From: an uncultured Rhizobium sp.
Lineage (GTDB): Bacteria; Pseudomonadota; Alphaproteobacteria; Rickettsiales; UBA1997
NCBI GenBank assembly: GCA_964447395.1
Contig: CAYUSO010000004.1
Location: 109-64,108 of the forward strand
Reading direction: 5' to 3'
Length of the DNA stretch: 64,000 bases
The notes under the pieces are model-generated. The model did not search any database and was not told the DNA's origin. It saw only the letters and a list, made by a program, of their open reading frames with translations. Made by a program: the position numbers and the translations under genes. Of the stretch, positions 1 to 64,000 are shown piece by piece (position 1 is the first letter of the stretch; every line of letters begins with the position of its first letter).

Positions 1-51
1 AGACTTCATTTGAGTGCGTCACTATAAAATTTTTTTTGATCAACTCTAAAA

Positions 52-112
52 AAATTTAGCAAAAAAACTCCTTACTTCGAAAATTTCTTTTCGAAATTTT
101 TTTGCTAAATTT
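52..112. terminator. compound A-run/hairpin/T-run structure, bidirectional-terminator-like
   Basis: 16-bp outer stem aaatttagcaaaaaaa (52-67) / tttttttgctaaattt (97-112) encloses a 7-bp inner stem tcgaaaa (77-83) / ttttcga (88-94). No ORF of 60 aa or more in 1-424. Confidence 0.4.
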
Positions 113-424
113 TTTTACTTAGACTCGTTATGACACCTAGAAAACCAAGGCTTCACGGGCTATGCTACAAACACCCTCTTCCAAACAAGGTCGCGCATCT
201 TTCGAATGGCAAAATATTTTGCAAGCAAAAGTTTTATGCGAGGTTAATGGAATTACGGCAAGTATCCCATGCAGACTAATTTTAGTCCCAGTTCCCTACA
301 CTGCGCTGAGAGATGAGGGTCTTTTCTCTACCTCTTAACTTCACTCGAAAAACTGAGAATTTTTAGTTTGTCGCAGAAGTTGATACCTAAGGGCATATCG
401 CAAATCTGCTTTTGCAAAAAAATC

Positions 425-2503
425 TTAAGATTTCTTAGCTTTAATTTCCTCTGCGACTGCTGCTGGAACTGGTTCGTAGCAATCAAATTCCATCGCATAG
501 CTGGCACGACCTTGAGACAATGAGCGCAAGCTATTCACATAGCCAAACATTGAAGCGAGAGGGACTTTGGCGGTGATTACTTGCGTGACATCACGCGCTT
601 CAACATTTTGAATTTGTCCGCGACGTGAGTTGATGTCTCCGATTACGTCGCCCATATAGTCTTCAGGGGTGACGACTTCCACTTTCATGATTGGTTCAAG
701 AATGATCGGGCCAGCTTTTTCCATAGCTTCGCGGAAGGCAGAACGAGCTGCAATTTCGAAGGCTAAAACTGATGAATCCACATCGTGATAAGCACCGTCA
801 AGCAAAGTAGTTTTTAATCTAACAACTGGGAATCCAGCCAAAAAGCCAGTTTCTTTTGCTGATTTCAAACCCTTCTCAACACCTGGAATAAATTCTTTCG
901 GAACGCGTCCGCCCACAACTTCGCTGGTGAAAACAAAATTTTCTGGAGCGTCTGCTGGCAATGACTCAAATGCGATTTTAACTTTCGCAAATTGACCAGA
1001 ACCGCCAGATTGTTTTTTGTGAGTATAATCGATCTCAACTTTTTTGGTGATGGTTTCGCGATAGGCCACTTTTGGTTGGCCGATATTGGCATCAACTTTA
1101 AATTCGCGCTTCATGCGATCGACGATGATTTCCAAATGCAACTCGCCCATACCTTTTAGAATGGTTTGGCCAGATTCTTGATCTGATTCGATGCGAAGTG
1201 ATGGATCTTCCGAAGCCAAGCGCGACAAAGCCATGCCCATTTTCTCCTGATCCGCAGTTGATTTCGGCTCAACCGAAACTTCGATTACCGGCTCAGGGAA
1301 AACCATTCTTTCCAAAATAATATCATAACCTTGCTCGACGAGAGTATCGCCAGTTGTAGTGGCCTTCAAGCCAGCAAGGGCAACGATGTCGCCAGCATAT
1401 GCTTCTTTGATGTCTTCACGATTATTGGCATGCATCAACAAAATACGACCGACTCTTTCCTTGCTGTTTTTGGTGGTATTAACAACTCCCGTTCCGCCTG
1501 ACAAAGTGCCGGAATAAATACGCACGAAAGTCAATGAACCGACGAAAGGATCAGTCATGATTTTAAACGCCAAACCAGCGAATTTTTTATCGCCGCAATT
1601 GATGGTGATAGGTTCATCATTATTGCTGTTCATTGCCGGAATTTCTTTGATATCAACCGGACTTGGCAAGAAGTCTACAACCGCGTCTAACAAGGTTTGA
1701 ACACCTTTATTTTTGAAAGCAGTGCCATTTAAAACTGGAACGAAAGCGCCAGCAATTGTCGCTTTACGAATGCATTTTTTGAGATTTTCTTCGGAGATTT
1801 CTTCGCCGTTTAAATATTTTTCCATCAGGGCGTCGTCTTGCTCAACAGCAGCTTCAACCAATTGTTCGCGATATTGTTTTGCTTTGTCGAGAAGATCGGC
1901 TGGGATTTCTTCCAAAGTGTAATCCGCGCCCATGGTTTCGTCTTTCCAAACTACGGCTTTCATTTTGATCAAATCGATCAAACCGCCATAATTTTCAGCT
2001 TCATGAATTGGCAATTGAATTGGAACCGGACGAGCACCCAAGCGGGTTTTCATCATATCAACACAACGATAAAAATTAGCGCCGGTGCGATCCATTTTAT
2101 TCACAAAACACATTCTTGGAACTCTGTATTTATTAGCTTGGCGCCATACAGTTTCTGATTGCGGTTCAACGCCAGCAACTGCATCAAACACACAAATTGC
2201 GCCGTCAAGCACGCGAAGTGAGCGCTCAACTTCAATCGTAAAATCTACGTGTCCCGGAGTGTCGATGATGTTGATGCGATTATTTTTCCAGAAGCAGGTT
2301 GTGGCTGCAGAAGTGATTTTTATAACTCGTTCTTGTTCTTGCTCAATCCAGTCCATTGTAGCTGCGACGTAATGCACTTCGCCGATTTTGTGCGATTTTC
2401 CAGTGTAAAAAAGGATGCGTTCGGTGGTGGTAGTTTTACCAGCGTCGATGTGAGCCATGATACCGATATTGCGGTATTTTTCGATTTCGATTTGACGAGA
2501 CAT
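425..2503 (-). CDS. fusA: translation elongation factor G
   Basis: 692-aa ORF with G1 [10 protein letters not shown]3 DTPGHVDF, G4 NKMD and G5 [10 protein letters not shown]. Full EF-G length, same strand as rpsL-rpsG. Switch I is atypical (see findings). Confidence 0.96.
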
Positions 2504-2525
2504 AAAAAATTTTGAGAAAATTTTT

Positions 2526-2606
2526 AGTCGTAAGTCATGAGTCGTAAGTCGTAAGTCAAACCGAATCCGGCAGCAACTTACGACTTACGACTTACAACTT
2601 ACGACT
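2526..2606. repeat. 81-nt hairpin built from heptamer tandem repeats (gtcgtaa / cttacga)
   Basis: 31-nt arms agtcgtaagtcatgagtcgtaagtcgtaagt (2526-2556) and acttacgacttacgacttacaacttacgact (2576-2606). 28/31 positions are complementary, the inner 16 bp perfectly; loop is 19 nt. Confidence 0.9.
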
Positions 2607-2640
2607 TCTTAAAAAGGCGGCGCAAAGTATTTTTCGATTT

Positions 2641-4353
2641 CTAATTCACAAGAAATTTCTTCAGGAAGCGGAGCGCTGCGATTAGCGGTTTATGAGGTAC
2701 AAAAGTGATTTTTTTACCGTCAACTAAAGTGAGATTTTTTCCCAAAGTTGAAATGGTGTGAATGCCATCAGGCCAAGAACTGAGCTGATTTGGATAGATT
2801 TGAATTTCTTCCAATTCTGAAAAATCTTCTTCACTGAGCGATAAAATTCGATTAAGAACAATCGATCCACCGTAAGTTTTTGAGCAATTTTGTGACGGGC
2901 GAAACAGCGCGCCATCATGCGAAAAAATTTCTCCACCGCATCGCGCTGAGGCCAAGTCAATCTTGACTGGATTGCGTGGATGCATTTTCCATTCTCCGCT
3001 CAAACTTTCACTAAAAGCGAGGTGAAGTTTATCATCACCTTGATCGCTGAGCGTGAAAAATATCCACCATTTTCCGCCATGTTTTACAATTGACGGATCG
3101 ACAATTTTCATGCCTTGGAATAAATCTCGAATAGGCTTTAGAGACGCGTCATCATTGACTTCGTAAAGAGTCAGTTTTTTTTCTTTATAGCTTTCAACTA
3201 AAGCAAATTTTTGATTTCCGTCGCAAAAAATGTAAGGATAAGAGAGATGTTTTTTGTGATTTAAAATTTCTTTTTCGGCAGTGATTTTGAAATTTTCATC
3301 AATTTTCAAATTGCAGATTTTTCCCTTGCGCGACCAATAATCGTAATGCTCGAACAAAATATTTTTTTCGCCATTTTGCGAAATAAATCCAAAAGGATCG
3401 GCGCGAAAATTCATAAATTTCGGACGCGATAACCATTCAATTTTTTGATTAGGAAAATTCAAAAAATCGGCGATATTTTTGCGCACAATTCCGATATTCC
3501 AAATTTCCTGATAGAACATTTTTGCCAAAAATTTTTGGGAAAATTTTTCTGCACGAACACGAAGTGAATCACTTCTCGTGCTGCGCAAATAGGAGTGAAA
3601 CGAGCAATAGTGATATTTGAATCTGCGGCGATATTTTCTGATATTTACGTCGGCAGTATTTTTATAATTCAGCTTTCTGATGCGAATTTTTTCGCGATGA
3701 AAAACTAATAAAAAATTGAAATAAATTTGATATTCTGAAGCCGAATGTTCGCTATCGGCATGCTTGAGAAAAATTTTGTAAAAGGGATCGCCATCAGCAT
3801 CATGGGCTTCAGCCTTGGCAAAAAGATCGCGCATAATTTCGCGGTTAAACATCATGTTGTGACTGATACCAGAAATTTCGCGAAATTCCGACGGAAGATT
3901 TTCAATGGCAAGAGCTGACAATACTGCTTTGGCGTGCTTTGCAACTCTGATGTCAAAATCTCTGCATCGCACATTTTTATCTTTGCTGATATTGTAAAAA
4001 GACCGATTTTGCTCGTCTAGCATTGCAACACGACGAAAAAAAACCGTGTCACTATCGAGAATCATCACATTTTCGCTGATGCCAGGAATCACCAAGGGAG
4101 CGTAGAGTTTCAAAAGTTGCTGAAAATACCAACCAACCGAACCACCAACATAATCGCGCACCAACTCCAAAGAAAATGGAAAAAGCTTTTCATCAAACCA
4201 TTCAGCATTGTCGGAATAACGCTCTTTTGAAACCACGATAATACGGCGCGCATTAACAATTTTTTTCTTCGCCGCCTCGATGCAATATTCGAGAATTTGC
4301 AAATCTTTTTTGTGAACTGGAATTACAATATCGATTGGTAAATTTTGCGCCAT
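2641..4353 (-). CDS. two-domain hypothetical protein: N-terminal GT-A-like sugar transferase fold, C-terminal beta-propeller-like domain
   Basis: 570-aa ORF. N-half has DIVIPVH, WYFQQLLKLY and ILDSDTVFF (DxD-like). C-half has WNIGIV, FRADPF, HLSYPYIF and GEWKMHPRNP, resembling from memory bacterial proteins annotated as glucosamine inositolphosphorylceramide transferase family. The function call is motif memory only. Confidence 0.6.
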   Translation of the reverse strand: MAQNLPIDIVIPVHKKDLQILEYCIEAAKKKIVNARRIIVVSKERYSDNAEWFDEKLFPFSLELVRDYVGGSVGWYFQQLLKLYAPLVIPGISENVMILDSDTVFFRRVAMLDEQNRSFYNISKDKNVRCRDFDIRVAKHAKAVLSALAIENLPSEFREISGISHNMMFNREIMRDLFAKAEAHDADGDPFYKIFLKHADSEHSASEYQIYFNFLLVFHREKIRIRKLNYKNTADVNIRKYRRRFKYHYCSFHSYLRSTRSDSLRVRAEKFSQKFLAKMFYQEIWNIGIVRKNIADFLNFPNQKIEWLSRPKFMNFRADPFGFISQNGEKNILFEHYDYWSRKGKICNLKIDENFKITAEKEILNHKKHLSYPYIFCDGNQKFALVESYKEKKLTLYEVNDDASLKPIRDLFQGMKIVDPSIVKHGGKWWIFFTLSDQGDDKLHLAFSESLSGEWKMHPRNPVKIDLASARCGGEIFSHDGALFRPSQNCSKTYGGSIVLNRILSLSEEDFSELEEIQIYPNQLSSWPDGIHTISTLGKNLTLVDGKKITFVPHKPLIAALRFLKKFLVN

Positions 4354-4368
4354 TTGCTGAATTTTTTA

Positions 4369-4402
4369 CAAAAAAAAGGCGAACCTTTTTAGAGGTTCGC
4401 CT
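4369..4402 (-). terminator. intrinsic terminator after rpsG
   Basis: The minus strand reads aggcgaacc-tctaaaaa-ggttcgcct followed by tttttttt. This is a 9-bp GC-rich stem plus U-run, about 23 nt after the rpsG stop and 16 nt before the start of the 570-aa ORF. Confidence 0.7.
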
Positions 4403-4425
4403 CGGATAAAATCCATTCCAGGAAA

Positions 4426-4893
4426 TTACCAGCGATAATGTGCAAAAGCTTTGTTGGCTTCGGCCATTTTGAAAACTTCTTCTTTCTTTTTTGCTGCCCA
4501 GCCTTTGTTTTCCAAAGATTCTAGAACAACCGTGACTACTTTGTTTGAAAGCTCTTTTCCTTTGATGTTTTCGATTGAAGTTTTCAACCATTTCAAAGCA
4601 AGAGCTGAACCGCGACGTGGAGAAACTTCTACCGGAATTTGGTAAGTCGCACCACCAATACGACGCGATCTAACTTCAACCTTTGGCGTGATATTTTCCA
4701 AAGCTTCTTTGAAAATCACGACTGGATGTTTTTTCAATTTTTTTTCTAAATTGTCGAAAGCTTCGTAAATTGCTTTTTCAACAACTGATTTTTTTCCGTC
4801 ATCCATTAAGCGGTTAACGAATCTAGAAACGATTACTTCGCCATATTTGGCATCAGGAAAAATTTTTCTGATTTTTGCTGCTCTTCTACGCAT
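4426..4893 (-). CDS. rpsG: 30S ribosomal protein S7
   Basis: 155-aa ORF with typical S7 sequence (DDGKKSVVEKAIYEAF, RRIGGATYQIPVEV), immediately downstream of rpsL. Confidence 0.97.
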   Translation of the reverse strand: MRRRAAKIRKIFPDAKYGEVIVSRFVNRLMDDGKKSVVEKAIYEAFDNLEKKLKKHPVVIFKEALENITPKVEVRSRRIGGATYQIPVEVSPRRGSALALKWLKTSIENIKGKELSNKVVTVVLESLENKGWAAKKKEEVFKMAEANKAFAHYRW

Positions 4894-4904
4894 TTTTTAA
4901 AAAA

Positions 4905-5276
4905 TTATTTAGGTTTTTGAGCGCCGTATTTTGAACGGGCTTGTTTGCGATTTTTAACGCCTTGAGTATCCAAAGAACCGCGCACGATATGATAACGAAC
5001 ACCTGGCAAGTCTTTTACACGACCACCGCGGATTGCTACAACCGAGTGCTCTTGCAGGTTGTGTCCTTCACCAGGGATGTAAGCGATTACTTCGAATCCG
5101 TTGGTTAATTTCACGCGTGCAACTTTACGCAAAGCTGAGTTTGGTTTTTTTGGAGTTGTGGTATAAACACGAGTGCAAACGCCTCTTTTTTGTGGGCAAC
5201 CCTTCATCGCTGGAACCTTGTTCTTAGCGGTTTGCTTGACTCTTGGCTTTCTGATTAATTGGTTAACTGTAGGCAT
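4905..5276 (-). CDS. rpsL: 30S ribosomal protein S12
   Basis: 123-aa ORF near-identical to the canonical S12 core ([49 protein letters not shown]). Confidence 0.98.
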
Positions 5277-5405
5277 TGAAATGCTCTTTTGAAAAGTTAG
5301 TAAATTTAAAATTTTTGGGAGATTTTCCTAAAAAAGGGTCGCGCTTTCTATGAATCGAGAATTGTTAGTCAACAAAAAACTAGTCATTTAACTTGGGCAA
5401 TTATT

Positions 5406-5443
5406 CCTTCGCAAACTCTCAGGTAATACTGAGCTTGCGAAGG
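5406..5443 (-). terminator. hairpin downstream of the peroxiredoxin gene (possible terminator)
   Basis: Stem ccttcgcaa (5406-5414) / ttgcgaagg (5435-5443) with internal pairing. There is no clean U-run, so this is weak. Confidence 0.3.
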
Positions 5444-5499
5444 CATAATGGCGCTGTCGTAAATCCGCTTTCGTGCTTAAACTTACGACTAACGCTTTC

Positions 5500-6111
5500 T
5501 TACAAATCCTTCGCGTTTCCTGCTAAATATTCCGCCACGCCTTTGGCATCAGCTTTCATTCCTTTTTTTCCTTTATTCCAGCCGGCTGGGCAAACTTCGC
5601 CATGTTCTTGGAAAAATTTAAGCGAATCAACCATGCGCAAAGCCTCGTCGATATTGCGTCCAAGTGGTAAATCATTTACAACTTGGTGACGCACAATGCC
5701 TTGTTGATCAATCAAGAAAGTGCCGCGCAACGCTACAGCATCGCCAGTTAAAACATCGTAATCGCGAGCGATTGATTTAGTTAAATCAGCAACGAGAGGA
5801 TATTGGATTTGACCAATTCCGCCTTTTTCAACTGGAGTATTTTTCCAAGCCAAATGTGTGAAATGAGAATCAACTGAAACTCCGATTACCTTAGCGCCAC
5901 GGCTTTCAAATTCTTTTAAACGATTATCAAAAGCGATAATTTCGGACGGGCAAACGAATGTGAAATCAAGCGGATAAAAAAACAACACGCCGATTTTTCC
6001 TTTGAGATAGGAATGCAAGTTAAATTCTTCGTTAATCACAGGAATTTCGTTGCTTGACATAACTGCTTTTGCAGTGAAATCCGGAGCTTTTTTTCCAACA
6101 AGAACTGACAT
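5500..6111 (-). CDS. typical 2-Cys peroxiredoxin (AhpC/Tsa family)
   Basis: 203-aa ORF with peroxidatic motif [10 protein letters not shown] and resolving Cys in GEVCPAGW. Confidence 0.93.
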
Positions 6112-6237
6112 ATTTTTTAAAAAATTTAATTGAAAGACCGAGTAAATTACTCGGGTTTTAAACTAGAAATCATCAAACGAAAATCAATGGAGAATTTTTT
6201 AATTTGGCACTGTCGTAAAGACAGATATTTGGCTATT

Positions 6238-6373
6238 TGGCAATCATCCCTTGATGGATTAATTTTCTAACTTCAGCTCCCCGAGCGGAGTCGAGGGGTA
6301 GGAAAGCAAACTCCCAACCCCTCGACTTCGCTCGGGGAGCTAAAAATTTTTGTTCATCAAGAAATAATCGCCA
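6238..6373. repeat. nested palindromic element, family A, full-length copy
   Basis: Core cagctccccgagcggagtcgagggg-taggaaagcaaactcccaa-cccctcgacttcgctcggggagc (6274-6342). It is enclosed by the outer inverted repeat atcatcccttgatggattaatttt / ttcatcaagaaataatcgcc. Confidence 0.85.
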
Positions 6374-6472
6374 GAATTTAAAAGATTTTAATTTGCAATT
6401 GTTGCGACATAAATTTAGTTTTTGCCGCTCCTAAATCTCTTCTTTTTCAAATCTTAATTCCCTCACGAAACC

Positions 6473-7468
6473 ATGTCTCTCCTAGATGCAAAGCCTATTT
6501 ACAAACCGTTTAATTATCCTTGGGCTTACGATGCTTGGCTTAAACAACAACAAGTGCATTGGCTGCCGGAAGAAGTTCCTTTGGCCGACGATGTTCGCGA
6601 TTGGAAACACAATTTAACCGCCTCTGAAAAAAATCTTCTCACACAAATTTTTCGCTTTTTTACGCAAGCTGACATCGAAGTGAATAACTGCTACATGAAG
6701 CATTATTCACAAGTTTTCAAACCAACTGAAGTGCAAATGATGCTCGCAGCTTTTTCCAACATGGAAACAGTTCACATCGCCGCTTATTCGCATTTGCTAG
6801 ACACCATCGGAATGCCAGAAACCGAATATTCCGCCTTCATGAAATACAAGGAAATGAAGGATAAATACGACTACATGCACAAATTCGGCATCGGCACCAA
6901 AAAAGACATTGCCACTACTCTCGCAGCCTTCGGCGGCTTTACCGAAGGTTTGCAACTTTTCGCTTCTTTTGCGATTTTGTTAAATTTCCAACGCTTCGGA
7001 AAAATGAAAGGAATGGGTCAAATCGTGGCTTGGTCGGTGCGCGATGAATCTCTCCACACCGCGTCAATCATCAAACTTTTCCGCACTTTCGTTCAAGAAA
7101 ATCCTGAAGTTTGGGACGAAGAATTAAAAGGCCGCCTCTACGAAGCATGCGCTACAATCGTGCATTTCGAAGATGCTTTCATTGATCTCGCTTTCGAAAT
7201 GGGAAATGTTGAAGGCCTAACTTCGCGCGAAGTTAAACGCTACATTCGCTACATCGCCGATCGCCGTTTGAGCCAACTCGGCCTTAAAGACATCTACATG
7301 ATCGACGTCAATCCGCTACCTTGGCTCGACGAAATTTTGAACGGAGTTGAGCATACAAATTTCTTCGAAAATCGCGTCACAGAATATAGCAAAGCCTCTA
7401 CAACCGGAACGTGGGAAGAGGTTTTCAGCGAAATCGATTCTGATCGTCAAAAAATGCTCGCGGTTTAA
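6473..7468 (+). CDS. nrdB: ribonucleoside-diphosphate reductase beta subunit
   Basis: 331-aa ORF with di-iron/tyrosyl radical family motifs (QIFRFFTQADIEV, NMETVHIAAYSHLL, FASFAILLNF, RDESLH). Confidence 0.92.
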   Translation: MSLLDAKPIYKPFNYPWAYDAWLKQQQVHWLPEEVPLADDVRDWKHNLTASEKNLLTQIFRFFTQADIEVNNCYMKHYSQVFKPTEVQMMLAAFSNMETVHIAAYSHLLDTIGMPETEYSAFMKYKEMKDKYDYMHKFGIGTKKDIATTLAAFGGFTEGLQLFASFAILLNFQRFGKMKGMGQIVAWSVRDESLHTASIIKLFRTFVQENPEVWDEELKGRLYEACATIVHFEDAFIDLAFEMGNVEGLTSREVKRYIRYIADRRLSQLGLKDIYMIDVNPLPWLDEILNGVEHTNFFENRVTEYSKASTTGTWEEVFSEIDSDRQKMLAV

Positions 7469-7478
7469 AAAATCAAAA

Positions 7479-8258
7479 ATGAAAAAATTTCCGAAAAAAT
7501 TTATTGGAATTTTCCTTTCAATATTTTTTTTCGCGCAAATTTCTGCCGCATCAACTAGCCGGAATCTCACAATTTTCGCCGAGCAAAACATGGCTTTGGC
7601 GCTAACAAAAATCGCTCGCATTTATTCGCAAAAATCCAACGTAATTGTCTCGGTTAATTTCAATTCTTCTTCCGAATTAATTTCCGAAATTGATTCCGGC
7701 GAACCCGCTGACATCTTCATCTCCGCCCATCATGGCTGGATTGAATCTTTGCGCCAAAAAGGCGTGGTTGATGTCTATAATGTTGGCTATATCGCCAGCG
7801 ATGAATTGGTTTTGGCAACCTCAAAATCAAACCCCAACATTCCTGCAGAACTTCAGAATAAAAAAATTATTTTGGCAGATGCTTTAGCCGTGCTCAATCG
7901 CGAAAGATTAACTCTAATTCTCGACAACGAAAATAATTCTTCGGGAAATGCCTCCAGCAATTTCATCAAACATTTTTCCTTCGAGAATTTAAAATTATTT
8001 CACAAGCTCAACGAAGATAAATCACCATTCATCAGCATCATCAAGAGCAATAGCGAGAACTACGCCTTACTACTCGCAAGCCAGATTAAAAATGAACCAA
8101 ATTTCCAAACTTTGGCCAGCAAAAAAGATGAAAATATTTTTTATCAAGCTCTAGTAATCGCCGGCGACAACATGGAAATCGCTCGCGAATTTCTAAAATT
8201 TTTAAAGAGCGATACATCAAAAATAATTCTACGCGAAAGTGGTTTTGTTGTGAACTAG
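7479..8258 (+). CDS. periplasmic substrate-binding protein, ModA-like (molybdate/anion ABC)
   Basis: I chose the internal ATG at 7479, which gives the signal peptide MKKFPKKFIGIFLSIFFFAQISAAS. ModA-like segments are NFNSSSELISEIDSGEPADIFISA. No modBC genes are adjacent. Confidence 0.55.
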   Translation: MKKFPKKFIGIFLSIFFFAQISAASTSRNLTIFAEQNMALALTKIARIYSQKSNVIVSVNFNSSSELISEIDSGEPADIFISAHHGWIESLRQKGVVDVYNVGYIASDELVLATSKSNPNIPAELQNKKIILADALAVLNRERLTLILDNENNSSGNASSNFIKHFSFENLKLFHKLNEDKSPFISIIKSNSENYALLLASQIKNEPNFQTLASKKDENIFYQALVIAGDNMEIAREFLKFLKSDTSKIILRESGFVVN

Positions 8259-8303
8259 CCTCGATGCACAAAAACAGATCGCAAAACAAGTTCGCAAATC
8301 TTC

Positions 8304-8335
8304 ATCCCGAACTTGTTCGGGATTCGCGTTTTTTT
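8304..8335 (+). terminator. hairpin plus T-run after the ModA-like gene (family B hairpin)
   Basis: atcccgaa-cttg-ttcgggat (8304-8323), then tcgcg and ttttttt (8329-8335). Confidence 0.5.
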
Positions 8336-9593
8336 AAGCCCCCTTTTTGATCTCCTTCACCTTCACCAAAATCAAATCATGTCCGCGTTTTTTTAGAATC
8401 TGAAAATAAAAACCGCTGATTACAAAACTCTCTTTTTCATCAGGAATTCTTCCCAAATTATTAATGATGAAAGCCGCTAGGTTGTAGGCGTCATCACCCT
8501 CTTCTACTTCCCATTCCAATTTCTTATTAATGTCGCGAATTAAAGTTTTTCCGGCGATTTTGTAGCCTGATTTAGTTTTGATAATATTCATTTCCGACTC
8601 TTCATCTTGCTCTTTTATTTCGCCGACAATTTCTTCGAGAATATCCTCCAGAGTCACTAAACCAGCGAGCGAGCCATATTCATCAACCACCAAAGCGAAG
8701 CGTTTTTTTCTCTTTCTAAAAGCAAAAAGTTGCGAGCGTAAACTATTGCTAGATGGCGTAAACCAAGGCTCGGAAGTGGCTGGCGTTAATTCAAATTTTT
8801 CCAAATCGCCTTGATAAAAATGCAGAGCTTTAAGCAATTTTCGCACGTTTAAAATCGCCACGATATTTTCCTTATCTCCGCTCCAAAGCGGCATTCTGGT
8901 ATAATTTCCAGCAGTCGCTCGCTTCACAATTTCAGCAATCGGCAAGTTGATATTGATCGATTCGATATCTTTGCGATGCACCATAATTTCGCTGATTTCG
9001 GTGTCGGATAAATCCAAAACTCCGTCGAGCAAATCCTTGTCATATTTGAAAATCGAACCTTCTTTGGCCTTGAGATCAACGGCGTCGCGAATTTCTTCTA
9101 ATTCCGCTTCTTGAGTTTTTTTGTCAGTTTTTTTGAAAAATAAGTCGGAAAATTTTTGAACTACAAAAACTATCGGGGAAAAAATTCTAAACAAAAATTC
9201 AATCGCTCCTGCGAAAAATAATACGATTTTTTCCGAAGATTTTATCGCATAAGTTTTTGGCAAAATTTCTCCAAAAACTATCACCAAAATCGTCAATAAA
9301 ATCGTCGCGTAAACCAATCCAATTTCACCAAACATTTCGAGCAAAACTTTTGTGGTGACTGCAGAAGCGACAATGTTGACGATGTTATTGCCAATCAGCA
9401 TCACGCTCACAACTTTTTCGCGCTCTTTGAGTAATCTTTCCAATCTCTTTGCCCTTTTATTTCCCTCGCTCGCGAGCCGATGAATCTTCGCACGCGAAAC
9501 TGCTGTGATTGAAGTTTCAAAACAGGAAAGTAGCGCTGAAAAAATCAGCAAAAGCAGCACGATAATCAGATTAATTTCTATGTCGTTTAGCAT
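8334..9593 (-). CDS. tlyC: hemolysin C-type CNNM/DUF21 + CBS pair + CorC_HlyC domain membrane protein
   Basis: 419-aa ORF with an N-terminal 4-TM region, a CBS-like middle part, and a C-terminal transporter-associated domain (LAGLVTLEDILEEIVGEI). Confidence 0.85.
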   Translation of the reverse strand: MLNDIEINLIIVLLLLIFSALLSCFETSITAVSRAKIHRLASEGNKRAKRLERLLKEREKVVSVMLIGNNIVNIVASAVTTKVLLEMFGEIGLVYATILLTILVIVFGEILPKTYAIKSSEKIVLFFAGAIEFLFRIFSPIVFVVQKFSDLFFKKTDKKTQEAELEEIRDAVDLKAKEGSIFKYDKDLLDGVLDLSDTEISEIMVHRKDIESININLPIAEIVKRATAGNYTRMPLWSGDKENIVAILNVRKLLKALHFYQGDLEKFELTPATSEPWFTPSSNSLRSQLFAFRKRKKRFALVVDEYGSLAGLVTLEDILEEIVGEIKEQDEESEMNIIKTKSGYKIAGKTLIRDINKKLEWEVEEGDDAYNLAAFIINNLGRIPDEKESFVISGFYFQILKKRGHDLILVKVKEIKKGA

Positions 9594-10675
9594 TATTTTT
9601 TCGCGTCAAAATTAATTCGTGGATCAACCATTTTGTAGGTTAAATCGCTGATGAGATTCATGATTAAACCAAGCAAGGTGAAGATGTAAAGCGAGGCGAA
9701 CATCAGCGGATAATCGCGGGAAACCGCGGCTTCGTAGCTCAACAAACCAAGTCCATCGAGTGAAAAAATAATTTCGATGAGCATTGAACTGGTGAAAAAA
9801 ATTCCAATCAGCGCCGCAGGAAATCCGGAAATTACGATCAACATCGCATTGCGAAAAACGTGACGATACAAAATTTGACTTTGGCTCAAACCCTTGGCGT
9901 AAGCGGCTAGAACGTAGTTTTTATTTATCTCTTCGAGGAAAGAATTTTTGACGAAAAAAGTTAGCGAGGCAAATCCGCCAATCACCATCGCAAGAATCGG
10001 CAAAGTTAAATGCCAAAAATAATCGAGAATTTTTTGCGCGAAATTTAACTCGGCAAAATTCGATGAAACCAAGCCGCGCAAGGGAAAAATGTTGAGAAAA
10101 TTTCCGCCGCAAAAAAGCACGATGAGTAAAATCGCAAATAAAAAAGATGGAATTGCGTGAAAAAAAATCACCAGCGAACTCGTCCAAATATCAAATTTTG
10201 AACCGTCAAAAATTGCTTTTTTTATGCCAAGCGGAATTGAAATTAAATAGATCAGCAAAACCGTCCACAACCCTAGAGAAATCGATGTTGGCAGCTTTTC
10301 TGCAATTAGGGTTAAAATCTTTTTATCCTGATAAAAACTTTCGCCAAAATCGAAGGTAAAATATTTTTTCATCATCAAAAAAAAGCGCTGATGAAGTGGC
10401 AAATCGAAGCCGTAAAGTTTTTCGATTTTTTTTATCAACTCTTCATCAACACCTTGCGAACCCTGATATTTCAATGCTCCATCGCTAGTGATGTTTTTTA
10501 TTTCGGAGAAATTTTGCACTTCACCACCAACTTTTGTCGTATGATTCATCTGCGCAATAAATCGCTCCACTGGCCCACCCGGCGCGGCTTGGATAACCAA
10601 AAAATTCACCAGCATGATGATGAAAAGCGTGGGGAAAATCAGGAGGAAGCGTTTGAGAAAATAGAGATGCATCAA
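9593..10675 (-). CDS. yejB: ABC transporter permease, YejB/oligopeptide (OppB-like) family
   Basis: 360-aa ORF with typical N-terminus (RFLLIFPTLFIIMLVNFLVIQAAPGGPVE) and the EAA-loop region AAYAKGLSQSQILYRHVFRNA. Its stop overlaps the tlyC start by 1 nt. Confidence 0.8.
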   Translation of the reverse strand: MMHLYFLKRFLLIFPTLFIIMLVNFLVIQAAPGGPVERFIAQMNHTTKVGGEVQNFSEIKNITSDGALKYQGSQGVDEELIKKIEKLYGFDLPLHQRFFLMMKKYFTFDFGESFYQDKKILTLIAEKLPTSISLGLWTVLLIYLISIPLGIKKAIFDGSKFDIWTSSLVIFFHAIPSFLFAILLIVLFCGGNFLNIFPLRGLVSSNFAELNFAQKILDYFWHLTLPILAMVIGGFASLTFFVKNSFLEEINKNYVLAAYAKGLSQSQILYRHVFRNAMLIVISGFPAALIGIFFTSSMLIEIIFSLDGLGLLSYEAAVSRDYPLMFASLYIFTLLGLIMNLISDLTYKMVDPRINFDAKK

Positions 10676-10738
10676 GTCAAAAATTTGTACCTAGAAAATC
10701 GGTTTGTGGATTTATTCCCATTCTCCCACACGAGCTCA

Positions 10739-10809
10739 GGCGCAGCCTTCGCCCGTTTGAAGCTAAAAACGACCGTTGAGGTCGTTTTTCCTGCTGCGCC
10801 GTCGCTTCA
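10739..10809. repeat. nested stem-loop structure downstream of tolB (family C hairpin inside)
   Basis: Outer stem ggcgcagc (10739-46) / gctgcgcc (10793-800). Inner hairpin aaaaacgacc-gttga-ggtcgttttt (10765-10789). Related hairpins occur at 32549-32575 and 32775-32797. Confidence 0.5.
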
Positions 10810-12177
10810 AACCCAATCTGGATCCGTCGCGCCCTCGCCTACTGGCGTTGGCACTTCAAATTCAAAACCGGTAATGATGTCGATGACATAGAGGCGCGGA
10901 AGCGAATCACGTCCGTAAGGACCCTTCTTTTTTGAATAAATCAGATAGCGCGAATTTGGTGACCATTTGGCGCCTTCAACCAAATATCCGCTGGTTAATA
11001 ATTTTTCACTTTTGCCGTTTGGCAGCATCACGCCGATAAAAAATTGCCCACCTTTTATTCTGGTGAAGGCAATTAATTTTCCATCTGGCGACCAAACTGG
11101 CTTGGAATAAGAACCATTTCCGGTGCTGACACGCTTGACCGAAGAGCCATCCGCATCCATCACAAAAATTTGCTGACCACCTTCGCGATCGGAAGAAAAA
11201 GCGATAAATTTTCCGTCGGGAGAATATGATGGAGTAGTATCAATCGCCGGATTTTTGGTTAATTTTTTAGCCAAATTTTCAGCGATATTCATTTCGTAAA
11301 TATCGCTATTTCCGTTATCAATTGCCGAAAGTAGAATCACGTTCGGATCTTTGGGATTAACGCTTGGGGCCAATGTCGTGGTGCGAAATCCGCCAACTTT
11401 TTGGCTGCGTAAATTTTGTAAATTCATCGAGAAAATTTGCGGCTTATTTTGGAAGTAGCGCAGATAAAAAATCTCGTCGCGTTTTTTGGAAAAAATTGGC
11501 GTCAAAACTAAATCGCGTCCATCGGTCAAAACGCGATTATTTTCGCCGTCAAAATCAATGAGATTAATTTTTTTTATGCGCTTGTTAATCGCGCCAGATT
11601 CAGAAACGTAAAGAATCTGCGAAGTGAAGTGGCCAGATACTTCGCCACTGATCGCTTTAAAAATTTCATTGGAAATTATGTTGGCCATTTTGCGATGATT
11701 ATCGCTCGATGCCGTGTAAAATTTTCCAAAAAGTTGACGCTGGTCTAGCACATCCCACATGCGAATTCTTGCTTCGAGATTGCCGCTCAAATCGTAGTTA
11801 AATTGTGCGACAACAATCGCGCCGATTCCGACTTTTAAATATTTTTCAAAATTGGGAAGTGACTCAACGGTGAGATTTTCCTGCGCTAAATTCTGAGCAG
11901 CGGGAACAGCATTGTCGCGGCTTGGAGATAAAACTTCCATCTGACCGCTTTGTTTAACAATTTCAAAAAGATCGGTGGTTTTTAAATTTCTTCTGATGCG
12001 CTCGAGAATTTCGGCGCTGTCTTTTTTTAGTCGCGGATCAGCAGAATCGAAACCGAAAAATAAAATTTTTGTTTTGGGAATTTCTTCATTTTTTATTGAA
12101 AATGAAACAGCTGCGAAGGCTTGATTTGAAAGGGTTAAAAGCGCTGCTGTGAGGAAAAAAGTTTTTAGGAATTTCAT
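10807..12177 (-). CDS. tolB: Tol-Pal system beta-propeller protein TolB
   Basis: 456-aa ORF with a signal peptide and repeated P.WSPDG(K) propeller motifs (YSPDGKFIAFSS, VWSPDGKLIAF, KWSPNSRYLIY). Confidence 0.92.
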   Translation of the reverse strand: MKFLKTFFLTAALLTLSNQAFAAVSFSIKNEEIPKTKILFFGFDSADPRLKKDSAEILERIRRNLKTTDLFEIVKQSGQMEVLSPSRDNAVPAAQNLAQENLTVESLPNFEKYLKVGIGAIVVAQFNYDLSGNLEARIRMWDVLDQRQLFGKFYTASSDNHRKMANIISNEIFKAISGEVSGHFTSQILYVSESGAINKRIKKINLIDFDGENNRVLTDGRDLVLTPIFSKKRDEIFYLRYFQNKPQIFSMNLQNLRSQKVGGFRTTTLAPSVNPKDPNVILLSAIDNGNSDIYEMNIAENLAKKLTKNPAIDTTPSYSPDGKFIAFSSDREGGQQIFVMDADGSSVKRVSTGNGSYSKPVWSPDGKLIAFTRIKGGQFFIGVMLPNGKSEKLLTSGYLVEGAKWSPNSRYLIYSKKKGPYGRDSLPRLYVIDIITGFEFEVPTPVGEGATDPDWV

Positions 12178-12192
12178 TTTTTATTTTGTAAA

Positions 12193-12256
12193 TCCCCGAG
12201 CGAAGTCGGGGGAGAAAAACAGTCTAAGAACCCCTCGACTCCGCTCGGGGAGCTGA
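12193..12256. repeat. palindromic element family A, core-only copy
   Basis: tccccgagcgaagtcggggg ... cccctcgactccgctcggggagctga, between the tolB start and the hslV stop. Confidence 0.75.
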
Positions 12257-12260
12257 GAAT

Positions 12261-12812
12261 TCACAAAGTCTCGATTACGATGTTGTTATTCGTATAAACA
12301 CACAAATCCGCTGCGATTTTCATTGATTTTTTTACCACTTCCTCAGCGGATAAATTATCAATCGAAACTAATGCCCGCGCTGCCGCGAGAGCAAAATTTC
12401 CGCCCGAACCGATTCCGGCAATTCCATCTTCCGGCTCAAGCACATCGCCATTTCCAGTGAGCACGAGTGAAATATTTTTATCGACTACGATCATCATGGC
12501 TTCGAGGCGACGAAGATATTTGTCGGTGCGCCAATCTTTCGCGAGCTCAACGCAGGCGCGCATCAGCTGATTCGGATATTGTTCGAGTTTTTGCTCAAGA
12601 CGTTCGAAAAGTGTGAAAGCATCGGCCGTCGCACCAGCAAATCCGCCGATGATTGAGCCATCACCAAGTTTGCGAATTTTCTTTGCATTCGATTTTAAAA
12701 CAGTCTGTCCCAGCGTCACTTGGCCATCGCCAGCAATTGCAACTTTGCCATTTTTGCGCACCGAAAGAATTGTTGTGCCATAAAGTTGAGAAGGATTTTT
12801 GTGATCGAGCAT
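12261..12812 (-). CDS. hslV: ATP-dependent protease subunit HslV
   Basis: 183-aa ORF with the catalytic N-terminal [23 protein letters not shown] after a 12-aa leader, and GSGGNFA. Confidence 0.95.
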
Positions 12813-12941
12813 GAAAAAATTAAGAATTAAGAATTAGGAATTAGAAGTTAGGAATCTGTCTGTAATTTTTTATCAAAAAACAAAACTTGGAACAAGTTCT
12901 AAATTCCTAATTCTAAATTCTTAATTCTTAATTTTTTCATG
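12810..12941. repeat. mirror-symmetric divergent intergenic region (26-bp perfect inverted repeat including both start codons)
   Basis: catgaaaaaattaagaattaagaatt (12810-12835) is the exact reverse complement of aattcttaattcttaattttttcatg (12916-12941). The inner part continues as imperfect heptamer units (aggaatt/agaagtt). Confidence 0.9.
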
Positions 12942-14177
12942 TTCCAGAAATCCTACAAAAACCTCGCCATAATTTTCTTCCTCGGCATCTCATCGGGACT
13001 CCCAATCGCCCTAATTTTATCAACTCTCAAGGCACTTCTCTTGGACAAGGGTTTTGATTTAAAAACCATCGGATTTTTTTCACTCGTTAGCTTGCCTTAC
13101 TCGCTGAAAATTTTTTTCGCGCCGATTATCGATTCTTGTCGCGTGCCTTTTTTAACAAAAATTTTTGGACAAAGAAAATCGTGGATAATTCTCACGCAAT
13201 TGCTTTTGGTGATTTTTATTTCGGCGCTTGGAATCGCGGGAATCCTTGCCAATATTGGCGCCATCGCGGTCTTTGCTTTTTTGGTCGGATTATTTTCCGC
13301 CAGTCAGGATATCGTAATTGATGGCTATCGCATCGAATTAATCGAAAAAGAAAATCAAGGAATCGCAGCAAGTTTTTACGTTTATGGCTATCGTATCGGC
13401 ATGCTAATTTCTGGCGCACTCGCTTTAGTTTTAGCAGAAATTTTTTCGTGGGATGCCGTTTACTTCCTGATGTCAGCAACAATGTTTTTTTGCATCGCAA
13501 TCGTTTTTTTTGCCGAAGAAACAAGAAAAAATTGGCAACCGCAAAAGCAGGATTTTTTCTCCTGGTTTAAAAGTTTTGTTATCGAGCCGCTAAAAGATTT
13601 TTCACGTCACGATCGCTGGTATGTCATTCTGGTTTTTATAATTTTATTCAAACTCGGAGATGCTTTTGCGGGCAATTTGACCTTGCCATTCCTACTCGAA
13701 ATCGGTTTTAGCAAAATTGAAATTGCCAGCATCGTAAAAACTTTTGGACTTTTTGCGACTTTGTTCGGAGTTTTTTTTGGCGGCGTTTTGGTAAAAAAAA
13801 TTGGATTGATAAAATCACTATGGATCGCAGGAATTTTACAAATGTTATCCAATTTAACTTTCGCTTATTTGGCGAAAATCGGCCATGATTCAAACTTGCT
13901 TTATCTCACAGTTTTTGCCGAAAATTTTAGCGGTGGAATTGGCGATTCAGTTTTTGTCGCTTACCTGAGTGGCCTTTGCAGAGTTGATTTCAGCGCCACA
14001 CAATATGCGCTTTTAGTTTCACTTGCATCATTAGCGCGAAGTGTTCTCACGTCAAGCGCTGGGGTCGTCGCGCAACTTTTTGGTTGGTATGAATTTTTTA
14101 TTTTCTCAACTTTTTTAGCCGTTCCTGGACTGCTGTTTTTATTTTGGTTGACCGCGAAAAAAAATCATAAAGATTAA
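12939..14177 (+). CDS. ampG: MFS permease, AmpG (muropeptide) family
   Basis: 412-aa ORF with about 12 TM segments and AmpG-like motifs (LGISSGLP, APIIDS, SASQDIVIDGYRIE). Confidence 0.8.
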   Translation: MFQKSYKNLAIIFFLGISSGLPIALILSTLKALLLDKGFDLKTIGFFSLVSLPYSLKIFFAPIIDSCRVPFLTKIFGQRKSWIILTQLLLVIFISALGIAGILANIGAIAVFAFLVGLFSASQDIVIDGYRIELIEKENQGIAASFYVYGYRIGMLISGALALVLAEIFSWDAVYFLMSATMFFCIAIVFFAEETRKNWQPQKQDFFSWFKSFVIEPLKDFSRHDRWYVILVFIILFKLGDAFAGNLTLPFLLEIGFSKIEIASIVKTFGLFATLFGVFFGGVLVKKIGLIKSLWIAGILQMLSNLTFAYLAKIGHDSNLLYLTVFAENFSGGIGDSVFVAYLSGLCRVDFSATQYALLVSLASLARSVLTSSAGVVAQLFGWYEFFIFSTFLAVPGLLFLFWLTAKKNHKD

Positions 14178-14218
14178 TCCTCGTCTCCCACTCCTTATCG
14201 CCTACCGCCTACAACAAA

Positions 14219-16606
14219 ATGCGCTTCACAACCGTCAAACCAGAAAAAGAAAAAATCGCTAAAGGCGAAGTTTCTGCAGCGCATTTTATTCCCTATCGTT
14301 GCCACTGGAACTCCAACACAATTCTCACTCACAAAGAGGAATTAGTTCGCGTGATAAAAATCAAAGGCTTCGCTTTTGAAACTGCTGATGACATCGATAT
14401 CGATCTCAAAAAAAATGCCCGCAATAACTTGCTGAAAGGCATGGCCTCAGGCAATTTCTCGCTTTATTTCCACACGATTCGTCGCAAAGAAAAAGGCTTT
14501 CCAGATGGCGATATGCCTGATGCTTTCTCGCAAAGAGTAAATGATGAATGGGCAGCAAAACACTCCGATGCCAAGTGCTTTATCAATGAACACTATCTCA
14601 CAATCATCAGAGGCGCAGACACTTCTGGCGCAGCGGTTTTGGAGCATATGGCAAAAAAATTGCAGCATAAAACCGATAAAACCGCTTGGGAAAATTACAT
14701 GCGCGAAGCCTTCGATGAGATCGACGAAATGACCGAACGCATTTTAAATGGTTATGGAAATTACGGTGCAACTTTGCTCGACATCTCCGAAGGCGAAGAT
14801 GGATTCACTTCCGAACTTTTAGAATTTTTATCACGCTTGGTGAATTGCGGATATTCGCAACCAATCGCCATTCCGCTTGGGCAAATCTCGCATCATTTGC
14901 CAATTAGCCGACTTTATTTTGGCAATAAATCCATCGAAGCGCATCATGCTTCTGGCGTGAAATATGCTGGAATTGTTTCGATCAAAGAATATCGCCCATC
15001 GACTCACGCCGGCGTGTTTGACGGTTTTATGCAAATGCCTTTCGAGCTTGTCATCAGCCAATCATTTTCTTTCATTAACCGCATGGTGGCGATTAGTTCG
15101 ATGCAGTTGCAACAACGTCGCCTCGTACAATCAGAAGACGTCGCGGTTTCGCAAATTCAAGAAATTGACCAAGCACTTGATTCGGCAATGAGCGGTGAAT
15201 TCGCTTTCGGCCAACATCACATGACGGTGATGTGTGTTGAGGACACACCAAAATCTCTAGAAAGCGCTTTATCTCTTGCAGTTGTTGAACTTTCCAACGC
15301 CGGCATTACCGGCGTTCGCGAACGCATGAATTTGGAACCAGCTTTTTGGGCGCAATTGCCTTGCAACTCCGAATACATGGCGCGTCGCAGCGTTGTAAAT
15401 ACTCTCAACATTGCCGCTTTCGCTTCCTTCCACAATTACCCATCTGGCAAAAGAAAAAAGAACCATTGGGGCGATGCTGTCACTGTGCTTAACACTGTTT
15501 CCGGCACGCCATATTTTTTCAGTTTTCACGTACGCGATGTTGGTCACACCATGATTATCGGCCCGACTGGCGCGGGTAAAACCGTGTTGCTCAATTTCCT
15601 CTGTGCCCAAGCGCAAAAATTTAATCCGCGTTTATTTTTCTTCGACAAAGATCGCGGCGCAGAAATTTTTGTACGCGCTGTACGCGGTCGCTACATGATT
15701 CCAGATGCGGCAAAAGTTTCGGGGTTTAATCCTTTTCAGCTCGAAGACACTAACGAAAATCGCTCCTTCCTCATCGAATTCATGAAAGCCTTGGTGATGG
15801 TGAATGATTCTCCTCTTCCAGCGCATGAAATTGATCGCATCAACGAAGCAGTGAATGGCAATTACAAACTCCCGAAAGAGCAGCGCCGCTTGCGCAACCT
15901 AGCGCCATTCATGGGTTTAAGCGGCCCAGGAACTTTAGCAGGAAGATTGGCAATGTGGCACTCTGACGGTTCTCACGCCAAACTTTTCGACAATGAAGAA
16001 GACGTGATCAACTTCGAATCAGCTCGCACTTTCGGCATCGAAATGGGTCGCATGTTGCAAGATAAAATGGCGATTGCGCCAGTGCTGCTTTATCTCTTCC
16101 ATCGCATTCAATCTTCGCTGAAGGGTGATCCAACAATGATCGTGCTTGATGAAGCTTGGGCGCTCATCGGGAACCCAGTTTTCGCACCGAAAATCAAAGA
16201 TTGGCTCAAGGTTTTGCGGAAACTGAATTGCTTCGTAGTTTTCGCCACGCAATCGGTTGAAGATGCCGCGAAAAGCAGCATTTCCGATACTCTGGTTCAG
16301 CAAACTTCGACACAAATTTTCCTACCAAATCTGAAAGCAACTACGATTTATCGCGAAGTTTTTATGCTTTCAGAACGCGAATTTAATCTGGTAAAAACCA
16401 CTGATCCTTCGACGCGATTCTTTCTGGTTAAGCAAGATAATGACGGCGTAATTGCTCGTATTGATTTGGGCGGCATGGATGAAATTATTCGCGTACTCTC
16501 CGCACGAGCTGAAACCGTGATTCTAATGGATGAAATCATCGACCAAGTTGGGGATAATCCTGATGATTGGCTTCCAATCTACTACGAAAAATCAGGCAAA
16601 AAATAG
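14219..16606 (+). CDS. virB4: type IV secretion system ATPase VirB4
   Basis: 795-aa ORF with Walker A IGPTGAGKTV and Walker B MIVLDEAW. The N-terminus has the FIPYRCHWN...LTHKEEL pattern typical of Rickettsiales VirB4. Confidence 0.93.
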   Translation: MRFTTVKPEKEKIAKGEVSAAHFIPYRCHWNSNTILTHKEELVRVIKIKGFAFETADDIDIDLKKNARNNLLKGMASGNFSLYFHTIRRKEKGFPDGDMPDAFSQRVNDEWAAKHSDAKCFINEHYLTIIRGADTSGAAVLEHMAKKLQHKTDKTAWENYMREAFDEIDEMTERILNGYGNYGATLLDISEGEDGFTSELLEFLSRLVNCGYSQPIAIPLGQISHHLPISRLYFGNKSIEAHHASGVKYAGIVSIKEYRPSTHAGVFDGFMQMPFELVISQSFSFINRMVAISSMQLQQRRLVQSEDVAVSQIQEIDQALDSAMSGEFAFGQHHMTVMCVEDTPKSLESALSLAVVELSNAGITGVRERMNLEPAFWAQLPCNSEYMARRSVVNTLNIAAFASFHNYPSGKRKKNHWGDAVTVLNTVSGTPYFFSFHVRDVGHTMIIGPTGAGKTVLLNFLCAQAQKFNPRLFFFDKDRGAEIFVRAVRGRYMIPDAAKVSGFNPFQLEDTNENRSFLIEFMKALVMVNDSPLPAHEIDRINEAVNGNYKLPKEQRRLRNLAPFMGLSGPGTLAGRLAMWHSDGSHAKLFDNEEDVINFESARTFGIEMGRMLQDKMAIAPVLLYLFHRIQSSLKGDPTMIVLDEAWALIGNPVFAPKIKDWLKVLRKLNCFVVFATQSVEDAAKSSISDTLVQQTSTQIFLPNLKATTIYREVFMLSEREFNLVKTTDPSTRFFLVKQDNDGVIARIDLGGMDEIIRVLSARAETVILMDEIIDQVGDNPDDWLPIYYEKSGKK

Positions 16607-19600
16607 TGACAACTTTCCAGAAAAATTTTTTACAAAAAACTTTTTCCGCGCCGCTTTTCTTTGTTGTTTTTTTCACTTCAATTGTTGCGCCGATAAGCTC
16701 TTACAGCGCAGTAGATTATGGAGCGGGAAGAGTTCGTGAATGCGGCATCGTAAACGGAACTCCAACTCCTGCGGACATCACTCGCAACAGCAGCGGGGTT
16801 GTCACCGCGACTAAAACTGGACTTGATTTTAATCCAACCGATGCTGGAAAGGATATTGAATTTGTTCTGACAAATCCAGTTTGTGTCACGGTTATTGCGA
16901 CATCATACGCATTGGTAAAGGGCACAATTGCTACAATGAATGGAGTTTGCGGCAGCGGAAGCGTTGTTCCTCGCTTAATTCCATCACCATTTCTTGATGC
17001 GATAGACATCGCAAAAGCAGCACCACATCTTTCCAATCCAGCCTGCGCTGTCGCGGCAAGTGTCGCGGCGGCGGCATTTGGCGCAGCAATTGCTCAACTT
17101 GGAATAATTTACGCAATTGCCAATGGCACTCCGGAATTACCTGGGGTTTACCAAAAAACCAAAATCTGCGGCGCTAATTGGATGAAGCCAAGCGAAACAA
17201 CTTACAGCTTCAGCGCTGGCGATTACAAGCAAACAGTAGAATCGACGATTCGGGCCTATATTCGCAATAACGACACTTCCAACCTTTCTTTAACCAACAA
17301 AACCTATCGCGAATGGTATTATGGCGGAGTTGAAGTTGAGGATAATCCTGCTGATGGAGAAGTATGCTTGGATTCAACTATGGAAAAGGTTAATGGCCAA
17401 TATCCCAAACAAAAATATTACCTCAAAGGTACCGAAACCGGAAATTACAATTGCAAAAAATATTGGATTTTGCCTGGCCAGAATGATCCTCTAGGCAGCG
17501 CCAGAATGATGACACCCGAAAGATTCAGAGATCTTCAGCAATCCTACAATTGCTGCATGAAACGCAGTCAGCAATTTGTCTGCATCGATTACGACAATAC
17601 GAAAGTTTTTTGCCAAGGCGGAACGAGATGCACCATCAACGGCATAACTTTTTCCACCAAATCAATCGAGGATGGTCGCTTAATCTGCGCTGAAACCTAC
17701 AGTCTTTGTCCTTATAATTTCACAATTGGCGGCGGCTCAGAAGTTTGTGATTATTATCGCGATGGCGTATGGAAAGCTTCGGAAGCAAGATGGATTCTAA
17801 TCAAAGCCGAGGATCTTGAGGCAAAAAATTGTTCGCCAAATTTAACTAATTTTACCGGTAGCGAAATCAGAAACTCGGATTGCACCTACAACAAAAAAGC
17901 CGGCCAATGCCGCAATTATTGCCAATATCTGACTCACTGCACCAAAACTTCTAGCGAGGTTTATCGCTATCGCAGCAGCTTGAATTCGCCTTACTTCTCC
18001 GATGCCTGCATGAATTTTATTGGCGATTCGCAAAACAGAACCGCTCTTGTTGGTGGATTTGCTTTAGGCAGTCAAAAACATTTCAGCGCACCAATCGCGC
18101 AATGCATCAAAGAAACTCTGGAAAATCTTTTCTACAATCGAGCTGGTCACAGCGTTTGCTACAACGTCAACGAATATCCTTCCGCCAACGGAACTTGTCC
18201 GAGCGGCCAATATCTTCTCGATGGCGATTTTGAGTTTAAAAAAGGCAATAAAGTAAAAGAAAAATCCTTTTTCACCATCATACAAGATAACTTGCGAAAC
18301 ATTGTGAAGTTGGTGCTGATGCTCTCCATCACCTTCTACGGCATGAATATTCTAACCGGAAAAGCCAATCCTGGCAGCAGAAAAGAAGTCGCTATTTATC
18401 TTTTTAAAATTGCCACCGTGCTCTACTTCGCCACTGGCGATGCTTGGCAAACGGTGTTTTTCAAAGGAGTTTATAACACCTCGACAGAGCTATCGCGCAT
18501 GGTTTTCAAAATTGAGGTTCAGCCGCAAGAGGTAAAAAGAGACGGCTGCCAATTCGGCATAATTTCGCTCTCTGATGGATCAAAAGAATCAACAGGCCGA
18601 ACTTATCCAGCCGGCAAAGAATATTTGGCAATATGGGATACTATCGATTGCAAAATAATGCGTTATCTCGGCTTCGGGCCAGAAGCATCAACGGCAAATA
18701 TTGCCATGCTGATCATCTCCGCATATTTCACCGGACCGATAGGAATTTATTTCGCCCTCTCAGTTCTGATTTTTGGCATAATGCTGATTGCAACAGCGAT
18801 TCGAGCTTTACACATCTTCCTCGCCTCAGCTCTTTCAATCATAATTTTTGTTTTCATTTCGCCGATAATTATTCCGTTAGTGCTGTTTGAAAAAACGAAA
18901 AGCATTTTTGACAACTGGCTCAAAGAACTTATCAGTTTCTGTCTGCAACCGATGATACTTTTCGCTTACATTGCCATTCTCATAATCGTGATGGATAAAA
19001 CCTTGATTGGTAGCGCCACCTATCTCGGAACCGCTCCAGCAAAAACACTTTCTTGCGCTCAATATTGCATAGATTCAACAACCAAAGAAATCATTCCTTA
19101 CACTGGCGACACTCCTCCTGCTTGCGGCAATGGTCAAGAATGGATTAACCCTCTAAATGACAGCGTGGCTTGTCTGCTAAACTTCAACAGTTTTGGCAAA
19201 TTCCCTGGCTTTGAAATTATCGGCGTTTCGATTCCTATTCTTATCAATCTCTTCGAATCCAACGTTGTCGAAAGACTGCAAACCCTTTTGAAAGGCGCTT
19301 TGGTTATGTATCTGATTTACAAATTCATGGATGAAATTCCTGGCATCACATCGCAATTAATCGGCGGAACAAGACTGCCTTCAAGCAATGCCAACGCCTT
19401 CGAATACATGAAAGAACTCCTAGAGACTGCCAGAGCAATTCAGAAACGTGCAGCACGCGCTGGCAAAAAAGTTGGTAATAAAGCCAAGGAAGGTGTGAAA
19501 AATAGAGCTAACACCGTAGCAGAAAAATTCGGCAATAAGGGCAAGAGTGTCAAAGATAACGAAGGCAGCGGAAAAGATGGCGATAAATCTAGCAGCAGCA

Positions 19601-19635
19601 AGAGCGGCGACGGCGATCAGACCGGAAAAACTTAG
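16567..19635 (+). CDS. virB6: large VirB6/TrbL-family T4SS inner-membrane protein with Cys-rich N-terminal domain
   Basis: 1022-aa ORF directly after virB4. It has a signal/TM at the N-terminus, 24 Cys in the first ~560 aa, a multi-TM TrbL-like block at ~aa 580-870, and a K/G/S-rich tail. An alternative GTG start at 16606 overlaps the virB4 stop (taGTG). Confidence 0.75.
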   Translation: MASNLLRKIRQKIVTTFQKNFLQKTFSAPLFFVVFFTSIVAPISSYSAVDYGAGRVRECGIVNGTPTPADITRNSSGVVTATKTGLDFNPTDAGKDIEFVLTNPVCVTVIATSYALVKGTIATMNGVCGSGSVVPRLIPSPFLDAIDIAKAAPHLSNPACAVAASVAAAAFGAAIAQLGIIYAIANGTPELPGVYQKTKICGANWMKPSETTYSFSAGDYKQTVESTIRAYIRNNDTSNLSLTNKTYREWYYGGVEVEDNPADGEVCLDSTMEKVNGQYPKQKYYLKGTETGNYNCKKYWILPGQNDPLGSARMMTPERFRDLQQSYNCCMKRSQQFVCIDYDNTKVFCQGGTRCTINGITFSTKSIEDGRLICAETYSLCPYNFTIGGGSEVCDYYRDGVWKASEARWILIKAEDLEAKNCSPNLTNFTGSEIRNSDCTYNKKAGQCRNYCQYLTHCTKTSSEVYRYRSSLNSPYFSDACMNFIGDSQNRTALVGGFALGSQKHFSAPIAQCIKETLENLFYNRAGHSVCYNVNEYPSANGTCPSGQYLLDGDFEFKKGNKVKEKSFFTIIQDNLRNIVKLVLMLSITFYGMNILTGKANPGSRKEVAIYLFKIATVLYFATGDAWQTVFFKGVYNTSTELSRMVFKIEVQPQEVKRDGCQFGIISLSDGSKESTGRTYPAGKEYLAIWDTIDCKIMRYLGFGPEASTANIAMLIISAYFTGPIGIYFALSVLIFGIMLIATAIRALHIFLASALSIIIFVFISPIIIPLVLFEKTKSIFDNWLKELISFCLQPMILFAYIAILIIVMDKTLIGSATYLGTAPAKTLSCAQYCIDSTTKEIIPYTGDTPPACGNGQEWINPLNDSVACLLNFNSFGKFPGFEIIGVSIPILINLFESNVVERLQTLLKGALVMYLIYKFMDEIPGITSQLIGGTRLPSSNANAFEYMKELLETARAIQKRAARAGKKVGNKAKEGVKNRANTVAEKFGNKGKSVKDNEGSGKDGDKSSSSKSGDGDQTGKT

Positions 19636-19662
19636 AGCAATTTCAGGCTCCCAGAACGCTCT

Positions 19663-19730
19663 CAGCTCCCCGAGCGGAGTCGAGGGGGTCGAGAGTTTGC
19701 TTTCCCACCCCTCGACTCCGCTCGGGGAAC
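19663..19730. repeat. palindromic element family A, core copy (centre inverted relative to copy at 6274)
   Basis: cagctccccgagcggagtcgaggggg-tcgagagtttgctttccca-cccctcgactccgctcggggaac. Confidence 0.8.
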
Positions 19731-19748
19731 TTAACAAATCCTGTCAGA

Positions 19749-19777
19749 TTGACAAATTACCAAGCCGTCTCTTTAAT
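19749..19777 (+). promoter_or_regulatory. sigma70-like promoter candidate for tRNA-Thr
   Basis: ttgaca (19749-54), a 17-nt spacer, then tttaat (19772-77), about 49 nt upstream of the tRNA. Confidence 0.3.
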
Positions 19778-19825
19778 GCGCGCCCTTCCCGCACTTCAGA
19801 TAATCTCATTCACATCAAATTTTTA

Positions 19826-19900
19826 GCTGCCATAGCTCAGCGGTAGAGCACTTCATTGGTAATGAAGAGGTCGGTGGTTCGATTCCACTTGGCAGCACCA
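19826..19900 (+). tRNA. tRNA-Thr (anticodon GGU), CCA encoded
   Basis: Cloverleaf folded by hand: acceptor gctgcca/tggcagc, D arm gctc-agcggta-gagc, anticodon arm cttca-ttGGTaa-tgaag, T arm ggtgg-ttcgatt-ccact, then a-cca. Confidence 0.95.
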
Positions 19901-19950
19901 GGCGGCCTTTCGGGGCGGCTCACACCTGCAGCTACTAAAAACTGTTTGGA

Positions 19951-20721
19951 CTATTTTTTTCCTACGTGAATTGCCGCCGCGCCGAAACTTAAATTTTTGT
20001 AAGAAACATTTTTGAAACCCGCTTGCTCAATCATTTTTTTGAACTGCTCTTGCGACGGAAATTTGCGGATTGATTCAACGAGATACTGGTAAGAAGCGCG
20101 ATCTTTCAAAACCAGTTCGCCGATTTTTGGAATCACTTTGAAGGAATAAGCATCGTAAATTTTTTGCAGAAAATAATCGTTCACTTTCGAAAATTCTAAG
20201 CAGATAAATTTTCCACCCGGTTTTAAAACGCGATAGGCCTCAGACAGCCCAGCGTCTATGTTGGTGAAGTTTCTAATTCCGAAAGCAATCGTAAAAAAAT
20301 CAAAAGTTTCATCGGCAAAAGAAAGTTTTTCGCCATCGCAACAAGTAAATTTCAGATCAGAAAAAAGATTCAAATCCACCGCCCGCGCTTTCCCAACATC
20401 AAGCATTTCCTGATTAATATCGACGACATCGATCAAAAAATTTTGATTTTCCGCGCGAAATTTTTTCGCCATCCGAAAAGCCACATCCCCCGTCCCCCCA
20501 GCAAGATCAATGATTCGTAAACACCTATCGCCTATCGCCTCCCGCCTATCACCTATCTCCTCCACCATTTTATTTTTCCAAACTCGATGAACTCCTGCGC
20601 TCATCAAATCATTCATCAAATCATATTTCTTCGCTACGCCGGAAAAAATTTCTTTGACAAGAGAGGCCTTCTGCTCACGATCCACCTGCTTGAATCCAAA
20701 ATGCGTTTTATCTTTTTCCAT
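19951..20721 (-). CDS. ubiE: ubiquinone/menaquinone biosynthesis C-methyltransferase UbiE
   Basis: 256-aa ORF with THFGF, YDLMNDLMS.G.HR.WK, the SAM motif DLAGGTGD, and LKPGGKFICLEFS. Confidence 0.92.
   Translation of the reverse strand: MEKDKTHFGFKQVDREQKASLVKEIFSGVAKKYDLMNDLMSAGVHRVWKNKMVEEIGDRREAIGDRCLRIIDLAGGTGDVAFRMAKKFRAENQNFLIDVVDINQEMLDVGKARAVDLNLFSDLKFTCCDGEKLSFADETFDFFTIAFGIRNFTNIDAGLSEAYRVLKPGGKFICLEFSKVNDYFLQKIYDAYSFKVIPKIGELVLKDRASYQYLVESIRKFPSQEQFKKMIEQAGFKNVSYKNLSFGAAAIHVGKK
20524..20563. repeat. heptamer tandem repeat (cctatcg)x5 inside ubiE coding sequence
   Basis: cctatcg cctatcg cctcccg cctatca cctatct cctcc. On the coding strand it is translated as the 7-aa repeat IGDRREA-IGDRCLR. 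Confidence 0.85.
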
Positions 20722-21790
20722 GCTAAAAACTTCCGATTTTGATTTTGATTTACCTGAAAAATTAATCGCTCAAACACCATTTTTTCCCAAGGAAAAAACA
20801 AAAATGTTAGTGTTTGACGGCGCGAAAATTCTGGACGCGCAACTAATCAACCTCACCGATTTTTTGCAAGAAGGAGATGTGATGGTTTTCAACGATGCGA
20901 AGGTGATTAAGGCAAAATTAAATGCGAAAATTTTGCGCAATTCGGCGCGACTTGATTTTAATTTGGACCAGGAAAATCAAGGGGTTTGGAATGCTTTATG
21001 TCGTCCCGCAAAAAAAGTAAAAATTGGCGATGAGCTAGAAATTGCTGCGGATTTTTTTGCTGAAATTTTAGAAAAAACTGACGATGGATTTATTAAAATT
21101 AAATTCGATTGCGCCGGCGAAGAGTTGTGGGCTAAGCTTGAGAAATATGGCTCCACACCACTTCCGCCTTATATTAAACGAGACACTTTCCCCTCACTCC
21201 AACCTTCTCCTACAAGGGTTGAGGAGTGCAATGACCAAAAAAATTATCAAACAATTTACGCCGCAAACGGCACAGCAGTAGCTGCTCCAACTGCTGGTCT
21301 GCATTTCAACGAAAATATTTTTGCAACTCTGGCGGCGAAAAAAATTCAGAAAACTTTCGTCACGCTAAATGTTGGGGCTGGAACATTCTTGCCAGTGCGC
21401 AGCGAATTTTTATCGGATCACAAAATGCATTCGGAGTTTTTTTCAATCTCCGATGAAGCCGCGGAAATCATCAATACAGCGAAAAAGAACGGCAAAAAAA
21501 TTATTGCTGTCGGCACAACTTCGCTGCGAGTTTTGGAATCAATTGCTGATGAAAATGGCTTGCTCAAATCAGCAAAAATGCACACGAAAATTTTTATTCA
21601 TCCGCCTTACAAATTTAAAATTGTTGATGTTTTGATGACGAATTTTCACCTGCCAAAATCAACTTTGTTTATGCTAATCTGCGCTTTTGTCGGAAAAGAA
21701 AGAGCCTTTGAACTTTACAACCACGCCATCTCACAAAATTATCGTTTTTATTCTTACGGAGATTCTTCGCTGCTTTTTGGAGCAAAATAA
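20720..21790 (+). CDS. queA: S-adenosylmethionine:tRNA ribosyltransferase-isomerase
   Basis: The ATG at 20720 gives MLKTSDFDFDLPEKLIAQ, a canonical QueA N-terminus. Also present are PLPPYIKR, AVAAPTAGLHF, GTTS.R.LES, and NFHLPKSTL. Confidence 0.93.
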   Translation: MLKTSDFDFDLPEKLIAQTPFFPKEKTKMLVFDGAKILDAQLINLTDFLQEGDVMVFNDAKVIKAKLNAKILRNSARLDFNLDQENQGVWNALCRPAKKVKIGDELEIAADFFAEILEKTDDGFIKIKFDCAGEELWAKLEKYGSTPLPPYIKRDTFPSLQPSPTRVEECNDQKNYQTIYAANGTAVAAPTAGLHFNENIFATLAAKKIQKTFVTLNVGAGTFLPVRSEFLSDHKMHSEFFSISDEAAEIINTAKKNGKKIIAVGTTSLRVLESIADENGLLKSAKMHTKIFIHPPYKFKIVDVLMTNFHLPKSTLFMLICAFVGKERAFELYNHAISQNYRFYSYGDSSLLFGAK

Positions 21791-21794
21791 AAAG

Positions 21795-22331
21795 CTAATA
21801 AGAGTTAGAAAGCCACGCTGGCACCGTGCGATCTTTTATAGGCTGAACCCGAATCAAAGAAGTTTGCACAGACTTAGGATGACCTTGGCTATATTGGTTG
21901 CGATATTCGGAAAGCAGTTGATCCATTCTGCGCGTCTTTCCTCCTAAATCTGGAGCATCTGAACTCACGATTTCAAGATCGCTCTGGTCGAAATAAAGTT
22001 GAACATAGTTGTAAGTCGTAGGATCAGCAAGGCTTGGCAGATTTTTTTCGTGAAAGAAAAATTCTTTTTTTACCTCATCGCCTTTTTCACTAACCCAAGA
22101 AACTTTTACTAAACCAAAAAAACGCGATGCTTTGTTGATGTAAAAAGATTGGCTTCGACTATCGCCCGGATTCAATGATGGCAAGGTCAAAACATTGCTA
22201 GCCCATTCACATCGAATATTTTTTATCGGTTCAGAACTAGCATTACTGAAATAAATTACGGGGCTTTCATGCGCGACTCCAGCGCAAGAAATAACAAAAA
22301 AATTTGCGAGAATGATGATTTTTTTTAGCAT
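21795..22331 (-). CDS. hypothetical lipoprotein
   Basis: 178-aa ORF with the lipobox-like N-terminus MLKKIIILANFFVISC. No recognisable domain. It overlaps the upstream GT2 gene by 7 nt. Confidence 0.55.
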   Translation of the reverse strand: MLKKIIILANFFVISCAGVAHESPVIYFSNASSEPIKNIRCEWASNVLTLPSLNPGDSRSQSFYINKASRFFGLVKVSWVSEKGDEVKKEFFFHEKNLPSLADPTTYNYVQLYFDQSDLEIVSSDAPDLGGKTRRMDQLLSEYRNQYSQGHPKSVQTSLIRVQPIKDRTVPAWLSNSY

Positions 22332-23101
22332 TTTTTTTCCTGAAAAATTTCGCGCGTTTTGATGGCTTTAGCAAAACGCGAAAAGGCGAAGAGATAGCTG
22401 TAGACAAGGCCGTTAAAGCCATAAATAAAATAACGGCGGACAAAATATGCCTTCAAAAAAGCGACGGTTGGGATGAAAAAAACTTTCAGCACTGACGGAC
22501 ATTTTCCTTTTTTCAAAGCGTCTTGCGCTTGCATTTGCGAATAGGAATTAATTTTTTCAATCCAGTGAGAATAAGAGCGAAAAGATTGATGAAAAATTAT
22601 GTTTTTTAGCTGCAGAATTTTTGCAGAATTTTTGCTTTTTAATTCCACAGAATCGTGAATTGCGCTAGAGTTGAAGCCAGCAAAATCCTTGTTGTAGAGG
22701 CGAAACTGATTGTAAAAATATGCCCATTTTTTTGGCTGTTTCTCGAAGCGAAATTTATTGACAATTTTCACACGAAAACCCGCAACATCATCAGCAATTT
22801 TTTCAGCAAAAATTTTTTTAATTTCAGCGCTTAATTCTGGAGAAATTTCTTCATCAGCATCGATGTTCAAAATCCATTTATTGCGACATTGATTTTCGCC
22901 GAAAATTTTTTGCAAACCATAACCACGCCATTCATTGAACATAACTTTTGCGCCCGCTTGAACAGCGACTTCGCAGGTTTTGTCATCACTGCCAGAATCA
23001 ATCACCAAAATTTCATCAGCGATTTCTTTGGCGGAGTGAATAATTTCAGCGATGCGATCAGCCTCGTTTTTTGCGATAATAAAAACTGAAATTGGTATCA
23101 T
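22325..23101 (-). CDS. family 2 glycosyltransferase (LPS-core type)
   Basis: 258-aa ORF with ISVFIIAKNEADRI, VIDSGSDDKT, and NIDADEE (DxD). Confidence 0.85.
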   Translation of the reverse strand: MIPISVFIIAKNEADRIAEIIHSAKEIADEILVIDSGSDDKTCEVAVQAGAKVMFNEWRGYGLQKIFGENQCRNKWILNIDADEEISPELSAEIKKIFAEKIADDVAGFRVKIVNKFRFEKQPKKWAYFYNQFRLYNKDFAGFNSSAIHDSVELKSKNSAKILQLKNIIFHQSFRSYSHWIEKINSYSQMQAQDALKKGKCPSVLKVFFIPTVAFLKAYFVRRYFIYGFNGLVYSYLFAFSRFAKAIKTREIFQEKKC

Positions 23102-23186
23102 AATTTAATTGATTTTTGGATGCAGAAAAATATTTCAGACGCCTTCTTTTTACTTATCCCGCCTCAACTCGACAAATTCAAGAATT

Positions 23187-23969
23187 ATGAAAATAACTTC
23201 AAAAAAAGGCATTGTTATCGCTGTTGCGATTTTGCTACTTATCGGCTTTTCCGCACTGGTTGTGCATAATTACAAAACTAAAACTTCTTTCAAATTTGCT
23301 TCGCAAAATGCTGAAGAATTAAAGCCAGAACAAAATGCTCAAGATGCTGTCAGCGCCGCTGTTAACGCTGATGCGGAAAATCTTGCCGAAGCGCGCAAAA
23401 ATAGCGAAGTGCTAAAAATTTCTGCACATGATTTTGTTTTGGGAGACAAAAATGCGCCCGTCACTTTGATCGAATATGCTTCACTTTCTTGTCCGCATTG
23501 CGCTGCTTTTGCTCGCGAATCTTTTGAAAAATTAAAAACTGAATTTGTCGATAGCGGCAAAGTAAAATTCATCTTTCGCAATTTTCCGTTAAATCAATCT
23601 GCGCTTACTGCCGCAATGTTCGCTACTTGCCAAGCTCACGATACCAAACCAGGAGAAACTGAAAAATATTTTTCTACCGTAAAAGTGCTTTTCAAAACTC
23701 AAGATAGTTGGGCCTTTGATGAGAAATTCACCGAAAAATTGGAAGCAATTGCCAAGCTCGACGGCATGAGCTCTGACCGCTTTAAAAGCTGCGTCAGCGA
23801 CAAATCTCTGCAAGACAGAATTCTTTCGGAAAGAATGGAAGCATCAAAATCTTTACAGCTGCGCTCAACTCCGAGTTTTTTCATCAATGGCGAAATTTCC
23901 GAAGGTTATATCGATTACCAAACTTTGAAAAAAATGATCGAGAAGCATCTTTCTGAAATCAAAAAATAA
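23187..23969 (+). CDS. DsbA-family thiol:disulfide oxidoreductase
   Basis: The internal ATG at 23187 gives a TM anchor (MKITSKKGIVIAVAILLLIGF). Active site CPHC lies in IEYASLSCPHCAAF, and the thioredoxin-fold cis-Pro region is TPSFFING. Confidence 0.8.
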   Translation: MKITSKKGIVIAVAILLLIGFSALVVHNYKTKTSFKFASQNAEELKPEQNAQDAVSAAVNADAENLAEARKNSEVLKISAHDFVLGDKNAPVTLIEYASLSCPHCAAFARESFEKLKTEFVDSGKVKFIFRNFPLNQSALTAAMFATCQAHDTKPGETEKYFSTVKVLFKTQDSWAFDEKFTEKLEAIAKLDGMSSDRFKSCVSDKSLQDRILSERMEASKSLQLRSTPSFFINGEISEGYIDYQTLKKMIEKHLSEIKK

Positions 23970-23973
23970 TTTT

Positions 23974-24741
23974 GTGTCAGCAAAACTTCTCATAAAAAAT
24001 CTCACCAAAAATTTCGGTGAAAAAAAAGTTTTAACCGGCATTGATTTGCAGGTGAATCAGGGCGAGTCGATTGTTATTCTTGGCGGCTCCGGAAGTGGAA
24101 AATCTGTTTTGATTAAAATCATCGCAACCCTTATCAATCCTAGCTCAGGAAGTATTCAAATTGATGGAAAAGAAGTGGCGAATATCAGCGCTAAAGATCG
24201 CGACAAACTGATGGAAAAATTCGGATTTTTATTTCAAGGCGGCGCACTTTTTGATTCACTTTCAGTTTGGGAAAATGTCGCTTTTCGTCTGCTCTATCAC
24301 AAAAAAATGAACAAAAAAGAAGCGCGAGAAATCGCGTTGGAAAAATTAAAAGCTGTCGGCTTGAGCGAAAAAACTGCCGATCTTTTTCCTTCCGAACTTT
24401 CCGGCGGAATGCAAAAACGCGCTTCACTTGCGCGCGCAATTGCCGCAAATCCAGAAATTATTTTCTTCGACGAACCCACAACTGGCCTTGATCCAATCAT
24501 GGCCGATGTAATTAACGATCTCATCATTGCCAACTCAAAAAAACTTGGCGCAACTACAATCACCATCACTCACGACATGAATTCCGCGCGCAAAATTGCC
24601 GACAAAATTGCCATGCTTTATGAAGGAAAAATCATCTGGTTTGGCAATGTGAATGAAATGTATACATCAGGAAATGAATATCTTGATCAATTCATTCACG
24701 GCAGATCGACTGGCCCAATTAATTTTCTAACAACCAAGTAA
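23974..24741 (+). CDS. mlaF: ABC transporter ATP-binding protein, MlaF-like, without adjacent permease
   Basis: 255-aa ORF (GTG start) with Walker A GGSGSGKS, signature LSGGMQKR, Walker B IIFFDEPT, and the MlaF-like tail LDQFIHGRSTGPI. Confidence 0.75.
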   Translation: MSAKLLIKNLTKNFGEKKVLTGIDLQVNQGESIVILGGSGSGKSVLIKIIATLINPSSGSIQIDGKEVANISAKDRDKLMEKFGFLFQGGALFDSLSVWENVAFRLLYHKKMNKKEAREIALEKLKAVGLSEKTADLFPSELSGGMQKRASLARAIAANPEIIFFDEPTTGLDPIMADVINDLIIANSKKLGATTITITHDMNSARKIADKIAMLYEGKIIWFGNVNEMYTSGNEYLDQFIHGRSTGPINFLTTK

Positions 24742-24745
24742 ATTT

Positions 24746-25603
24746 ATGAAAAAACAGACGGCGTTTTCTTTGATCGAACTTTCAATCGTAATTCTAATCA
24801 TCGGAATTTTAGTTGCAGGCATCACGCAATCTTCGCGATTGGTAAAACAATTTCGCTTAAAAACAGCGCAAACTTTAACTCAAAGCTCGCCAGTTCACAG
24901 CATTAAAGATTTGATGTTGTGGTATGAAACAAGCATGGAAGGCAGCATCGCCGAAAGCGAAATGGTAAATGGCGGAGCAGTCACCACTTGGTATGATTAC
25001 AACAAGCAAAACGTGAATAAAATTAACGCCACTTCAAGCTCTACCGCTAGACCACTTTACACCGAAGATGCAATCAACAGCTTGCCAGTTCTGAGATTTG
25101 ATGGATCAGATGACTTGCTGAGTTTTGATGGTTCTCAATTAATCGCCACGGCTTACACTGTTTTCATAGTCGAGCAAAGAAGAGCCGCTCTTGGCTCAAC
25201 CGACTCACCTTTAATGGGCGGAACCACAAACTCAGCGCGAGAAAATCTCCACATCCTTTATCGTAACGAAACATTACTCAATTTTTCGGATTATGCTAAT
25301 GATCTTGGCTACAGCATTGGCTCTTACACTACGCCAACTCCTCGTATTCACACCTGCTATCAAAGCACTTCTGACGGCAGAAAATATTGGCTTAATGGCG
25401 GAACTTCTGCCGATGCATCAGATGCAACATTTACCAATACTTTAATCTCTTACACCGCGGCTGCTCTTGGTCGTTATCACACCAGATTTTTCAATGGCGA
25501 CATCGCCGAAGTAATCATCTTCACTCGCGCACTTAAAAACGAAGAAAGACAAGCCATCGAGACCTATTTGAGCAAAAAATATAGCATCAAAATCACTGGA
25601 TAA
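24746..25603 (+). CDS. prepilin-type N-terminal domain protein fused to a LamG/concanavalin-like domain (paralog 1)
   Basis: 285 aa. The N-terminus MKKQTA-FSLIELSIVILIIGILVAGI is a class III signal with Glu at +5. The body has LRFDGSDDLLSFDGS, YTVFIVEQRR, and NGDIAEVIIFTRALKNEERQAIETYLSKKY. Confidence 0.7.
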   Translation: MKKQTAFSLIELSIVILIIGILVAGITQSSRLVKQFRLKTAQTLTQSSPVHSIKDLMLWYETSMEGSIAESEMVNGGAVTTWYDYNKQNVNKINATSSSTARPLYTEDAINSLPVLRFDGSDDLLSFDGSQLIATAYTVFIVEQRRAALGSTDSPLMGGTTNSARENLHILYRNETLLNFSDYANDLGYSIGSYTTPTPRIHTCYQSTSDGRKYWLNGGTSADASDATFTNTLISYTAAALGRYHTRFFNGDIAEVIIFTRALKNEERQAIETYLSKKYSIKITG

Positions 25604-25612
25604 AAATACCGA

Positions 25613-26461
25613 ATGAAAAAGGCCTTTTCCTTGATCGAAGTTTCTATCGTAATTTTGATCATCGGAATCCTGATTTCTGCCATCTCTCAAGGCGGGGTTT
25701 TCATCAACAAATCCCGCCTTTCAAATGCACAATCCCTCACACAAAATTCTGTTGTTAATCACATCTCCGACTTAATCGCCTGGTACGAAACTTCACTAGA
25801 ATCAAGCTTTCCTGTCAGCGAACAAAATAACCAAGGCGCAATCAGCACTTGGTATGACAACACTCCGAGCGCCATCACCAAAAACAACGCCACTCAAGGA
25901 ACCAGTGCCAATCAGCCAAAATTTTATGAAAATATTTTTAACGGCGCGATTCCAGGAATCAGATTTGATGGCTCAAACGATTTGATGCTATTCGATGGCA
26001 GCCTGCTTGCAAACAGCTCTTACACAATTTTCGTAGTTGAACAAAGACGCAGCAATTCCAGCTCAAATTATTTTCTTGGCGGCACAACCTTGTCACAAAA
26101 TCAGAATTTAGTTTTGGGCTATCGCGCCAATACCACTCTCACTCAAGCGCATTATTCTAACGATATGGATGTGACTGTTGCGGCCTACTCTTCTCCGCAA
26201 CCAAAAATTCACACTTTTCAATTCGACACCACAAACGGCAAAAAATATTGGGTAAATGGCGGCACAACTCCCGACGCAACAAGTGCCGGACAAACCGCAG
26301 CCATAACCTCTTACACCGCTTCGGCTTTGGGACGATATAATGCTAGCTACTACAATGGCGATTTGGCGGAGGTGATAATTTTCAAGCGCATTTTGAAAGG
26401 TGACGAGCGGCAAAATATCGAGAATTATCTCAGCAAAAAATATGGGATTTCGATTAGCTAA
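25613..26461 (+). CDS. prepilin-type N-terminal domain protein fused to a LamG/concanavalin-like domain (paralog 2)
   Basis: 282 aa. The N-terminus is MKKA-FSLIEVSIVILIIGILISAI. It is collinear with paralog 1 (IRFDGSNDLMLFDGS, YTIFVVEQRR, NGDLAEVIIFKRILKGDERQNIENYLSKKY). Confidence 0.7.
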   Translation: MKKAFSLIEVSIVILIIGILISAISQGGVFINKSRLSNAQSLTQNSVVNHISDLIAWYETSLESSFPVSEQNNQGAISTWYDNTPSAITKNNATQGTSANQPKFYENIFNGAIPGIRFDGSNDLMLFDGSLLANSSYTIFVVEQRRSNSSSNYFLGGTTLSQNQNLVLGYRANTTLTQAHYSNDMDVTVAAYSSPQPKIHTFQFDTTNGKKYWVNGGTTPDATSAGQTAAITSYTASALGRYNASYYNGDLAEVIIFKRILKGDERQNIENYLSKKYGISIS

Positions 26462-27303
26462 GATGCAACAAACTGATCGTAAGCATCATTTAAAATTCGT
26501 GCGATTTTGCGATTTTTTCCTTCAGAAACTTTTTGTCCGTCAATTTGCGCAATCGGGCGCAGAATCAAGCTAGAGCTGGTTAAAAACACTTCTTTTGCAT
26601 TCATCATTTCTTCCAAAGTAAAATTTTTTTCTGCGACTTTAATGCCTTTTTCTTTGGCGATTTTAATGAGACGATTGCGCGTGATGCCGCATAAAATCAG
26701 GTTGTCCGGCGCTTTAGTTGTGAGCACATCATTGGCATCAACAATGAAAGCATTGGCGAAACTTGCCTCGGTGACAATTCCATTTCGTACAAAAACCGCA
26801 TCGTCAAAACCAGCATCTTTCGCCTTTTGATTAATCATTGACGAAGCCAATAAATTCACGGTTTTAATGTCGCATCTTTGCCAGCGAATATCTTCGTGAG
26901 TCATCAAAGAAAATCCTTTTTCAAACTCTTCAGCAGAAACTTTTTTGCGCGGAGAAACTGTTGCAGAAATTGTTGGTTTCAAATTTTTTGGAATCCAAGG
27001 AACACGATTTGTAGCACCGCGCGTCACTTGCATATAGCAGGTTCCGGCGGTCATTTTATTGCGCGAAAAAAGTTCAAATTGGATTTTTTTTAACTCGTCA
27101 GCAGAAAAATTATGTTCGATTTTTAACTCGCGAAGAGAGCGAAAAAAACGCTCAATATGCGCGTCGCCATCAATTAATTTTCCATTTTCGAAAAGCGTCA
27201 CTTCGTAAGCGCCATCAGCAAATTGAAAACCGCGATCTTCGATGTGAACAAGACAAGATTCGTGGGGAAGAAATTCACCGTTTAGATAGCTAATGCGAGA
27301 CAT
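26458..27303 (-). CDS. class IV (D-amino acid / branched-chain) aminotransferase
   Basis: 281-aa ORF with fold-type IV motifs (DRGFQFADGAYE, EASFANAF, GITR). Its stop overlaps the stop of the convergent pilin-LamG gene (ctaa). Confidence 0.85.
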   Translation of the reverse strand: MSRISYLNGEFLPHESCLVHIEDRGFQFADGAYEVTLFENGKLIDGDAHIERFFRSLRELKIEHNFSADELKKIQFELFSRNKMTAGTCYMQVTRGATNRVPWIPKNLKPTISATVSPRKKVSAEEFEKGFSLMTHEDIRWQRCDIKTVNLLASSMINQKAKDAGFDDAVFVRNGIVTEASFANAFIVDANDVLTTKAPDNLILCGITRNRLIKIAKEKGIKVAEKNFTLEEMMNAKEVFLTSSSLILRPIAQIDGQKVSEGKNRKIARILNDAYDQFVAS

Positions 27304-27337
27304 AATAAAAAAATTAAAGGTCCTCGAGCAAAGCGCT

Positions 27338-28684
<1,347 letters not shown>

Positions 28685-28715
28685 TTATTTTTTAACTCCC
28701 AAAATACAACTTCCC

Positions 28716-28886
28716 ATGTTTCGCCTCATATTACTCATCGCGCTGATTTTGCTTGCTATTCCTTTCTACGACAAGGTTAAGAGCTATTTTAACGACAAAA
28801 AAAGCGAGGCAAAAACTATCGCTGACACCGCCACAAAATTTGTAAAATACAGAGCTGGAGAAAAAAAAGAGGACGAAAAAAAATAG
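28716..28886 (+). CDS. small hypothetical membrane protein (56 aa)
   Basis: ATG at 28716: MFRLILLIALILLAIPFYDK..., one TM followed by a K/E-rich tail. It lies in the gap after eno. This is the only non-antisense part of ORF-track entry 28167..28886. Confidence 0.3.
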   Translation: MFRLILLIALILLAIPFYDKVKSYFNDKKSEAKTIADTATKFVKYRAGEKKEDEKK

Positions 28887-28933
28887 CGGAAGATTTTCAT
28901 CCTCCGCTAAAAAACTTATTCGAATTTTAGTTT

Positions 28934-29278
28934 TTATTCTTTTGAGCTTGATGGCTTTTCATCTTTGATTCCGATGATTTTATTCATCTCCTCGTGATGT
29001 CTTTTTCTTTCAGCTTTTACCGCTTCTTTTTGTTCAGGGGTTAGGTTCTTCATCATTTCACGACGTTTTGCCATACGCTCTTTTTTGTCAGGAGAAGCAT
29101 TTTTCCACTTGTCTTTCATAGTCTCACGCTTCTTGGAAATTCTTTCCTTAGCAGAACTTTTTGTTGGAGAAGTGGTAGCGGTTTTTTCTGTTGGAGCTGC
29201 AACAGAAGCTGTTTCAGCAGCATTTGCTGCCATTGAAAAAATTGTTAGAATTGCAAGAGAAGTGATGATTTTTTTCAT
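28934..29278 (-). CDS. secreted LTXXQ-motif (Spy/CpxP-like) protein
   Basis: 114-aa ORF with signal peptide MKKIITSLAILTIFSMAANA, a highly K/E/R-rich helical body, and an LTPEQ motif. Confidence 0.45.
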   Translation of the reverse strand: MKKIITSLAILTIFSMAANAAETASVAAPTEKTATTSPTKSSAKERISKKRETMKDKWKNASPDKKERMAKRREMMKNLTPEQKEAVKAERKRHHEEMNKIIGIKDEKPSSSKE

Positions 29279-29373
29279 AATTTTTAGTTTTTAGTTGGTG
29301 GATAAAATCCCCGAAAATCGGGGCGAGAGACGAAATAAAATCAGCGCAAAAAATTCAACCAGAGATTCTTCGG

Positions 29374-29506
29374 CAGTTATCCCGCGACAAACTAAAACTT
29401 CTCAGCTCCCCGAGCGAAGTCGAGGGGTTGGGAGTTTGCTTTCCTACCCCTCTCGACTTCGCTCGGGGAGCTGAGATATTTTCTACGCTTTGCTCGGGGA
29501 GTTGAG
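29374..29506. repeat. palindromic element family A copy with degenerate outer arm and extra partial arm
   Basis: Core cagctccccgagcgaagtcgagggg-ttgggagtttgctttccta-cccctctcgacttcgctcggggagctga (29403-29476). An extra partial arm cgctttgctcggggagttgag lies at 29486-29506. Confidence 0.75.
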
Positions 29507-29514
29507 TTTGTGAG

Positions 29515-30651
<1,137 letters not shown>

Positions 30652-30653
30652 TT

Positions 30654-31211
30654 ATGAAAAAATTTTTACCGTTTTTAACGCTGATTTTTTTGGTTGGTCT
30701 AATCGCCATTGCCACTTACAATCTGAAGCAAAAACAAGAAATCGCAACAACAGAAAAAAACTCTGAAGAGTTCGGCGTTCATTTCGTCAAATCTTCGTTA
30801 AATTTGCCAGAATTTTATCTCTCCGATCTCTTCGATGAAAATAAAAATTTCTCCAAAAAAGATCTCGTGGGAAAATTTTCCGTCATAAATTTTTTCGCTT
30901 CTTGGTGCACAACCTGCCGCGCTGAACATGAAATTTTACTGCGTTTGCGTGACGAAAAAATCATCGATATTTACGGAATCGCTTGGCGCGACATCGATAA
31001 AAACACCAAAGATTACCTAGAAAAACACGGCAATCCTTTCAACAAAACCGCAAAAGATAGCCAGGGACTTTTCACCAAAATCGCCGATATTCAGGCCATT
31101 CCCGAAACTTGGATCGTCAATCGCGAAGGCAACGTAGTCATGCGTTTTCGCGGCAATCTGCAAGATTTCTCAATCGACGAAATCAGAAATTTTTTAAAAA
31201 ACTCAAAATGA
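30654..31211 (+). CDS. ccmG: periplasmic thiol:disulfide oxidoreductase, DsbE/CcmG (TlpA-like)
   Basis: 185-aa ORF with an N-terminal TM and the active site FFASWCTTCRAEH. GIAWRD and PETWIV are typical of CcmG. Confidence 0.75.
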   Translation: MKKFLPFLTLIFLVGLIAIATYNLKQKQEIATTEKNSEEFGVHFVKSSLNLPEFYLSDLFDENKNFSKKDLVGKFSVINFFASWCTTCRAEHEILLRLRDEKIIDIYGIAWRDIDKNTKDYLEKHGNPFNKTAKDSQGLFTKIADIQAIPETWIVNREGNVVMRFRGNLQDFSIDEIRNFLKNSK

Positions 31212-32503
31212 AAATCACAGTAATCGGCAGCGGATATGTCGGATTAGTTTCGGGAATTTGTTTTGCGAAACTTGGACATGAAATTGCCTGCGTCGACAAA
31301 GACGAAGTAAAAATTTCCAAATTAAATTCTGGCGAAATTCCGATTTTCGAACCTGGTCTAAAAGAGCTTTTGAGTGAAGTTGTTGCGGCGAAAAAAATCT
31401 CTTTTACTACAAATTTGAAAGAGGCTTTGGATGGCTCCAGCGTTGTGTTTATCGCCGTTGGCACGCCGCAAGATGAAGATGGCAGCGCTGATCTTTCTTA
31501 CGTTTTAAGCGCCGCAAAAGAGATCGCAGAAAATTCCGATTCTTACAAACTCATCGTCACTAAATCCACGGTTCCAGCTGGCACTGGCGCGAAAATTAAA
31601 AAACTGATTTCTGCCACAAACCCGTCGCTCGATTTTGCTGTCGCTTCAAATCCAGAATTCCTGCGCGAAGGCGCGGCGATTGACGATTTCATGAATCCTG
31701 ATCGCATCGTCATCGGTTGCGAAGATGAAAAAGCACAAAAAATTCTCGCCGAAATTTACGCCAAATTTCCGCGCGAAAAACTCATCACCACCGAAATCAT
31801 CACCGCCGAACTCATCAAATACGCCTCCAATTCCTTCCTCGCGACCAAAATTTCCTTCATCAATGAAATGGCGGATTTATGCGAAATTGTCGGCGGCAAT
31901 ATCAAACAACTTTCGTATGCGATGGGACTCGATTCGCGCATCGGCGAAAAATTTCTCAATCCCGGCCCGGGATTCGGCGGCTCTTGCTTTCCCAAGGATA
32001 TCATGGCCATCCTCAACGTGGCGCGCGAAAATAAAGTTGAGCTGTCTTTAATCGAATCTGTCACCACTTCCAACATTCAGCGCAAACTCAAAATGGTGGG
32101 AAAAATTTCCGCAGCTTTGGATGGAAAAATCACCGGCAAAAAAATCGCGCTGCTCGGCCTCGCGTTCAAGGCCAATACTGACGACATTCGCTATTCGCCA
32201 GCAATCACAATCGCCAAAGAATTAGCCAAAAAAGGTGCAAAAATTTCAGCGCATGATTTCGAAGCGATTGAAAATTCGAAGAGAGAATTGGCTGAGTTTA
32301 GGGAAATTACTTTTTTTGATGATGTTTACGAAGCCGCGTCTGGCGCGGATCTAATCGTGATTGCAACCGAGTGGAAAAAATATCGCGAGCTCGATTTTTC
32401 CAAAATCAAAACCAAAAAAATTGTCGATTTACGCAATCTTTTTGATGAGAAGGAGATGCGGGAGAAGGGTTTTGAATATCGCTATGTTGGTGGGAGGAGT
32501 TAG
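31208..32503 (+). CDS. ugd: UDP-glucose 6-dehydrogenase
   Basis: The ATG at 31208 (ATGA overlap with the ccmG stop) gives MKITVIGSGYVGLV. The catalytic motif GFGGSCFPKD is present. Confidence 0.92.
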   Translation: MKITVIGSGYVGLVSGICFAKLGHEIACVDKDEVKISKLNSGEIPIFEPGLKELLSEVVAAKKISFTTNLKEALDGSSVVFIAVGTPQDEDGSADLSYVLSAAKEIAENSDSYKLIVTKSTVPAGTGAKIKKLISATNPSLDFAVASNPEFLREGAAIDDFMNPDRIVIGCEDEKAQKILAEIYAKFPREKLITTEIITAELIKYASNSFLATKISFINEMADLCEIVGGNIKQLSYAMGLDSRIGEKFLNPGPGFGGSCFPKDIMAILNVARENKVELSLIESVTTSNIQRKLKMVGKISAALDGKITGKKIALLGLAFKANTDDIRYSPAITIAKELAKKGAKISAHDFEAIENSKRELAEFREITFFDDVYEAASGADLIVIATEWKKYRELDFSKIKTKKIVDLRNLFDEKEMREKGFEYRYVGGRS

Positions 32504-32625
32504 TCGCAGATAACTTACCCCTCACCCTAACCCTCTCCCCGTAGCTCAGGGGTAGAAAACAACCCGAAACGGTTGTTTTCGGTTGCGGAGGTAATTCTAG
32601 CCCGAATGGTCAGAGTGCAACGCTA

Positions 32626-32700
32626 GCTCCCGTAGCTCAGGGGATAGAGCAGTGGTTTCCTAAACCATGTGCGCATGTTCGAGTCATGCCGGGAGCACCA
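32626..32700 (+). tRNA. tRNA-Arg (anticodon CCU), CCA encoded
   Basis: Hand-folded: acceptor gctcccg/cgggagc, D arm gctc-aggggata-gagc, anticodon arm gtggt-ttCCTaa-accat, variable gtgc, T arm gcatg-ttcgagt-catgc, then a-cca. Confidence 0.92.
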
Positions 32701-32814
32701 AAGCGAAGGCGTAGTGGTTTCCTAATCCCGGGATTCGCTATCACTCATGCCCGCGTCTTGCTCAAAACAGCCGTTAAGGCTGTTTTGCCGGAGCTAAAGC
32801 TCCGTCGCGCGCGC

Positions 32815-32850
32815 CCATGTGCGCATGTTCGAGTCATGCCGGGAGCACCA
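32815..32850 (+). repeat. perfect 36-nt duplicate of the 3' part of tRNA-Arg(CCU)
   Basis: ccatgtgcgcatgttcgagtcatgccgggagcacca at 32815-32850 is identical to 32665-32700. Further tRNA fragments lie at 32538-32552 (15 nt, 5' part) and 32713-32725 (13 nt, anticodon arm). Confidence 0.9.
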
Positions 32851-32884
32851 TTCGCTTAAGTTAAGGCTAAGCGCAATTTTTATT

Positions 32885-33853
32885 ATGATTAAAATCGGTC
32901 AAATCACACTTGAGGATAACGTTCTCCTCGCCCCAATGTCAGGCGTCACTGACTTGCCTTTCCGTCGTTTGGTGAAGAGCTTCGGCGCGCCTTTGGTGAT
33001 TTCAGAAATGATCGCTTCGCGTGCCATGATTTTGCAAACGCGCGAATCGCTGAAGAAATGCGAAAAAGACAAAACACATTTTCCAATGTCGGTGCAGCTC
33101 GCTGGTTGCGAGCCAGAAGTGATGGCCGAAGCGGCAAAATTAAATGAAGATCTCGGTGCTGATATTATCGACATCAACTTCGGCTGTCCGGTAAAAAAAG
33201 TCGTCAATGGCTTCGCTGGATCCGCGCTGATGAAGGATGAAGCGCTTGCGACAAAAATCATGGAAGCCGTCGTTAAAGCCGTAAAAATTCCCGTCACGAT
33301 GAAAATGCGTTTGGGTTGGAATTACGAAAATCTCAACTCGCCAAGCCTCGCCAAAAAAGCTGAAGAATCGGGAATCAAAATGCTCACCGTGCACGGCCGC
33401 ACTAGGTGCCAAATGTATAACGGCCAAGCAAATTGGGAGCTAATTTCACGCGTAAAAGACGCCGTAAAAATTCCGATAATTGCCAATGGCGATATTAAAA
33501 ATTCTGCCGATGCAAGAAAAGCGCTAGAGCTCTCGAAAGCCGACGGAGTCATGATTGGCCGCGCTTGCTACGGAAAGCCTTGGTTGATTTCACAAATAAA
33601 TTCCGAACTAAAAGGCCAAGAAAAAATCATCATTCCTTCGCTTGAGGAACAGAAAAAAATCGTACTCAGCCACTTCAATGAAATGATCGATCACTACGGC
33701 GAACAAATCGCCATCCCCCTCGCCCGCAAACATATCGGCTGGTACAGCGGCGGCCTGAAAGGCTCCGCAGAATTCCGCGCCAAAATCAACACAACTCAAG
33801 GCTCACAAAATGTGCGCGAGCTGATTGAAAAATTTTACGATTTGCAGTCTTAA
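32885..33853 (+). CDS. dusB: tRNA-dihydrouridine synthase (DusB-like)
   Basis: The ATG at 32885 gives MIKIGQITLEDNVLLAPMSGVTDLPFR. Also present are INFGCP, TVHGRTR, and NGDI. Confidence 0.9.
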   Translation: MIKIGQITLEDNVLLAPMSGVTDLPFRRLVKSFGAPLVISEMIASRAMILQTRESLKKCEKDKTHFPMSVQLAGCEPEVMAEAAKLNEDLGADIIDINFGCPVKKVVNGFAGSALMKDEALATKIMEAVVKAVKIPVTMKMRLGWNYENLNSPSLAKKAEESGIKMLTVHGRTRCQMYNGQANWELISRVKDAVKIPIIANGDIKNSADARKALELSKADGVMIGRACYGKPWLISQINSELKGQEKIIIPSLEEQKKIVLSHFNEMIDHYGEQIAIPLARKHIGWYSGGLKGSAEFRAKINTTQGSQNVRELIEKFYDLQS

Positions 33854-33861
33854 ATCTGTTT

Positions 33862-33892
33862 GTTAATCTAACAGCAAGAGTTGGATTAACAA
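33862..33892. repeat. 31-nt hairpin repeat, left flank of the AAA-ATPase gene
   Basis: gttaatctaac-agcaagag-ttggattaacaa. The 10-bp stem includes one G-U pair. It shares 11 + 12 nt exactly with the copy at 35191-35221. Confidence 0.85.
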
Positions 33893-33914
33893 TCATCTAT
33901 CACCCACAAAACTT

Positions 33915-35195
33915 ATGCCAAAAATCATTAGATCTGCTGAACAAAAAATTCTTAAAATCATCGCCAACAATCCAAGCAACATCGTCTATGTCAGCGGACC
34001 CAGACAAGCGGGGAAAACAACTTTGGCTAAAGATTTTGTAAAAAAATTTGCGGCAAAACACAAAAATAAATTCGAGAAAATTTCCTATATTACATTCGAT
34101 GATGGCAATGCACTTTCTTCAGCGAAATCTGATCCGGAGCGCTTTATTGAAGGATTGGAAGGATTTACAATTATCGACGAGGTTCAACTCGCACCAGAAA
34201 TTTTTCGTCCATTAAAGAAAAAAATTGACGAGGCGCGCTACAAAAAAACAGCAATAAATTTTTTACTCACCGGATCAGCAAATATTTTGCTTTTGCCAAA
34301 ACTTTCCGACGCTCTGGTTGGCCGCATGACTATTGTGGAGCTTCTTCCTATCTCGGTTGGCGAGGCGTTTAAAACTAACAAAAATTTTATTGAATTTCTT
34401 TTTGAGAAAAAAATTCTCTTTCGAGCAAAGGCTTCTTTGTCAACCAAAACTAAGGTGATAAAGGCGATAAAAACTGCGACTTTTCCGCAGATTTCAGCAA
34501 ATCGTGAGATTGATCGTGAATCGTGGTTTCGCGATTATATCAATAACTTGATTAGAAGAGATGTGCGCGAAATTTCTGAAATAGAAAATATCTCTGCTAT
34601 GCCTAAAGCGTTAAAAGCTTTGTCTGCAAGGGTTGGTGGCCTTATTAATGACGCTGATATTGCGCGTGATGTCTCGCTTAATCAAATGACTTTCAAGCGC
34701 TATAAAATTCTTTTAGAAAATGTTTTTCTGATTTTTCATTTGCAACCGTGGTTTCGCAATCTCACAAAAAGATTAATCAAAACTCCAAAAATTTATTTTA
34801 CCGATAGTCTGTTGTTAAGCCAGGTTCTAGGGCTTGATTTAGATGATTTACACAAAAATAACCCCGAAATTTTCGGAAAAATTCTGGAAAATTTTATCGC
34901 AAGCGAGCTGCTAAAACAAACAAAATTATTCGGAAATTTTGATCTTTATCATTTTAGAACTTCAGATGACAAGGAAGTAGATTTTGTAATTGAACGCAAA
35001 GATGGCAAGCTGGTTGGGGTCGAAGTAAAGAGCAAAAAAACATTACAAGAATCCGATCTAATCGGCCTTAAAACCTTACAAAACCTAGTTCCAAAGAGTT
35101 TCGTCAAAGGCATAATTCTATATCAAGGCGATGACATTCTAACCTTCGGCAACAACATTTTTGCTCTCCCCATTTCTACTTTATGGGAGAGTTAA
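33915..35195 (+). CDS. AAA+ ATPase with DUF4143-type C-terminal domain (COG1373-like)
   Basis: 426-aa ORF with Walker A GPRQAGKTT and Walker B IIDEVQ. The C-terminal E.DF(V/I) region (KEVDFVIERKDGKLVGVEVK) is typical of this family. Confidence 0.8.
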   Translation: MPKIIRSAEQKILKIIANNPSNIVYVSGPRQAGKTTLAKDFVKKFAAKHKNKFEKISYITFDDGNALSSAKSDPERFIEGLEGFTIIDEVQLAPEIFRPLKKKIDEARYKKTAINFLLTGSANILLLPKLSDALVGRMTIVELLPISVGEAFKTNKNFIEFLFEKKILFRAKASLSTKTKVIKAIKTATFPQISANREIDRESWFRDYINNLIRRDVREISEIENISAMPKALKALSARVGGLINDADIARDVSLNQMTFKRYKILLENVFLIFHLQPWFRNLTKRLIKTPKIYFTDSLLLSQVLGLDLDDLHKNNPEIFGKILENFIASELLKQTKLFGNFDLYHFRTSDDKEVDFVIERKDGKLVGVEVKSKKTLQESDLIGLKTLQNLVPKSFVKGIILYQGDDILTFGNNIFALPISTLWES

Positions 35196-35221
35196 TCTAA
35201 CGCTTGATGTTGGATTAACAA
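35191..35221. repeat. 31-nt hairpin repeat, right flank of the AAA-ATPase gene (contains its stop codon)
   Basis: gttaatctaac-gcttgatg-ttggattaacaa. The ATPase TAA stop (35193-35195) lies inside the repeat. Confidence 0.85.
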
Positions 35222-35235
35222 ACTTTAATAAAACT

Positions 35236-36843
35236 ATGGCAAAACTAAAAATTCATCTTGCGCAGATTAATCCGACGGCTGGGGATCTCGAGGGAAATTA
35301 CAAAAAAATTCTCCATCAACATAAGCTGGCAAGCGAGGAAGGGTGCGACTTGGTGGTGTTTTCGGAAATGGCGATTTGTGGTTATCCTTGCGAAGATTTG
35401 TGGCAGAAAAAATATTTTATTCGCGCGGTTCAGGAAAAAATTTTGGAAATTTTAGTTGCGACAAAAGACTCAAAATGCGCGATTTTGCTAGGTGCGCCAA
35501 CTTTTGATTTAGAAAGAAAAAAAGAAGTTTTGCGCAATTCGGCGATTTTTATCGAGCGAGGCGAGATCAAAAAAATCATCAATAAAAAGACTTTGCCGAA
35601 TTTCGGAGTCTTCGATGAACATAGGCATTTTGTGGCTTCGCAGTTTTTATCTTCAATTGAGTTTCGCGGTTTAACTTTGTCGATTTTGATCTGCGAAGAT
35701 TTGTGGGATGCGAGAAATCTTTTTCTGCTGCAGGAGCAAATTTTTGATCTCCTAATCACAATTAACGCCTCGCCTTATTCGACAAAAAAACACGAATATC
35801 GTCAGAAACTTTGCGAAAATTTTGCTCAAACTCTCGGCAAGAATTTGATTTATGTGAATCAGGTTGGAGGTCAGGATTCTCTAGTGTTTGACGGCTCTTC
35901 ATTTGCGATGAATAAAGCCGGAGAAATCGTCGCGCAGCTAAAAGAATTCGAAGAAGATTCGGCGATGATTGAGGTGGAGAAAACCGGAAAAATAATTCCA
36001 CTTACGACTTACGACTTACGACTTAAGACTAATCACAAACGCAATTACCAAGCCTGTATTCTCGGCCTTCGCGACTATGTTTCGAAAAATAATTTCAAAA
36101 AGGTAATTCTTGGAATGTCTGGCGGCGTAGATTCGGCGCTGGTTGCAGCTATGGCAGTTGATGCTCTTGGAAAAGAAAATGTCACGCTTTATGCACTGCC
36201 GAGCCGCTATAATTCTGAGGAATCGATGATTGATGCAAAAAATTGCGCGCAGAATTTGGGAGTGGATTTGGAGATAATTTCTATCGAAGCGGTTTTTGAA
36301 TCGATGCTTTTTTCAGTAAAAAATTCTTCGGATTTGGCGAAGGAAAATATGCAATCGCGCATTCGCGGAAACATTCTCATGGCAATCTCCAACTCAACTG
36401 GCGCACTTTTGCTTTCAACTGGAAATAAATCCGAACTCGCCTGCGGCTATGCCACGCTTTACGGCGACATGTGCGGCGGCTTTAATCCAATCAAAGATCT
36501 ATACAAAACTCAGGTTTACGAATTGGCGCAACTCAAGAGCGACGTGATCCCACAAAATATTTTAACCAAAGCTCCAACTGCTGAATTGCGAGAAAATCAG
36601 AAAGATTCTGACTCGCTACCCGATTATGAAATTCTCGATAAAATTCTTTTTCAGCTGATTGAGGAACAAAAATCGGTTGAGGAAATTTCGCGTTTCATCG
36701 ACGAAGAACTTGTAAAAAAAGTGGCAAAACTTTTTTACACAAGCGAGTATAAACGCAAGCAGGCTGTGCTTGGGCCAAAAATTTCCGATATGTCTTTCGA
36801 CAAAGATCGTCGCTATCCAATCACTAATAAATTCAAAAAATGA
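35236..36843 (+). CDS. nadE: glutamine-dependent NAD+ synthetase
   Basis: The ATG at 35236 gives MAKLKIHLAQINPTAGDLEGN, a nitrilase-like N-domain with the FSEMAICGYPCEDL and ICEDLW Cys. The synthetase domain has GMSGGVDSAL. Confidence 0.92.
   Translation: MAKLKIHLAQINPTAGDLEGNYKKILHQHKLASEEGCDLVVFSEMAICGYPCEDLWQKKYFIRAVQEKILEILVATKDSKCAILLGAPTFDLERKKEVLRNSAIFIERGEIKKIINKKTLPNFGVFDEHRHFVASQFLSSIEFRGLTLSILICEDLWDARNLFLLQEQIFDLLITINASPYSTKKHEYRQKLCENFAQTLGKNLIYVNQVGGQDSLVFDGSSFAMNKAGEIVAQLKEFEEDSAMIEVEKTGKIIPLTTYDLRLKTNHKRNYQACILGLRDYVSKNNFKKVILGMSGGVDSALVAAMAVDALGKENVTLYALPSRYNSEESMIDAKNCAQNLGVDLEIISIEAVFESMLFSVKNSSDLAKENMQSRIRGNILMAISNSTGALLLSTGNKSELACGYATLYGDMCGGFNPIKDLYKTQVYELAQLKSDVIPQNILTKAPTAELRENQKDSDSLPDYEILDKILFQLIEEQKSVEEISRFIDEELVKKVAKLFYTSEYKRKQAVLGPKISDMSFDKDRRYPITNKFKK
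36001..36030. repeat. heptamer tandem repeat (cttacga)x4 inside nadE coding sequence
   Basis: cttacga cttacga cttacga cttaaga ct, translated in frame as TTYDLRLKT. It is the same unit as the right arm of the 2526-2606 hairpin. Confidence 0.85.
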
Positions 36844-37322
36844 GCGAAGAAAAATTTTACGCTGGCTTCTTTGTTCGCCTTTTTGCCGGCTTTCTCGATT
36901 TAATTTTTTTAGCGCCGATTTTTCTTGTAGCGATTTATCTGATCGGCAGCGGCGAATATGACAGCATAAGGCTTGGCGACGCTACGCAAAATTTTTTCGC
37001 CGCCAGTTTTTTTGCTAGCACAATGAACCCAACCTTGGTTGATCTCATCACTTACACAATCAGCATCGCCTACATCGTCACTCTTTTAACCAGCAAACAG
37101 CAGGCAACTTTCGGCAAAAGAATCATGGGAATTTATGTCGGAAATCCTGACGGATCGAAATTGAGCAAACTAAAAGCTGTGGCGCGCGCAGCAGCTTCTC
37201 TTCTAACTGCGGCAACTTGCGGCCTGGGATTTTTTATCGTAATTTTCACCAAAGAAAAAATTTCGCTTCACGATTTCATCTGCAACACTCGCGTCTTTCA
37301 CGGTAAAAAAAATGGAAACTGA
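36840..37322 (+). CDS. RDD-family membrane protein
   Basis: 160-aa ORF with YAGFFVRLFAGFLDLIF at the N-terminus, about 3 TM segments, and LHDFICNTRV near the C-terminus. There is an ATGA overlap with nadE. Confidence 0.65.
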   Translation: MSEEKFYAGFFVRLFAGFLDLIFLAPIFLVAIYLIGSGEYDSIRLGDATQNFFAASFFASTMNPTLVDLITYTISIAYIVTLLTSKQQATFGKRIMGIYVGNPDGSKLSKLKAVARAAASLLTAATCGLGFFIVIFTKEKISLHDFICNTRVFHGKKNGN

Positions 37323-37554
37323 AAAATTAATTTGCGGCGATTGCAAAGGAATTACCGCTGTGCAGAAAGGCAAACGCGGCAGTGGATTGATCGAAATTCT
37401 TTTATGGTCGACACTGTTCTTTCCTGGAATTTTTTATTCAATGTGGCGCAAAGGATCGGCAAAAAAAACTTGCCAATATTGCGGCGGTAATTTTTTACTT
37501 CCCGCCGATTCGCACTACACCCACGAGCTTCTGAAGCCAATTACAAAAAAATAA
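37312..37554 (+). CDS. small zinc-ribbon membrane protein (hypothetical)
   Basis: 80-aa ORF with CGDC...CQYC pairs flanking a hydrophobic segment. It overlaps the RDD gene by 11 nt and ends 1 nt before gltX. Confidence 0.45.
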   Translation: METEKLICGDCKGITAVQKGKRGSGLIEILLWSTLFFPGIFYSMWRKGSAKKTCQYCGGNFLLPADSHYTHELLKPITKK

Positions 37555-37555
37555 A

Positions 37556-38914
37556 ATGACTAAAATCTGCAGATTTGCGCCTTCTCCAACTGGATTTCTT
37601 CACGTCGGAAATATTCGCGCCGCAATCATAAATTTTCTTTACGCCAAAAAAATGGGCGGAAAATTTTTGCTACGTTTGGACGACACGGATGTTGAGCGCG
37701 TGCGCGAAGAATATCGCACGCAAATTTTTGAAGATATGAAATGGCTCGGATTATCTTTCGATGATTCATTCAAGCAAAATGATCGCCTGGCACGATATGA
37801 AGAGGCGAAAAACCAACTCATCGCAAATGGTCGGCTTTACGAATGTTTTGAAACTCCGGAAGAATTAAATCTGCAACGCAAAAACCAAATTGCTTCGGGA
37901 CATACTCCCATCTACAACCGAGCAGCTTTGAAGCTCACCGCGGAGCAAAAAGAAAATCTGCGCAAACAAGGCTTAAAACCGCATTATCGCTTTCTTTTGC
38001 AAGATAAAAAAACCGAGTGGAATGACAAAATCAAAGGCCGAATTTCTTACGAAGGCCTGCATTTTTCTGATCCGGTTTTGGTGAGAGATAACGGCGTTCC
38101 AACTTACACTTTCTGCTCGGTGGTTGACGATGTTGATTACAAAATCACCGATATTATTCGTGGCGAAGATCACATCACCAACACCGCAATTCAGATTCAA
38201 ATTTTTGAAGCGCTGGGAGCCGCAGCACCAGATTTCGCGCACCTTGCGCTGGTTAAGGCATCTGAAGGAAAAATTTCCAAACGCGAAGGTGGATTTGACG
38301 TAAAAACTCTGCGCGCTGAAGGTTATGAGCCAATGGCGGTGATTGATTTGCTTGCGCAAATTGGCACTTCTGAACCGATAAAAATTTACAAAAATTTTGA
38401 TGAGTTAGTGGCGAATTTTTCTTTCGAAAAATTTTCGAAATCGGCGACAAATTACGACATTGGAGAACTCGCAAATATAAATCAGAAATTGCTGCAAGTG
38501 CTTGATTTAAGCTATGTAAGGAAGTGGGTAGAAAGAGGCGAAATGAATGTTATAAGAGCAAGCGACCCCGAATCAATCAGCGAGGAATTTTGGTTAGCAA
38601 TGAGAAATAATATCCACCTTCTTGGAGAAATCAGAGAGTGGTGGACGATTATAAACACTGAATTCCGCTTCCCAAACGCAGAGAGTGATAAAAAATTTTT
38701 AAAAGATGCGTCATGGTATCTTCCGCAGGATACAAAAAATGAAAATTGTTGGAACGTCTGGCTTGAACAAATCAAGAAAAATCTCGATCGAAAAGGCAAA
38801 GAGCTTTTCATGCCAATTCGCTTGGCTCTAAGCGGCAAAGAACATGGTCCGGAAATGAAATTTTTGGTGAATCTGATTTCGCGCGAGGAGATTTTAAAAA
38901 GACTGCAGAACTGA
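37556..38914 (+). CDS. gltX: glutamyl-tRNA synthetase
   Basis: 452-aa ORF with the class I HIGH region FAPSPTGFLHVGNIR and the KMSKS equivalent KISKREGG. Confidence 0.93.
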   Translation: MTKICRFAPSPTGFLHVGNIRAAIINFLYAKKMGGKFLLRLDDTDVERVREEYRTQIFEDMKWLGLSFDDSFKQNDRLARYEEAKNQLIANGRLYECFETPEELNLQRKNQIASGHTPIYNRAALKLTAEQKENLRKQGLKPHYRFLLQDKKTEWNDKIKGRISYEGLHFSDPVLVRDNGVPTYTFCSVVDDVDYKITDIIRGEDHITNTAIQIQIFEALGAAAPDFAHLALVKASEGKISKREGGFDVKTLRAEGYEPMAVIDLLAQIGTSEPIKIYKNFDELVANFSFEKFSKSATNYDIGELANINQKLLQVLDLSYVRKWVERGEMNVIRASDPESISEEFWLAMRNNIHLLGEIREWWTIINTEFRFPNAESDKKFLKDASWYLPQDTKNENCWNVWLEQIKKNLDRKGKELFMPIRLALSGKEHGPEMKFLVNLISREEILKRLQN

Positions 38915-38928
38915 TTTTGAAAATACCG

Positions 38929-39345
38929 CTACTTCTCAATTCGCTTAAACTGACCATCAATCGAAGCGCCATCTTCAACACAGAGAGACTCATATTCGAC
39001 TTCGCCGCGAAGCTTTGCTTTGCTAGAAATGTTAATGCTTCTTGCTTGGATTTTTCCTTCGAATGTACCGCGCAAACTTAGAGATTCGGCGATAATCGTG
39101 CCTTCAATTCTTCCCTCTTCGCGCAAAATTACGGAATTACCAACCAAAGTTCCTTTTATTGAACCTTCAATTTCGATTAAACCAGCGCTGTTAATTTCAC
39201 CCTCAATTTTCAAATCACGAGCAATGATGGTTGGGGTTGATTTGAAATTTGAGCTAATAACTTCAAATTTTTTAGAAATTGAATTGTCGTTTGAGCCGCT
39301 TTGCGCGATAGAAACTACTTTCGATTTTAAATTAGCTATTGGCAT
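38929..39345 (-). CDS. bactofilin-family cytoskeletal protein
   Basis: 138-aa ORF with repetitive beta-helix pattern (IEGEINSAGLIEIEGSIKGTLVGNSVILREEGRIEGTIIAESLSLRGTFEGKI). Confidence 0.85.
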   Translation of the reverse strand: MPIANLKSKVVSIAQSGSNDNSISKKFEVISSNFKSTPTIIARDLKIEGEINSAGLIEIEGSIKGTLVGNSVILREEGRIEGTIIAESLSLRGTFEGKIQARSINISSKAKLRGEVEYESLCVEDGASIDGQFKRIEK

Positions 39346-40582
39346 ATTTTGGAGCCTTATCGTTGTTGAACAAGGCTTCGCCGGCCTCGAGGAATTTGCG
39401 CGGATTTAACGGAATATTTCTGTAGCGCACTTCGTAGTGCAAGTGGGAGCCAGTGCTGCGTCCAGTGCTGCCTTGCAGTGCGATTACTTCGCCTTTTTTT
39501 ACAATTTGCCCCTCTTTCACTTTCACCGCGGATAAATGGCCATAGCGTGTAGTTATGCCAAAACCATGATCGATTACAACGGCATTTCCGTAATCGCTGA
39601 ATTTACCAGCCAAAATCACCCTTCCTTGCGACGGGCTGATGATTTTTTCGTTATTAACTCCAACAAAATCCAAACCGCGATGCATCGCCATTCTTCCAGT
39701 GATTGGATCAGTTCTTCTGCCAAAACCGCTGGAGACGTAGTAATTCTTCATTGGACGAGATAGCGGCATAACAAAAGCGAGCCTTTCCAAAACCATCAAA
39801 TAATCGATTTCGCTGGTAAATTGGATTTTTTCTAAGTGACGCTCGAGATAATCTTCATCTGAAATCGAGCCCGATTCCGCCAAAGCGCGATCGATAGAAC
39901 TATTTTCCTCATCTTCCTCAAGTGGACCACCTTGAGCCAATGGTCTTTTGCCATTCAGAGAGAAGGTCTTGATTGGTGCGCTATACCTTTTTTGCAGCTC
40001 TTTCGACTGAGGTTTTTTGATATTTAGACCAGTTAGAGAAAAGGCGTTTTCAATTTTTTTGATACGCTCTTGCGCAATTGATTTGATGCTGGCGAGCTGC
40101 TCTTCCGCTTGCTTAACTTCCTTTAGAGTGTGCTTGTCGCGCTTAGAAAGATCGTCTTCCTTAAAGCTTTTTGGCTGCTTGAAGTTATTTTGATCGCTGG
40201 CCTTAACCGCCTGAACGCCACTGGTGACGGAAACGAGATATTCGTTAACCTTTTTTAGCTTCTCATTCACATTCTCAAATTCATCAGCGAAGTAGGAATT
40301 GACTGACTTGAGCTTGTTAATTTCTTCGGATTTGGCAGCGATAACCTCATCATATCGCAATGACTGCATGAAAAGGTTTATTACCCAAGCGAAGAAAATG
40401 AACAAACCGGCCTGCAATAAAGGCCCGAAGGTAATGCTTTGGATTTTCTCGTTAGTGACAAAAAGCACGGTTCTTTTGGTGAAAAGCAAAGCATAAAAAC
40501 GACGCAATCCTTTTAGCAGGATAGCACCTAGAGCAGAAAGACTGTCGAAGATTTTCTTTTTGAGAAAAAAGCCTCTTTTCAT
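39332..40582 (-). CDS. M23 (LytM) family metallopeptidase with N-terminal TM and coiled coil
   Basis: 416-aa ORF with HRGLDF, GNAVVIDHG, and GSTGRSTGSHLHYEVR. It overlaps the downstream bactofilin gene by 14 nt. Confidence 0.88.
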   Translation of the reverse strand: MKRGFFLKKKIFDSLSALGAILLKGLRRFYALLFTKRTVLFVTNEKIQSITFGPLLQAGLFIFFAWVINLFMQSLRYDEVIAAKSEEINKLKSVNSYFADEFENVNEKLKKVNEYLVSVTSGVQAVKASDQNNFKQPKSFKEDDLSKRDKHTLKEVKQAEEQLASIKSIAQERIKKIENAFSLTGLNIKKPQSKELQKRYSAPIKTFSLNGKRPLAQGGPLEEDEENSSIDRALAESGSISDEDYLERHLEKIQFTSEIDYLMVLERLAFVMPLSRPMKNYYVSSGFGRRTDPITGRMAMHRGLDFVGVNNEKIISPSQGRVILAGKFSDYGNAVVIDHGFGITTRYGHLSAVKVKEGQIVKKGEVIALQGSTGRSTGSHLHYEVRYRNIPLNPRKFLEAGEALFNNDKAPKYANS

Positions 40583-40809
40583 TAAAAAAAATTTGATTCC
40601 TAGGAAGTGGGGAAAGACTGGTAAAAACTACAGAGTCGGGATTGATGAAAATCAAACCGAACTAACAATTTACTAAAAAATGAGCCGGCATTGTTTTAAT
40701 GCGAGTCAGCATTGTCAAGATTTTTATGCCTTAAATCCAAATGCCATATTGACAAAAAAACTTGCCTACCTAGCTTGCGCGCCCATTTTTAACTCAAGAA
40801 AATTCAGTT

Positions 40810-41061
40810 ATGTCGAAAGCAAAATCGCCGAAAGCTCAAGCGGCAGGAGTTCATCCAAAACAGCATTTGGTTAACGTTGTTATGACCAACAAAACTACCT
40901 TCCAAATCCTTACTACATGGGGTAAAGAAGGCGATACTCTAACCCTCGACGTTGATCCAAAAAATCATCCAGCTTGGCAAGAAAATGCACAAAACTTTGT
41001 CAATGCTAACGACGAAAGATTGAACAAATTCAAGAAAAAATTCGGCGATTTCAAATTCTAG
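40810..41061 (+). CDS. rpmE: 50S ribosomal protein L31 (Cys-less alphaproteobacterial type)
   Basis: 83-aa ORF. GVHPKQHLVNVVMTNKTTFQILTTWGKEGDTLTLDVDPKNHPAWQ matches the alphaproteobacterial L31 pattern. Confidence 0.85.
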   Translation: MSKAKSPKAQAAGVHPKQHLVNVVMTNKTTFQILTTWGKEGDTLTLDVDPKNHPAWQENAQNFVNANDERLNKFKKKFGDFKF

Positions 41062-41065
41062 TCGC

Positions 41066-41779
41066 ATGATCAAAAAGATTCTCTGTCTTTCAGGATGGGG
41101 TCAAAAATTCGATTCTTTGGAATCAGTTTTTGATCCCATTTTTTTTGCTGGTGCGGAAGTGAAATCGGCTAATTATTCGCGCTGCAATTCCGTCGAAAAT
41201 TTTTTTGCCGAGATGCAGAAGGAAAATTTCTACCCAGAAGTTGTGATGGGCTGGAGCCTTGGCGGACAACTCGCCATTCGCTTAATCGAGAAAAAAGTCC
41301 TTCAGCCAAAATTACTGATTTTGCTCGCCCCACCTTTTCAGATGATCAAAGATTCGCGAATTCAAGCCGGCATGGCCAAAACAACTTTTGACGAATTTTA
41401 CAAAAATTTTTCGCAAGCACCGACACAAACTCTCAAGCAATTTTCAATTCTTGCCGCGATGAATGATCGCCATGCCGCAGAAATCGCGCGCACTCTCGAT
41501 GTGAGCGAAGAAAATTTTGAAAATTTAAAATTTTGGCTGGAAGAATTGGCGCGCTTTTCTTGCTTTGATGTCGATTTTTCTAACATGCCGCAAACCCTTT
41601 ATTTTCATGGCGCCGGCGACATGATCGTTCACGCATCTCAAGCCGAATATTTCAAAGAAAGAATCAGAAATTTCCGCCAAGAAATCTTCAAAAATTGCGG
41701 CCACGCGCCTCATTTGAGCGATGTTGAGAAGATGAGAAAAATTATTTTGGAGGAAATTGACTCGTTAAAAATAATTTAG
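41066..41779 (+). CDS. alpha/beta hydrolase, BioH-like carboxylesterase
   Basis: 237-aa ORF with the nucleophile elbow GWSLGG and a late His in NCGHAPHL. Confidence 0.55.
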   Translation: MIKKILCLSGWGQKFDSLESVFDPIFFAGAEVKSANYSRCNSVENFFAEMQKENFYPEVVMGWSLGGQLAIRLIEKKVLQPKLLILLAPPFQMIKDSRIQAGMAKTTFDEFYKNFSQAPTQTLKQFSILAAMNDRHAAEIARTLDVSEENFENLKFWLEELARFSCFDVDFSNMPQTLYFHGAGDMIVHASQAEYFKERIRNFRQEIFKNCGHAPHLSDVEKMRKIILEEIDSLKII

Positions 41780-41817
41780 AAGCTGCAAAAAATCTCCAAC
41801 CACAATTCTCAAAACCC

Positions 41818-42648
41818 ATGAAACTCAAGGCTTTTCTCGTTTTTTTTCTTTTCCTTTCCGCAGCAAATTCTGCCGAACCGCCAAAAATCCAACTGGCGAA
41901 TCTTTACCACGAAGGCATCAATCTTGATGAATATTTAATCAGCGAAAAGCTCGATGGAGTTAGGGCGCGCTTCAATGGAAAAAATTTAATTTCGCGTCAG
42001 GGAAATTTAATAAATGCGCCGCAATGGTTTTTAGAAAAAATTCCGCATGAAGAATTGGATGGCGAATTATGGATAGCGCGCGGCATGTTTGAAAAAACCT
42101 CCGGAATCCTGCGCCAAGCAGTTCCGCAAGATGATGATTGGCAGCAAATTAAATTTATGATTTTCGATTTACCAAAAAATCCTGCGATTTTCTCGGCGCG
42201 TTATGAAGAAATGAAAAAACTCATTCAAGCCTCTAATAGCAAGCATTTACAACTGATCGAACAATTTGAAATTTCCGATCACAAAACCCTGATGAATCAC
42301 CTTAATTTAATCGTAAAAAACGGCGGCGAAGGCTTGATGCTGCATAAAAAAAATTCCCTTTATCAAGCAATTCGCAGCGACGATATTTTGAAATTAAAAA
42401 CCTTTGAAGATGCTGAAGCTATAGTGATTTCCATCGTTCCTGGCAAAGGGAAATTAAGCGGAAAAATGGGCGCAATTTTAGTCGAAAATGACGATAAAAT
42501 CCGCTTCAAAATCGGCGGTGGTTTTTCCGACGAACAAAGAAAAAACCCGCCAAAAATCGGCACCAAAATCACCTATAAATTTTTCGGCAAAACCAAAAAT
42601 AACAAACCGCGTTTTCCAAGTTTTTTGCGGACAAGAGAAAATTTTTAA
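41818..42648 (+). CDS. minimal ATP-dependent DNA ligase with signal peptide (Lig E type)
   Basis: 276-aa ORF with signal peptide MKLKAFLVFFLFLSAANSA, adenylation motif I SEKLDGVRA, motifs GEGLMLHK and ILKLK, and an OB-fold tail ending in PRFPSFLR. Confidence 0.85.
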   Translation: MKLKAFLVFFLFLSAANSAEPPKIQLANLYHEGINLDEYLISEKLDGVRARFNGKNLISRQGNLINAPQWFLEKIPHEELDGELWIARGMFEKTSGILRQAVPQDDDWQQIKFMIFDLPKNPAIFSARYEEMKKLIQASNSKHLQLIEQFEISDHKTLMNHLNLIVKNGGEGLMLHKKNSLYQAIRSDDILKLKTFEDAEAIVISIVPGKGKLSGKMGAILVENDDKIRFKIGGGFSDEQRKNPPKIGTKITYKFFGKTKNNKPRFPSFLRTRENF

Positions 42649-42662
42649 CACTGGATTCTATC

Positions 42663-43202
42663 TTAAAACTCAGTCACCTGATTTCCGCTGTTATAAGGAA
42701 ATTTTGGATTAAACCACGCCATCATTACATCGCCGCTTAATTCATTTTTTGAATCAAGAAGGCGATTTTTGCAAATTCCTTCGATTTCAAAACCAAGAGA
42801 TTGATAAAGTTTAATAGCGCGGAAATTTTTTTCGCGGCAGAAAAGTTCGACGCGAGCAATATCGCGATGATGATTTTTTATTTCTTCAAGTAGGTAAGAA
42901 AAAATTTTCCGACCCAGGCCGCGCCCATGAAAATCGGGGTGAACCACCAAAGTCGTGTTGCTAAAACAATGTTTGAAACAGTGCGGAAAATTTTTATAAC
43001 AGTGTATTTCGGCAATAATTTTTTCATCTTCTTCGCCAACAAAAATCAAACCTTTCTGCAGCGCTTCATCAACAAAATTTTCAACATCACGCAAAAAAAT
43101 TTCCTCAGGAATTCTCGCTATTCCATCCTTTATTTCCGCAGCTTTGAGATGAAGTTCAAAAATTTTCTTAGCGTCGGTTTTTTGCGCTTTACGTATTTTC
43201 AT
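42663..43202 (-). CDS. GNAT-family N-acetyltransferase
   Basis: 179-aa ORF with the acetyl-CoA motif VHPDFHGRGLGRKIF. Confidence 0.85.
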   Translation of the reverse strand: MKIRKAQKTDAKKIFELHLKAAEIKDGIARIPEEIFLRDVENFVDEALQKGLIFVGEEDEKIIAEIHCYKNFPHCFKHCFSNTTLVVHPDFHGRGLGRKIFSYLLEEIKNHHRDIARVELFCREKNFRAIKLYQSLGFEIEGICKNRLLDSKNELSGDVMMAWFNPKFPYNSGNQVTEF

Positions 43203-43490
43203 AATTTATTTTTTAGCTCTCCCGCGCTTGGAATAAATTTCCTGAGATGTTTGTCAGTGATTTTTTGCGAAGTTTTATATTCTGAAACGCCGAGCGATTT
43301 TATGAGATAGTACGTGGCGTGTTTAGTGATTTCTTTGTTGTTTTTGGTGCAGAGGATGATGCCGATTTAGCCTTTATCCTCGCGGCTTTTCGGCTTTTTG
43401 TCAATTACCAAAAGAATAGAAGGCCAGCTTGCCAGATTTTAATTCGGAAATCAGTGTGGGGCAGTATTTGGTGAGTGATATTTTTTTCAT
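43199..43490 (-). pseudogene. remnant of a YhcG/DUF1016-type PD-(D/E)XK nuclease gene
   Basis: The minus strand reads IGIILCTKNNKEITKHATYYLIKSLGVSEYKTSQKITDKHLRKFIPSAGELKNKL*, typical of the DUF1016 C-terminus, preceded by stops and frame breaks. Its stop overlaps the GNAT ATG (ATGA). Confidence 0.4.
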
Positions 43491-43513
43491 AAATTTGGAT
43501 TTGATTGGTTTGT

Positions 43514-43538
43514 AGATCCCGAAACAAGTTCGGGATCT
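43514..43538. repeat. family B hairpin (agatcccgaa-acaa-gttcgggatct)
   Basis: The same stem sequence occurs at 8304, 49665 and 52564. This copy is 4 nt downstream of the comM stop. Confidence 0.55.
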
Positions 43539-43541
43539 GTC

Positions 43542-45056
43542 TTAGATTTTTCGTCGATAAGAAATTGCTTCGAGAAGATGTGTAGAAGAAATTTTTTCCG
43601 ACTCTTCCAAATCCGAGATGGTGCGCGCAACCCTGAGAATTCTGGTGATTCCGCGCATTGAGCTTTGCATTTTTTGTACAGAATTTTGTAAAATTTTTTG
43701 ACTCACCTCATCAAGTTCACAAAATTTTTCTAAAATTTTTCCGTCAATTTTGGCATTTATTTTTGGCAGATTTTTCATCTCGATTTCTTTTTCGTATCTT
43801 TTTTTCTGCAGCTCGCGCGCCGCTAAAACTCTGGCTTTAACCACTTCGGAGCTTTCGCCTTTTTGTAAATTTTTTGCGGAAAAAATATCGATTTGCCCAA
43901 CCGAAACTGAGATGTCGATGCGATCCAAAAGCGGGCCGGAAATTTTATTTTTATATTCCTCACCGCAAATTGGCGCCTTTTTACATTCGCGCGAAGCATC
44001 GCCTAGAAAGCCACAGCGGCAAGGGTTCATCGCGGTCACTAATTGAAAATTTGCTGGGTAAGTTATGTGAGAATTTACGCGCGAAATGCTGACATCACCA
44101 GTTTCAAGCGGTTGACGAAGCGAGTCTAAAACCACACGCGGAAACTCCGCCAATTCATCCAAAAACAACACGCCGTTATGAGCGAGCGAAACCTCTCCTG
44201 GCTTAGCTCTAGCGCCTCCTCCAACCATCGCTGGCATTGAGCAAGAATGATGCACTTCGCGATAAGGTCGCGCGGTGATTAATTTGCCGTCTAGCAATTT
44301 TCCACTGACGGAAGCGATCATGTTTATTTCCAAAATTTCTTCCAAATCGCATGGCGGCAAAATTCCGGGCAAACGCGAAGCGAGCATTGATTTTCCTGTT
44401 CCGGGAGGCCCAACCATCAACAAATTATGTCCACCCGCTGCGGCGATTTCGAGAGCGCGTTTTGCGGTTTCTTGACCTTTTACGTCCGATAAATCTGGGT
44501 AATTTTTTTCCTCAAAAATTTTTGTGGTTTCTGGACGCGCGAGAATTTGCTCGCTCTTCAAATGATTGATCAGAGTTAGAATATCTGGCGCGGCGATAAT
44601 CTCCAAATCGCCAGCCCAAGCGGCTTCGCGACCATTCGCAGTAGGACAAATTATTCCGCAATTTCGCTGATTTGCGCCAATCGCCGCGGAAATAATTCCG
44701 CTAACCGGAGTGATTGATCCATCCAAAGAAAGCTCGCCCAAAATAAAAAATTCATCAATGAGATGCTGCGACAAAACACCGATTTCGATCATGATTCCAA
44801 GCGCAATTGCGAGATCAAAATGGCTACCTTCTTTTTGTAAATCTGCGGGCGCGAGATTTACGGTGATGCGCTGATATGGCCAAGAAATTCCTGTCGATAA
44901 AATCGCCGCGCGCACGCGTTCCTTCGATTCGCCAACGGCTTTATCGGGCAAGCCAACAATGTTAAAAACGGGATTTCCGGGAGAAATTTTTACTTGAACA
45001 TCAACGGGAGCAACATCAATTCCCGCAAAGGAAAAGGTTTGGATTTTGGCAGTCAT
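43542..45056 (-). CDS. comM: Mg-chelatase-like AAA+ protein YifB/ComM
   Basis: Start chosen at MTAKIQTFSFAGI. Contains the Lon-protease-like N-domain, Walker A GPPGTGKSM, Walker B LFLDEL, and the C-terminal RILRVARTISDL. Confidence 0.9.
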   Translation of the reverse strand: MTAKIQTFSFAGIDVAPVDVQVKISPGNPVFNIVGLPDKAVGESKERVRAAILSTGISWPYQRITVNLAPADLQKEGSHFDLAIALGIMIEIGVLSQHLIDEFFILGELSLDGSITPVSGIISAAIGANQRNCGIICPTANGREAAWAGDLEIIAAPDILTLINHLKSEQILARPETTKIFEEKNYPDLSDVKGQETAKRALEIAAAGGHNLLMVGPPGTGKSMLASRLPGILPPCDLEEILEINMIASVSGKLLDGKLITARPYREVHHSCSMPAMVGGGARAKPGEVSLAHNGVLFLDELAEFPRVVLDSLRQPLETGDVSISRVNSHITYPANFQLVTAMNPCRCGFLGDASRECKKAPICGEEYKNKISGPLLDRIDISVSVGQIDIFSAKNLQKGESSEVVKARVLAARELQKKRYEKEIEMKNLPKINAKIDGKILEKFCELDEVSQKILQNSVQKMQSSMRGITRILRVARTISDLEESEKISSTHLLEAISYRRKI

Positions 45057-45157
45057 TGTGGGTTTTAGTTTGTGGTGTAAAAAAAATAATTCGTTGCGAA
45101 TGGGCGAATTTACTCCGCCCACAGCAACTCCTTATTCCCTAATTTTGCGAAACAAAA

Positions 45158-46579
<1,422 letters not shown>

Positions 46580-46846
46580 AGGATTTTTTAAAAAAATTTT
46601 AGAAAAGGAGGAAAACGACAAGAATTTGTCGGTCAAAAGACGGGAGAGATTTTCTATTTTTCAGCACTTCAAAAGTATAGAGGCTTTTTTCAAAAATTTT
46701 GAACTTTTTGTGAAAAATCTAACTTTTGGATAGGATTTTCGGGAAAATTTGGTGATTTTTGACAAAAAATCTGACAAAAAGTCCGAAATCTTCCTAATTT
46801 TTGGGATTTTTCTAAAAATACGTTTTTGAGGAAATTCAACAGAAAA

Positions 46847-46923
46847 TGGCGAACCCGAGACGATTCGAACGTCCGACCCACAGCTTAGAAGGCTGTTGCT
46901 CTATCCAACTGAGCTACGGGTTC
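46847..46923 (-). tRNA. tRNA-Arg (anticodon UCU), CCA encoded
   Basis: The reverse complement folds as gaacccg-ta-gctc-agttggata-gagc-a-acagc-ctTCTaa-gctgt-gggtc-ggacg-ttcgaat-cgtct-cgggttc-g-cca. Confidence 0.93.
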
Positions 46924-46964
46924 ATTTGGAAGGACGGCGCTTTCTAGGTTTCGTCGAAAAAAAA

Positions 46965-47675
46965 TCAATTGGAATTCTGGGCGCGGGTTTTGGGATCTGT
47001 CTTTTCAACTTTGGCGTAAAACCTTTCCCCAAAAATTGCCGTGCCGATGCGAATGTGCGTGGCGCCCAGCGCGATGGCATCTTCAAAATCTGCGCTCATA
47101 CCCATCGATAATTTTTCCAAACCATTTTCTTTAGCAAGTTTGGCCAATAATGCAAAGTAGGGCGAAGCCAGTTCTGACAAGGGTGGAATGCACATTAAGC
47201 CAGTCACATTTAAGTCGCATTCATCGCGCGAAAATTTTATGAAATCCGCGACTTCACTCGGAAAAATTCCACCTTTTTGTTCTTCTTCGCCAACATTAAC
47301 TTGAATAAAAATTTCAGGATTTTTTTGTTTTTTGGCGATTTCTTTTTTCAAAGCCAAAGCCAATTTTTTGTTGTCCAAAACCTCGATGCAGTCAAATAAA
47401 TCAACGGCTTCTGCGACTTTATTGCTTTGTAAATTTCCAATGAAATGCAATTTCACTTCCGGATTTTTTGCACGGATTTCCGGCCATTTTTCCTTCGCTT
47501 CTTTGATGTAATTTTCGCCAAAAATTTTTATGCCACATTTGATCGCTTCATAAATTTTCTCGCTCGAAACCATTTTGGAAACGGCAATTAAATTGACTCT
47601 TGCAACATCTCGTCTGTAGAGTTTGCAGGCATTTTTGATTTTGTCATTTATGAGCAAAATATTTCTATCAATCAT
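46965..47675 (-). CDS. yggS: YggS-family pyridoxal-phosphate homeostasis protein
   Basis: 236-aa ORF with LIAVSK (PLP Lys), FGENY, HFIGNLQSNK, LSMGMSADFE, and IRIGTAIFG. Confidence 0.88.
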   Translation of the reverse strand: MIDRNILLINDKIKNACKLYRRDVARVNLIAVSKMVSSEKIYEAIKCGIKIFGENYIKEAKEKWPEIRAKNPEVKLHFIGNLQSNKVAEAVDLFDCIEVLDNKKLALALKKEIAKKQKNPEIFIQVNVGEEEQKGGIFPSEVADFIKFSRDECDLNVTGLMCIPPLSELASPYFALLAKLAKENGLEKLSMGMSADFEDAIALGATHIRIGTAIFGERFYAKVEKTDPKTRAQNSN

Positions 47676-47678
47676 GGA

Positions 47679-48239
47679 ATGAAAAAAGTTTTTTTTACTG
47701 ATCGCAAAAAAATTTCTGACTTCGAAAAAGTCATAAAAAATTTGCCGAAAAATTGCACGGTTGTCATCCGCGAATATGATTTGGATGATAAAAATCGTGA
47801 AATTTTTGCCGAAAAAATTTTCAGCTTATCTCGCGCTCAGGGCTTGAAAATTCTGGTTGGAAAAGATTTCGCTTTGGCAAGAAAAATTAAAGCCGATGGA
47901 GTTCATTTTTCTGATTTCGACAAATTGCCGCTGAAATTTTTTCAAAAAAAATCCTTCCCGAAAAATTTTATTTTTAGCTTCTCCTGTCACAGCGAAAAAT
48001 CACTTTTGCGCATCAAAAAATTTAAGCCAAACATGATTTTTATTGCGCCGATTTTTGCCACTTCCAGCCATGTCGGAACAAAAAGCCTCGGCCTGTTAAA
48101 TTTCGCAAAAATCGCTGTTAAAAACAAAATTTTATCGCCAATTTACGGGCTCGGCGGCATAAACTCGCAGAATCTTAAATCTCTAAAAAAACTGAAAATT
48201 GCCGGCTTCGGCGCAATCGATTATTTTTCTAAAACATGA
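47679..48239 (+). CDS. thiamine-phosphate synthase family protein (ThiE/TenI-like)
   Basis: 186-aa ORF with ADGVHFSD, IAPIFATSSH, and YGLGGIN. The match is weak and divergent. Confidence 0.5.
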   Translation: MKKVFFTDRKKISDFEKVIKNLPKNCTVVIREYDLDDKNREIFAEKIFSLSRAQGLKILVGKDFALARKIKADGVHFSDFDKLPLKFFQKKSFPKNFIFSFSCHSEKSLLRIKKFKPNMIFIAPIFATSSHVGTKSLGLLNFAKIAVKNKILSPIYGLGGINSQNLKSLKKLKIAGFGAIDYFSKT

Positions 48240-49657
48240 ACAGAATCACACCAATAATTCTCTCCGGCGGCTCAGGCACAAGACTCTGGCCAGTTTCTCG
48301 TGAATTAAATCCGAAACAATTTTTAGATTTTTTTGGCGAATTTTCGCTGTTTCAGCAAACCGCTTTGCGCGTAAAAAATTCTGAAGAATTCCGTCAACCA
48401 ATCGTGATTTGCAACAATGAGCACCGCTTTACCGCAGCTGAAGAATTGCAAAAAATTAAAATGGAAGCGCAGTCAATCATTCTAGAATCAATTGGCCGTA
48501 ATACCGCTCCCGCAATTGCAATTGCAGCACTTGATGTGATTACGAAAAATCCCAAAGATGATGTGATTTTGGTAATGCCATCTGATCACATCATAACTGA
48601 CGAAAAGCAATTTATTGAGCAGGTAAAAAAAGCTAAAAAAGCAACAAAGGATGAATATCTTGTCACTTTCGGAATCGTGCCGGACCGCGCTGAAACTGGC
48701 TATGGATACATTAAAAAAGATACCAAGTTGAAAGATTTTCCTGAACTTTTTTCCGTCGAAAAATTTATCGAAAAACCAAAAAAAGAAGTCGCGGAAGATT
48801 TTGTGCGCAGCGAAAAATATTTGTGGAATAGTGGAATTTTTATGTTTCGCGCCTCGATTTATCTCGAAGAATTGCAAAAATTTCACGGCGAAATTTTCGT
48901 CAATTGCGTTAACGCTTATAACAAGGCTGTGCGCGATCTCGACTTCATTCGCCTTCATGCCGAAAGCTTCGAAAAATGCGCCAATATTTCCATCGATTAC
49001 GCCGTGATGGAAAATGCAAAAAAAGTTGCAGTGGCGCCAATTAATGTCGGTTGGTCTGATGTCGGATCTTGGCAAGCCGTCGCTGATTTGGCCAAAAAAG
49101 ATAAAAATCAAAATAGTCTGATTGGGAATTCCTTCGCGTTGAAAAGCCAAAATTGCTACATCAACTCGCGCAACGGCTTAGTTGCTGCAATCGGCGTCGA
49201 AAATTTGATTATTATCTCACTCAAAGATGTGGTTCTCATCGCCAATAAAAACAACGCGCAAGACGTGAAGGAAATGTTCGAAGCTCTTAAGAAACTCAAG
49301 CACGAAGAATGTCGTTCTCACACCAAAGTTTTGCGTCCGTGGGGCGATTTTGAAACGGTTGATATTTCCGAGCGCTTCAAAGTTAAGCGCATCACGGTGA
49401 AGCCAAAAGCGTCGCTATCGCTGCAAATGCATAATCATCGCTCCGAACATTGGATTGTGGTTAAAGGCACAGCGCACGTCACTTGCGGCGCGAAAGAATT
49501 TGTGCTGACGGAAGATCAATCGACTTACATTCCAGTTGGCAAAAAACATCGCCTAGAAAATAAAGGTCGAATTCCTCTAGAGCTAATCGAGGTGCAGACT
49601 GGCGGCTATTTGGGAGAGGATGATATCATTCGCTTCAGCGATATTTACGGCAGGTAA
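48236..49657 (+). CDS. manC: mannose-1-phosphate guanylyltransferase / mannose-6-phosphate isomerase
   Basis: 473-aa ORF with ILSGGSGTRLWP, GYGYI, WNSGIF, and the cupin tail RPWG...VKRI.V.P...LSLQ.H.HR.EHW.VV.G. Confidence 0.92.
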   Translation: MNRITPIILSGGSGTRLWPVSRELNPKQFLDFFGEFSLFQQTALRVKNSEEFRQPIVICNNEHRFTAAEELQKIKMEAQSIILESIGRNTAPAIAIAALDVITKNPKDDVILVMPSDHIITDEKQFIEQVKKAKKATKDEYLVTFGIVPDRAETGYGYIKKDTKLKDFPELFSVEKFIEKPKKEVAEDFVRSEKYLWNSGIFMFRASIYLEELQKFHGEIFVNCVNAYNKAVRDLDFIRLHAESFEKCANISIDYAVMENAKKVAVAPINVGWSDVGSWQAVADLAKKDKNQNSLIGNSFALKSQNCYINSRNGLVAAIGVENLIIISLKDVVLIANKNNAQDVKEMFEALKKLKHEECRSHTKVLRPWGDFETVDISERFKVKRITVKPKASLSLQMHNHRSEHWIVVKGTAHVTCGAKEFVLTEDQSTYIPVGKKHRLENKGRIPLELIEVQTGGYLGEDDIIRFSDIYGR

Positions 49658-49664
49658 AACGGCA

Positions 49665-49701
49665 AAAGACAGATCCCGAACTTGTTTCGGGATCTGTCTT
49701 T
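49665..49701 (+). terminator. terminator hairpin after manC (longest family B copy)
   Basis: aaagacagatcccgaa-cttg-tttcgggatctgtcttt followed by t. It starts 8 nt after the manC stop. Confidence 0.6.
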
Positions 49702-49734
49702 TACAGCCTTCACAGCTCATCTAAAATTTTTTAA

Positions 49735-50343
49735 ATGCAGATTTTTTTTATAATTCTTCAGCAAGAACTGCGCATAAATTTTCGCCATCTCGAAAAAATT
49801 TTGGCGAATTTTTTGTTTTTTGTGATTTTTATTTCGAGTTTTTTTCTGCTGCAACAAAACGAAATGAATCAAGCGACTAGTGTTTCCGCAGCAATTTGGA
49901 TTTCCCTTCTCTCCTGCCTAATTTTTTCTTCCGCGGAATTTTTAAAAAAAGATTTTGATGATGGAACTATCGAGCAAATTTTGCTCTCCTGTGAAAATTT
50001 CGAGATTTTTATTTTTGCAAAAATGCTCGCCAATTGGCTTGTTTGTTGCCTTCCCATCTTGCTTGCGATTCTTTTTGTAAAATCCGAAAGCGATTTTTTA
50101 ATTTTGATTTTCGCCGCAAGTTTGGCGATCAACTTCATTTGCTGCTTCTGCGGCTCACTTTCAATTTTAGGAAATTCGGCGCCGATCATTGCAGTTATTG
50201 CTTTGCCGCTCATCATTCCAATTTTGCTGCTATCTTACGGAGACTTTTTCGTCAGTCTAAAATTGCTCAGCGGACTCTGCATTTTCCTCGGCGCGATTTT
50301 AACATTTGCGACAGCGAAGATCGTGAAAATCGCGGGAGAATAA
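49735..50343 (+). CDS. ccmB: heme exporter protein CcmB
   Basis: 202-aa ORF with 6 predicted TM segments. The N-terminus (IFFIILQQELRINFR) and the FxxDxxDGTLEQ-like motif (LKKDFDDGTIEQILL) are typical of CcmB. Confidence 0.7.
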   Translation: MQIFFIILQQELRINFRHLEKILANFLFFVIFISSFFLLQQNEMNQATSVSAAIWISLLSCLIFSSAEFLKKDFDDGTIEQILLSCENFEIFIFAKMLANWLVCCLPILLAILFVKSESDFLILIFAASLAINFICCFCGSLSILGNSAPIIAVIALPLIIPILLLSYGDFFVSLKLLSGLCIFLGAILTFATAKIVKIAGE

Positions 50344-50346
50344 ATA

Positions 50347-50416
50347 AGCTCCCCGAGCGGAGTCGAGGGGCGCGGAATCAAAACTCAGCGCCCCTCGACT
50401 TCGCTCGGGGAGCTGA
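50347..50416. repeat. palindromic element family A, core copy with different centre
   Basis: agctccccgagcggagtcgagggg-cgcggaatcaaaactcagcg-cccctcgacttcgctcggggagctga, between the convergent ccmB and pccA genes. Confidence 0.75.
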
Positions 50417-50427
50417 AAAGCTAAAAA

Positions 50428-52425
50428 TTACTCCTTCACAAACTCCATCACCACTTGCCCAATTCCAACTGGCTCGCCTTCTTTGAATTTGATTTTGCCG
50501 ATTTTTACATCGTGATCGGTGCGAATTGAATTTTCCATTTTCATAGCCTCGATCAGCACTAACTCTTGTCCCGCCTTAACTTCATCGCCTTCCTTAACTT
50601 TGAAACGCACGATTTTTCCGGTGATTGGCGAAGTGAGATTTACCGGTTTGGCATTTTTCTCAATCTTCGGCATAAATTTCGAAAGCTCGGCGATACGCGG
50701 CGAATAAACCGTGACGAAAGCATCAAGCCCAGAATATTGCAGCAAGTAGCTTCCCGTGTTGTTATTTTCGCGAATTTTTACGCCGACATTGCGATTGTTA
50801 ACTGTGCCGCGGAAAAGTTTTTCGCCATTATTCCACGAGGTTTTGAGTTCGATTTCTTTGCGATCGCATTCCAATTTTAAAAATCCTGGAGTTTTTTCGA
50901 TGAGATTAATCAGGTAGGATTTGTCATCGATCATCACCACCCAGCGTTCAGAAATTTGTTTTTCGCGATTACGCAATTGACCAGTCATATGGCCGTTTCT
51001 TGCATAGTTTTTGAGGAAAATTTCCATTGCTGAAGCAATGAGAACCTCTTCGGCGCGCGAGTCTAATTCGCTACCGGAAAATCCTGCTGGAAATTCATTT
51101 TTGATGAAGCTGGTTGAAATGTCTCCCGAGACGAATTTCTCATTCTTCATGATGGTTTCGAGGAAGCTGATATTGTGCGAAACACCGCCAATGGCAAAAC
51201 TTCCCAGAGCTTGACGCATATGCTCTATCGCCTCTTTTCTATCTTTGCCGTAAGAGCAAAGTTTGGCGATCATAGCATCGTAAAACATGCTGACTTCGCC
51301 ACCTTCGTAAACGCCAGAATCGACGCGAACATGAGCATTTTTTTCCGGCTCGATATAAAGATTGATGCGGCCTGATGAAGGCAAAAATCCGCGCGAAGGA
51401 TCTTCGGCATAAATGCGCGATTCCATCGCCCAGCCCTTGAGTTTTATGTCTTCTTGCTTGAATGGAAGTTTCTCACCAAGAGCGATTTTGATCATCAGCT
51501 CAACAATATCGAGGCCAGTGATGAGCTCGGTGACTGGATGCTCAACCTGCAAACGCGTGTTCATTTCAAGGAAGTAAAAATTCTTATTTTTATCCATGAT
51601 ATATTCGATGGTGCCGGCAGAAAAATACTGAACTTTTTTCGCCAAAGACTTCGATTGTTCATACATTTTTTGGCGCGTTTTTTCGTCAACAAAAGAGCTC
51701 GGCGCTTCTTCGATTACTTTTTGGTTATTGCGCTGAATCGAGCATTCGCGCTCTCCCAAGCAAACCGTGTTGCCCTGTTTATCGGCAATAATTTGGATTT
51801 CGATGTGACGCGGATTTTCGATAAATTTTTCGATAAAGATTCGATCGTCGGAAAAACTATTGCGCGCTTCGTTGGAGGCGGAAGTGAAAGCGTCTTTCAT
51901 TTCTTCTTTTTTCCACACGATTCTCATACCCTTTCCGCCGCCGCCAGCAGAAGCCTTAACCATTACTGGGTAGCCGATTTTATTGGCGATTTCTGTTGCC
52001 TCGACATCATCTTTTACAACACCCATATGACCTGGAACTGTGCTGACTCCAGCTTCAATCGCTAATTTTTTTGACTGAATTTTATCGCCCATCATTTCAA
52101 TCGAATAAACCGAAGGGCCAACGAAGATTACTCCCGCCTTCTCCAACGCATTAGCGAAATTACGATTTTCAGAAAGAAATCCATATCCCGGATGAACCAT
52201 CGTCGCGCCAGTTTTTTTCACCGCCGCGAGGATTTTTTCGACATTGAGATAACTTTGCGAAGATGGCGAATGACCAATATTCACGGCCTCGTCGGCCATT
52301 TGCACGAAGAGCGAATTGGTGTCGGCATCGGAATAAACTGCCACGGTTTTAATGCCTAATTTGCGGCAAGTTTTAATGATGCGGCAAGCAATTTCACCAC
52401 GATTGGCGATTAGTAATTTATGCAT
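50428..52425 (-). CDS. pccA: acyl-CoA (propionyl/acetyl-CoA) carboxylase alpha subunit: biotin carboxylase + BCCP
   Basis: 665-aa ORF with LIANRGEIACRI, the ATP-grasp motif GGGGKGMR, and the biotinylation motif IEAMKMEN near the C-terminus. Confidence 0.92.
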   Translation of the reverse strand: MHKLLIANRGEIACRIIKTCRKLGIKTVAVYSDADTNSLFVQMADEAVNIGHSPSSQSYLNVEKILAAVKKTGATMVHPGYGFLSENRNFANALEKAGVIFVGPSVYSIEMMGDKIQSKKLAIEAGVSTVPGHMGVVKDDVEATEIANKIGYPVMVKASAGGGGKGMRIVWKKEEMKDAFTSASNEARNSFSDDRIFIEKFIENPRHIEIQIIADKQGNTVCLGERECSIQRNNQKVIEEAPSSFVDEKTRQKMYEQSKSLAKKVQYFSAGTIEYIMDKNKNFYFLEMNTRLQVEHPVTELITGLDIVELMIKIALGEKLPFKQEDIKLKGWAMESRIYAEDPSRGFLPSSGRINLYIEPEKNAHVRVDSGVYEGGEVSMFYDAMIAKLCSYGKDRKEAIEHMRQALGSFAIGGVSHNISFLETIMKNEKFVSGDISTSFIKNEFPAGFSGSELDSRAEEVLIASAMEIFLKNYARNGHMTGQLRNREKQISERWVVMIDDKSYLINLIEKTPGFLKLECDRKEIELKTSWNNGEKLFRGTVNNRNVGVKIRENNNTGSYLLQYSGLDAFVTVYSPRIAELSKFMPKIEKNAKPVNLTSPITGKIVRFKVKEGDEVKAGQELVLIEAMKMENSIRTDHDVKIGKIKFKEGEPVGIGQVVMEFVKE

Positions 52426-52563
52426 AAATTCTTTTGGGAAAGCTTGATTGATTTGATGAGAGAACGTCTTTAAAAAAGTTCGCGGAAGCTAAAAATCGAG
52501 ACCAAAAAATCAAACTAAATTAGTTTTTGTGTTTTAACTCCAGCTCCATGAACCCACAACCGT

Positions 52564-52585
52564 CATCCTGAACTTGTTTCAGGAT
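52564..52585. repeat. family B hairpin variant (atcctgaa-cttg-tttcaggat)
   Basis: It lies in the divergent pccA/ubiA promoter region, so it is not positioned as a terminator. Confidence 0.5.
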
Positions 52586-52609
52586 CCGTCTTTTAAACAC
52601 TTCCATAAA

Positions 52610-53467
52610 ATGAAAATTCACAGCTATCTCCGACTCGCGCGCCTCAATCAACCGACGGGAATTTGGCTATTATTTTTGCCCTGCCTTTTTGGAATTTTTT
52701 TGTCGATAAAAAAATTGCCCGATCCCGATTTTATCGAAATTTTACGCATAATTTTTTTATTTCTTCTCGGATCAATAATCATGCGCTCCGCCGGCTGTGT
52801 ACTAAATGACTTAATCGATCAGAAGTTTGATGAACAAGTGGTGCGCACCAAAAATCGTCCGCTTGTCACCAAAGAAATTTCGCGCGGCGGCGCCGTGATT
52901 TTTCTCGCTTTATTGCTGATTGCGGGATTTTCAATTTTGCTGCAATTTAATCGCGCCACAATTTTAAGCGGATTTGTCGCGCTAGCATTGATTGCGGCAT
53001 ATCCTTTGATGAAACGCATCACGCATTATCCACAAATATTTCTCGGCCTTACTTTCAATTTTGGAATTTTGATGACCAGCCTGGCTATCCTTGAAAACAT
53101 TGATTTCGACGCCATTATTCTTTTTCTCGCTGCCATAATTTGGACATTAATTTACGACTCAATTTACGCCTTCCAAGACATTGTGGATGATTTGAAAATC
53201 GGCGTAAAATCCAGCGCCATAAAATTTCAAAAAGATCCGAAGAAAGTTTTATTTTTTCTAAATCTCGCAATGCTGACTCTCTTGATTTTGCTGGGCTGGC
53301 ACACCAATTTTAAATCGGAATTTTTTCTCAGTGCATTGCTAGCTTCAATGTTTTTGGACTATAAAATCAAAACTTGTGATTTCCAAAATCCCGCAAATTG
53401 TTTGAAAGTTTTTAAGTCAAATATTTGGGTTGGGATTTTGATCAATTTAGCAATTTTATTAGGATGA
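52610..53467 (+). CDS. ubiA: 4-hydroxybenzoate polyprenyltransferase
   Basis: The ATG at 52610 gives MKIHSYLRLARLNQPTGIWLL. The prenyltransferase motif NDLIDQKFD is present, and the second Asp-rich region is YAFQDIVDD. Confidence 0.9.
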   Translation: MKIHSYLRLARLNQPTGIWLLFLPCLFGIFLSIKKLPDPDFIEILRIIFLFLLGSIIMRSAGCVLNDLIDQKFDEQVVRTKNRPLVTKEISRGGAVIFLALLLIAGFSILLQFNRATILSGFVALALIAAYPLMKRITHYPQIFLGLTFNFGILMTSLAILENIDFDAIILFLAAIIWTLIYDSIYAFQDIVDDLKIGVKSSAIKFQKDPKKVLFFLNLAMLTLLILLGWHTNFKSEFFLSALLASMFLDYKIKTCDFQNPANCLKVFKSNIWVGILINLAILLG

Positions 53468-53985
53468 AAGTCGGACTTCTCGGCGGCAGCTTTAATCCTC
53501 CACATCAAGGCCATATTCACATTAGCGACTTGGCCATAAAAAAACTTGGGCTCAACCAAGTTTGGTGGATTCCAGCCAAAAAAAACCCATTAAAAGAGGC
53601 TAAAATTTATGAGGCCTATGTAGGTCGCCTTCAAAAATGCCAAAACCTCGTTCAAAACTGCCCTAAATTAAAAATTCGCCAATTTGACGAAATTTATACG
53701 GAAAAATTAATTTCAAAAATTCAGGCGCGTCACAAAAACATCGAATTTTTTTGGATTATGGGCGCGGATAATATCGAGCAGTTTCATCGATGGAAAAATT
53801 TTAAAAAACTGATTCCGATGATTCATTTAGTAATTTTTTCACGTGAAAAAATTCTGACCAAAATAAAAAAAGCTCGCGCCTGGAATTTCATCAAGCAGGG
53901 AAAATATTCGATTTTTTTCACAAAAAATTTGGATATTTCATCAAGTAAAATCAGGCAATCATCCCTTGATGGATTAATTTTTTAA
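53464..53985 (+). CDS. nadD: nicotinate-nucleotide adenylyltransferase (C-terminally shortened)
   Basis: The ATG at 53464 (ATGA overlap with ubiA) gives MKVGLLGGSFNPPHQGH. ISSSKIR is present. The last 8-10 codons and the stop are encoded by the palindromic element. Confidence 0.88.
   Translation: MKVGLLGGSFNPPHQGHIHISDLAIKKLGLNQVWWIPAKKNPLKEAKIYEAYVGRLQKCQNLVQNCPKLKIRQFDEIYTEKLISKIQARHKNIEFFWIMGADNIEQFHRWKNFKKLIPMIHLVIFSREKILTKIKKARAWNFIKQGKYSIFFTKNLDISSSKIRQSSLDGLIF
53835..53850. promoter_or_regulatory. parS-like palindrome (14/16 to tgtttcacgtgaaaca)
   Basis: tttttcacgtgaaaaa, inside nadD. Confidence 0.4.
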
Positions 53986-54175
53986 CTTCAGTTTCCCGAG
54001 CGGAGTGACTTACAATTTCAGTTCCCTGAGCAAAGCGTAGCGTCGTCGAGGGATTCAGGGGATAGACTAAAATCCGCAGTTCCCCGAGCGAAGTCGAGGG
54101 GTAGGAAAGCAAACTCCTAACCCCTCGACTTCGCTCGGGGAACTGAGAATTGTTGTCCATCAAGGAATAATCATC
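53955..54175. repeat. composite/nested palindromic element family A locus
   Basis: From left to right: the outer arm gcaatcatcccttgatggattaatttt, then a partial variant copy (gtttcccgagcggagtgac..., gttccctgagcaaagcgtagcgtcgtcgaggg). A complete core follows (54077-54147), then the right outer arm gtccatcaaggaataatcatcc. Confidence 0.8.
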
Positions 54176-54196
54176 CAAAATCAGAGAAAATAATTC

Positions 54197-54991
54197 ATGA
54201 ATAGCTACATTATCGATACTCATTGTCACCTTGATTTGATTGAGCAGAAAGGGCTTAAGCTCGAGGAAATAATTGAGAATGCGCAGCAAAATAACGTGAA
54301 AATTTTACAAACGATTTGCACACGAGTGACGGAGATCGAAAATTTGTTAAACTACACCAAAAAATATGGTTTTATTTATGCTTCGGCGGGAATTCATCCT
54401 TGTAATGTCTCAGATCAGCCAAAAATTTCTGCCGCAGAAATTGTAAAAATTTGCCAAGCAAATCCAAAAATTATCGGGATTGGCGAAACTGGATTGGATT
54501 ATTATCACGATAAATCCTCGATTGCTTTGCAAAAAAATTCTTTCTTAGAACACATAAAAGCTTCACGTGAAACAAATTTGCCGCTAATAATTCACAGTCG
54601 TGATTGCGACTCTGACATGATAGAAATTTTAGAATCGGAACAAAAAAATGGCCGATTTCCTGCGCTTCTACATTGCTTTTCCAGTGCGCCAGAACTGGCG
54701 CAAAAGGCTATCGATTTAGGAATTTACATTTCTATTTCTGGCATCGTCACTTTCAAAAATGCCACGACTTTGCAAGAAATCGTTAAAAATTTACCGCTGG
54801 AATTTTTGTTGGTCGAAACCGATTCGCCTTATTTGGCACCGCTACCACATCGCGGCAAAATCAATCAACCCGCCTTTACGCGCCATGTCGTAGAATTTAT
54901 CGCCGAGTTAAAGGGGGTTAGTGGCGAAGAAATTGCTCGAAAAACCACCGAGAATTTCTTTAAAATTTTTAAAAAAGCCCAGCCGCTTTAA
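54197..54991 (+). CDS. tatD: TatD-family metal-dependent DNase/hydrolase
   Basis: 264-aa ORF with IDTHCHLD, GETGLDY, IIHSRD, LHCFS, and LVETDSPYLAP. Confidence 0.92.
   Translation: MNSYIIDTHCHLDLIEQKGLKLEEIIENAQQNNVKILQTICTRVTEIENLLNYTKKYGFIYASAGIHPCNVSDQPKISAAEIVKICQANPKIIGIGETGLDYYHDKSSIALQKNSFLEHIKASRETNLPLIIHSRDCDSDMIEILESEQKNGRFPALLHCFSSAPELAQKAIDLGIYISISGIVTFKNATTLQEIVKNLPLEFLLVETDSPYLAPLPHRGKINQPAFTRHVVEFIAELKGVSGEEIARKTTENFFKIFKKAQPL
54559..54574. promoter_or_regulatory. parS-like palindrome (14/16)
   Basis: agcttcacgtgaaaca, inside tatD. Confidence 0.4.
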
Positions 54992-55006
54992 ACAAATTTT
55001 TCTTAA

Positions 55007-55456
55007 ATGATAAAAAATAATTTCATGTCCGCGGCCTTAGAGCAGGCTAGAATCGCTTTCGAAAAGGATGAGGTTCCAGTCGGTGCTGTTTTGGTTGAAA
55101 ATGGCAAAATCATCGCCAGTTCTTACAATCAAAATATTTTCCTAAACGATCCAACAGCTCATGCAGAAATTTTAGTTTTGCGTCAAGCTGCCGAAATAAA
55201 AAAAACTCCCCGACTCGATGATTGCGATCTTTACGTCACACTCGAACCTTGCGCCATGTGCGCTGCGGCCATTGCTTTAGCCAGAGTAAAACGAATTTAT
55301 TATGCCGCTTCCGACGAAAAATTCGGCGCCGTAGAAAATGGCGCCCGTATTTTTAATAGCTCCTCCTGCCATCACAAACCCGAAATTTACTCTGGAATCG
55401 CCGAAGAGGATTCAAAAAAATTGCTGCAAAATTTCTTTAAGATGAAGCGGGTTTAG
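55007..55456 (+). CDS. tadA: tRNA-specific adenosine deaminase
   Basis: 149-aa ORF with the CDA zinc motifs HAE and PCAMCAAA. Confidence 0.92.
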   Translation: MIKNNFMSAALEQARIAFEKDEVPVGAVLVENGKIIASSYNQNIFLNDPTAHAEILVLRQAAEIKKTPRLDDCDLYVTLEPCAMCAAAIALARVKRIYYAASDEKFGAVENGARIFNSSSCHHKPEIYSGIAEEDSKKLLQNFFKMKRV

Positions 55457-55460
55457 TTTT

Positions 55461-55730
55461 TTATTCCGCAACAAACTGTCGATTGTCCCGCAACAGACTA
55501 AATTCGGCGATTATCCCTTGATGGACAAAAACTCTTAGTTCCCCACACTGCGTCGAGGGGTTACGAGTTTGTTTTTCCTCCCCTCGACTTCGCTCGGGGA
55601 GCTAAGACTAAAAATTAATCCATCATGGAATAATCACCCTAAATTCTTACTTCTCCAAGCAAAGCGCACTAAATCCTAAGCCCCCCCCCGAGCGGAGACT
55701 AAAAATTAGCTCGTCATGGGATAATCGCCA
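55461..55730. repeat. composite palindromic element family A locus filling the tadA-parA spacer
   Basis: Three degenerate tandem outer arms (ttattccgcaacaaact / attgtcccgcaacagact / cgattatcccttgatggac). Then a core with the variant arm gttccccacactgcgtcgagggg, a second truncated copy containing a C9 run (55681-55689), and the terminal arm gtcatgggataatcgcca. Confidence 0.75.
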
Positions 55731-55731
55731 T

Positions 55732-55747
55732 TTTTTCACGTGAAACT
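55732..55747. promoter_or_regulatory. parS-like site upstream of parA (14/16)
   Basis: tttttcacgtgaaact, starting 2 nt after the element terminus. Confidence 0.55.
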
Positions 55748-55817
55748 ATTTGACAGCGGAGAAATGATTTTTAAGTTTCGCCGGCCTCGTAAAATTTCTC
55801 AAAAAACCACTCCAAAC

Positions 55818-56624
55818 ATGTCAAATCATCACCAAAATCATCATCTCAAAAGAGCAAAAGTTTTTTCAATTGTTAACCAAAAAGGCGGGGTTGGAAAAAC
55901 CACCACAGCGATCAATCTCGCCACCGCTTTTGCCGCGATTAAAAAGAAAGTTTTGGTAGTTGATATAGATCCGCAAGGCAATGCCAGCACGGGTTTTGGC
56001 GTTCCTCAATCTCAAAGACAAAAAACAATTTACGAAGTTTTAATCGGCGAATGCAGCGCGAAAGAAGCGGTGATGCCGACCAAAATTCCCAATCTAAAAA
56101 TCATCACTTCCACTGTCGATTTAGCCGCTTGCGAAGTTGAGCTAACCAATGTTGAAAAAAGAGAATATTTGCTGCGTCACGCTCTCAAGGAGGTGATTCA
56201 TGATTTCGACTGCATTTTGGTTGATTGCCCACCATCTTTAGGGGTTTTAACCGTCAATACTTTGGCCGCGTCTGATTCAATTTTAATTCCGATGCAATGC
56301 GAGTTCTTCTCGCTTGAGGGCTTGAGCCATTTGCTTACAACTCTCGATTTAGTTAAAGAAAATCTTAATCATCATCTCAAAATCAGCGGCATAATTCTGA
56401 CGATGCATGACCGTCGCAACAAGCTTACTGAGCAAGTTGAGGCCGATGTTCGCAGCTTTTTGAAAGACAAGGTTTTTAAAAATAGCGTTCCAAGAAATGT
56501 TCGTCTTTCCGAAGCGCCTTCTCACGGGCTTCCTGGTATAATTTACGATTCGAAATGTAGTGGATCAGTAGCTTATATCAAACTCGCGAGAGAAATTTTG
56601 CATCGCGAAGGGTTAAAAAAATAA
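55818..56624 (+). CDS. parA: chromosome partitioning ATPase ParA/Soj
   Basis: The ATG at 55818 was chosen. Contains the deviant Walker A NQKGGVGKTTT and DCPPSLG. Confidence 0.93.
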   Translation: MSNHHQNHHLKRAKVFSIVNQKGGVGKTTTAINLATAFAAIKKKVLVVDIDPQGNASTGFGVPQSQRQKTIYEVLIGECSAKEAVMPTKIPNLKIITSTVDLAACEVELTNVEKREYLLRHALKEVIHDFDCILVDCPPSLGVLTVNTLAASDSILIPMQCEFFSLEGLSHLLTTLDLVKENLNHHLKISGIILTMHDRRNKLTEQVEADVRSFLKDKVFKNSVPRNVRLSEAPSHGLPGIIYDSKCSGSVAYIKLAREILHREGLKK

Positions 56625-56630
56625 CAATTT

Positions 56631-56771
56631 TCGGCGATTATCCTCTGATGGATTAATTTTTTAACTTAGCTCCCCGAGCGGAGTCGAGGGGTAGGAAAGC
56701 AAACTCCAAACCCCTCGACGACGGCCTTCGGCCTTTGCTCGAGGAACTAAATTTTGGAATGAATAATCGCC
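56631..56771. repeat. palindromic element family A, full-length copy between parA and parB
   Basis: Left outer arm tcggcgattatcctctgatggattaatttt. The core is gctccccgagcggagtcgagggg-taggaaagcaaactccaaa-cccctcgacgacggccttcggcctttgctcgagg. Right outer arm ggaatgaataatcgcca. Confidence 0.8.
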
Positions 56772-56772
56772 A

Positions 56773-56788
56773 TATTTCACGTGAAACA
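56773..56788. promoter_or_regulatory. parS site (15/16 to tgtttcacgtgaaaca)
   Basis: tatttcacgtgaaaca, immediately upstream of parB and 2 nt after the element terminus. Confidence 0.7.
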
Positions 56789-56798
56789 AGAGGTAAAA

Positions 56799-57698
56799 AT
56801 GACAGAATCATCGCAACATAAAAAGCTCGGACGCGGCCTATCCGCCTTACTCGGAGAGAGCAAATCGCACAACCAATTGCCGACAAATCCCAACCAAAAA
56901 TTCGTTGAGCTGGTTAAACTCAGCAAAATTATCGCGGGCATTTATCAGCCGCGTCAAAGTTTCGACAAAAAAGAACTGGCCGAACTCGCTGAATCCATCA
57001 AAGAAAATGGCGTAATTCAGCCGATAATTTTGCGCAAAGTTGGCGATGAAGATCAATATGAAATCATTGCTGGCGAAAGAAGATTTCGCGCCACGCAACT
57101 CGCTGGCCTTAAAGAAATTCCAGCGATAATTAAAAAAATTAACAATCACGAAGCCTTGGAAATGGCGTTGATTGAGAATATTCAGAGAGCTGATCTTTCT
57201 CTGATCGAAGAGGCTAACGGCTATAAAAAACTCATCGAGGAATTTTCTTACACTCAAGATCAAATCGCTCAGAAACTTGGCAAAAGTCGTAGCCATGTCA
57301 CCAATCTTTTACGACTTCTGACTTTGCCGAAAAAAGTGCAGGATTTACTCGATCAGAAAGCCATTTCAATGGGACATGCCCGCGCCATCATTAACTCTAA
57401 CGATCCAGAAAAATTGGCTAAAAGAGTGATTGCGGAAGCGCTAAACGTGCGCCAAATCGAAGATTTAGTGCGCGATGAAAAAATCGAGAAAGCCCGCAAT
57501 ATTCCGGTTTTTGTGCGCACTGAATCAAAGATAAAATTCGTTAATAGCGAGCATCTCACCGCGCTAGAAAACAGGCTTTCGGAACTTACTGAAATGGATG
57601 TTAAAATCTCTTTTAACTCCTTTAGAAATAATGGAAAAATTTCGATTAAATTCAGCGAGTTTGATAAGGTTCAGAACTTGATTCAAAGGCTTGGATGA
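56799..57698 (+). CDS. parB: chromosome partitioning protein ParB/Spo0J
   Basis: The ATG at 56799, preceded by agagg, gives MTESSQHKKLGRGLSALLG. Also present are the ParB box IIAGERRFRA and the HTH region. Confidence 0.93.
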   Translation: MTESSQHKKLGRGLSALLGESKSHNQLPTNPNQKFVELVKLSKIIAGIYQPRQSFDKKELAELAESIKENGVIQPIILRKVGDEDQYEIIAGERRFRATQLAGLKEIPAIIKKINNHEALEMALIENIQRADLSLIEEANGYKKLIEEFSYTQDQIAQKLGKSRSHVTNLLRLLTLPKKVQDLLDQKAISMGHARAIINSNDPEKLAKRVIAEALNVRQIEDLVRDEKIEKARNIPVFVRTESKIKFVNSEHLTALENRLSELTEMDVKISFNSFRNNGKISIKFSEFDKVQNLIQRLG

Positions 57699-57723
57699 AT
57701 TTGCGCGGCACGGGTTTTATCAG

Positions 57724-57789
57724 GCTCCTCGAGCGGAGTCGAGGGGTTAGCGAATAAACTCTTATTCCCCTCGACTTCACTCGGGGAAC
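57724..57789. repeat. palindromic element family A, core copy (divergent centre)
   Basis: gctcctcgagcggagtcgagggg-ttagcgaataaactcttatt-cccctcgacttcactcggggaac. Confidence 0.7.
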
Positions 57790-57839
57790 CACAAGCATCT
57801 TTAAAAAAATAATTACCTAACAAACCACGAACTTACCAA

Positions 57840-57855
57840 TATTTCACATGAAACT
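57840..57855. promoter_or_regulatory. degenerate parS-like palindrome (13/16) containing the hisC-like start codon
   Basis: tatttcacatgaaact. The central cacgtg is changed to cacatg, and that atg (57848) is the ORF start. Confidence 0.35.
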
Positions 57856-58921
57856 TTCAGCTCATTCCTATCTTTCGGCAATTGAAAATTACATTCCGGG
57901 AAAAGCAAAAATCGGCAGTCAAAAAGCTTTAAAACTTTCTTCGAATGAGAATGCCCTTGGATCAAGTCCCGCGGCACTTACGGCTTACAAAAATCACGCC
58001 GACGCAGTTTTCCGATATGCCGATGGCTCTTGCAGTTTATTGCGCGAAGCAATCGCCGCCAAAAATAATATTTCTTCTGAGCAAATCGTCTGTGGCGCTG
58101 GATCGGATGAAATTATCGCATTTTTAACTTCAGCTTTTGCCGGGGTTGGCGATGAAGTGATTTACAGCGAACATGGCTTTTTGATGTATCCGATTTCAGC
58201 CCAAAGAGTTGGTGCGAAGGCTGTGAAGGTGAAAGAAATAAATCTGCGCGCCAATGTTGATGCGCTTCTCGCGGCAATTACTCCAAAAACAAAAATTATT
58301 TTCCTCGCCAATCCCAATAATCCAACCGGCAGTTATTTGACTGATTCCGAGGTAAAAAAACTCATCGCCGAAACGCCAAAAAATGTGCTGATTGTGCTTG
58401 ATTGTGCTTACGAAGAATTTGTCGAAACCGCCGATTATCCAAACTCCATCGAGTTGGTTAAGGCTAATGAAAATGTGGTTTTGACTCGCACTTTTTCCAA
58501 AATTTATGGCTTGGCTTCATTGCGCATCGGCTGGTGTTATTCTTCGAAAGAAATCGCTGAAATTTTGAATAAAATTCGCGGTCCATTTAACGTTGGCGGG
58601 CCAGCGCAAGTCGCTGCCGTTGCGGCTCTAGCCGATGATGAATTTTTTATCGCCTCAAAAAATCACAATAAAAAATGGCTGAAGATTTTTTTTGACGAGC
58701 TCGCCAAATCACCGAAAATTAAAGCTCATCCTTCAATTGCGAATTTTATTTTATTGGATTTTGGCACTGCCGAAAAATGCCAAGAAGCTAATCAAAAATT
58801 GCTCGCCCATGGAATTATTTTTCGCGAAATGAATGCCTATGGATTGCCAAATTGTCTGCGCGCCACCATTGGCACGGAGGAGGAAAATCTGCTAATTTTG
58901 AAGGTCTTAAAAAATATCTAA
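57848..58921 (+). CDS. hisC: class I/II aminotransferase, histidinol-phosphate aminotransferase family
   Basis: 357-aa ORF with LSSNENALG, NPNNPTG, and TFSKIYGLASLRIGW (PLP Lys). Confidence 0.82.
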   Translation: MKLSAHSYLSAIENYIPGKAKIGSQKALKLSSNENALGSSPAALTAYKNHADAVFRYADGSCSLLREAIAAKNNISSEQIVCGAGSDEIIAFLTSAFAGVGDEVIYSEHGFLMYPISAQRVGAKAVKVKEINLRANVDALLAAITPKTKIIFLANPNNPTGSYLTDSEVKKLIAETPKNVLIVLDCAYEEFVETADYPNSIELVKANENVVLTRTFSKIYGLASLRIGWCYSSKEIAEILNKIRGPFNVGGPAQVAAVAALADDEFFIASKNHNKKWLKIFFDELAKSPKIKAHPSIANFILLDFGTAEKCQEANQKLLAHGIIFREMNAYGLPNCLRATIGTEEENLLILKVLKNI

Positions 58922-58922
58922 A

Positions 58923-59540
58923 ATGAATTTCGAAAATTTACAAAACGGTGATTGGCAAAATTTTATCTATCTGGCTCTGATCTTGACTTTATTGATCGGA
59001 GGGTTGGTTTCGCGTCGCGATTTAGGTCTGACAAAAATTTTAAAAGCCTTGGCGATTTGGTCGATAATTGGCTTTGTGGCAATTGCGCTTTATACTTATC
59101 GTTTCGAATTTTCTGATTTTAAAACGCGTATTTTAGGCGAGATAAATCCAACATCGGCGAGGGTTAATGAGTCGGGAGAATTGGTGATTAATCTTTCGCA
59201 AGATGGACATTTTTATCTCGATACCAAAGTGAATGGCAAAGATCTGCGTTTTATGATCGACACTGGCGCTAGCGACATCGTGATTAGCATTGATGAGGCA
59301 AAAAGAATCGGCATCAACACGGAAAAGCTCAATTTCAACAAAGCCTATCAAACCGCTAATGGTACATCTTGGGGAGCAAATGTGGTTTTGGATAAAGTCG
59401 AAGTAGCAAATGTGAAGTTTGAAAATGTTTCAGCTTCAGTAAATAGCGCCGATATGGGGATATCGCTTTTAGGAATGAGTTTCTTACGACAATTTCAGAA
59501 GTATGAATTTTATCGCGATCGTTTGGTTCTGAAGATTTAA
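58923..59540 (+). CDS. membrane-anchored retropepsin-like (clan AA) aspartic protease
   Basis: 205-aa ORF with two N-terminal TM segments followed by the catalytic FMIDTGASDIVIS. This is the architecture of Rickettsia APRc / TIGR02281. Confidence 0.8.
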   Translation: MNFENLQNGDWQNFIYLALILTLLIGGLVSRRDLGLTKILKALAIWSIIGFVAIALYTYRFEFSDFKTRILGEINPTSARVNESGELVINLSQDGHFYLDTKVNGKDLRFMIDTGASDIVISIDEAKRIGINTEKLNFNKAYQTANGTSWGANVVLDKVEVANVKFENVSASVNSADMGISLLGMSFLRQFQKYEFYRDRLVLKI

Positions 59541-59547
59541 AGCGTTC

Positions 59548-60429
59548 TTAGCGCTTCCTCATTGAGAGCAGCTTGTTGTTGTAGATGCAAAGCAGACCAT
59601 CGGCTAAGCGTAGGGTGAATTGCCTAGAAACAGTGCTAACCACAACATATCCATCACGCACTACGTAACTCAAACTATGTTCAATGCCGCTGACATCAAC
59701 CGCACTGATTGTAGGAATAACCAAGTTGTCATTTGCGAATTGGAAATGGGTTTCAGAGCCATCATCGTAAACTTTTAGCGGCAAGATATTGTCGGATTTT
59801 CCAGCCAAACTATAGTCGAAATTCAGCTGAGCTTCTTCGGGATTGCGCTCGATAATTCCCGGCATATCGCGATCAACTCTAGCACCTGGAATTGGGGTTC
59901 TAACAACTCCACCGGCCAAAGGTAGTGGCGCAACTTTAGATGGAATTTGCTGCTGTGGCGCTCTCGCAGCAGAATTTGGCACAGCTAATTGCGGAGGAAT
60001 TGGCAAAGGCTGTCCACTTTGCGGATAAAAGAAGCGAATTGTGTAAACTAAATCTTCGTCGGCTTTACCGGTAAATTCGTCGGATCTTATGTCAAAATGA
60101 TAGGTTCTTTTATTGGTGATAATCGTCATGTTGGTATGAGCCGCGATTTCAAGTGGACGCACAAAAAGCCTTTTTCCAGCTGGAGTTAAGCGCCAAGCAA
60201 AAGCTTCACCAATCGAGATCATTTCGATTTCTTCATCTTCAGCAAATTCGATGAAAGACTGGTAATTGTAGAAAAATTTCAGCTCGTAAACTTCGTTAGG
60301 ATTATAAACCAAAGTTCTGATGCGGGAATCTGTGGTAATTGGCGTTTGAGCCAGAGCAGCGGTTGAGCACAACATCACGAAACCAAAGCAAAATAATTTT
60401 ATGATTTTGGAAATCGTGATTGGTTTCAT
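59548..60429 (-). CDS. virB9: type IV secretion system protein VirB9
   Basis: 293-aa ORF with a signal peptide and the VirB9/CagX N-domain pattern (DSRIRTLVYNPNEVYEL, IGEAFAWRL, FVRPLE, TNMTIITNKRTYHFDI). A Pro-rich linker and a C-terminal beta domain follow. Confidence 0.85.
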   Translation of the reverse strand: MKPITISKIIKLFCFGFVMLCSTAALAQTPITTDSRIRTLVYNPNEVYELKFFYNYQSFIEFAEDEEIEMISIGEAFAWRLTPAGKRLFVRPLEIAAHTNMTIITNKRTYHFDIRSDEFTGKADEDLVYTIRFFYPQSGQPLPIPPQLAVPNSAARAPQQQIPSKVAPLPLAGGVVRTPIPGARVDRDMPGIIERNPEEAQLNFDYSLAGKSDNILPLKVYDDGSETHFQFANDNLVIPTISAVDVSGIEHSLSYVVRDGYVVVSTVSRQFTLRLADGLLCIYNNKLLSMRKR

Positions 60430-60431
60430 GT

Positions 60432-61082
60432 TTAGTAGGCAAATACCTCTTCTGCGATTAAGTATCCACTAACCTGAAAACCGAGTGGATTTATCAGTCT
60501 TTCTTCCATGCTTAGCTTGATGTTTGAAGCAAAATAAAAATTCATCGTGACGACTTCATCTTTTGTTTGCGGATCAGTTCCTTCTTTGACGAATTGGCGC
60601 GTGGTGCGAATTTGCGCCGAATTTGCGCTGGTAAATTGAATGGATTTTATTCTGACATCGATTGAGCCACTAGCACCAAGATCTCTGGCGTTAATACGAT
60701 TTCTGAAATCAGCATAAACTCCCGGAACTGACATTAGGCGCACTTTCTCAACATCCTGCTTGTAAGTTTTTGGATCATATCCGTTCGCCGCGTGAATAAA
60801 TTCGTTGATGAAATATTTGCGAATCATTTGATCGCCGGTGAAAGTTTGTGAAGTGAGTTGATCAACAACTGTGGCAATTCCGGTTTTTTCTTCGACCTCA
60901 ATAACGTAAGGCTCAAGAGACTTGGAAGACATAACGTTCTTCACAAAAATCACCGCAACCGCAACGGAAAACATCGAAATCAAAGTGAATAACAAAAGAA
61001 TATTTCGCTGAACAACAACGATTTGATAGCGATTTGAATACCAACTTTTTATTTTCGTTTTGGTTTTTTTGGTCTCTGTCAT
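60432..61082 (-). CDS. virB8: type IV secretion system protein VirB8
   Basis: 216-aa ORF with an N-terminal TM (NILLLFTLISMFSVAVAVIFV) followed by LEPYVIEVEEKTG and an NTF2-like body typical of VirB8. Confidence 0.85.
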   Translation of the reverse strand: MTETKKTKTKIKSWYSNRYQIVVVQRNILLLFTLISMFSVAVAVIFVKNVMSSKSLEPYVIEVEEKTGIATVVDQLTSQTFTGDQMIRKYFINEFIHAANGYDPKTYKQDVEKVRLMSVPGVYADFRNRINARDLGASGSIDVRIKSIQFTSANSAQIRTTRQFVKEGTDPQTKDEVVTMNFYFASNIKLSMEERLINPLGFQVSGYLIAEEVFAY

Positions 61083-61215
61083 TGCTTGAAAATAAAGGGC
61101 TGAGGAAGGCTTGAGAATTTTTTAAAAAACAAAATTTCGCGCGAAAGTAAAGAGCTTGATTAATATTTCAAGCCGTCTTAAGCCGCGCGAAATTTCGTAA
61201 ATTTTTTTGCTCAAA

Positions 61216-62340
61216 ATGAATTTTATAATCCAAGAAAAAGTTCCGCTCTCGCAAAAATTAGAGCAGTTAAATTGGCTGTTAATTTCGCTAATTATCATCC
61301 TCGCTTTCACTGGATTTTTGATGCTTTATTCCGCTGGCGGCGGTTCGTTTTACCCTTGGCTGATAAGACAACTCGGCTTTTTCTGCCTTTTCTTTCCTCT
61401 GATGATTTTCATCGGAATTACCGACATAAAAATTTGGTTCAAAGCCTCGTATTTTTTCTACGCAATCGCGCTGACCCTAGTAATTATCGTCGACGTGATG
61501 GGACACAATGCCATGGGCGCAACGAGATGGTTTCGCATTGGATCACTAACGATTCAGCCTTCGGAAATAATGAAAGTTTGCACGGTTTTTGCGCTCGCTC
61601 GCTATTTTTACAGCATCGAAATGGAAAATATCGGCAAGATAAAATTCGTGATTATTCCGCTTTTACTAATCGCCGTTCCCGCTTTTTTTATCTTCCACCA
61701 ACCCGATCTTGGAACCGCGACAATTCTCACTTTAGTTGGTGTTTCAGTTTTATTTTTAGCTGGCGTCAGAATGTGGAAATTCATTTCCGTCGGCGTTGCC
61801 ACACTAACCGCGATCCCTTTCGCCTGGCACTTCTTGCTCTATGATTATCAAAAACAGCGCATCTTAACTTTTCTAAATCCCAACAATGATCCGCTGGGCA
61901 GCGGCTATAACATCATTCAATCAAAAATCGCGATTGGTTCTGGTGGAATGTTCGGCAAAGGCTATTTGAACGGCACGCAAGGCCAACTCAACTTTTTACC
62001 AGAAAAACAAACCGACTTCATTTTCACAATGCTTTCGGAAGAACTCGGATTTGTCGGCAGTCTTTTTGTCATCGTAATTTATTCCGCCATTATCGCCATT
62101 TGCATCAATATCGCCACTCGCACTAAGCACCAATATGGCCGCTTGTTGACGATGGGCGTGGTGAATATTTTTTTCGTCCACATGTTCATCAATATGGGAA
62201 TGGTGATGGGATTAATTCCAGTTGTCGGCGCGCCGCTGCCTTTCATTTCCTACGGCGGCACAATTACAGCTTCAATGATGATTGGCTTTGGATTGGTGCT
62301 GAATGTGGATGCGCATCGAAATACGGATTTGAAGGTTTAG
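61216..62340 (+). CDS. rodA: SEDS-family peptidoglycan polymerase (RodA-like)
   Basis: The ATG at 61216 was chosen. About 10 TM segments, with QPSEIMK, DLGTA, GYNIIQSKIAIGSGG, FLPEKQTDFIF, and PLPFISYGGT. Confidence 0.85.
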   Translation: MNFIIQEKVPLSQKLEQLNWLLISLIIILAFTGFLMLYSAGGGSFYPWLIRQLGFFCLFFPLMIFIGITDIKIWFKASYFFYAIALTLVIIVDVMGHNAMGATRWFRIGSLTIQPSEIMKVCTVFALARYFYSIEMENIGKIKFVIIPLLLIAVPAFFIFHQPDLGTATILTLVGVSVLFLAGVRMWKFISVGVATLTAIPFAWHFLLYDYQKQRILTFLNPNNDPLGSGYNIIQSKIAIGSGGMFGKGYLNGTQGQLNFLPEKQTDFIFTMLSEELGFVGSLFVIVIYSAIIAICINIATRTKHQYGRLLTMGVVNIFFVHMFINMGMVMGLIPVVGAPLPFISYGGTITASMMIGFGLVLNVDAHRNTDLKV

Positions 62341-62365
62341 GTTTTTAGTTGCAAAGCGACTTACA

Positions 62366-62467
62366 GCTTAAGTTCCCCGAGCAAAACTTAGCGTCGTCTA
62401 GGGGTTTAAGAAAATAGACTTAAAAACCCCTCGACGAAGGCCTTTGGCCTTTGCTCGGGGAGCTTAG
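62366..62467. repeat. palindromic element, variant subfamily
   Basis: agcttaagttccccgagcaaaacttagcgtcgtctagggg-tttaagaaaatagacttaaaaa-cccctcgacgaaggcctttggcctttgctcggggagcttag, between the convergent rodA and rmuC genes. Confidence 0.7.
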
Positions 62468-62494
62468 GAAGAAACCGTCGGCCTGACTTATGAC

Positions 62495-63778
62495 TTACAA
62501 CTCCTCCTCTCTCGCCTCAAACTCCTCCAACAATTTCACCTCCGAAACTCTCTTCCCCTCGATTCCCAATTCCGAAATATTTTTACTTAAAACCGTAGCG
62601 CGATTTAGATTTTTTGCGAGTTTGTTATAGCCCGTGAGAGCTTTGTTTATCGACTTTCCCATCTCTGCTGATTCTTTGACGATCATCACCAAATTATCCA
62701 AAAGTTTGCGCACTTCGACTTTCAGAATTTCGATATTTTTTTCTTGTTTGAAGCGATCAATCACGAATTTTACGTTGGATAAAAGATGCACCAACACAAC
62801 GGGAGTGGCCACGATAATTCCGGCTTCGAAGGCTCTTTGCTCGAAATCCTTATCAGCTTTTTTTATCACTTCCAACATCTGTTCAGTTTGCAAAAACATC
62901 ACCGACAAAATTTTAAAATCGGAGGAATTTTTGCTGCGTAATTCTTCGAATAAAAAATTGGCGTAATCCTTGCGCTTCAAGTCTTCTAGATGTTTACGGA
63001 AAGTGTTTTTTATCTTGCCTAAAATTTCCTTTCTTTCTTCGTCATTTGCACTTTCAGCCAGCTCAAAAAAATGCGGCGAAGATTTGGAATCGATGATGAC
63101 AATTTGATCGCTCGGCAGAAATAAAATAGCGTCGGGACGCTTGGATTCACTGGCTGCAGCAGATCCAAAATGCGATTGCAAAACATAATCGCCAACCGCA
63201 GTGAGCGATTCTTTTTCCAATAAATTCGAGCTTTTTAAAATATTTTCCAAAGTGATTTCAGCCGTTCTACCAGCGCCTCCGGGACTTAATAACGCCGCTT
63301 TAGTTTGGCCGATTTCTTTGCTGGATTTTCTAACTTCATCATCAAGCGCAGTTAATTTTGCCGTCACATTTTCGAAATTTTTAAAAAGATTTTCGGTAAT
63401 TTTTTTGATATTTTCCTGCTGATTAACCGAGAGGCGATTTTGCTGTTCGTTATTTTTTTTCATCAACTCTTCCGAGAGTTTAAAAAGCATGGTTTCCTTA
63501 TCCTGATTCCATTCCTGCTTATGCTGCTCGAGTTGTTGCTGCGCCTGTTTTAGCAGCTCATTTTGCTTTTCAAAATGTAGTAATTTTTCCTGCAAAAAAT
63601 CGATTTTTTCTGCCGATTTTTTTTCTGATTTTTCTTTTTCCAAACGCAAAAAATTCACCTCGTTTTCTGCACGTTCCAACTGACCTTTAGCGCGCGAAGA
63701 TTTTTGTTTTTCCTGCGACAGAAAATAGAAAAATATTCCGCCACCAAAAGCTGCAATTATTGTCAAAGCTATTGCCAT
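62495..63778 (-). CDS. rmuC: DNA recombination protein RmuC
   Basis: 427-aa ORF with an N-terminal TM, a long coiled coil, and an RmuC nuclease-like C-domain (RPDAILFLPSDQIVIIDSK). Confidence 0.9.
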   Translation of the reverse strand: MAIALTIIAAFGGGIFFYFLSQEKQKSSRAKGQLERAENEVNFLRLEKEKSEKKSAEKIDFLQEKLLHFEKQNELLKQAQQQLEQHKQEWNQDKETMLFKLSEELMKKNNEQQNRLSVNQQENIKKITENLFKNFENVTAKLTALDDEVRKSSKEIGQTKAALLSPGGAGRTAEITLENILKSSNLLEKESLTAVGDYVLQSHFGSAAASESKRPDAILFLPSDQIVIIDSKSSPHFFELAESANDEERKEILGKIKNTFRKHLEDLKRKDYANFLFEELRSKNSSDFKILSVMFLQTEQMLEVIKKADKDFEQRAFEAGIIVATPVVLVHLLSNVKFVIDRFKQEKNIEILKVEVRKLLDNLVMIVKESAEMGKSINKALTGYNKLAKNLNRATVLSKNISELGIEGKRVSEVKLLEEFEAREEEL

Positions 63779-63807
63779 TGTATTCGGGAAATTGATTACT
63801 AGTTTTT

Positions 63808-63895
63808 GCAGCTCCTCGACCCATTTCTCAGCTCCCCGAGCGGAGTCGAGGGGTGGGAAAGCAAACTCCTAACCCCTCGACGCAGTGTGGGGAAC
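63808..63895. repeat. palindromic element family A, core copy plus partial arm
   Basis: cagctccccgagcggagtcgagggg-tgggaaagcaaactcctaa-cccctcgacgcagtgtggggaac. It is preceded by the partial arm gcagctcctcgaccc. Confidence 0.8.
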
Positions 63896-63927
63896 TTGGT
63901 TTGAAGAGCTAATATTTTTACCCTCCT

Positions 63928-64000
63928 ATGACTGAACAACAAATTCAACCGCAAGTTTTTTACACTTTGCCTCTGCGCGATGTGGTAATTTTTCCGCAAA
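63928..64000 (+). CDS. lon: Lon protease, N-terminal fragment (runs off window)
   Basis: The ATG at 63928 gives MTEQQIQPQVFYTLPLRDVVIFPQ. LPLRDVV.FP is the canonical Lon N-terminus. Confidence 0.6.
   Translation, partial: MTEQQIQPQVFYTLPLRDVVIFPQ

Follow-up and report, generated by a model that had tools for sequence, protein, structure and literature searches.

The 15 most frequent architectures of modular pilins include the combination of N_methyl with PF13385 (Raynaud et al. 2021, PMC8179133). Its characterised example is PilC of S. sanguinis, in which lectin activity of the ConA-like module has been proven (PMC9934059). In bacteria, class III leaders are said to end invariably in Gly, and F+1, E+5, Gly14 and a short basic leader have been tied to peptidase recognition, methylation and assembly (PMC4471445). 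The distribution of T2SS and T4P genes is patchy across Rickettsiales, including the extracellular Deianiraea (PMC10847448; bioRxiv 10.1101/479196), and freshwater Rickettsiales belonging to UBA1997 live as epibionts on cryptophytes (bioRxiv 10.1101/2023.01.31.526412). Placing the window in that epibiotic family is a conjecture.

Two adjacent genes for pilin-like proteins with a predicted LamG-type head, pil1 and pil2, were analysed in a 64-kb window (the whole stretch of DNA under study). They are the last of four ORFs on the + strand. The features of the locus are as follows.

23187..23969, + strand: DsbA-like thiol:disulfide oxidoreductase, 260 aa (Thioredoxin_4, 3.2e-42; DSBA, 2.1e-8)
23974..24741, + strand: stand-alone ABC-transporter ATPase, MlaF/ProV-like, 255 aa, GTG start (ABC_tran, 4.4e-34)
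24746..25603, + strand: pil1, type IV pilin-like protein with LamG head, 285 aa (N_methyl, TIGR02532, AF2, Foldseek)
24746..24826, + strand: class III signal of pil1, with leader MKKQTA (24746-24763), predicted cleavage at Ala/Phe, then alpha1N FSLIELSIVILIIGILVAGIT
24911..25582, + strand: predicted LamG/ConA-like jelly roll of pil1 (residues ~56-260) and C-terminal helix 265-279 (AF2/DSSP, Foldseek)
25613..26461, + strand: pil2, paralog of pil1, 282 aa, leader MKKA, predicted cleavage before FSLIEVS (TIGR02532, 25.0 bits)
26458..26461, both strands: four-base CTAA overlap of the pil2 stop TAA (26459-26461) with the aminotransferase stop TAG (26458-26460, - strand)
26458-27303, - strand: convergent class IV aminotransferase (Aminotran_4, 6.7e-45)

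The ORFs and junction sequences agree with the initial annotation in giving four same-strand genes with gaps of 4, 4 and 9 nt, and the overlap of the pil2 stop codon with that of the convergent aminotransferase is present in the sequence as described. No terminator-like sites were found on the + strand within 23187-26461, and promoter and terminator counts were not above those of shuffled controls. The tight spacing is real, yet unremarkable for this window: 17 of 35 same-strand neighbour pairs (about half) are separated by 40 nt or less, and several convergent or divergent pairs are spaced by -4 to +7 nt. Because the compact genome packs its genes tightly, the DsbA-like and ABC ATPase genes are probably co-transcribed with the pilins.

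The two pilin-like proteins are 51% identical, confirming their description as clear paralogs. Both exceed the TIGR02532 cutoff of 16.3 bits (21.1 for pil1, 25.0 for pil2), in agreement with the proposed class III signals with Ala at -1, Phe at +1 and Glu at +5. The PF07963 (N_methyl) model gave a divided result, with pil1 above the cutoff of 21.2 bits (25.8 bits, 7.1e-6) but pil2 marginally under it (21.1 bits). The hydrophobic alpha1N segment of pil1 has Glu at +5 and Gly at +14. Among 36 aligned relatives, 34 of which match N_methyl, residues F7, L9, E11 and S13 (pil1 numbering) are invariant and A6 and G20 nearly so; F+1 and E+5 are thus invariant and the IIGIL motif (Gly14) nearly invariant. 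The entropy profile likewise shows segment 6-29 to be conserved. Ala occupies position -1 in 118 of 130 family members. The window holds no ORFs with a class III signal besides pil1 and pil2. Weak N-terminal matches of the pilins to the GspH and GspG models were also observed.

As modelled by AF2 (pLDDT 91.6, pTM 0.87), pil1 consists of a helix at residues 9-46, a 12-strand sandwich and a helix at 265-279 (DSSP), the last of which carries the Laminin_G_3-type end motif GDIAEVIIFTRAL..EER..IE.YL. No canonical or separate pilin beta-sheet was seen in the DSSP analysis of this model. For this model, Foldseek gave matches at probability 1.0 with lectin and LamG-like domains, among them those found in trans-sialidase, TeNT/BoNT Hc-N and one phage tailspike, and it also matched S. 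sanguinis PilC (7oa7, 3.7e-6; 7oa8, 1.1e-5). Laminin_G_3 (PF13385) scored below the Pfam gathering score in both window proteins (1.5e-3 for pil1, 1.9e-3 for pil2), but it matched 20 of the 36 aligned relatives (best 1.2e-7). Because the relatives match PF13385 and the predicted fold agrees, the LamG/concanavalin-type jelly roll that had been proposed to follow the pilin helix is supported. Conserved blocks in the head region lie at 114-121, 138-146 and 251-279. Both proteins are of prepilin type, and a predicted LamG-like lectin fold takes the place of the beta-sheet head that pilins usually have.

At least 1,768 homologues make up the family. Matches at <=1e-30 were obtained for 3,371 representatives at 50% identity, a count that takes in non-pilin proteins with multiple LamG repeats. 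The distinct loci kept from reference genomes number 79, of which 78 lie in MAGs whose titles read Alphaproteobacteria, Rickettsiales, Rickettsia, Rhizobium or Pseudomonadota and one in a Lentimonas MAG. Three MAGs carry at least 13, at least 12 and at least 10 copies, and arrays of up to six occur. Members are found at diverse, unrelated housekeeping sites such as nhaA-[pil]-glmM, ribBA-[pil][pil]-pabB and guaA-[pil]-ftsJ, where neither DsbA nor the ABC ATPase is present. Giant relatives combine the same prepilin signal with 4-13 LamG modules. Both pil1 and pil2 belong to this large, lineage-specific family of freshwater Rickettsiales-like Alphaproteobacteria, which consists of modular type IV pilin-like proteins.

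The favoured explanation, to which we give a probability of roughly 0.6, is that this is a modular family of lectin-headed type IV pilins with scattered filament machinery, whose neighbours are not partners. Helix alpha1 would insert both proteins into the inner membrane, and a prepilin peptidase, its gene lying outside the window, would cleave them at Ala/Phe. A type IV filament machine, with genes singly scattered on the chromosome, would incorporate or present them in a pilus or pseudopilus, and the conserved PilC/GspF platform gene of relatives would be part of that machine. The variable LamG loops may bind a glycan or other ligand, leading to adhesion to a eukaryotic partner or other surface. 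The Ala at -1, the lack of a canonical pilin beta-sheet in the model and the sub-threshold Laminin_G_3 scores of both proteins count against this explanation, as does the lack of a peptidase, PilB, secretin or shaft pilin in the sampled DNA.

That pilus and T2SS genes are absent from the 64 kb, as initially stated, was verified: Pfam scans of essentially all ORFs of at least 150 aa found no T2SSE, T2SSF, A24 peptidase or secretin in the window, and E. coli queries found no Gsp/Hof homologues there. Searches of the window and of about 1.1 Mb flanking the relatives' family members gave no prepilin peptidase, PilB/GspE ATPase or secretin, and the sampled DNA showed no ordinary small pilin fit for a filament shaft. 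Missing machinery within 64 kb is not anomalous, because multi-component systems are scattered in this genome. The window encodes a split rvh-type T4SS, as in Rickettsiales, with VirB4/VirB6 about 40 kb from VirB8/VirB9, and orphan ABC parts are also present.

The only T4F machinery gene found in relatives is a T2SSF (PilC/GspF) gene, which in one case shares a contig with a family member, at a distance of 4 kb (locus L073). In the wider clade the PilC/GspF homologues have 64-73% identity and always stand alone between def and bioD (def-pilC-bioD) in related genomes. One of their contigs shares sample and coverage with a family-bearing contig (31.4 vs 31.9), and one homologue is named for the MAG that also gave loci L060 and L069.

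The pilin-like N-terminus could instead be a mere membrane anchor, cleaved or uncleaved. The proteins would then be periplasmic, inner-membrane-tethered LamG proteins that might bind envelope glycans or substrates, with no pilus involved. This would agree with the failure to find PilB, PilD, a secretin or a shaft-type pilin in the sampled DNA, with the Ala at -1 and with the model without a canonical pilin head; in addition, a 25-kDa head on each subunit is bulky and hard to fit in a standard T4P. Nevertheless, the (near-)invariant F+1, E+5 and Gly14 and the short basic leader are features of peptidase recognition, methylation and assembly and not of anchoring, the platform gene is strongly conserved despite reduced genomes, and the giant relatives resemble extended surface fibres. 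We therefore regard a simple anchor as unlikely.

A further proposal places pil1 and pil2 in a T2SS or competence-type pseudopilus instead of an adhesive pilus, as minor pseudopilins or as tip subunits whose LamG head would bind cargo or DNA-associated ligands. The weak GspH and GspG matches point in this direction. The relatives' platform gene has its highest scores with GspF (258-268 bits), above those with the PilC models, but all of these scores are far below the equivalog cutoffs and do not fix the filament type. Among the window's genes is one for a secreted DNA ligase of the LigE type, which is linked with natural competence in bacteria. The extracellular Rickettsiales member Deianiraea possesses a core T2SS set that includes three pseudopilins (bioRxiv 10.1101/479196). 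However, no GspD, GspE or GspC-M homologues were found in the sampled DNA, and at least 10 paralogs per genome is far above any known T2SS or Com system, making this proposal distinctly improbable.

The DsbA-ABC-pilin order is kept in eight related loci of other species, but only within a collinear block of 8-10 kb that includes queA, ubiE, GT2, the aminotransferase and enolase, and the tandem pilin pair is not conserved. Because the entire housekeeping block is collinear, conservation of the order is not specific to the four genes. A single pilin gene occupies the site in seven of the eight loci, the number varying between one and two. At loci L005-L008 and L013 the lone pilin is nearer pil2 (51-55% identity, 295-313 bits) than pil1 (239-265 bits), while at L020 the preference is marginal (222 vs 216 bits); pil1 is 43-48% identical to the relatives' single syntenic pilin. 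By these comparisons pil2 is probably the ancestral occupant of the site and pil1 is the extra copy. Within the block the pilin evolves fastest: its identity to the window pilins is 31-55%, compared with 63-87% for DsbA, ABC, aminotransferase and enolase in the closer loci. Such divergence fits an exposed, ligand-facing protein.

The Thioredoxin_4 and ABC_tran matches confirmed the upstream companions as a DsbA-like protein and an ABC ATPase, the latter with no permease nearby. As read from its translation, the former has a CPHC active site and a hydrophobic N-terminus serving as a membrane anchor. It has the Thioredoxin_4/DsbA fold signature and CPHC in common with enterobacterial DsbA, but it is membrane-anchored and is not an equivalog (17.6-26 bits vs 279-290 needed). 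Its orthologues in the eight loci occupy the same position and are 52-71% identical. The best full-length match of the ATPase is MlaF (PRK11831) of the MlaFEDB phospholipid transporter, with residues 7-251 aligned to profile positions 11-254 of 270 (E 5e-55). Nevertheless, its 186.6 bits fall well short of the cutoff of 441, the ProV (196 bits, partial match), PhnT2 and GlnQ models score alike, and Pfam scans of essentially all window ORFs of at least 150 aa found no MlaE, MlaD or adjacent permease. Its syntenic orthologues are 76-87% identical.

A single dedicated system of these four genes, in which DsbA would fold the pilins and the ATPase would power export or assembly, has the short gaps, the lack of an internal terminator and the recurring gene order in its favour, but it is highly implausible: unrelated genes across the window are joined just as tightly, DsbA stands beside family members at only one syntenic site among those examined, and the ATPase is an ordinary transporter NBD (MlaF/ProV type) rather than a PilB/GspE-type assembly ATPase. 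Moreover, pil1 has one Cys and pil2 none, so that they cannot form a disulfide linking them to DsbA and do not need it; 44 of 139 family members are Cys-free. The suggestion that the four genes form a functional unit is not supported by the dispersed family, the collinear housekeeping block and the Cys-poor pilins. The two upstream genes are most likely tightly packed housekeeping neighbours with no functional partnership with the pilins.

An undescribed system, as first suggested, is not supported either. The prepilin-LamG fusion is an architecture already described and among the most common in modular pilins (PMC8179133). The T2SS minor pseudopilins GspH and GspK have the N-terminal methylation motif in common with the window pilins, and GspK, likewise pilin-like, has an extra domain and a position at a pseudopilus tip (PMC8179133). 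The GspH and GspG models, however, match only the first ~26-56 residues (16-18 bits vs cutoffs of 80-89), the head fold differs and there is no gsp operon here.

S. sanguinis PilC (7OA7/7OA8, PMC9934059) is a modular minor type IV pilin that shares with pil1 and pil2 the class III signal, a short pilin moiety and a ConA/LamG-type jelly roll, and its lectin module is a proposed adhesin presented by the filament. It is a 52.8-kDa protein with an Ig-like module between pilin and lectin, whereas pil1 and pil2 have ~285 aa and a jelly roll predicted directly after alpha1. PilC is one gene within a 22-kb pil locus of a monoderm; the present family, in a diderm alphaproteobacterium, has 10 or more paralogs scattered over a genome and no pil genes beside them. 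The window pilins also have Ala for Gly at -1 and are about 12-13% identical to PilC in sequence. The architecture of pil1 and pil2 is the generic one that joins N_methyl (IPR012902) to Laminin_G_3 (PF13385); the Raynaud survey (PMC8179133) is an architecture catalogue that, in its available part, does not cover the Rickettsiales-like family. This family is distinguished from the generic architecture by being dispersed in many copies, by having Ala at -1 and by apparently possessing no separate pilin head.

The locus holds four plus-strand genes separated by 4, 4 and 9 nt, as confirmed by the open reading frame (ORF) listing and the junction sequences:

23187-23969 (+): DsbA-type oxidoreductase; Thioredoxin_4 3e-42, CPHC motif, membrane-anchored
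23974-24741 (+): stand-alone ABC ATPase; GTG start, best full-length model MlaF
24746-25603 (+): pil1; N_methyl motif and LamG-like head
25613-26461 (+): pil2; 51% identical to pil1

The identity between the last two genes bears out their description as paralogs. The first gene belongs to the DsbA family, scoring 145 bits with Thioredoxin_4 (against 23.2) and 34.6 bits with DSBA (against 25.6), and carries the CPHC motif. The second had been called an orphan MlaF-like ATPase. That label held as to resemblance, with MlaF as best full-length match and no MlaE or MlaD domain detected by Pfam scans in window ORFs of at least 150 aa, but not as to membership: the score with MlaF (PRK11831) is 186.6 bits, below the equivalog cutoff of 441.

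As had been read from the sequence, the stop codon of pil2 shares four bases, CTAA, with that of a convergent class IV aminotransferase gene, and consensus scans found no plus-strand terminator inside the four-gene block. Promoter-like sites in the block were not in excess of shuffled sequence. With promoter and terminator scans at or below the shuffle expectation, no regulatory signal was found that divides the pilin genes from the DsbA and ABC genes. Close packing is general here: of the 35 pairs of same-strand neighbours in the window, 17 lie within 40 nt of each other, functionally unrelated pairs among them, and genes in convergent or divergent pairs likewise touch or overlap. Because tight spacing is so common across the window, gaps of 4-9 nt are not diagnostic of a system. 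Co-transcription of the four genes is likely, and is read as an outcome of genome compaction.

The initial annotation had proposed that the four genes form one functional unit whose order might be conserved in relatives. Searching by tblastn with window genes identified eight loci from other species (L005-L008, L013, L020, L027 and L074) with the order 178-aa ORF-GT2, DsbA-ABC-pilin, aminotransferase-enolase, several of them also with queA and ubiE upstream. The DsbA orthologues are 52-71% identical and the ABC ATPases 76-87%. The DsbA-ABC-pilin order is thus kept, but only within a fully collinear housekeeping block, and since the entire block is collinear the conservation says nothing specific to the four genes. 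The N-terminus of the 178-aa ORF (21795-22331, minus strand) is lipoprotein-like (…NFFVISC), and Pfam and NCBIfam gave no match. The ORF overlaps the GT2 gene by 7 nt and keeps its place in seven related loci, with 49-57% identity.

A single pilin gene occupies the site in seven of the eight syntenic loci. Its product clearly resembles pil2 (51-55% identity, 295-313 bits) more than pil1 (43-48%, 239-265 bits) in L005-L008 and L013; L020 shows a marginal difference, and the L027 contig ends within the gene. To judge from sequence, the site seems to have been held ancestrally by pil2, with pil1 added. Locus L074 has two tandem family genes at the DsbA-ABC site (7260-9116) that are 31-42% identical to the window pilins, next to ABC and DsbA genes 86% and 71% identical to those of the window; its slot occupants have either been replaced or diverged very fast. 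In these comparisons the pilin slot is the fastest-changing element of the collinear block. Other paralogs fill other conserved slots that all lack DsbA, for example nhaA-[pil]-glmM-alaS, ribBA-[pil][pil]-pabB and guaA-[pil]-ftsJ.

A role for the ABC ATPase as pilus assembly motor was rejected, as it is a transporter-type nucleotide-binding domain of the wrong ATPase superfamily rather than a PilB/GspE-type motor (T2SSE E 0.32). The notion that DsbA serves the window pilins was rejected as well: pil1 and pil2 have one and zero Cys, so there is no disulfide for it to make. With background synteny only, unrelated neighbours at the other paralogs and no Cys pairs in the window pilins, the proposal of a dedicated four-gene system was abandoned; the DsbA, the orphan ABC ATPase and the pilins are no system. 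For annotation, the lesson is that gaps of 4-9 nt and a kept gene order are insufficient to define a functional system in compact genomes.

The prepilin signals noticed earlier are present in both, with leaders MKKQTA (pil1) and MKKA (pil2), and TIGR02532 scores 21.1 and 25.0 bits, respectively, above its cutoff of 16.3. The PF07963 score of pil1 (25.8 bits) exceeds the cutoff of 21.2 while that of pil2 (21.1) is 0.1 bit below, and N_methyl matches 34 of 36 relatives. Each protein has a short hydrophilic leader followed by a hydrophobic stretch with Phe at +1 and Glu at +5; F+1, L+3 and E+5 are invariant in the 36 relatives and Gly14 is nearly so.

As reported in the initial annotation, the residue at -1 is Ala and not the usual Gly, so that neither leader ends in Gly. 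This is a family trait, since Ala occupies the position in 118 and Gly in 12 of 130 members. Ala at -1 occurs naturally in some streptococcal ComGC proteins, and in the work of Strom and Lory in 1991 it is reported to have been the sole substitution that allows PilD cleavage in P. aeruginosa. In bacterial class III leaders, Gly at -1 has been described as invariant (PMC4471445). Because Ala replaces it, pil1 and pil2 are filed as pilin-like and not as proven pilins.

An AlphaFold2 model of pil1, built from a 36-sequence alignment, had a pLDDT of 91.6 and a pTM of 0.87. It consists of a helix (9-46), twelve strands and a second helix (265-279), the strands forming a two-sheet beta-sandwich jelly roll. 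All 12 belong to the LamG sandwich and none remain for a conventional pilin beta-sheet; in the model, therefore, the jelly roll takes the place of the pilin head and is not appended to it. The canonical head, a four-stranded antiparallel beta-sheet on alpha1, is accordingly absent from this pil1 model, which does have the long helix. Canonical heads often have a C-terminal disulfide too, for which pil1 and pil2, with one and zero Cys, are not equipped. Cysteine is missing from 44 of 139 family members.

Foldseek comparison of the pil1 model with the PDB gave 220 matches at E ≤1e-3, mostly to ConA/LamG-type lectin domains. The top matches were trans-sialidase lectin domains, TeNT/BoNT Hc-N, the carbohydrate-binding domain of AbnA (GH43) and a cyanophage tailspike; the S. 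sanguinis minor pilin PilC (7oa7, 7oa8) was also among the matches. Searching PDB sequences with the family profile found no homologue of the head, and the pilin matches obtained were all weak and N-terminal (E 0.015-0.7). The jelly roll that had been proposed was upheld by the predicted fold. With Pfam, Laminin_G_3 (PF13385) matches 20 of 36 relatives at E ≤0.01 (best 1.2e-7), and the window proteins match it below threshold, at 19.2 and 18.8 bits against a gathering score of 27.6. We take the C-terminal GDIAEVIIF.RAL..EE to resemble the usual Laminin_G_3 ending. Conserved blocks comprise the class III signal and alpha1N (6-29), RFDG (114-121), TVFIVEQRR (138-146) and GDIAEVIIF...ER..IE.YLSKKY (251-279), and the most variable loops lie around 148-166 and 222-248.

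The family is large. A word-indexed search returned at least 1,768 homologues at E ≤1e-3, and the sole name among those named was 'prepilin-type N-terminal cleavage/methylation domain-containing protein'. Among reference genomes sampled at one per species, relatives are encoded in 329 stretches. We kept 79 distinct loci, and the titles of 78 read Alphaproteobacteria, Rickettsiales, Rickettsia, Rhizobium or Pseudomonadota; a Lentimonas MAG accounts for the remaining one. Lake surveys supplied many of them, and some species labels are clearly automatic. The fetched DNA alone contains at least 13 copies in MAG CAILUF01, at least 12 in JBJTWJ01 and at least 10 in BJGH01, and copies are arranged as 70 singletons, 19 pairs and arrays of up to six. 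When the neighbours at ±2 of 139 family genes were clustered, only housekeeping clusters recurred, each at one syntenic site, and no conserved non-housekeeping partner gene was found.

The Lentimonas contig (L056, JBLHVR010000007.1) carries five family members, and its aminotransferase and enolase are 53% and 66% identical to those of the window. This Rickettsiales-like contig probably reached its Verrucomicrobia MAG by mis-binning. Several other MAGs also carry species labels that are implausible, 'Rickettsia typhi' and 'Rhizobium sp.' among them.

Several relatives depart from the basic architecture. In P0245 (3,863 aa), a class III signal (…KRSG/FSLVEVA) precedes 13 tandem LamG modules of the family type, and in P0280 (1,335 aa, labelled 'Rickettsiales bacterium') another (…ANGG/YSLAELS) precedes four; by their sequences both would in effect be multi-lectin 'pilins'. 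Other top matches beside these two are giant Sec- or T9SS-type proteins with 8-15 LamG repeats. A full pilin-LamG unit is followed by a Cys-rich C-terminal extension in P0274, P0275, P0288 and P0335 (457-473 aa) and by a Gly-rich one in P0338 (751 aa). The Cys-rich proteins would need disulfide formation, unlike the window copies. At the other extreme, ORFs of 46-69 aa encode the family leader and alpha1 only (L052 7419-7559 and 8199-8405; L058 3422-3571; L068 14293-14430). They look like pseudogene fragments or decayed copies beside intact members, which suggests turnover within family arrays.

The main weakness of the pilin model is that a prepilin peptidase and an assembly ATPase are missing from the searched DNA. 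The earlier statement that the window lacks pilus and T2SS genes proved correct: Pfam scans of essentially all window ORFs of at least 150 aa detected no T2SSE, T2SSF, A24 peptidase or secretin, and E. coli Gsp/Hof queries were empty there. Using phmmer, E. coli GspC-M, GspO, HofB, HofC and PpdD were compared with all ORFs of the window and 87 loci (~1.1 Mb), and nothing was found beyond one PilC/GspF match, on L073. Neither the GxGDxK motif of A24 peptidases nor the Walker A motif of T2SSE had a credible match, and neither a prepilin peptidase nor a PilB-type assembly ATPase was detected in the window or the ~1.1 Mb of related loci. A loose class III regular expression applied to all ORFs of at least 40 aa in the fetched loci (~1.1 Mb) found no ordinary small pilins, returning shortened or fragmentary family members and one non-pilin match; no class III ORF without LamG was found around family members in this DNA.

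The T2SSF (PilC/GspF) gene of L073 lies 4 kb from a family member, between def and bioD. Across the wider clade it has homologues of 64-73% identity, and in every context examined the gene stands alone in the def-pilC-bioD slot. In ENA sample ERZ3460577, a copy on a 954-kb contig (coverage 31.4) and a family member on a 249-kb contig (coverage 31.9, 41% G+C) very probably belong to the same genome. Another copy bears the name of MAG RIFCSPLOWO2_01_FULL_40_26, from which family loci L060 and L069 also come. The model with the highest score for the platform protein is GspF (258-268 bits, cutoff 424), followed by PilC models, so these scores do not fix the filament type.

Scattered single genes explain the 'missing' pilus machinery better than a new mechanism does. 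In the window, genes for VirB4 (CagE_TrbE_VirB 6e-54) and a 1,022-aa TrbL/VirB6-domain protein are at 14219-19635, and those for VirB9 (CagX 1e-47) and VirB8 (6e-37) are ~40 kb away at 59548-61082. This looks like a split, Rickettsiales-type (rvh-like) T4SS. It favours a Rickettsiales-like origin and demonstrates a dispersed placement of machine genes in the source genome. Parts of ABC transporters also occur without partners, namely an SBP_bac_11 solute-binding protein, a BPD_transp_1 permease and the ATPase at 23974-24741 (7347-8258 (+), 9593-10675 (-) and 23974-24741 (+)), and 'orphan' ABC components seem to be the rule in this genome. Genes for T4P and T2SS are patchily kept in Rickettsiales (PMC10847448), and the extracellular Deianiraea has a T2SS core set with three pseudopilins (bioRxiv 10.1101/479196).

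Other features of the window were also observed. A small LigE-type, ATP-dependent DNA ligase (41818-42648, plus strand; PRK09125, 365.8 bits against a cutoff of 200) begins with a clear Sec-type signal peptide (MKLKAFLVFFLFLSAANSA/EPP), from which its location is presumably periplasmic. Ligases of this type have been linked to natural competence, a link that would be relevant if the type IV filament takes up DNA. At 58923-59540 (+), starting 1 nt past an aminotransferase gene, is a clan AA retropepsin-like aspartic protease (TIGR02281 127 bits; gag-asp_proteas 1.5e-24), which we take to resemble the Rickettsia APRc type. A 570-aa ORF at 2641-4353 (-) has a GINT1_N domain (glucosamine inositolphosphorylceramide transferase N-terminal, 3e-28) and lies between rpsG (4426-4893) and fusA (425-2503), two genes that usually adjoin in the str operon; it is an unusual insertion with a domain described from eukaryotes. 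A DUF4143/AAA_14 ATPase (33915-35195, plus strand), downstream of tRNA-Arg(CCT) (32626-32700) and dusB, lies in the lowest-G+C stretch of the window (37.6%, 34001-36000) and may be a small mobile or defence-related insertion.

In the role considered most likely, pil1 and pil2 would insert into the membrane by alpha1, and a prepilin peptidase would cleave them at the Ala-Phe bond. The cut subunits would then become part of, or be displayed on, a type IV filament whose genes are dispersed, and the variable LamG loops may bind glycans or other ligands. A family of diversified adhesins fits the many stably positioned paralogs, their faster divergence than that of neighbours and the length and domain variants. 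At least 10 family copies amount to about 1% of a ~1.2 Mb genome, and it is unlikely that a family of such size is dispensable.

A bolder reading concerns the clade as a whole, genome-reduced, freshwater and probably host-surface-associated Rickettsiales. Their ordinary pilins would have been replaced by at least 10-13 Ala-Phe LamG-headed subunits that, alone or with the giant multi-LamG relatives, build a 'lectin filament', the paralog repertoire setting which algal or protist glycans are attached to. We consider this improbable at roughly one chance in five, and a distinctive lectin-filament repertoire underlying host attachment likewise has a minority chance. Freshwater Rickettsiales of UBA1997 have been described as small epibionts of cryptophyte algae, in a study that yielded nothing on what kind of epibiosis this is (bioRxiv 10.1101/2023.01.31.526412). 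Several related MAG names look like sampling labels from lake surveys; tying these relatives to UBA1997 and its lifestyle is conjecture. Were the lectin filament real, it would be a candidate attachment organelle at the evolutionary step from free-living to intracellular Rickettsiales. Lectin-tipped or lectin-bodied type IV filaments, if they exist, would offer a concrete molecular candidate for how extracellular or epibiotic environmental Rickettsiales hold eukaryotic partners.

[quoted passage not shown] Raynaud et al. (2021, PMC8179133) list the architecture N_methyl plus PF13385. The characterized lectin-bearing pilin is S. sanguinis PilC, whose ConA-like module is an experimentally proven lectin (PMC9934059). 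Compared with known modular pilins, the family differs in having Ala at -1, against the invariant-Gly rule (PMC4471445), and, in the model, no separate pilin head. It also differs in being scattered over reduced alphaproteobacterial genomes in 10 or more copies, with no ordinary pilin seen nearby in the ~1.1 Mb sampled. These differences are variations on a known theme, not a new kind of system.
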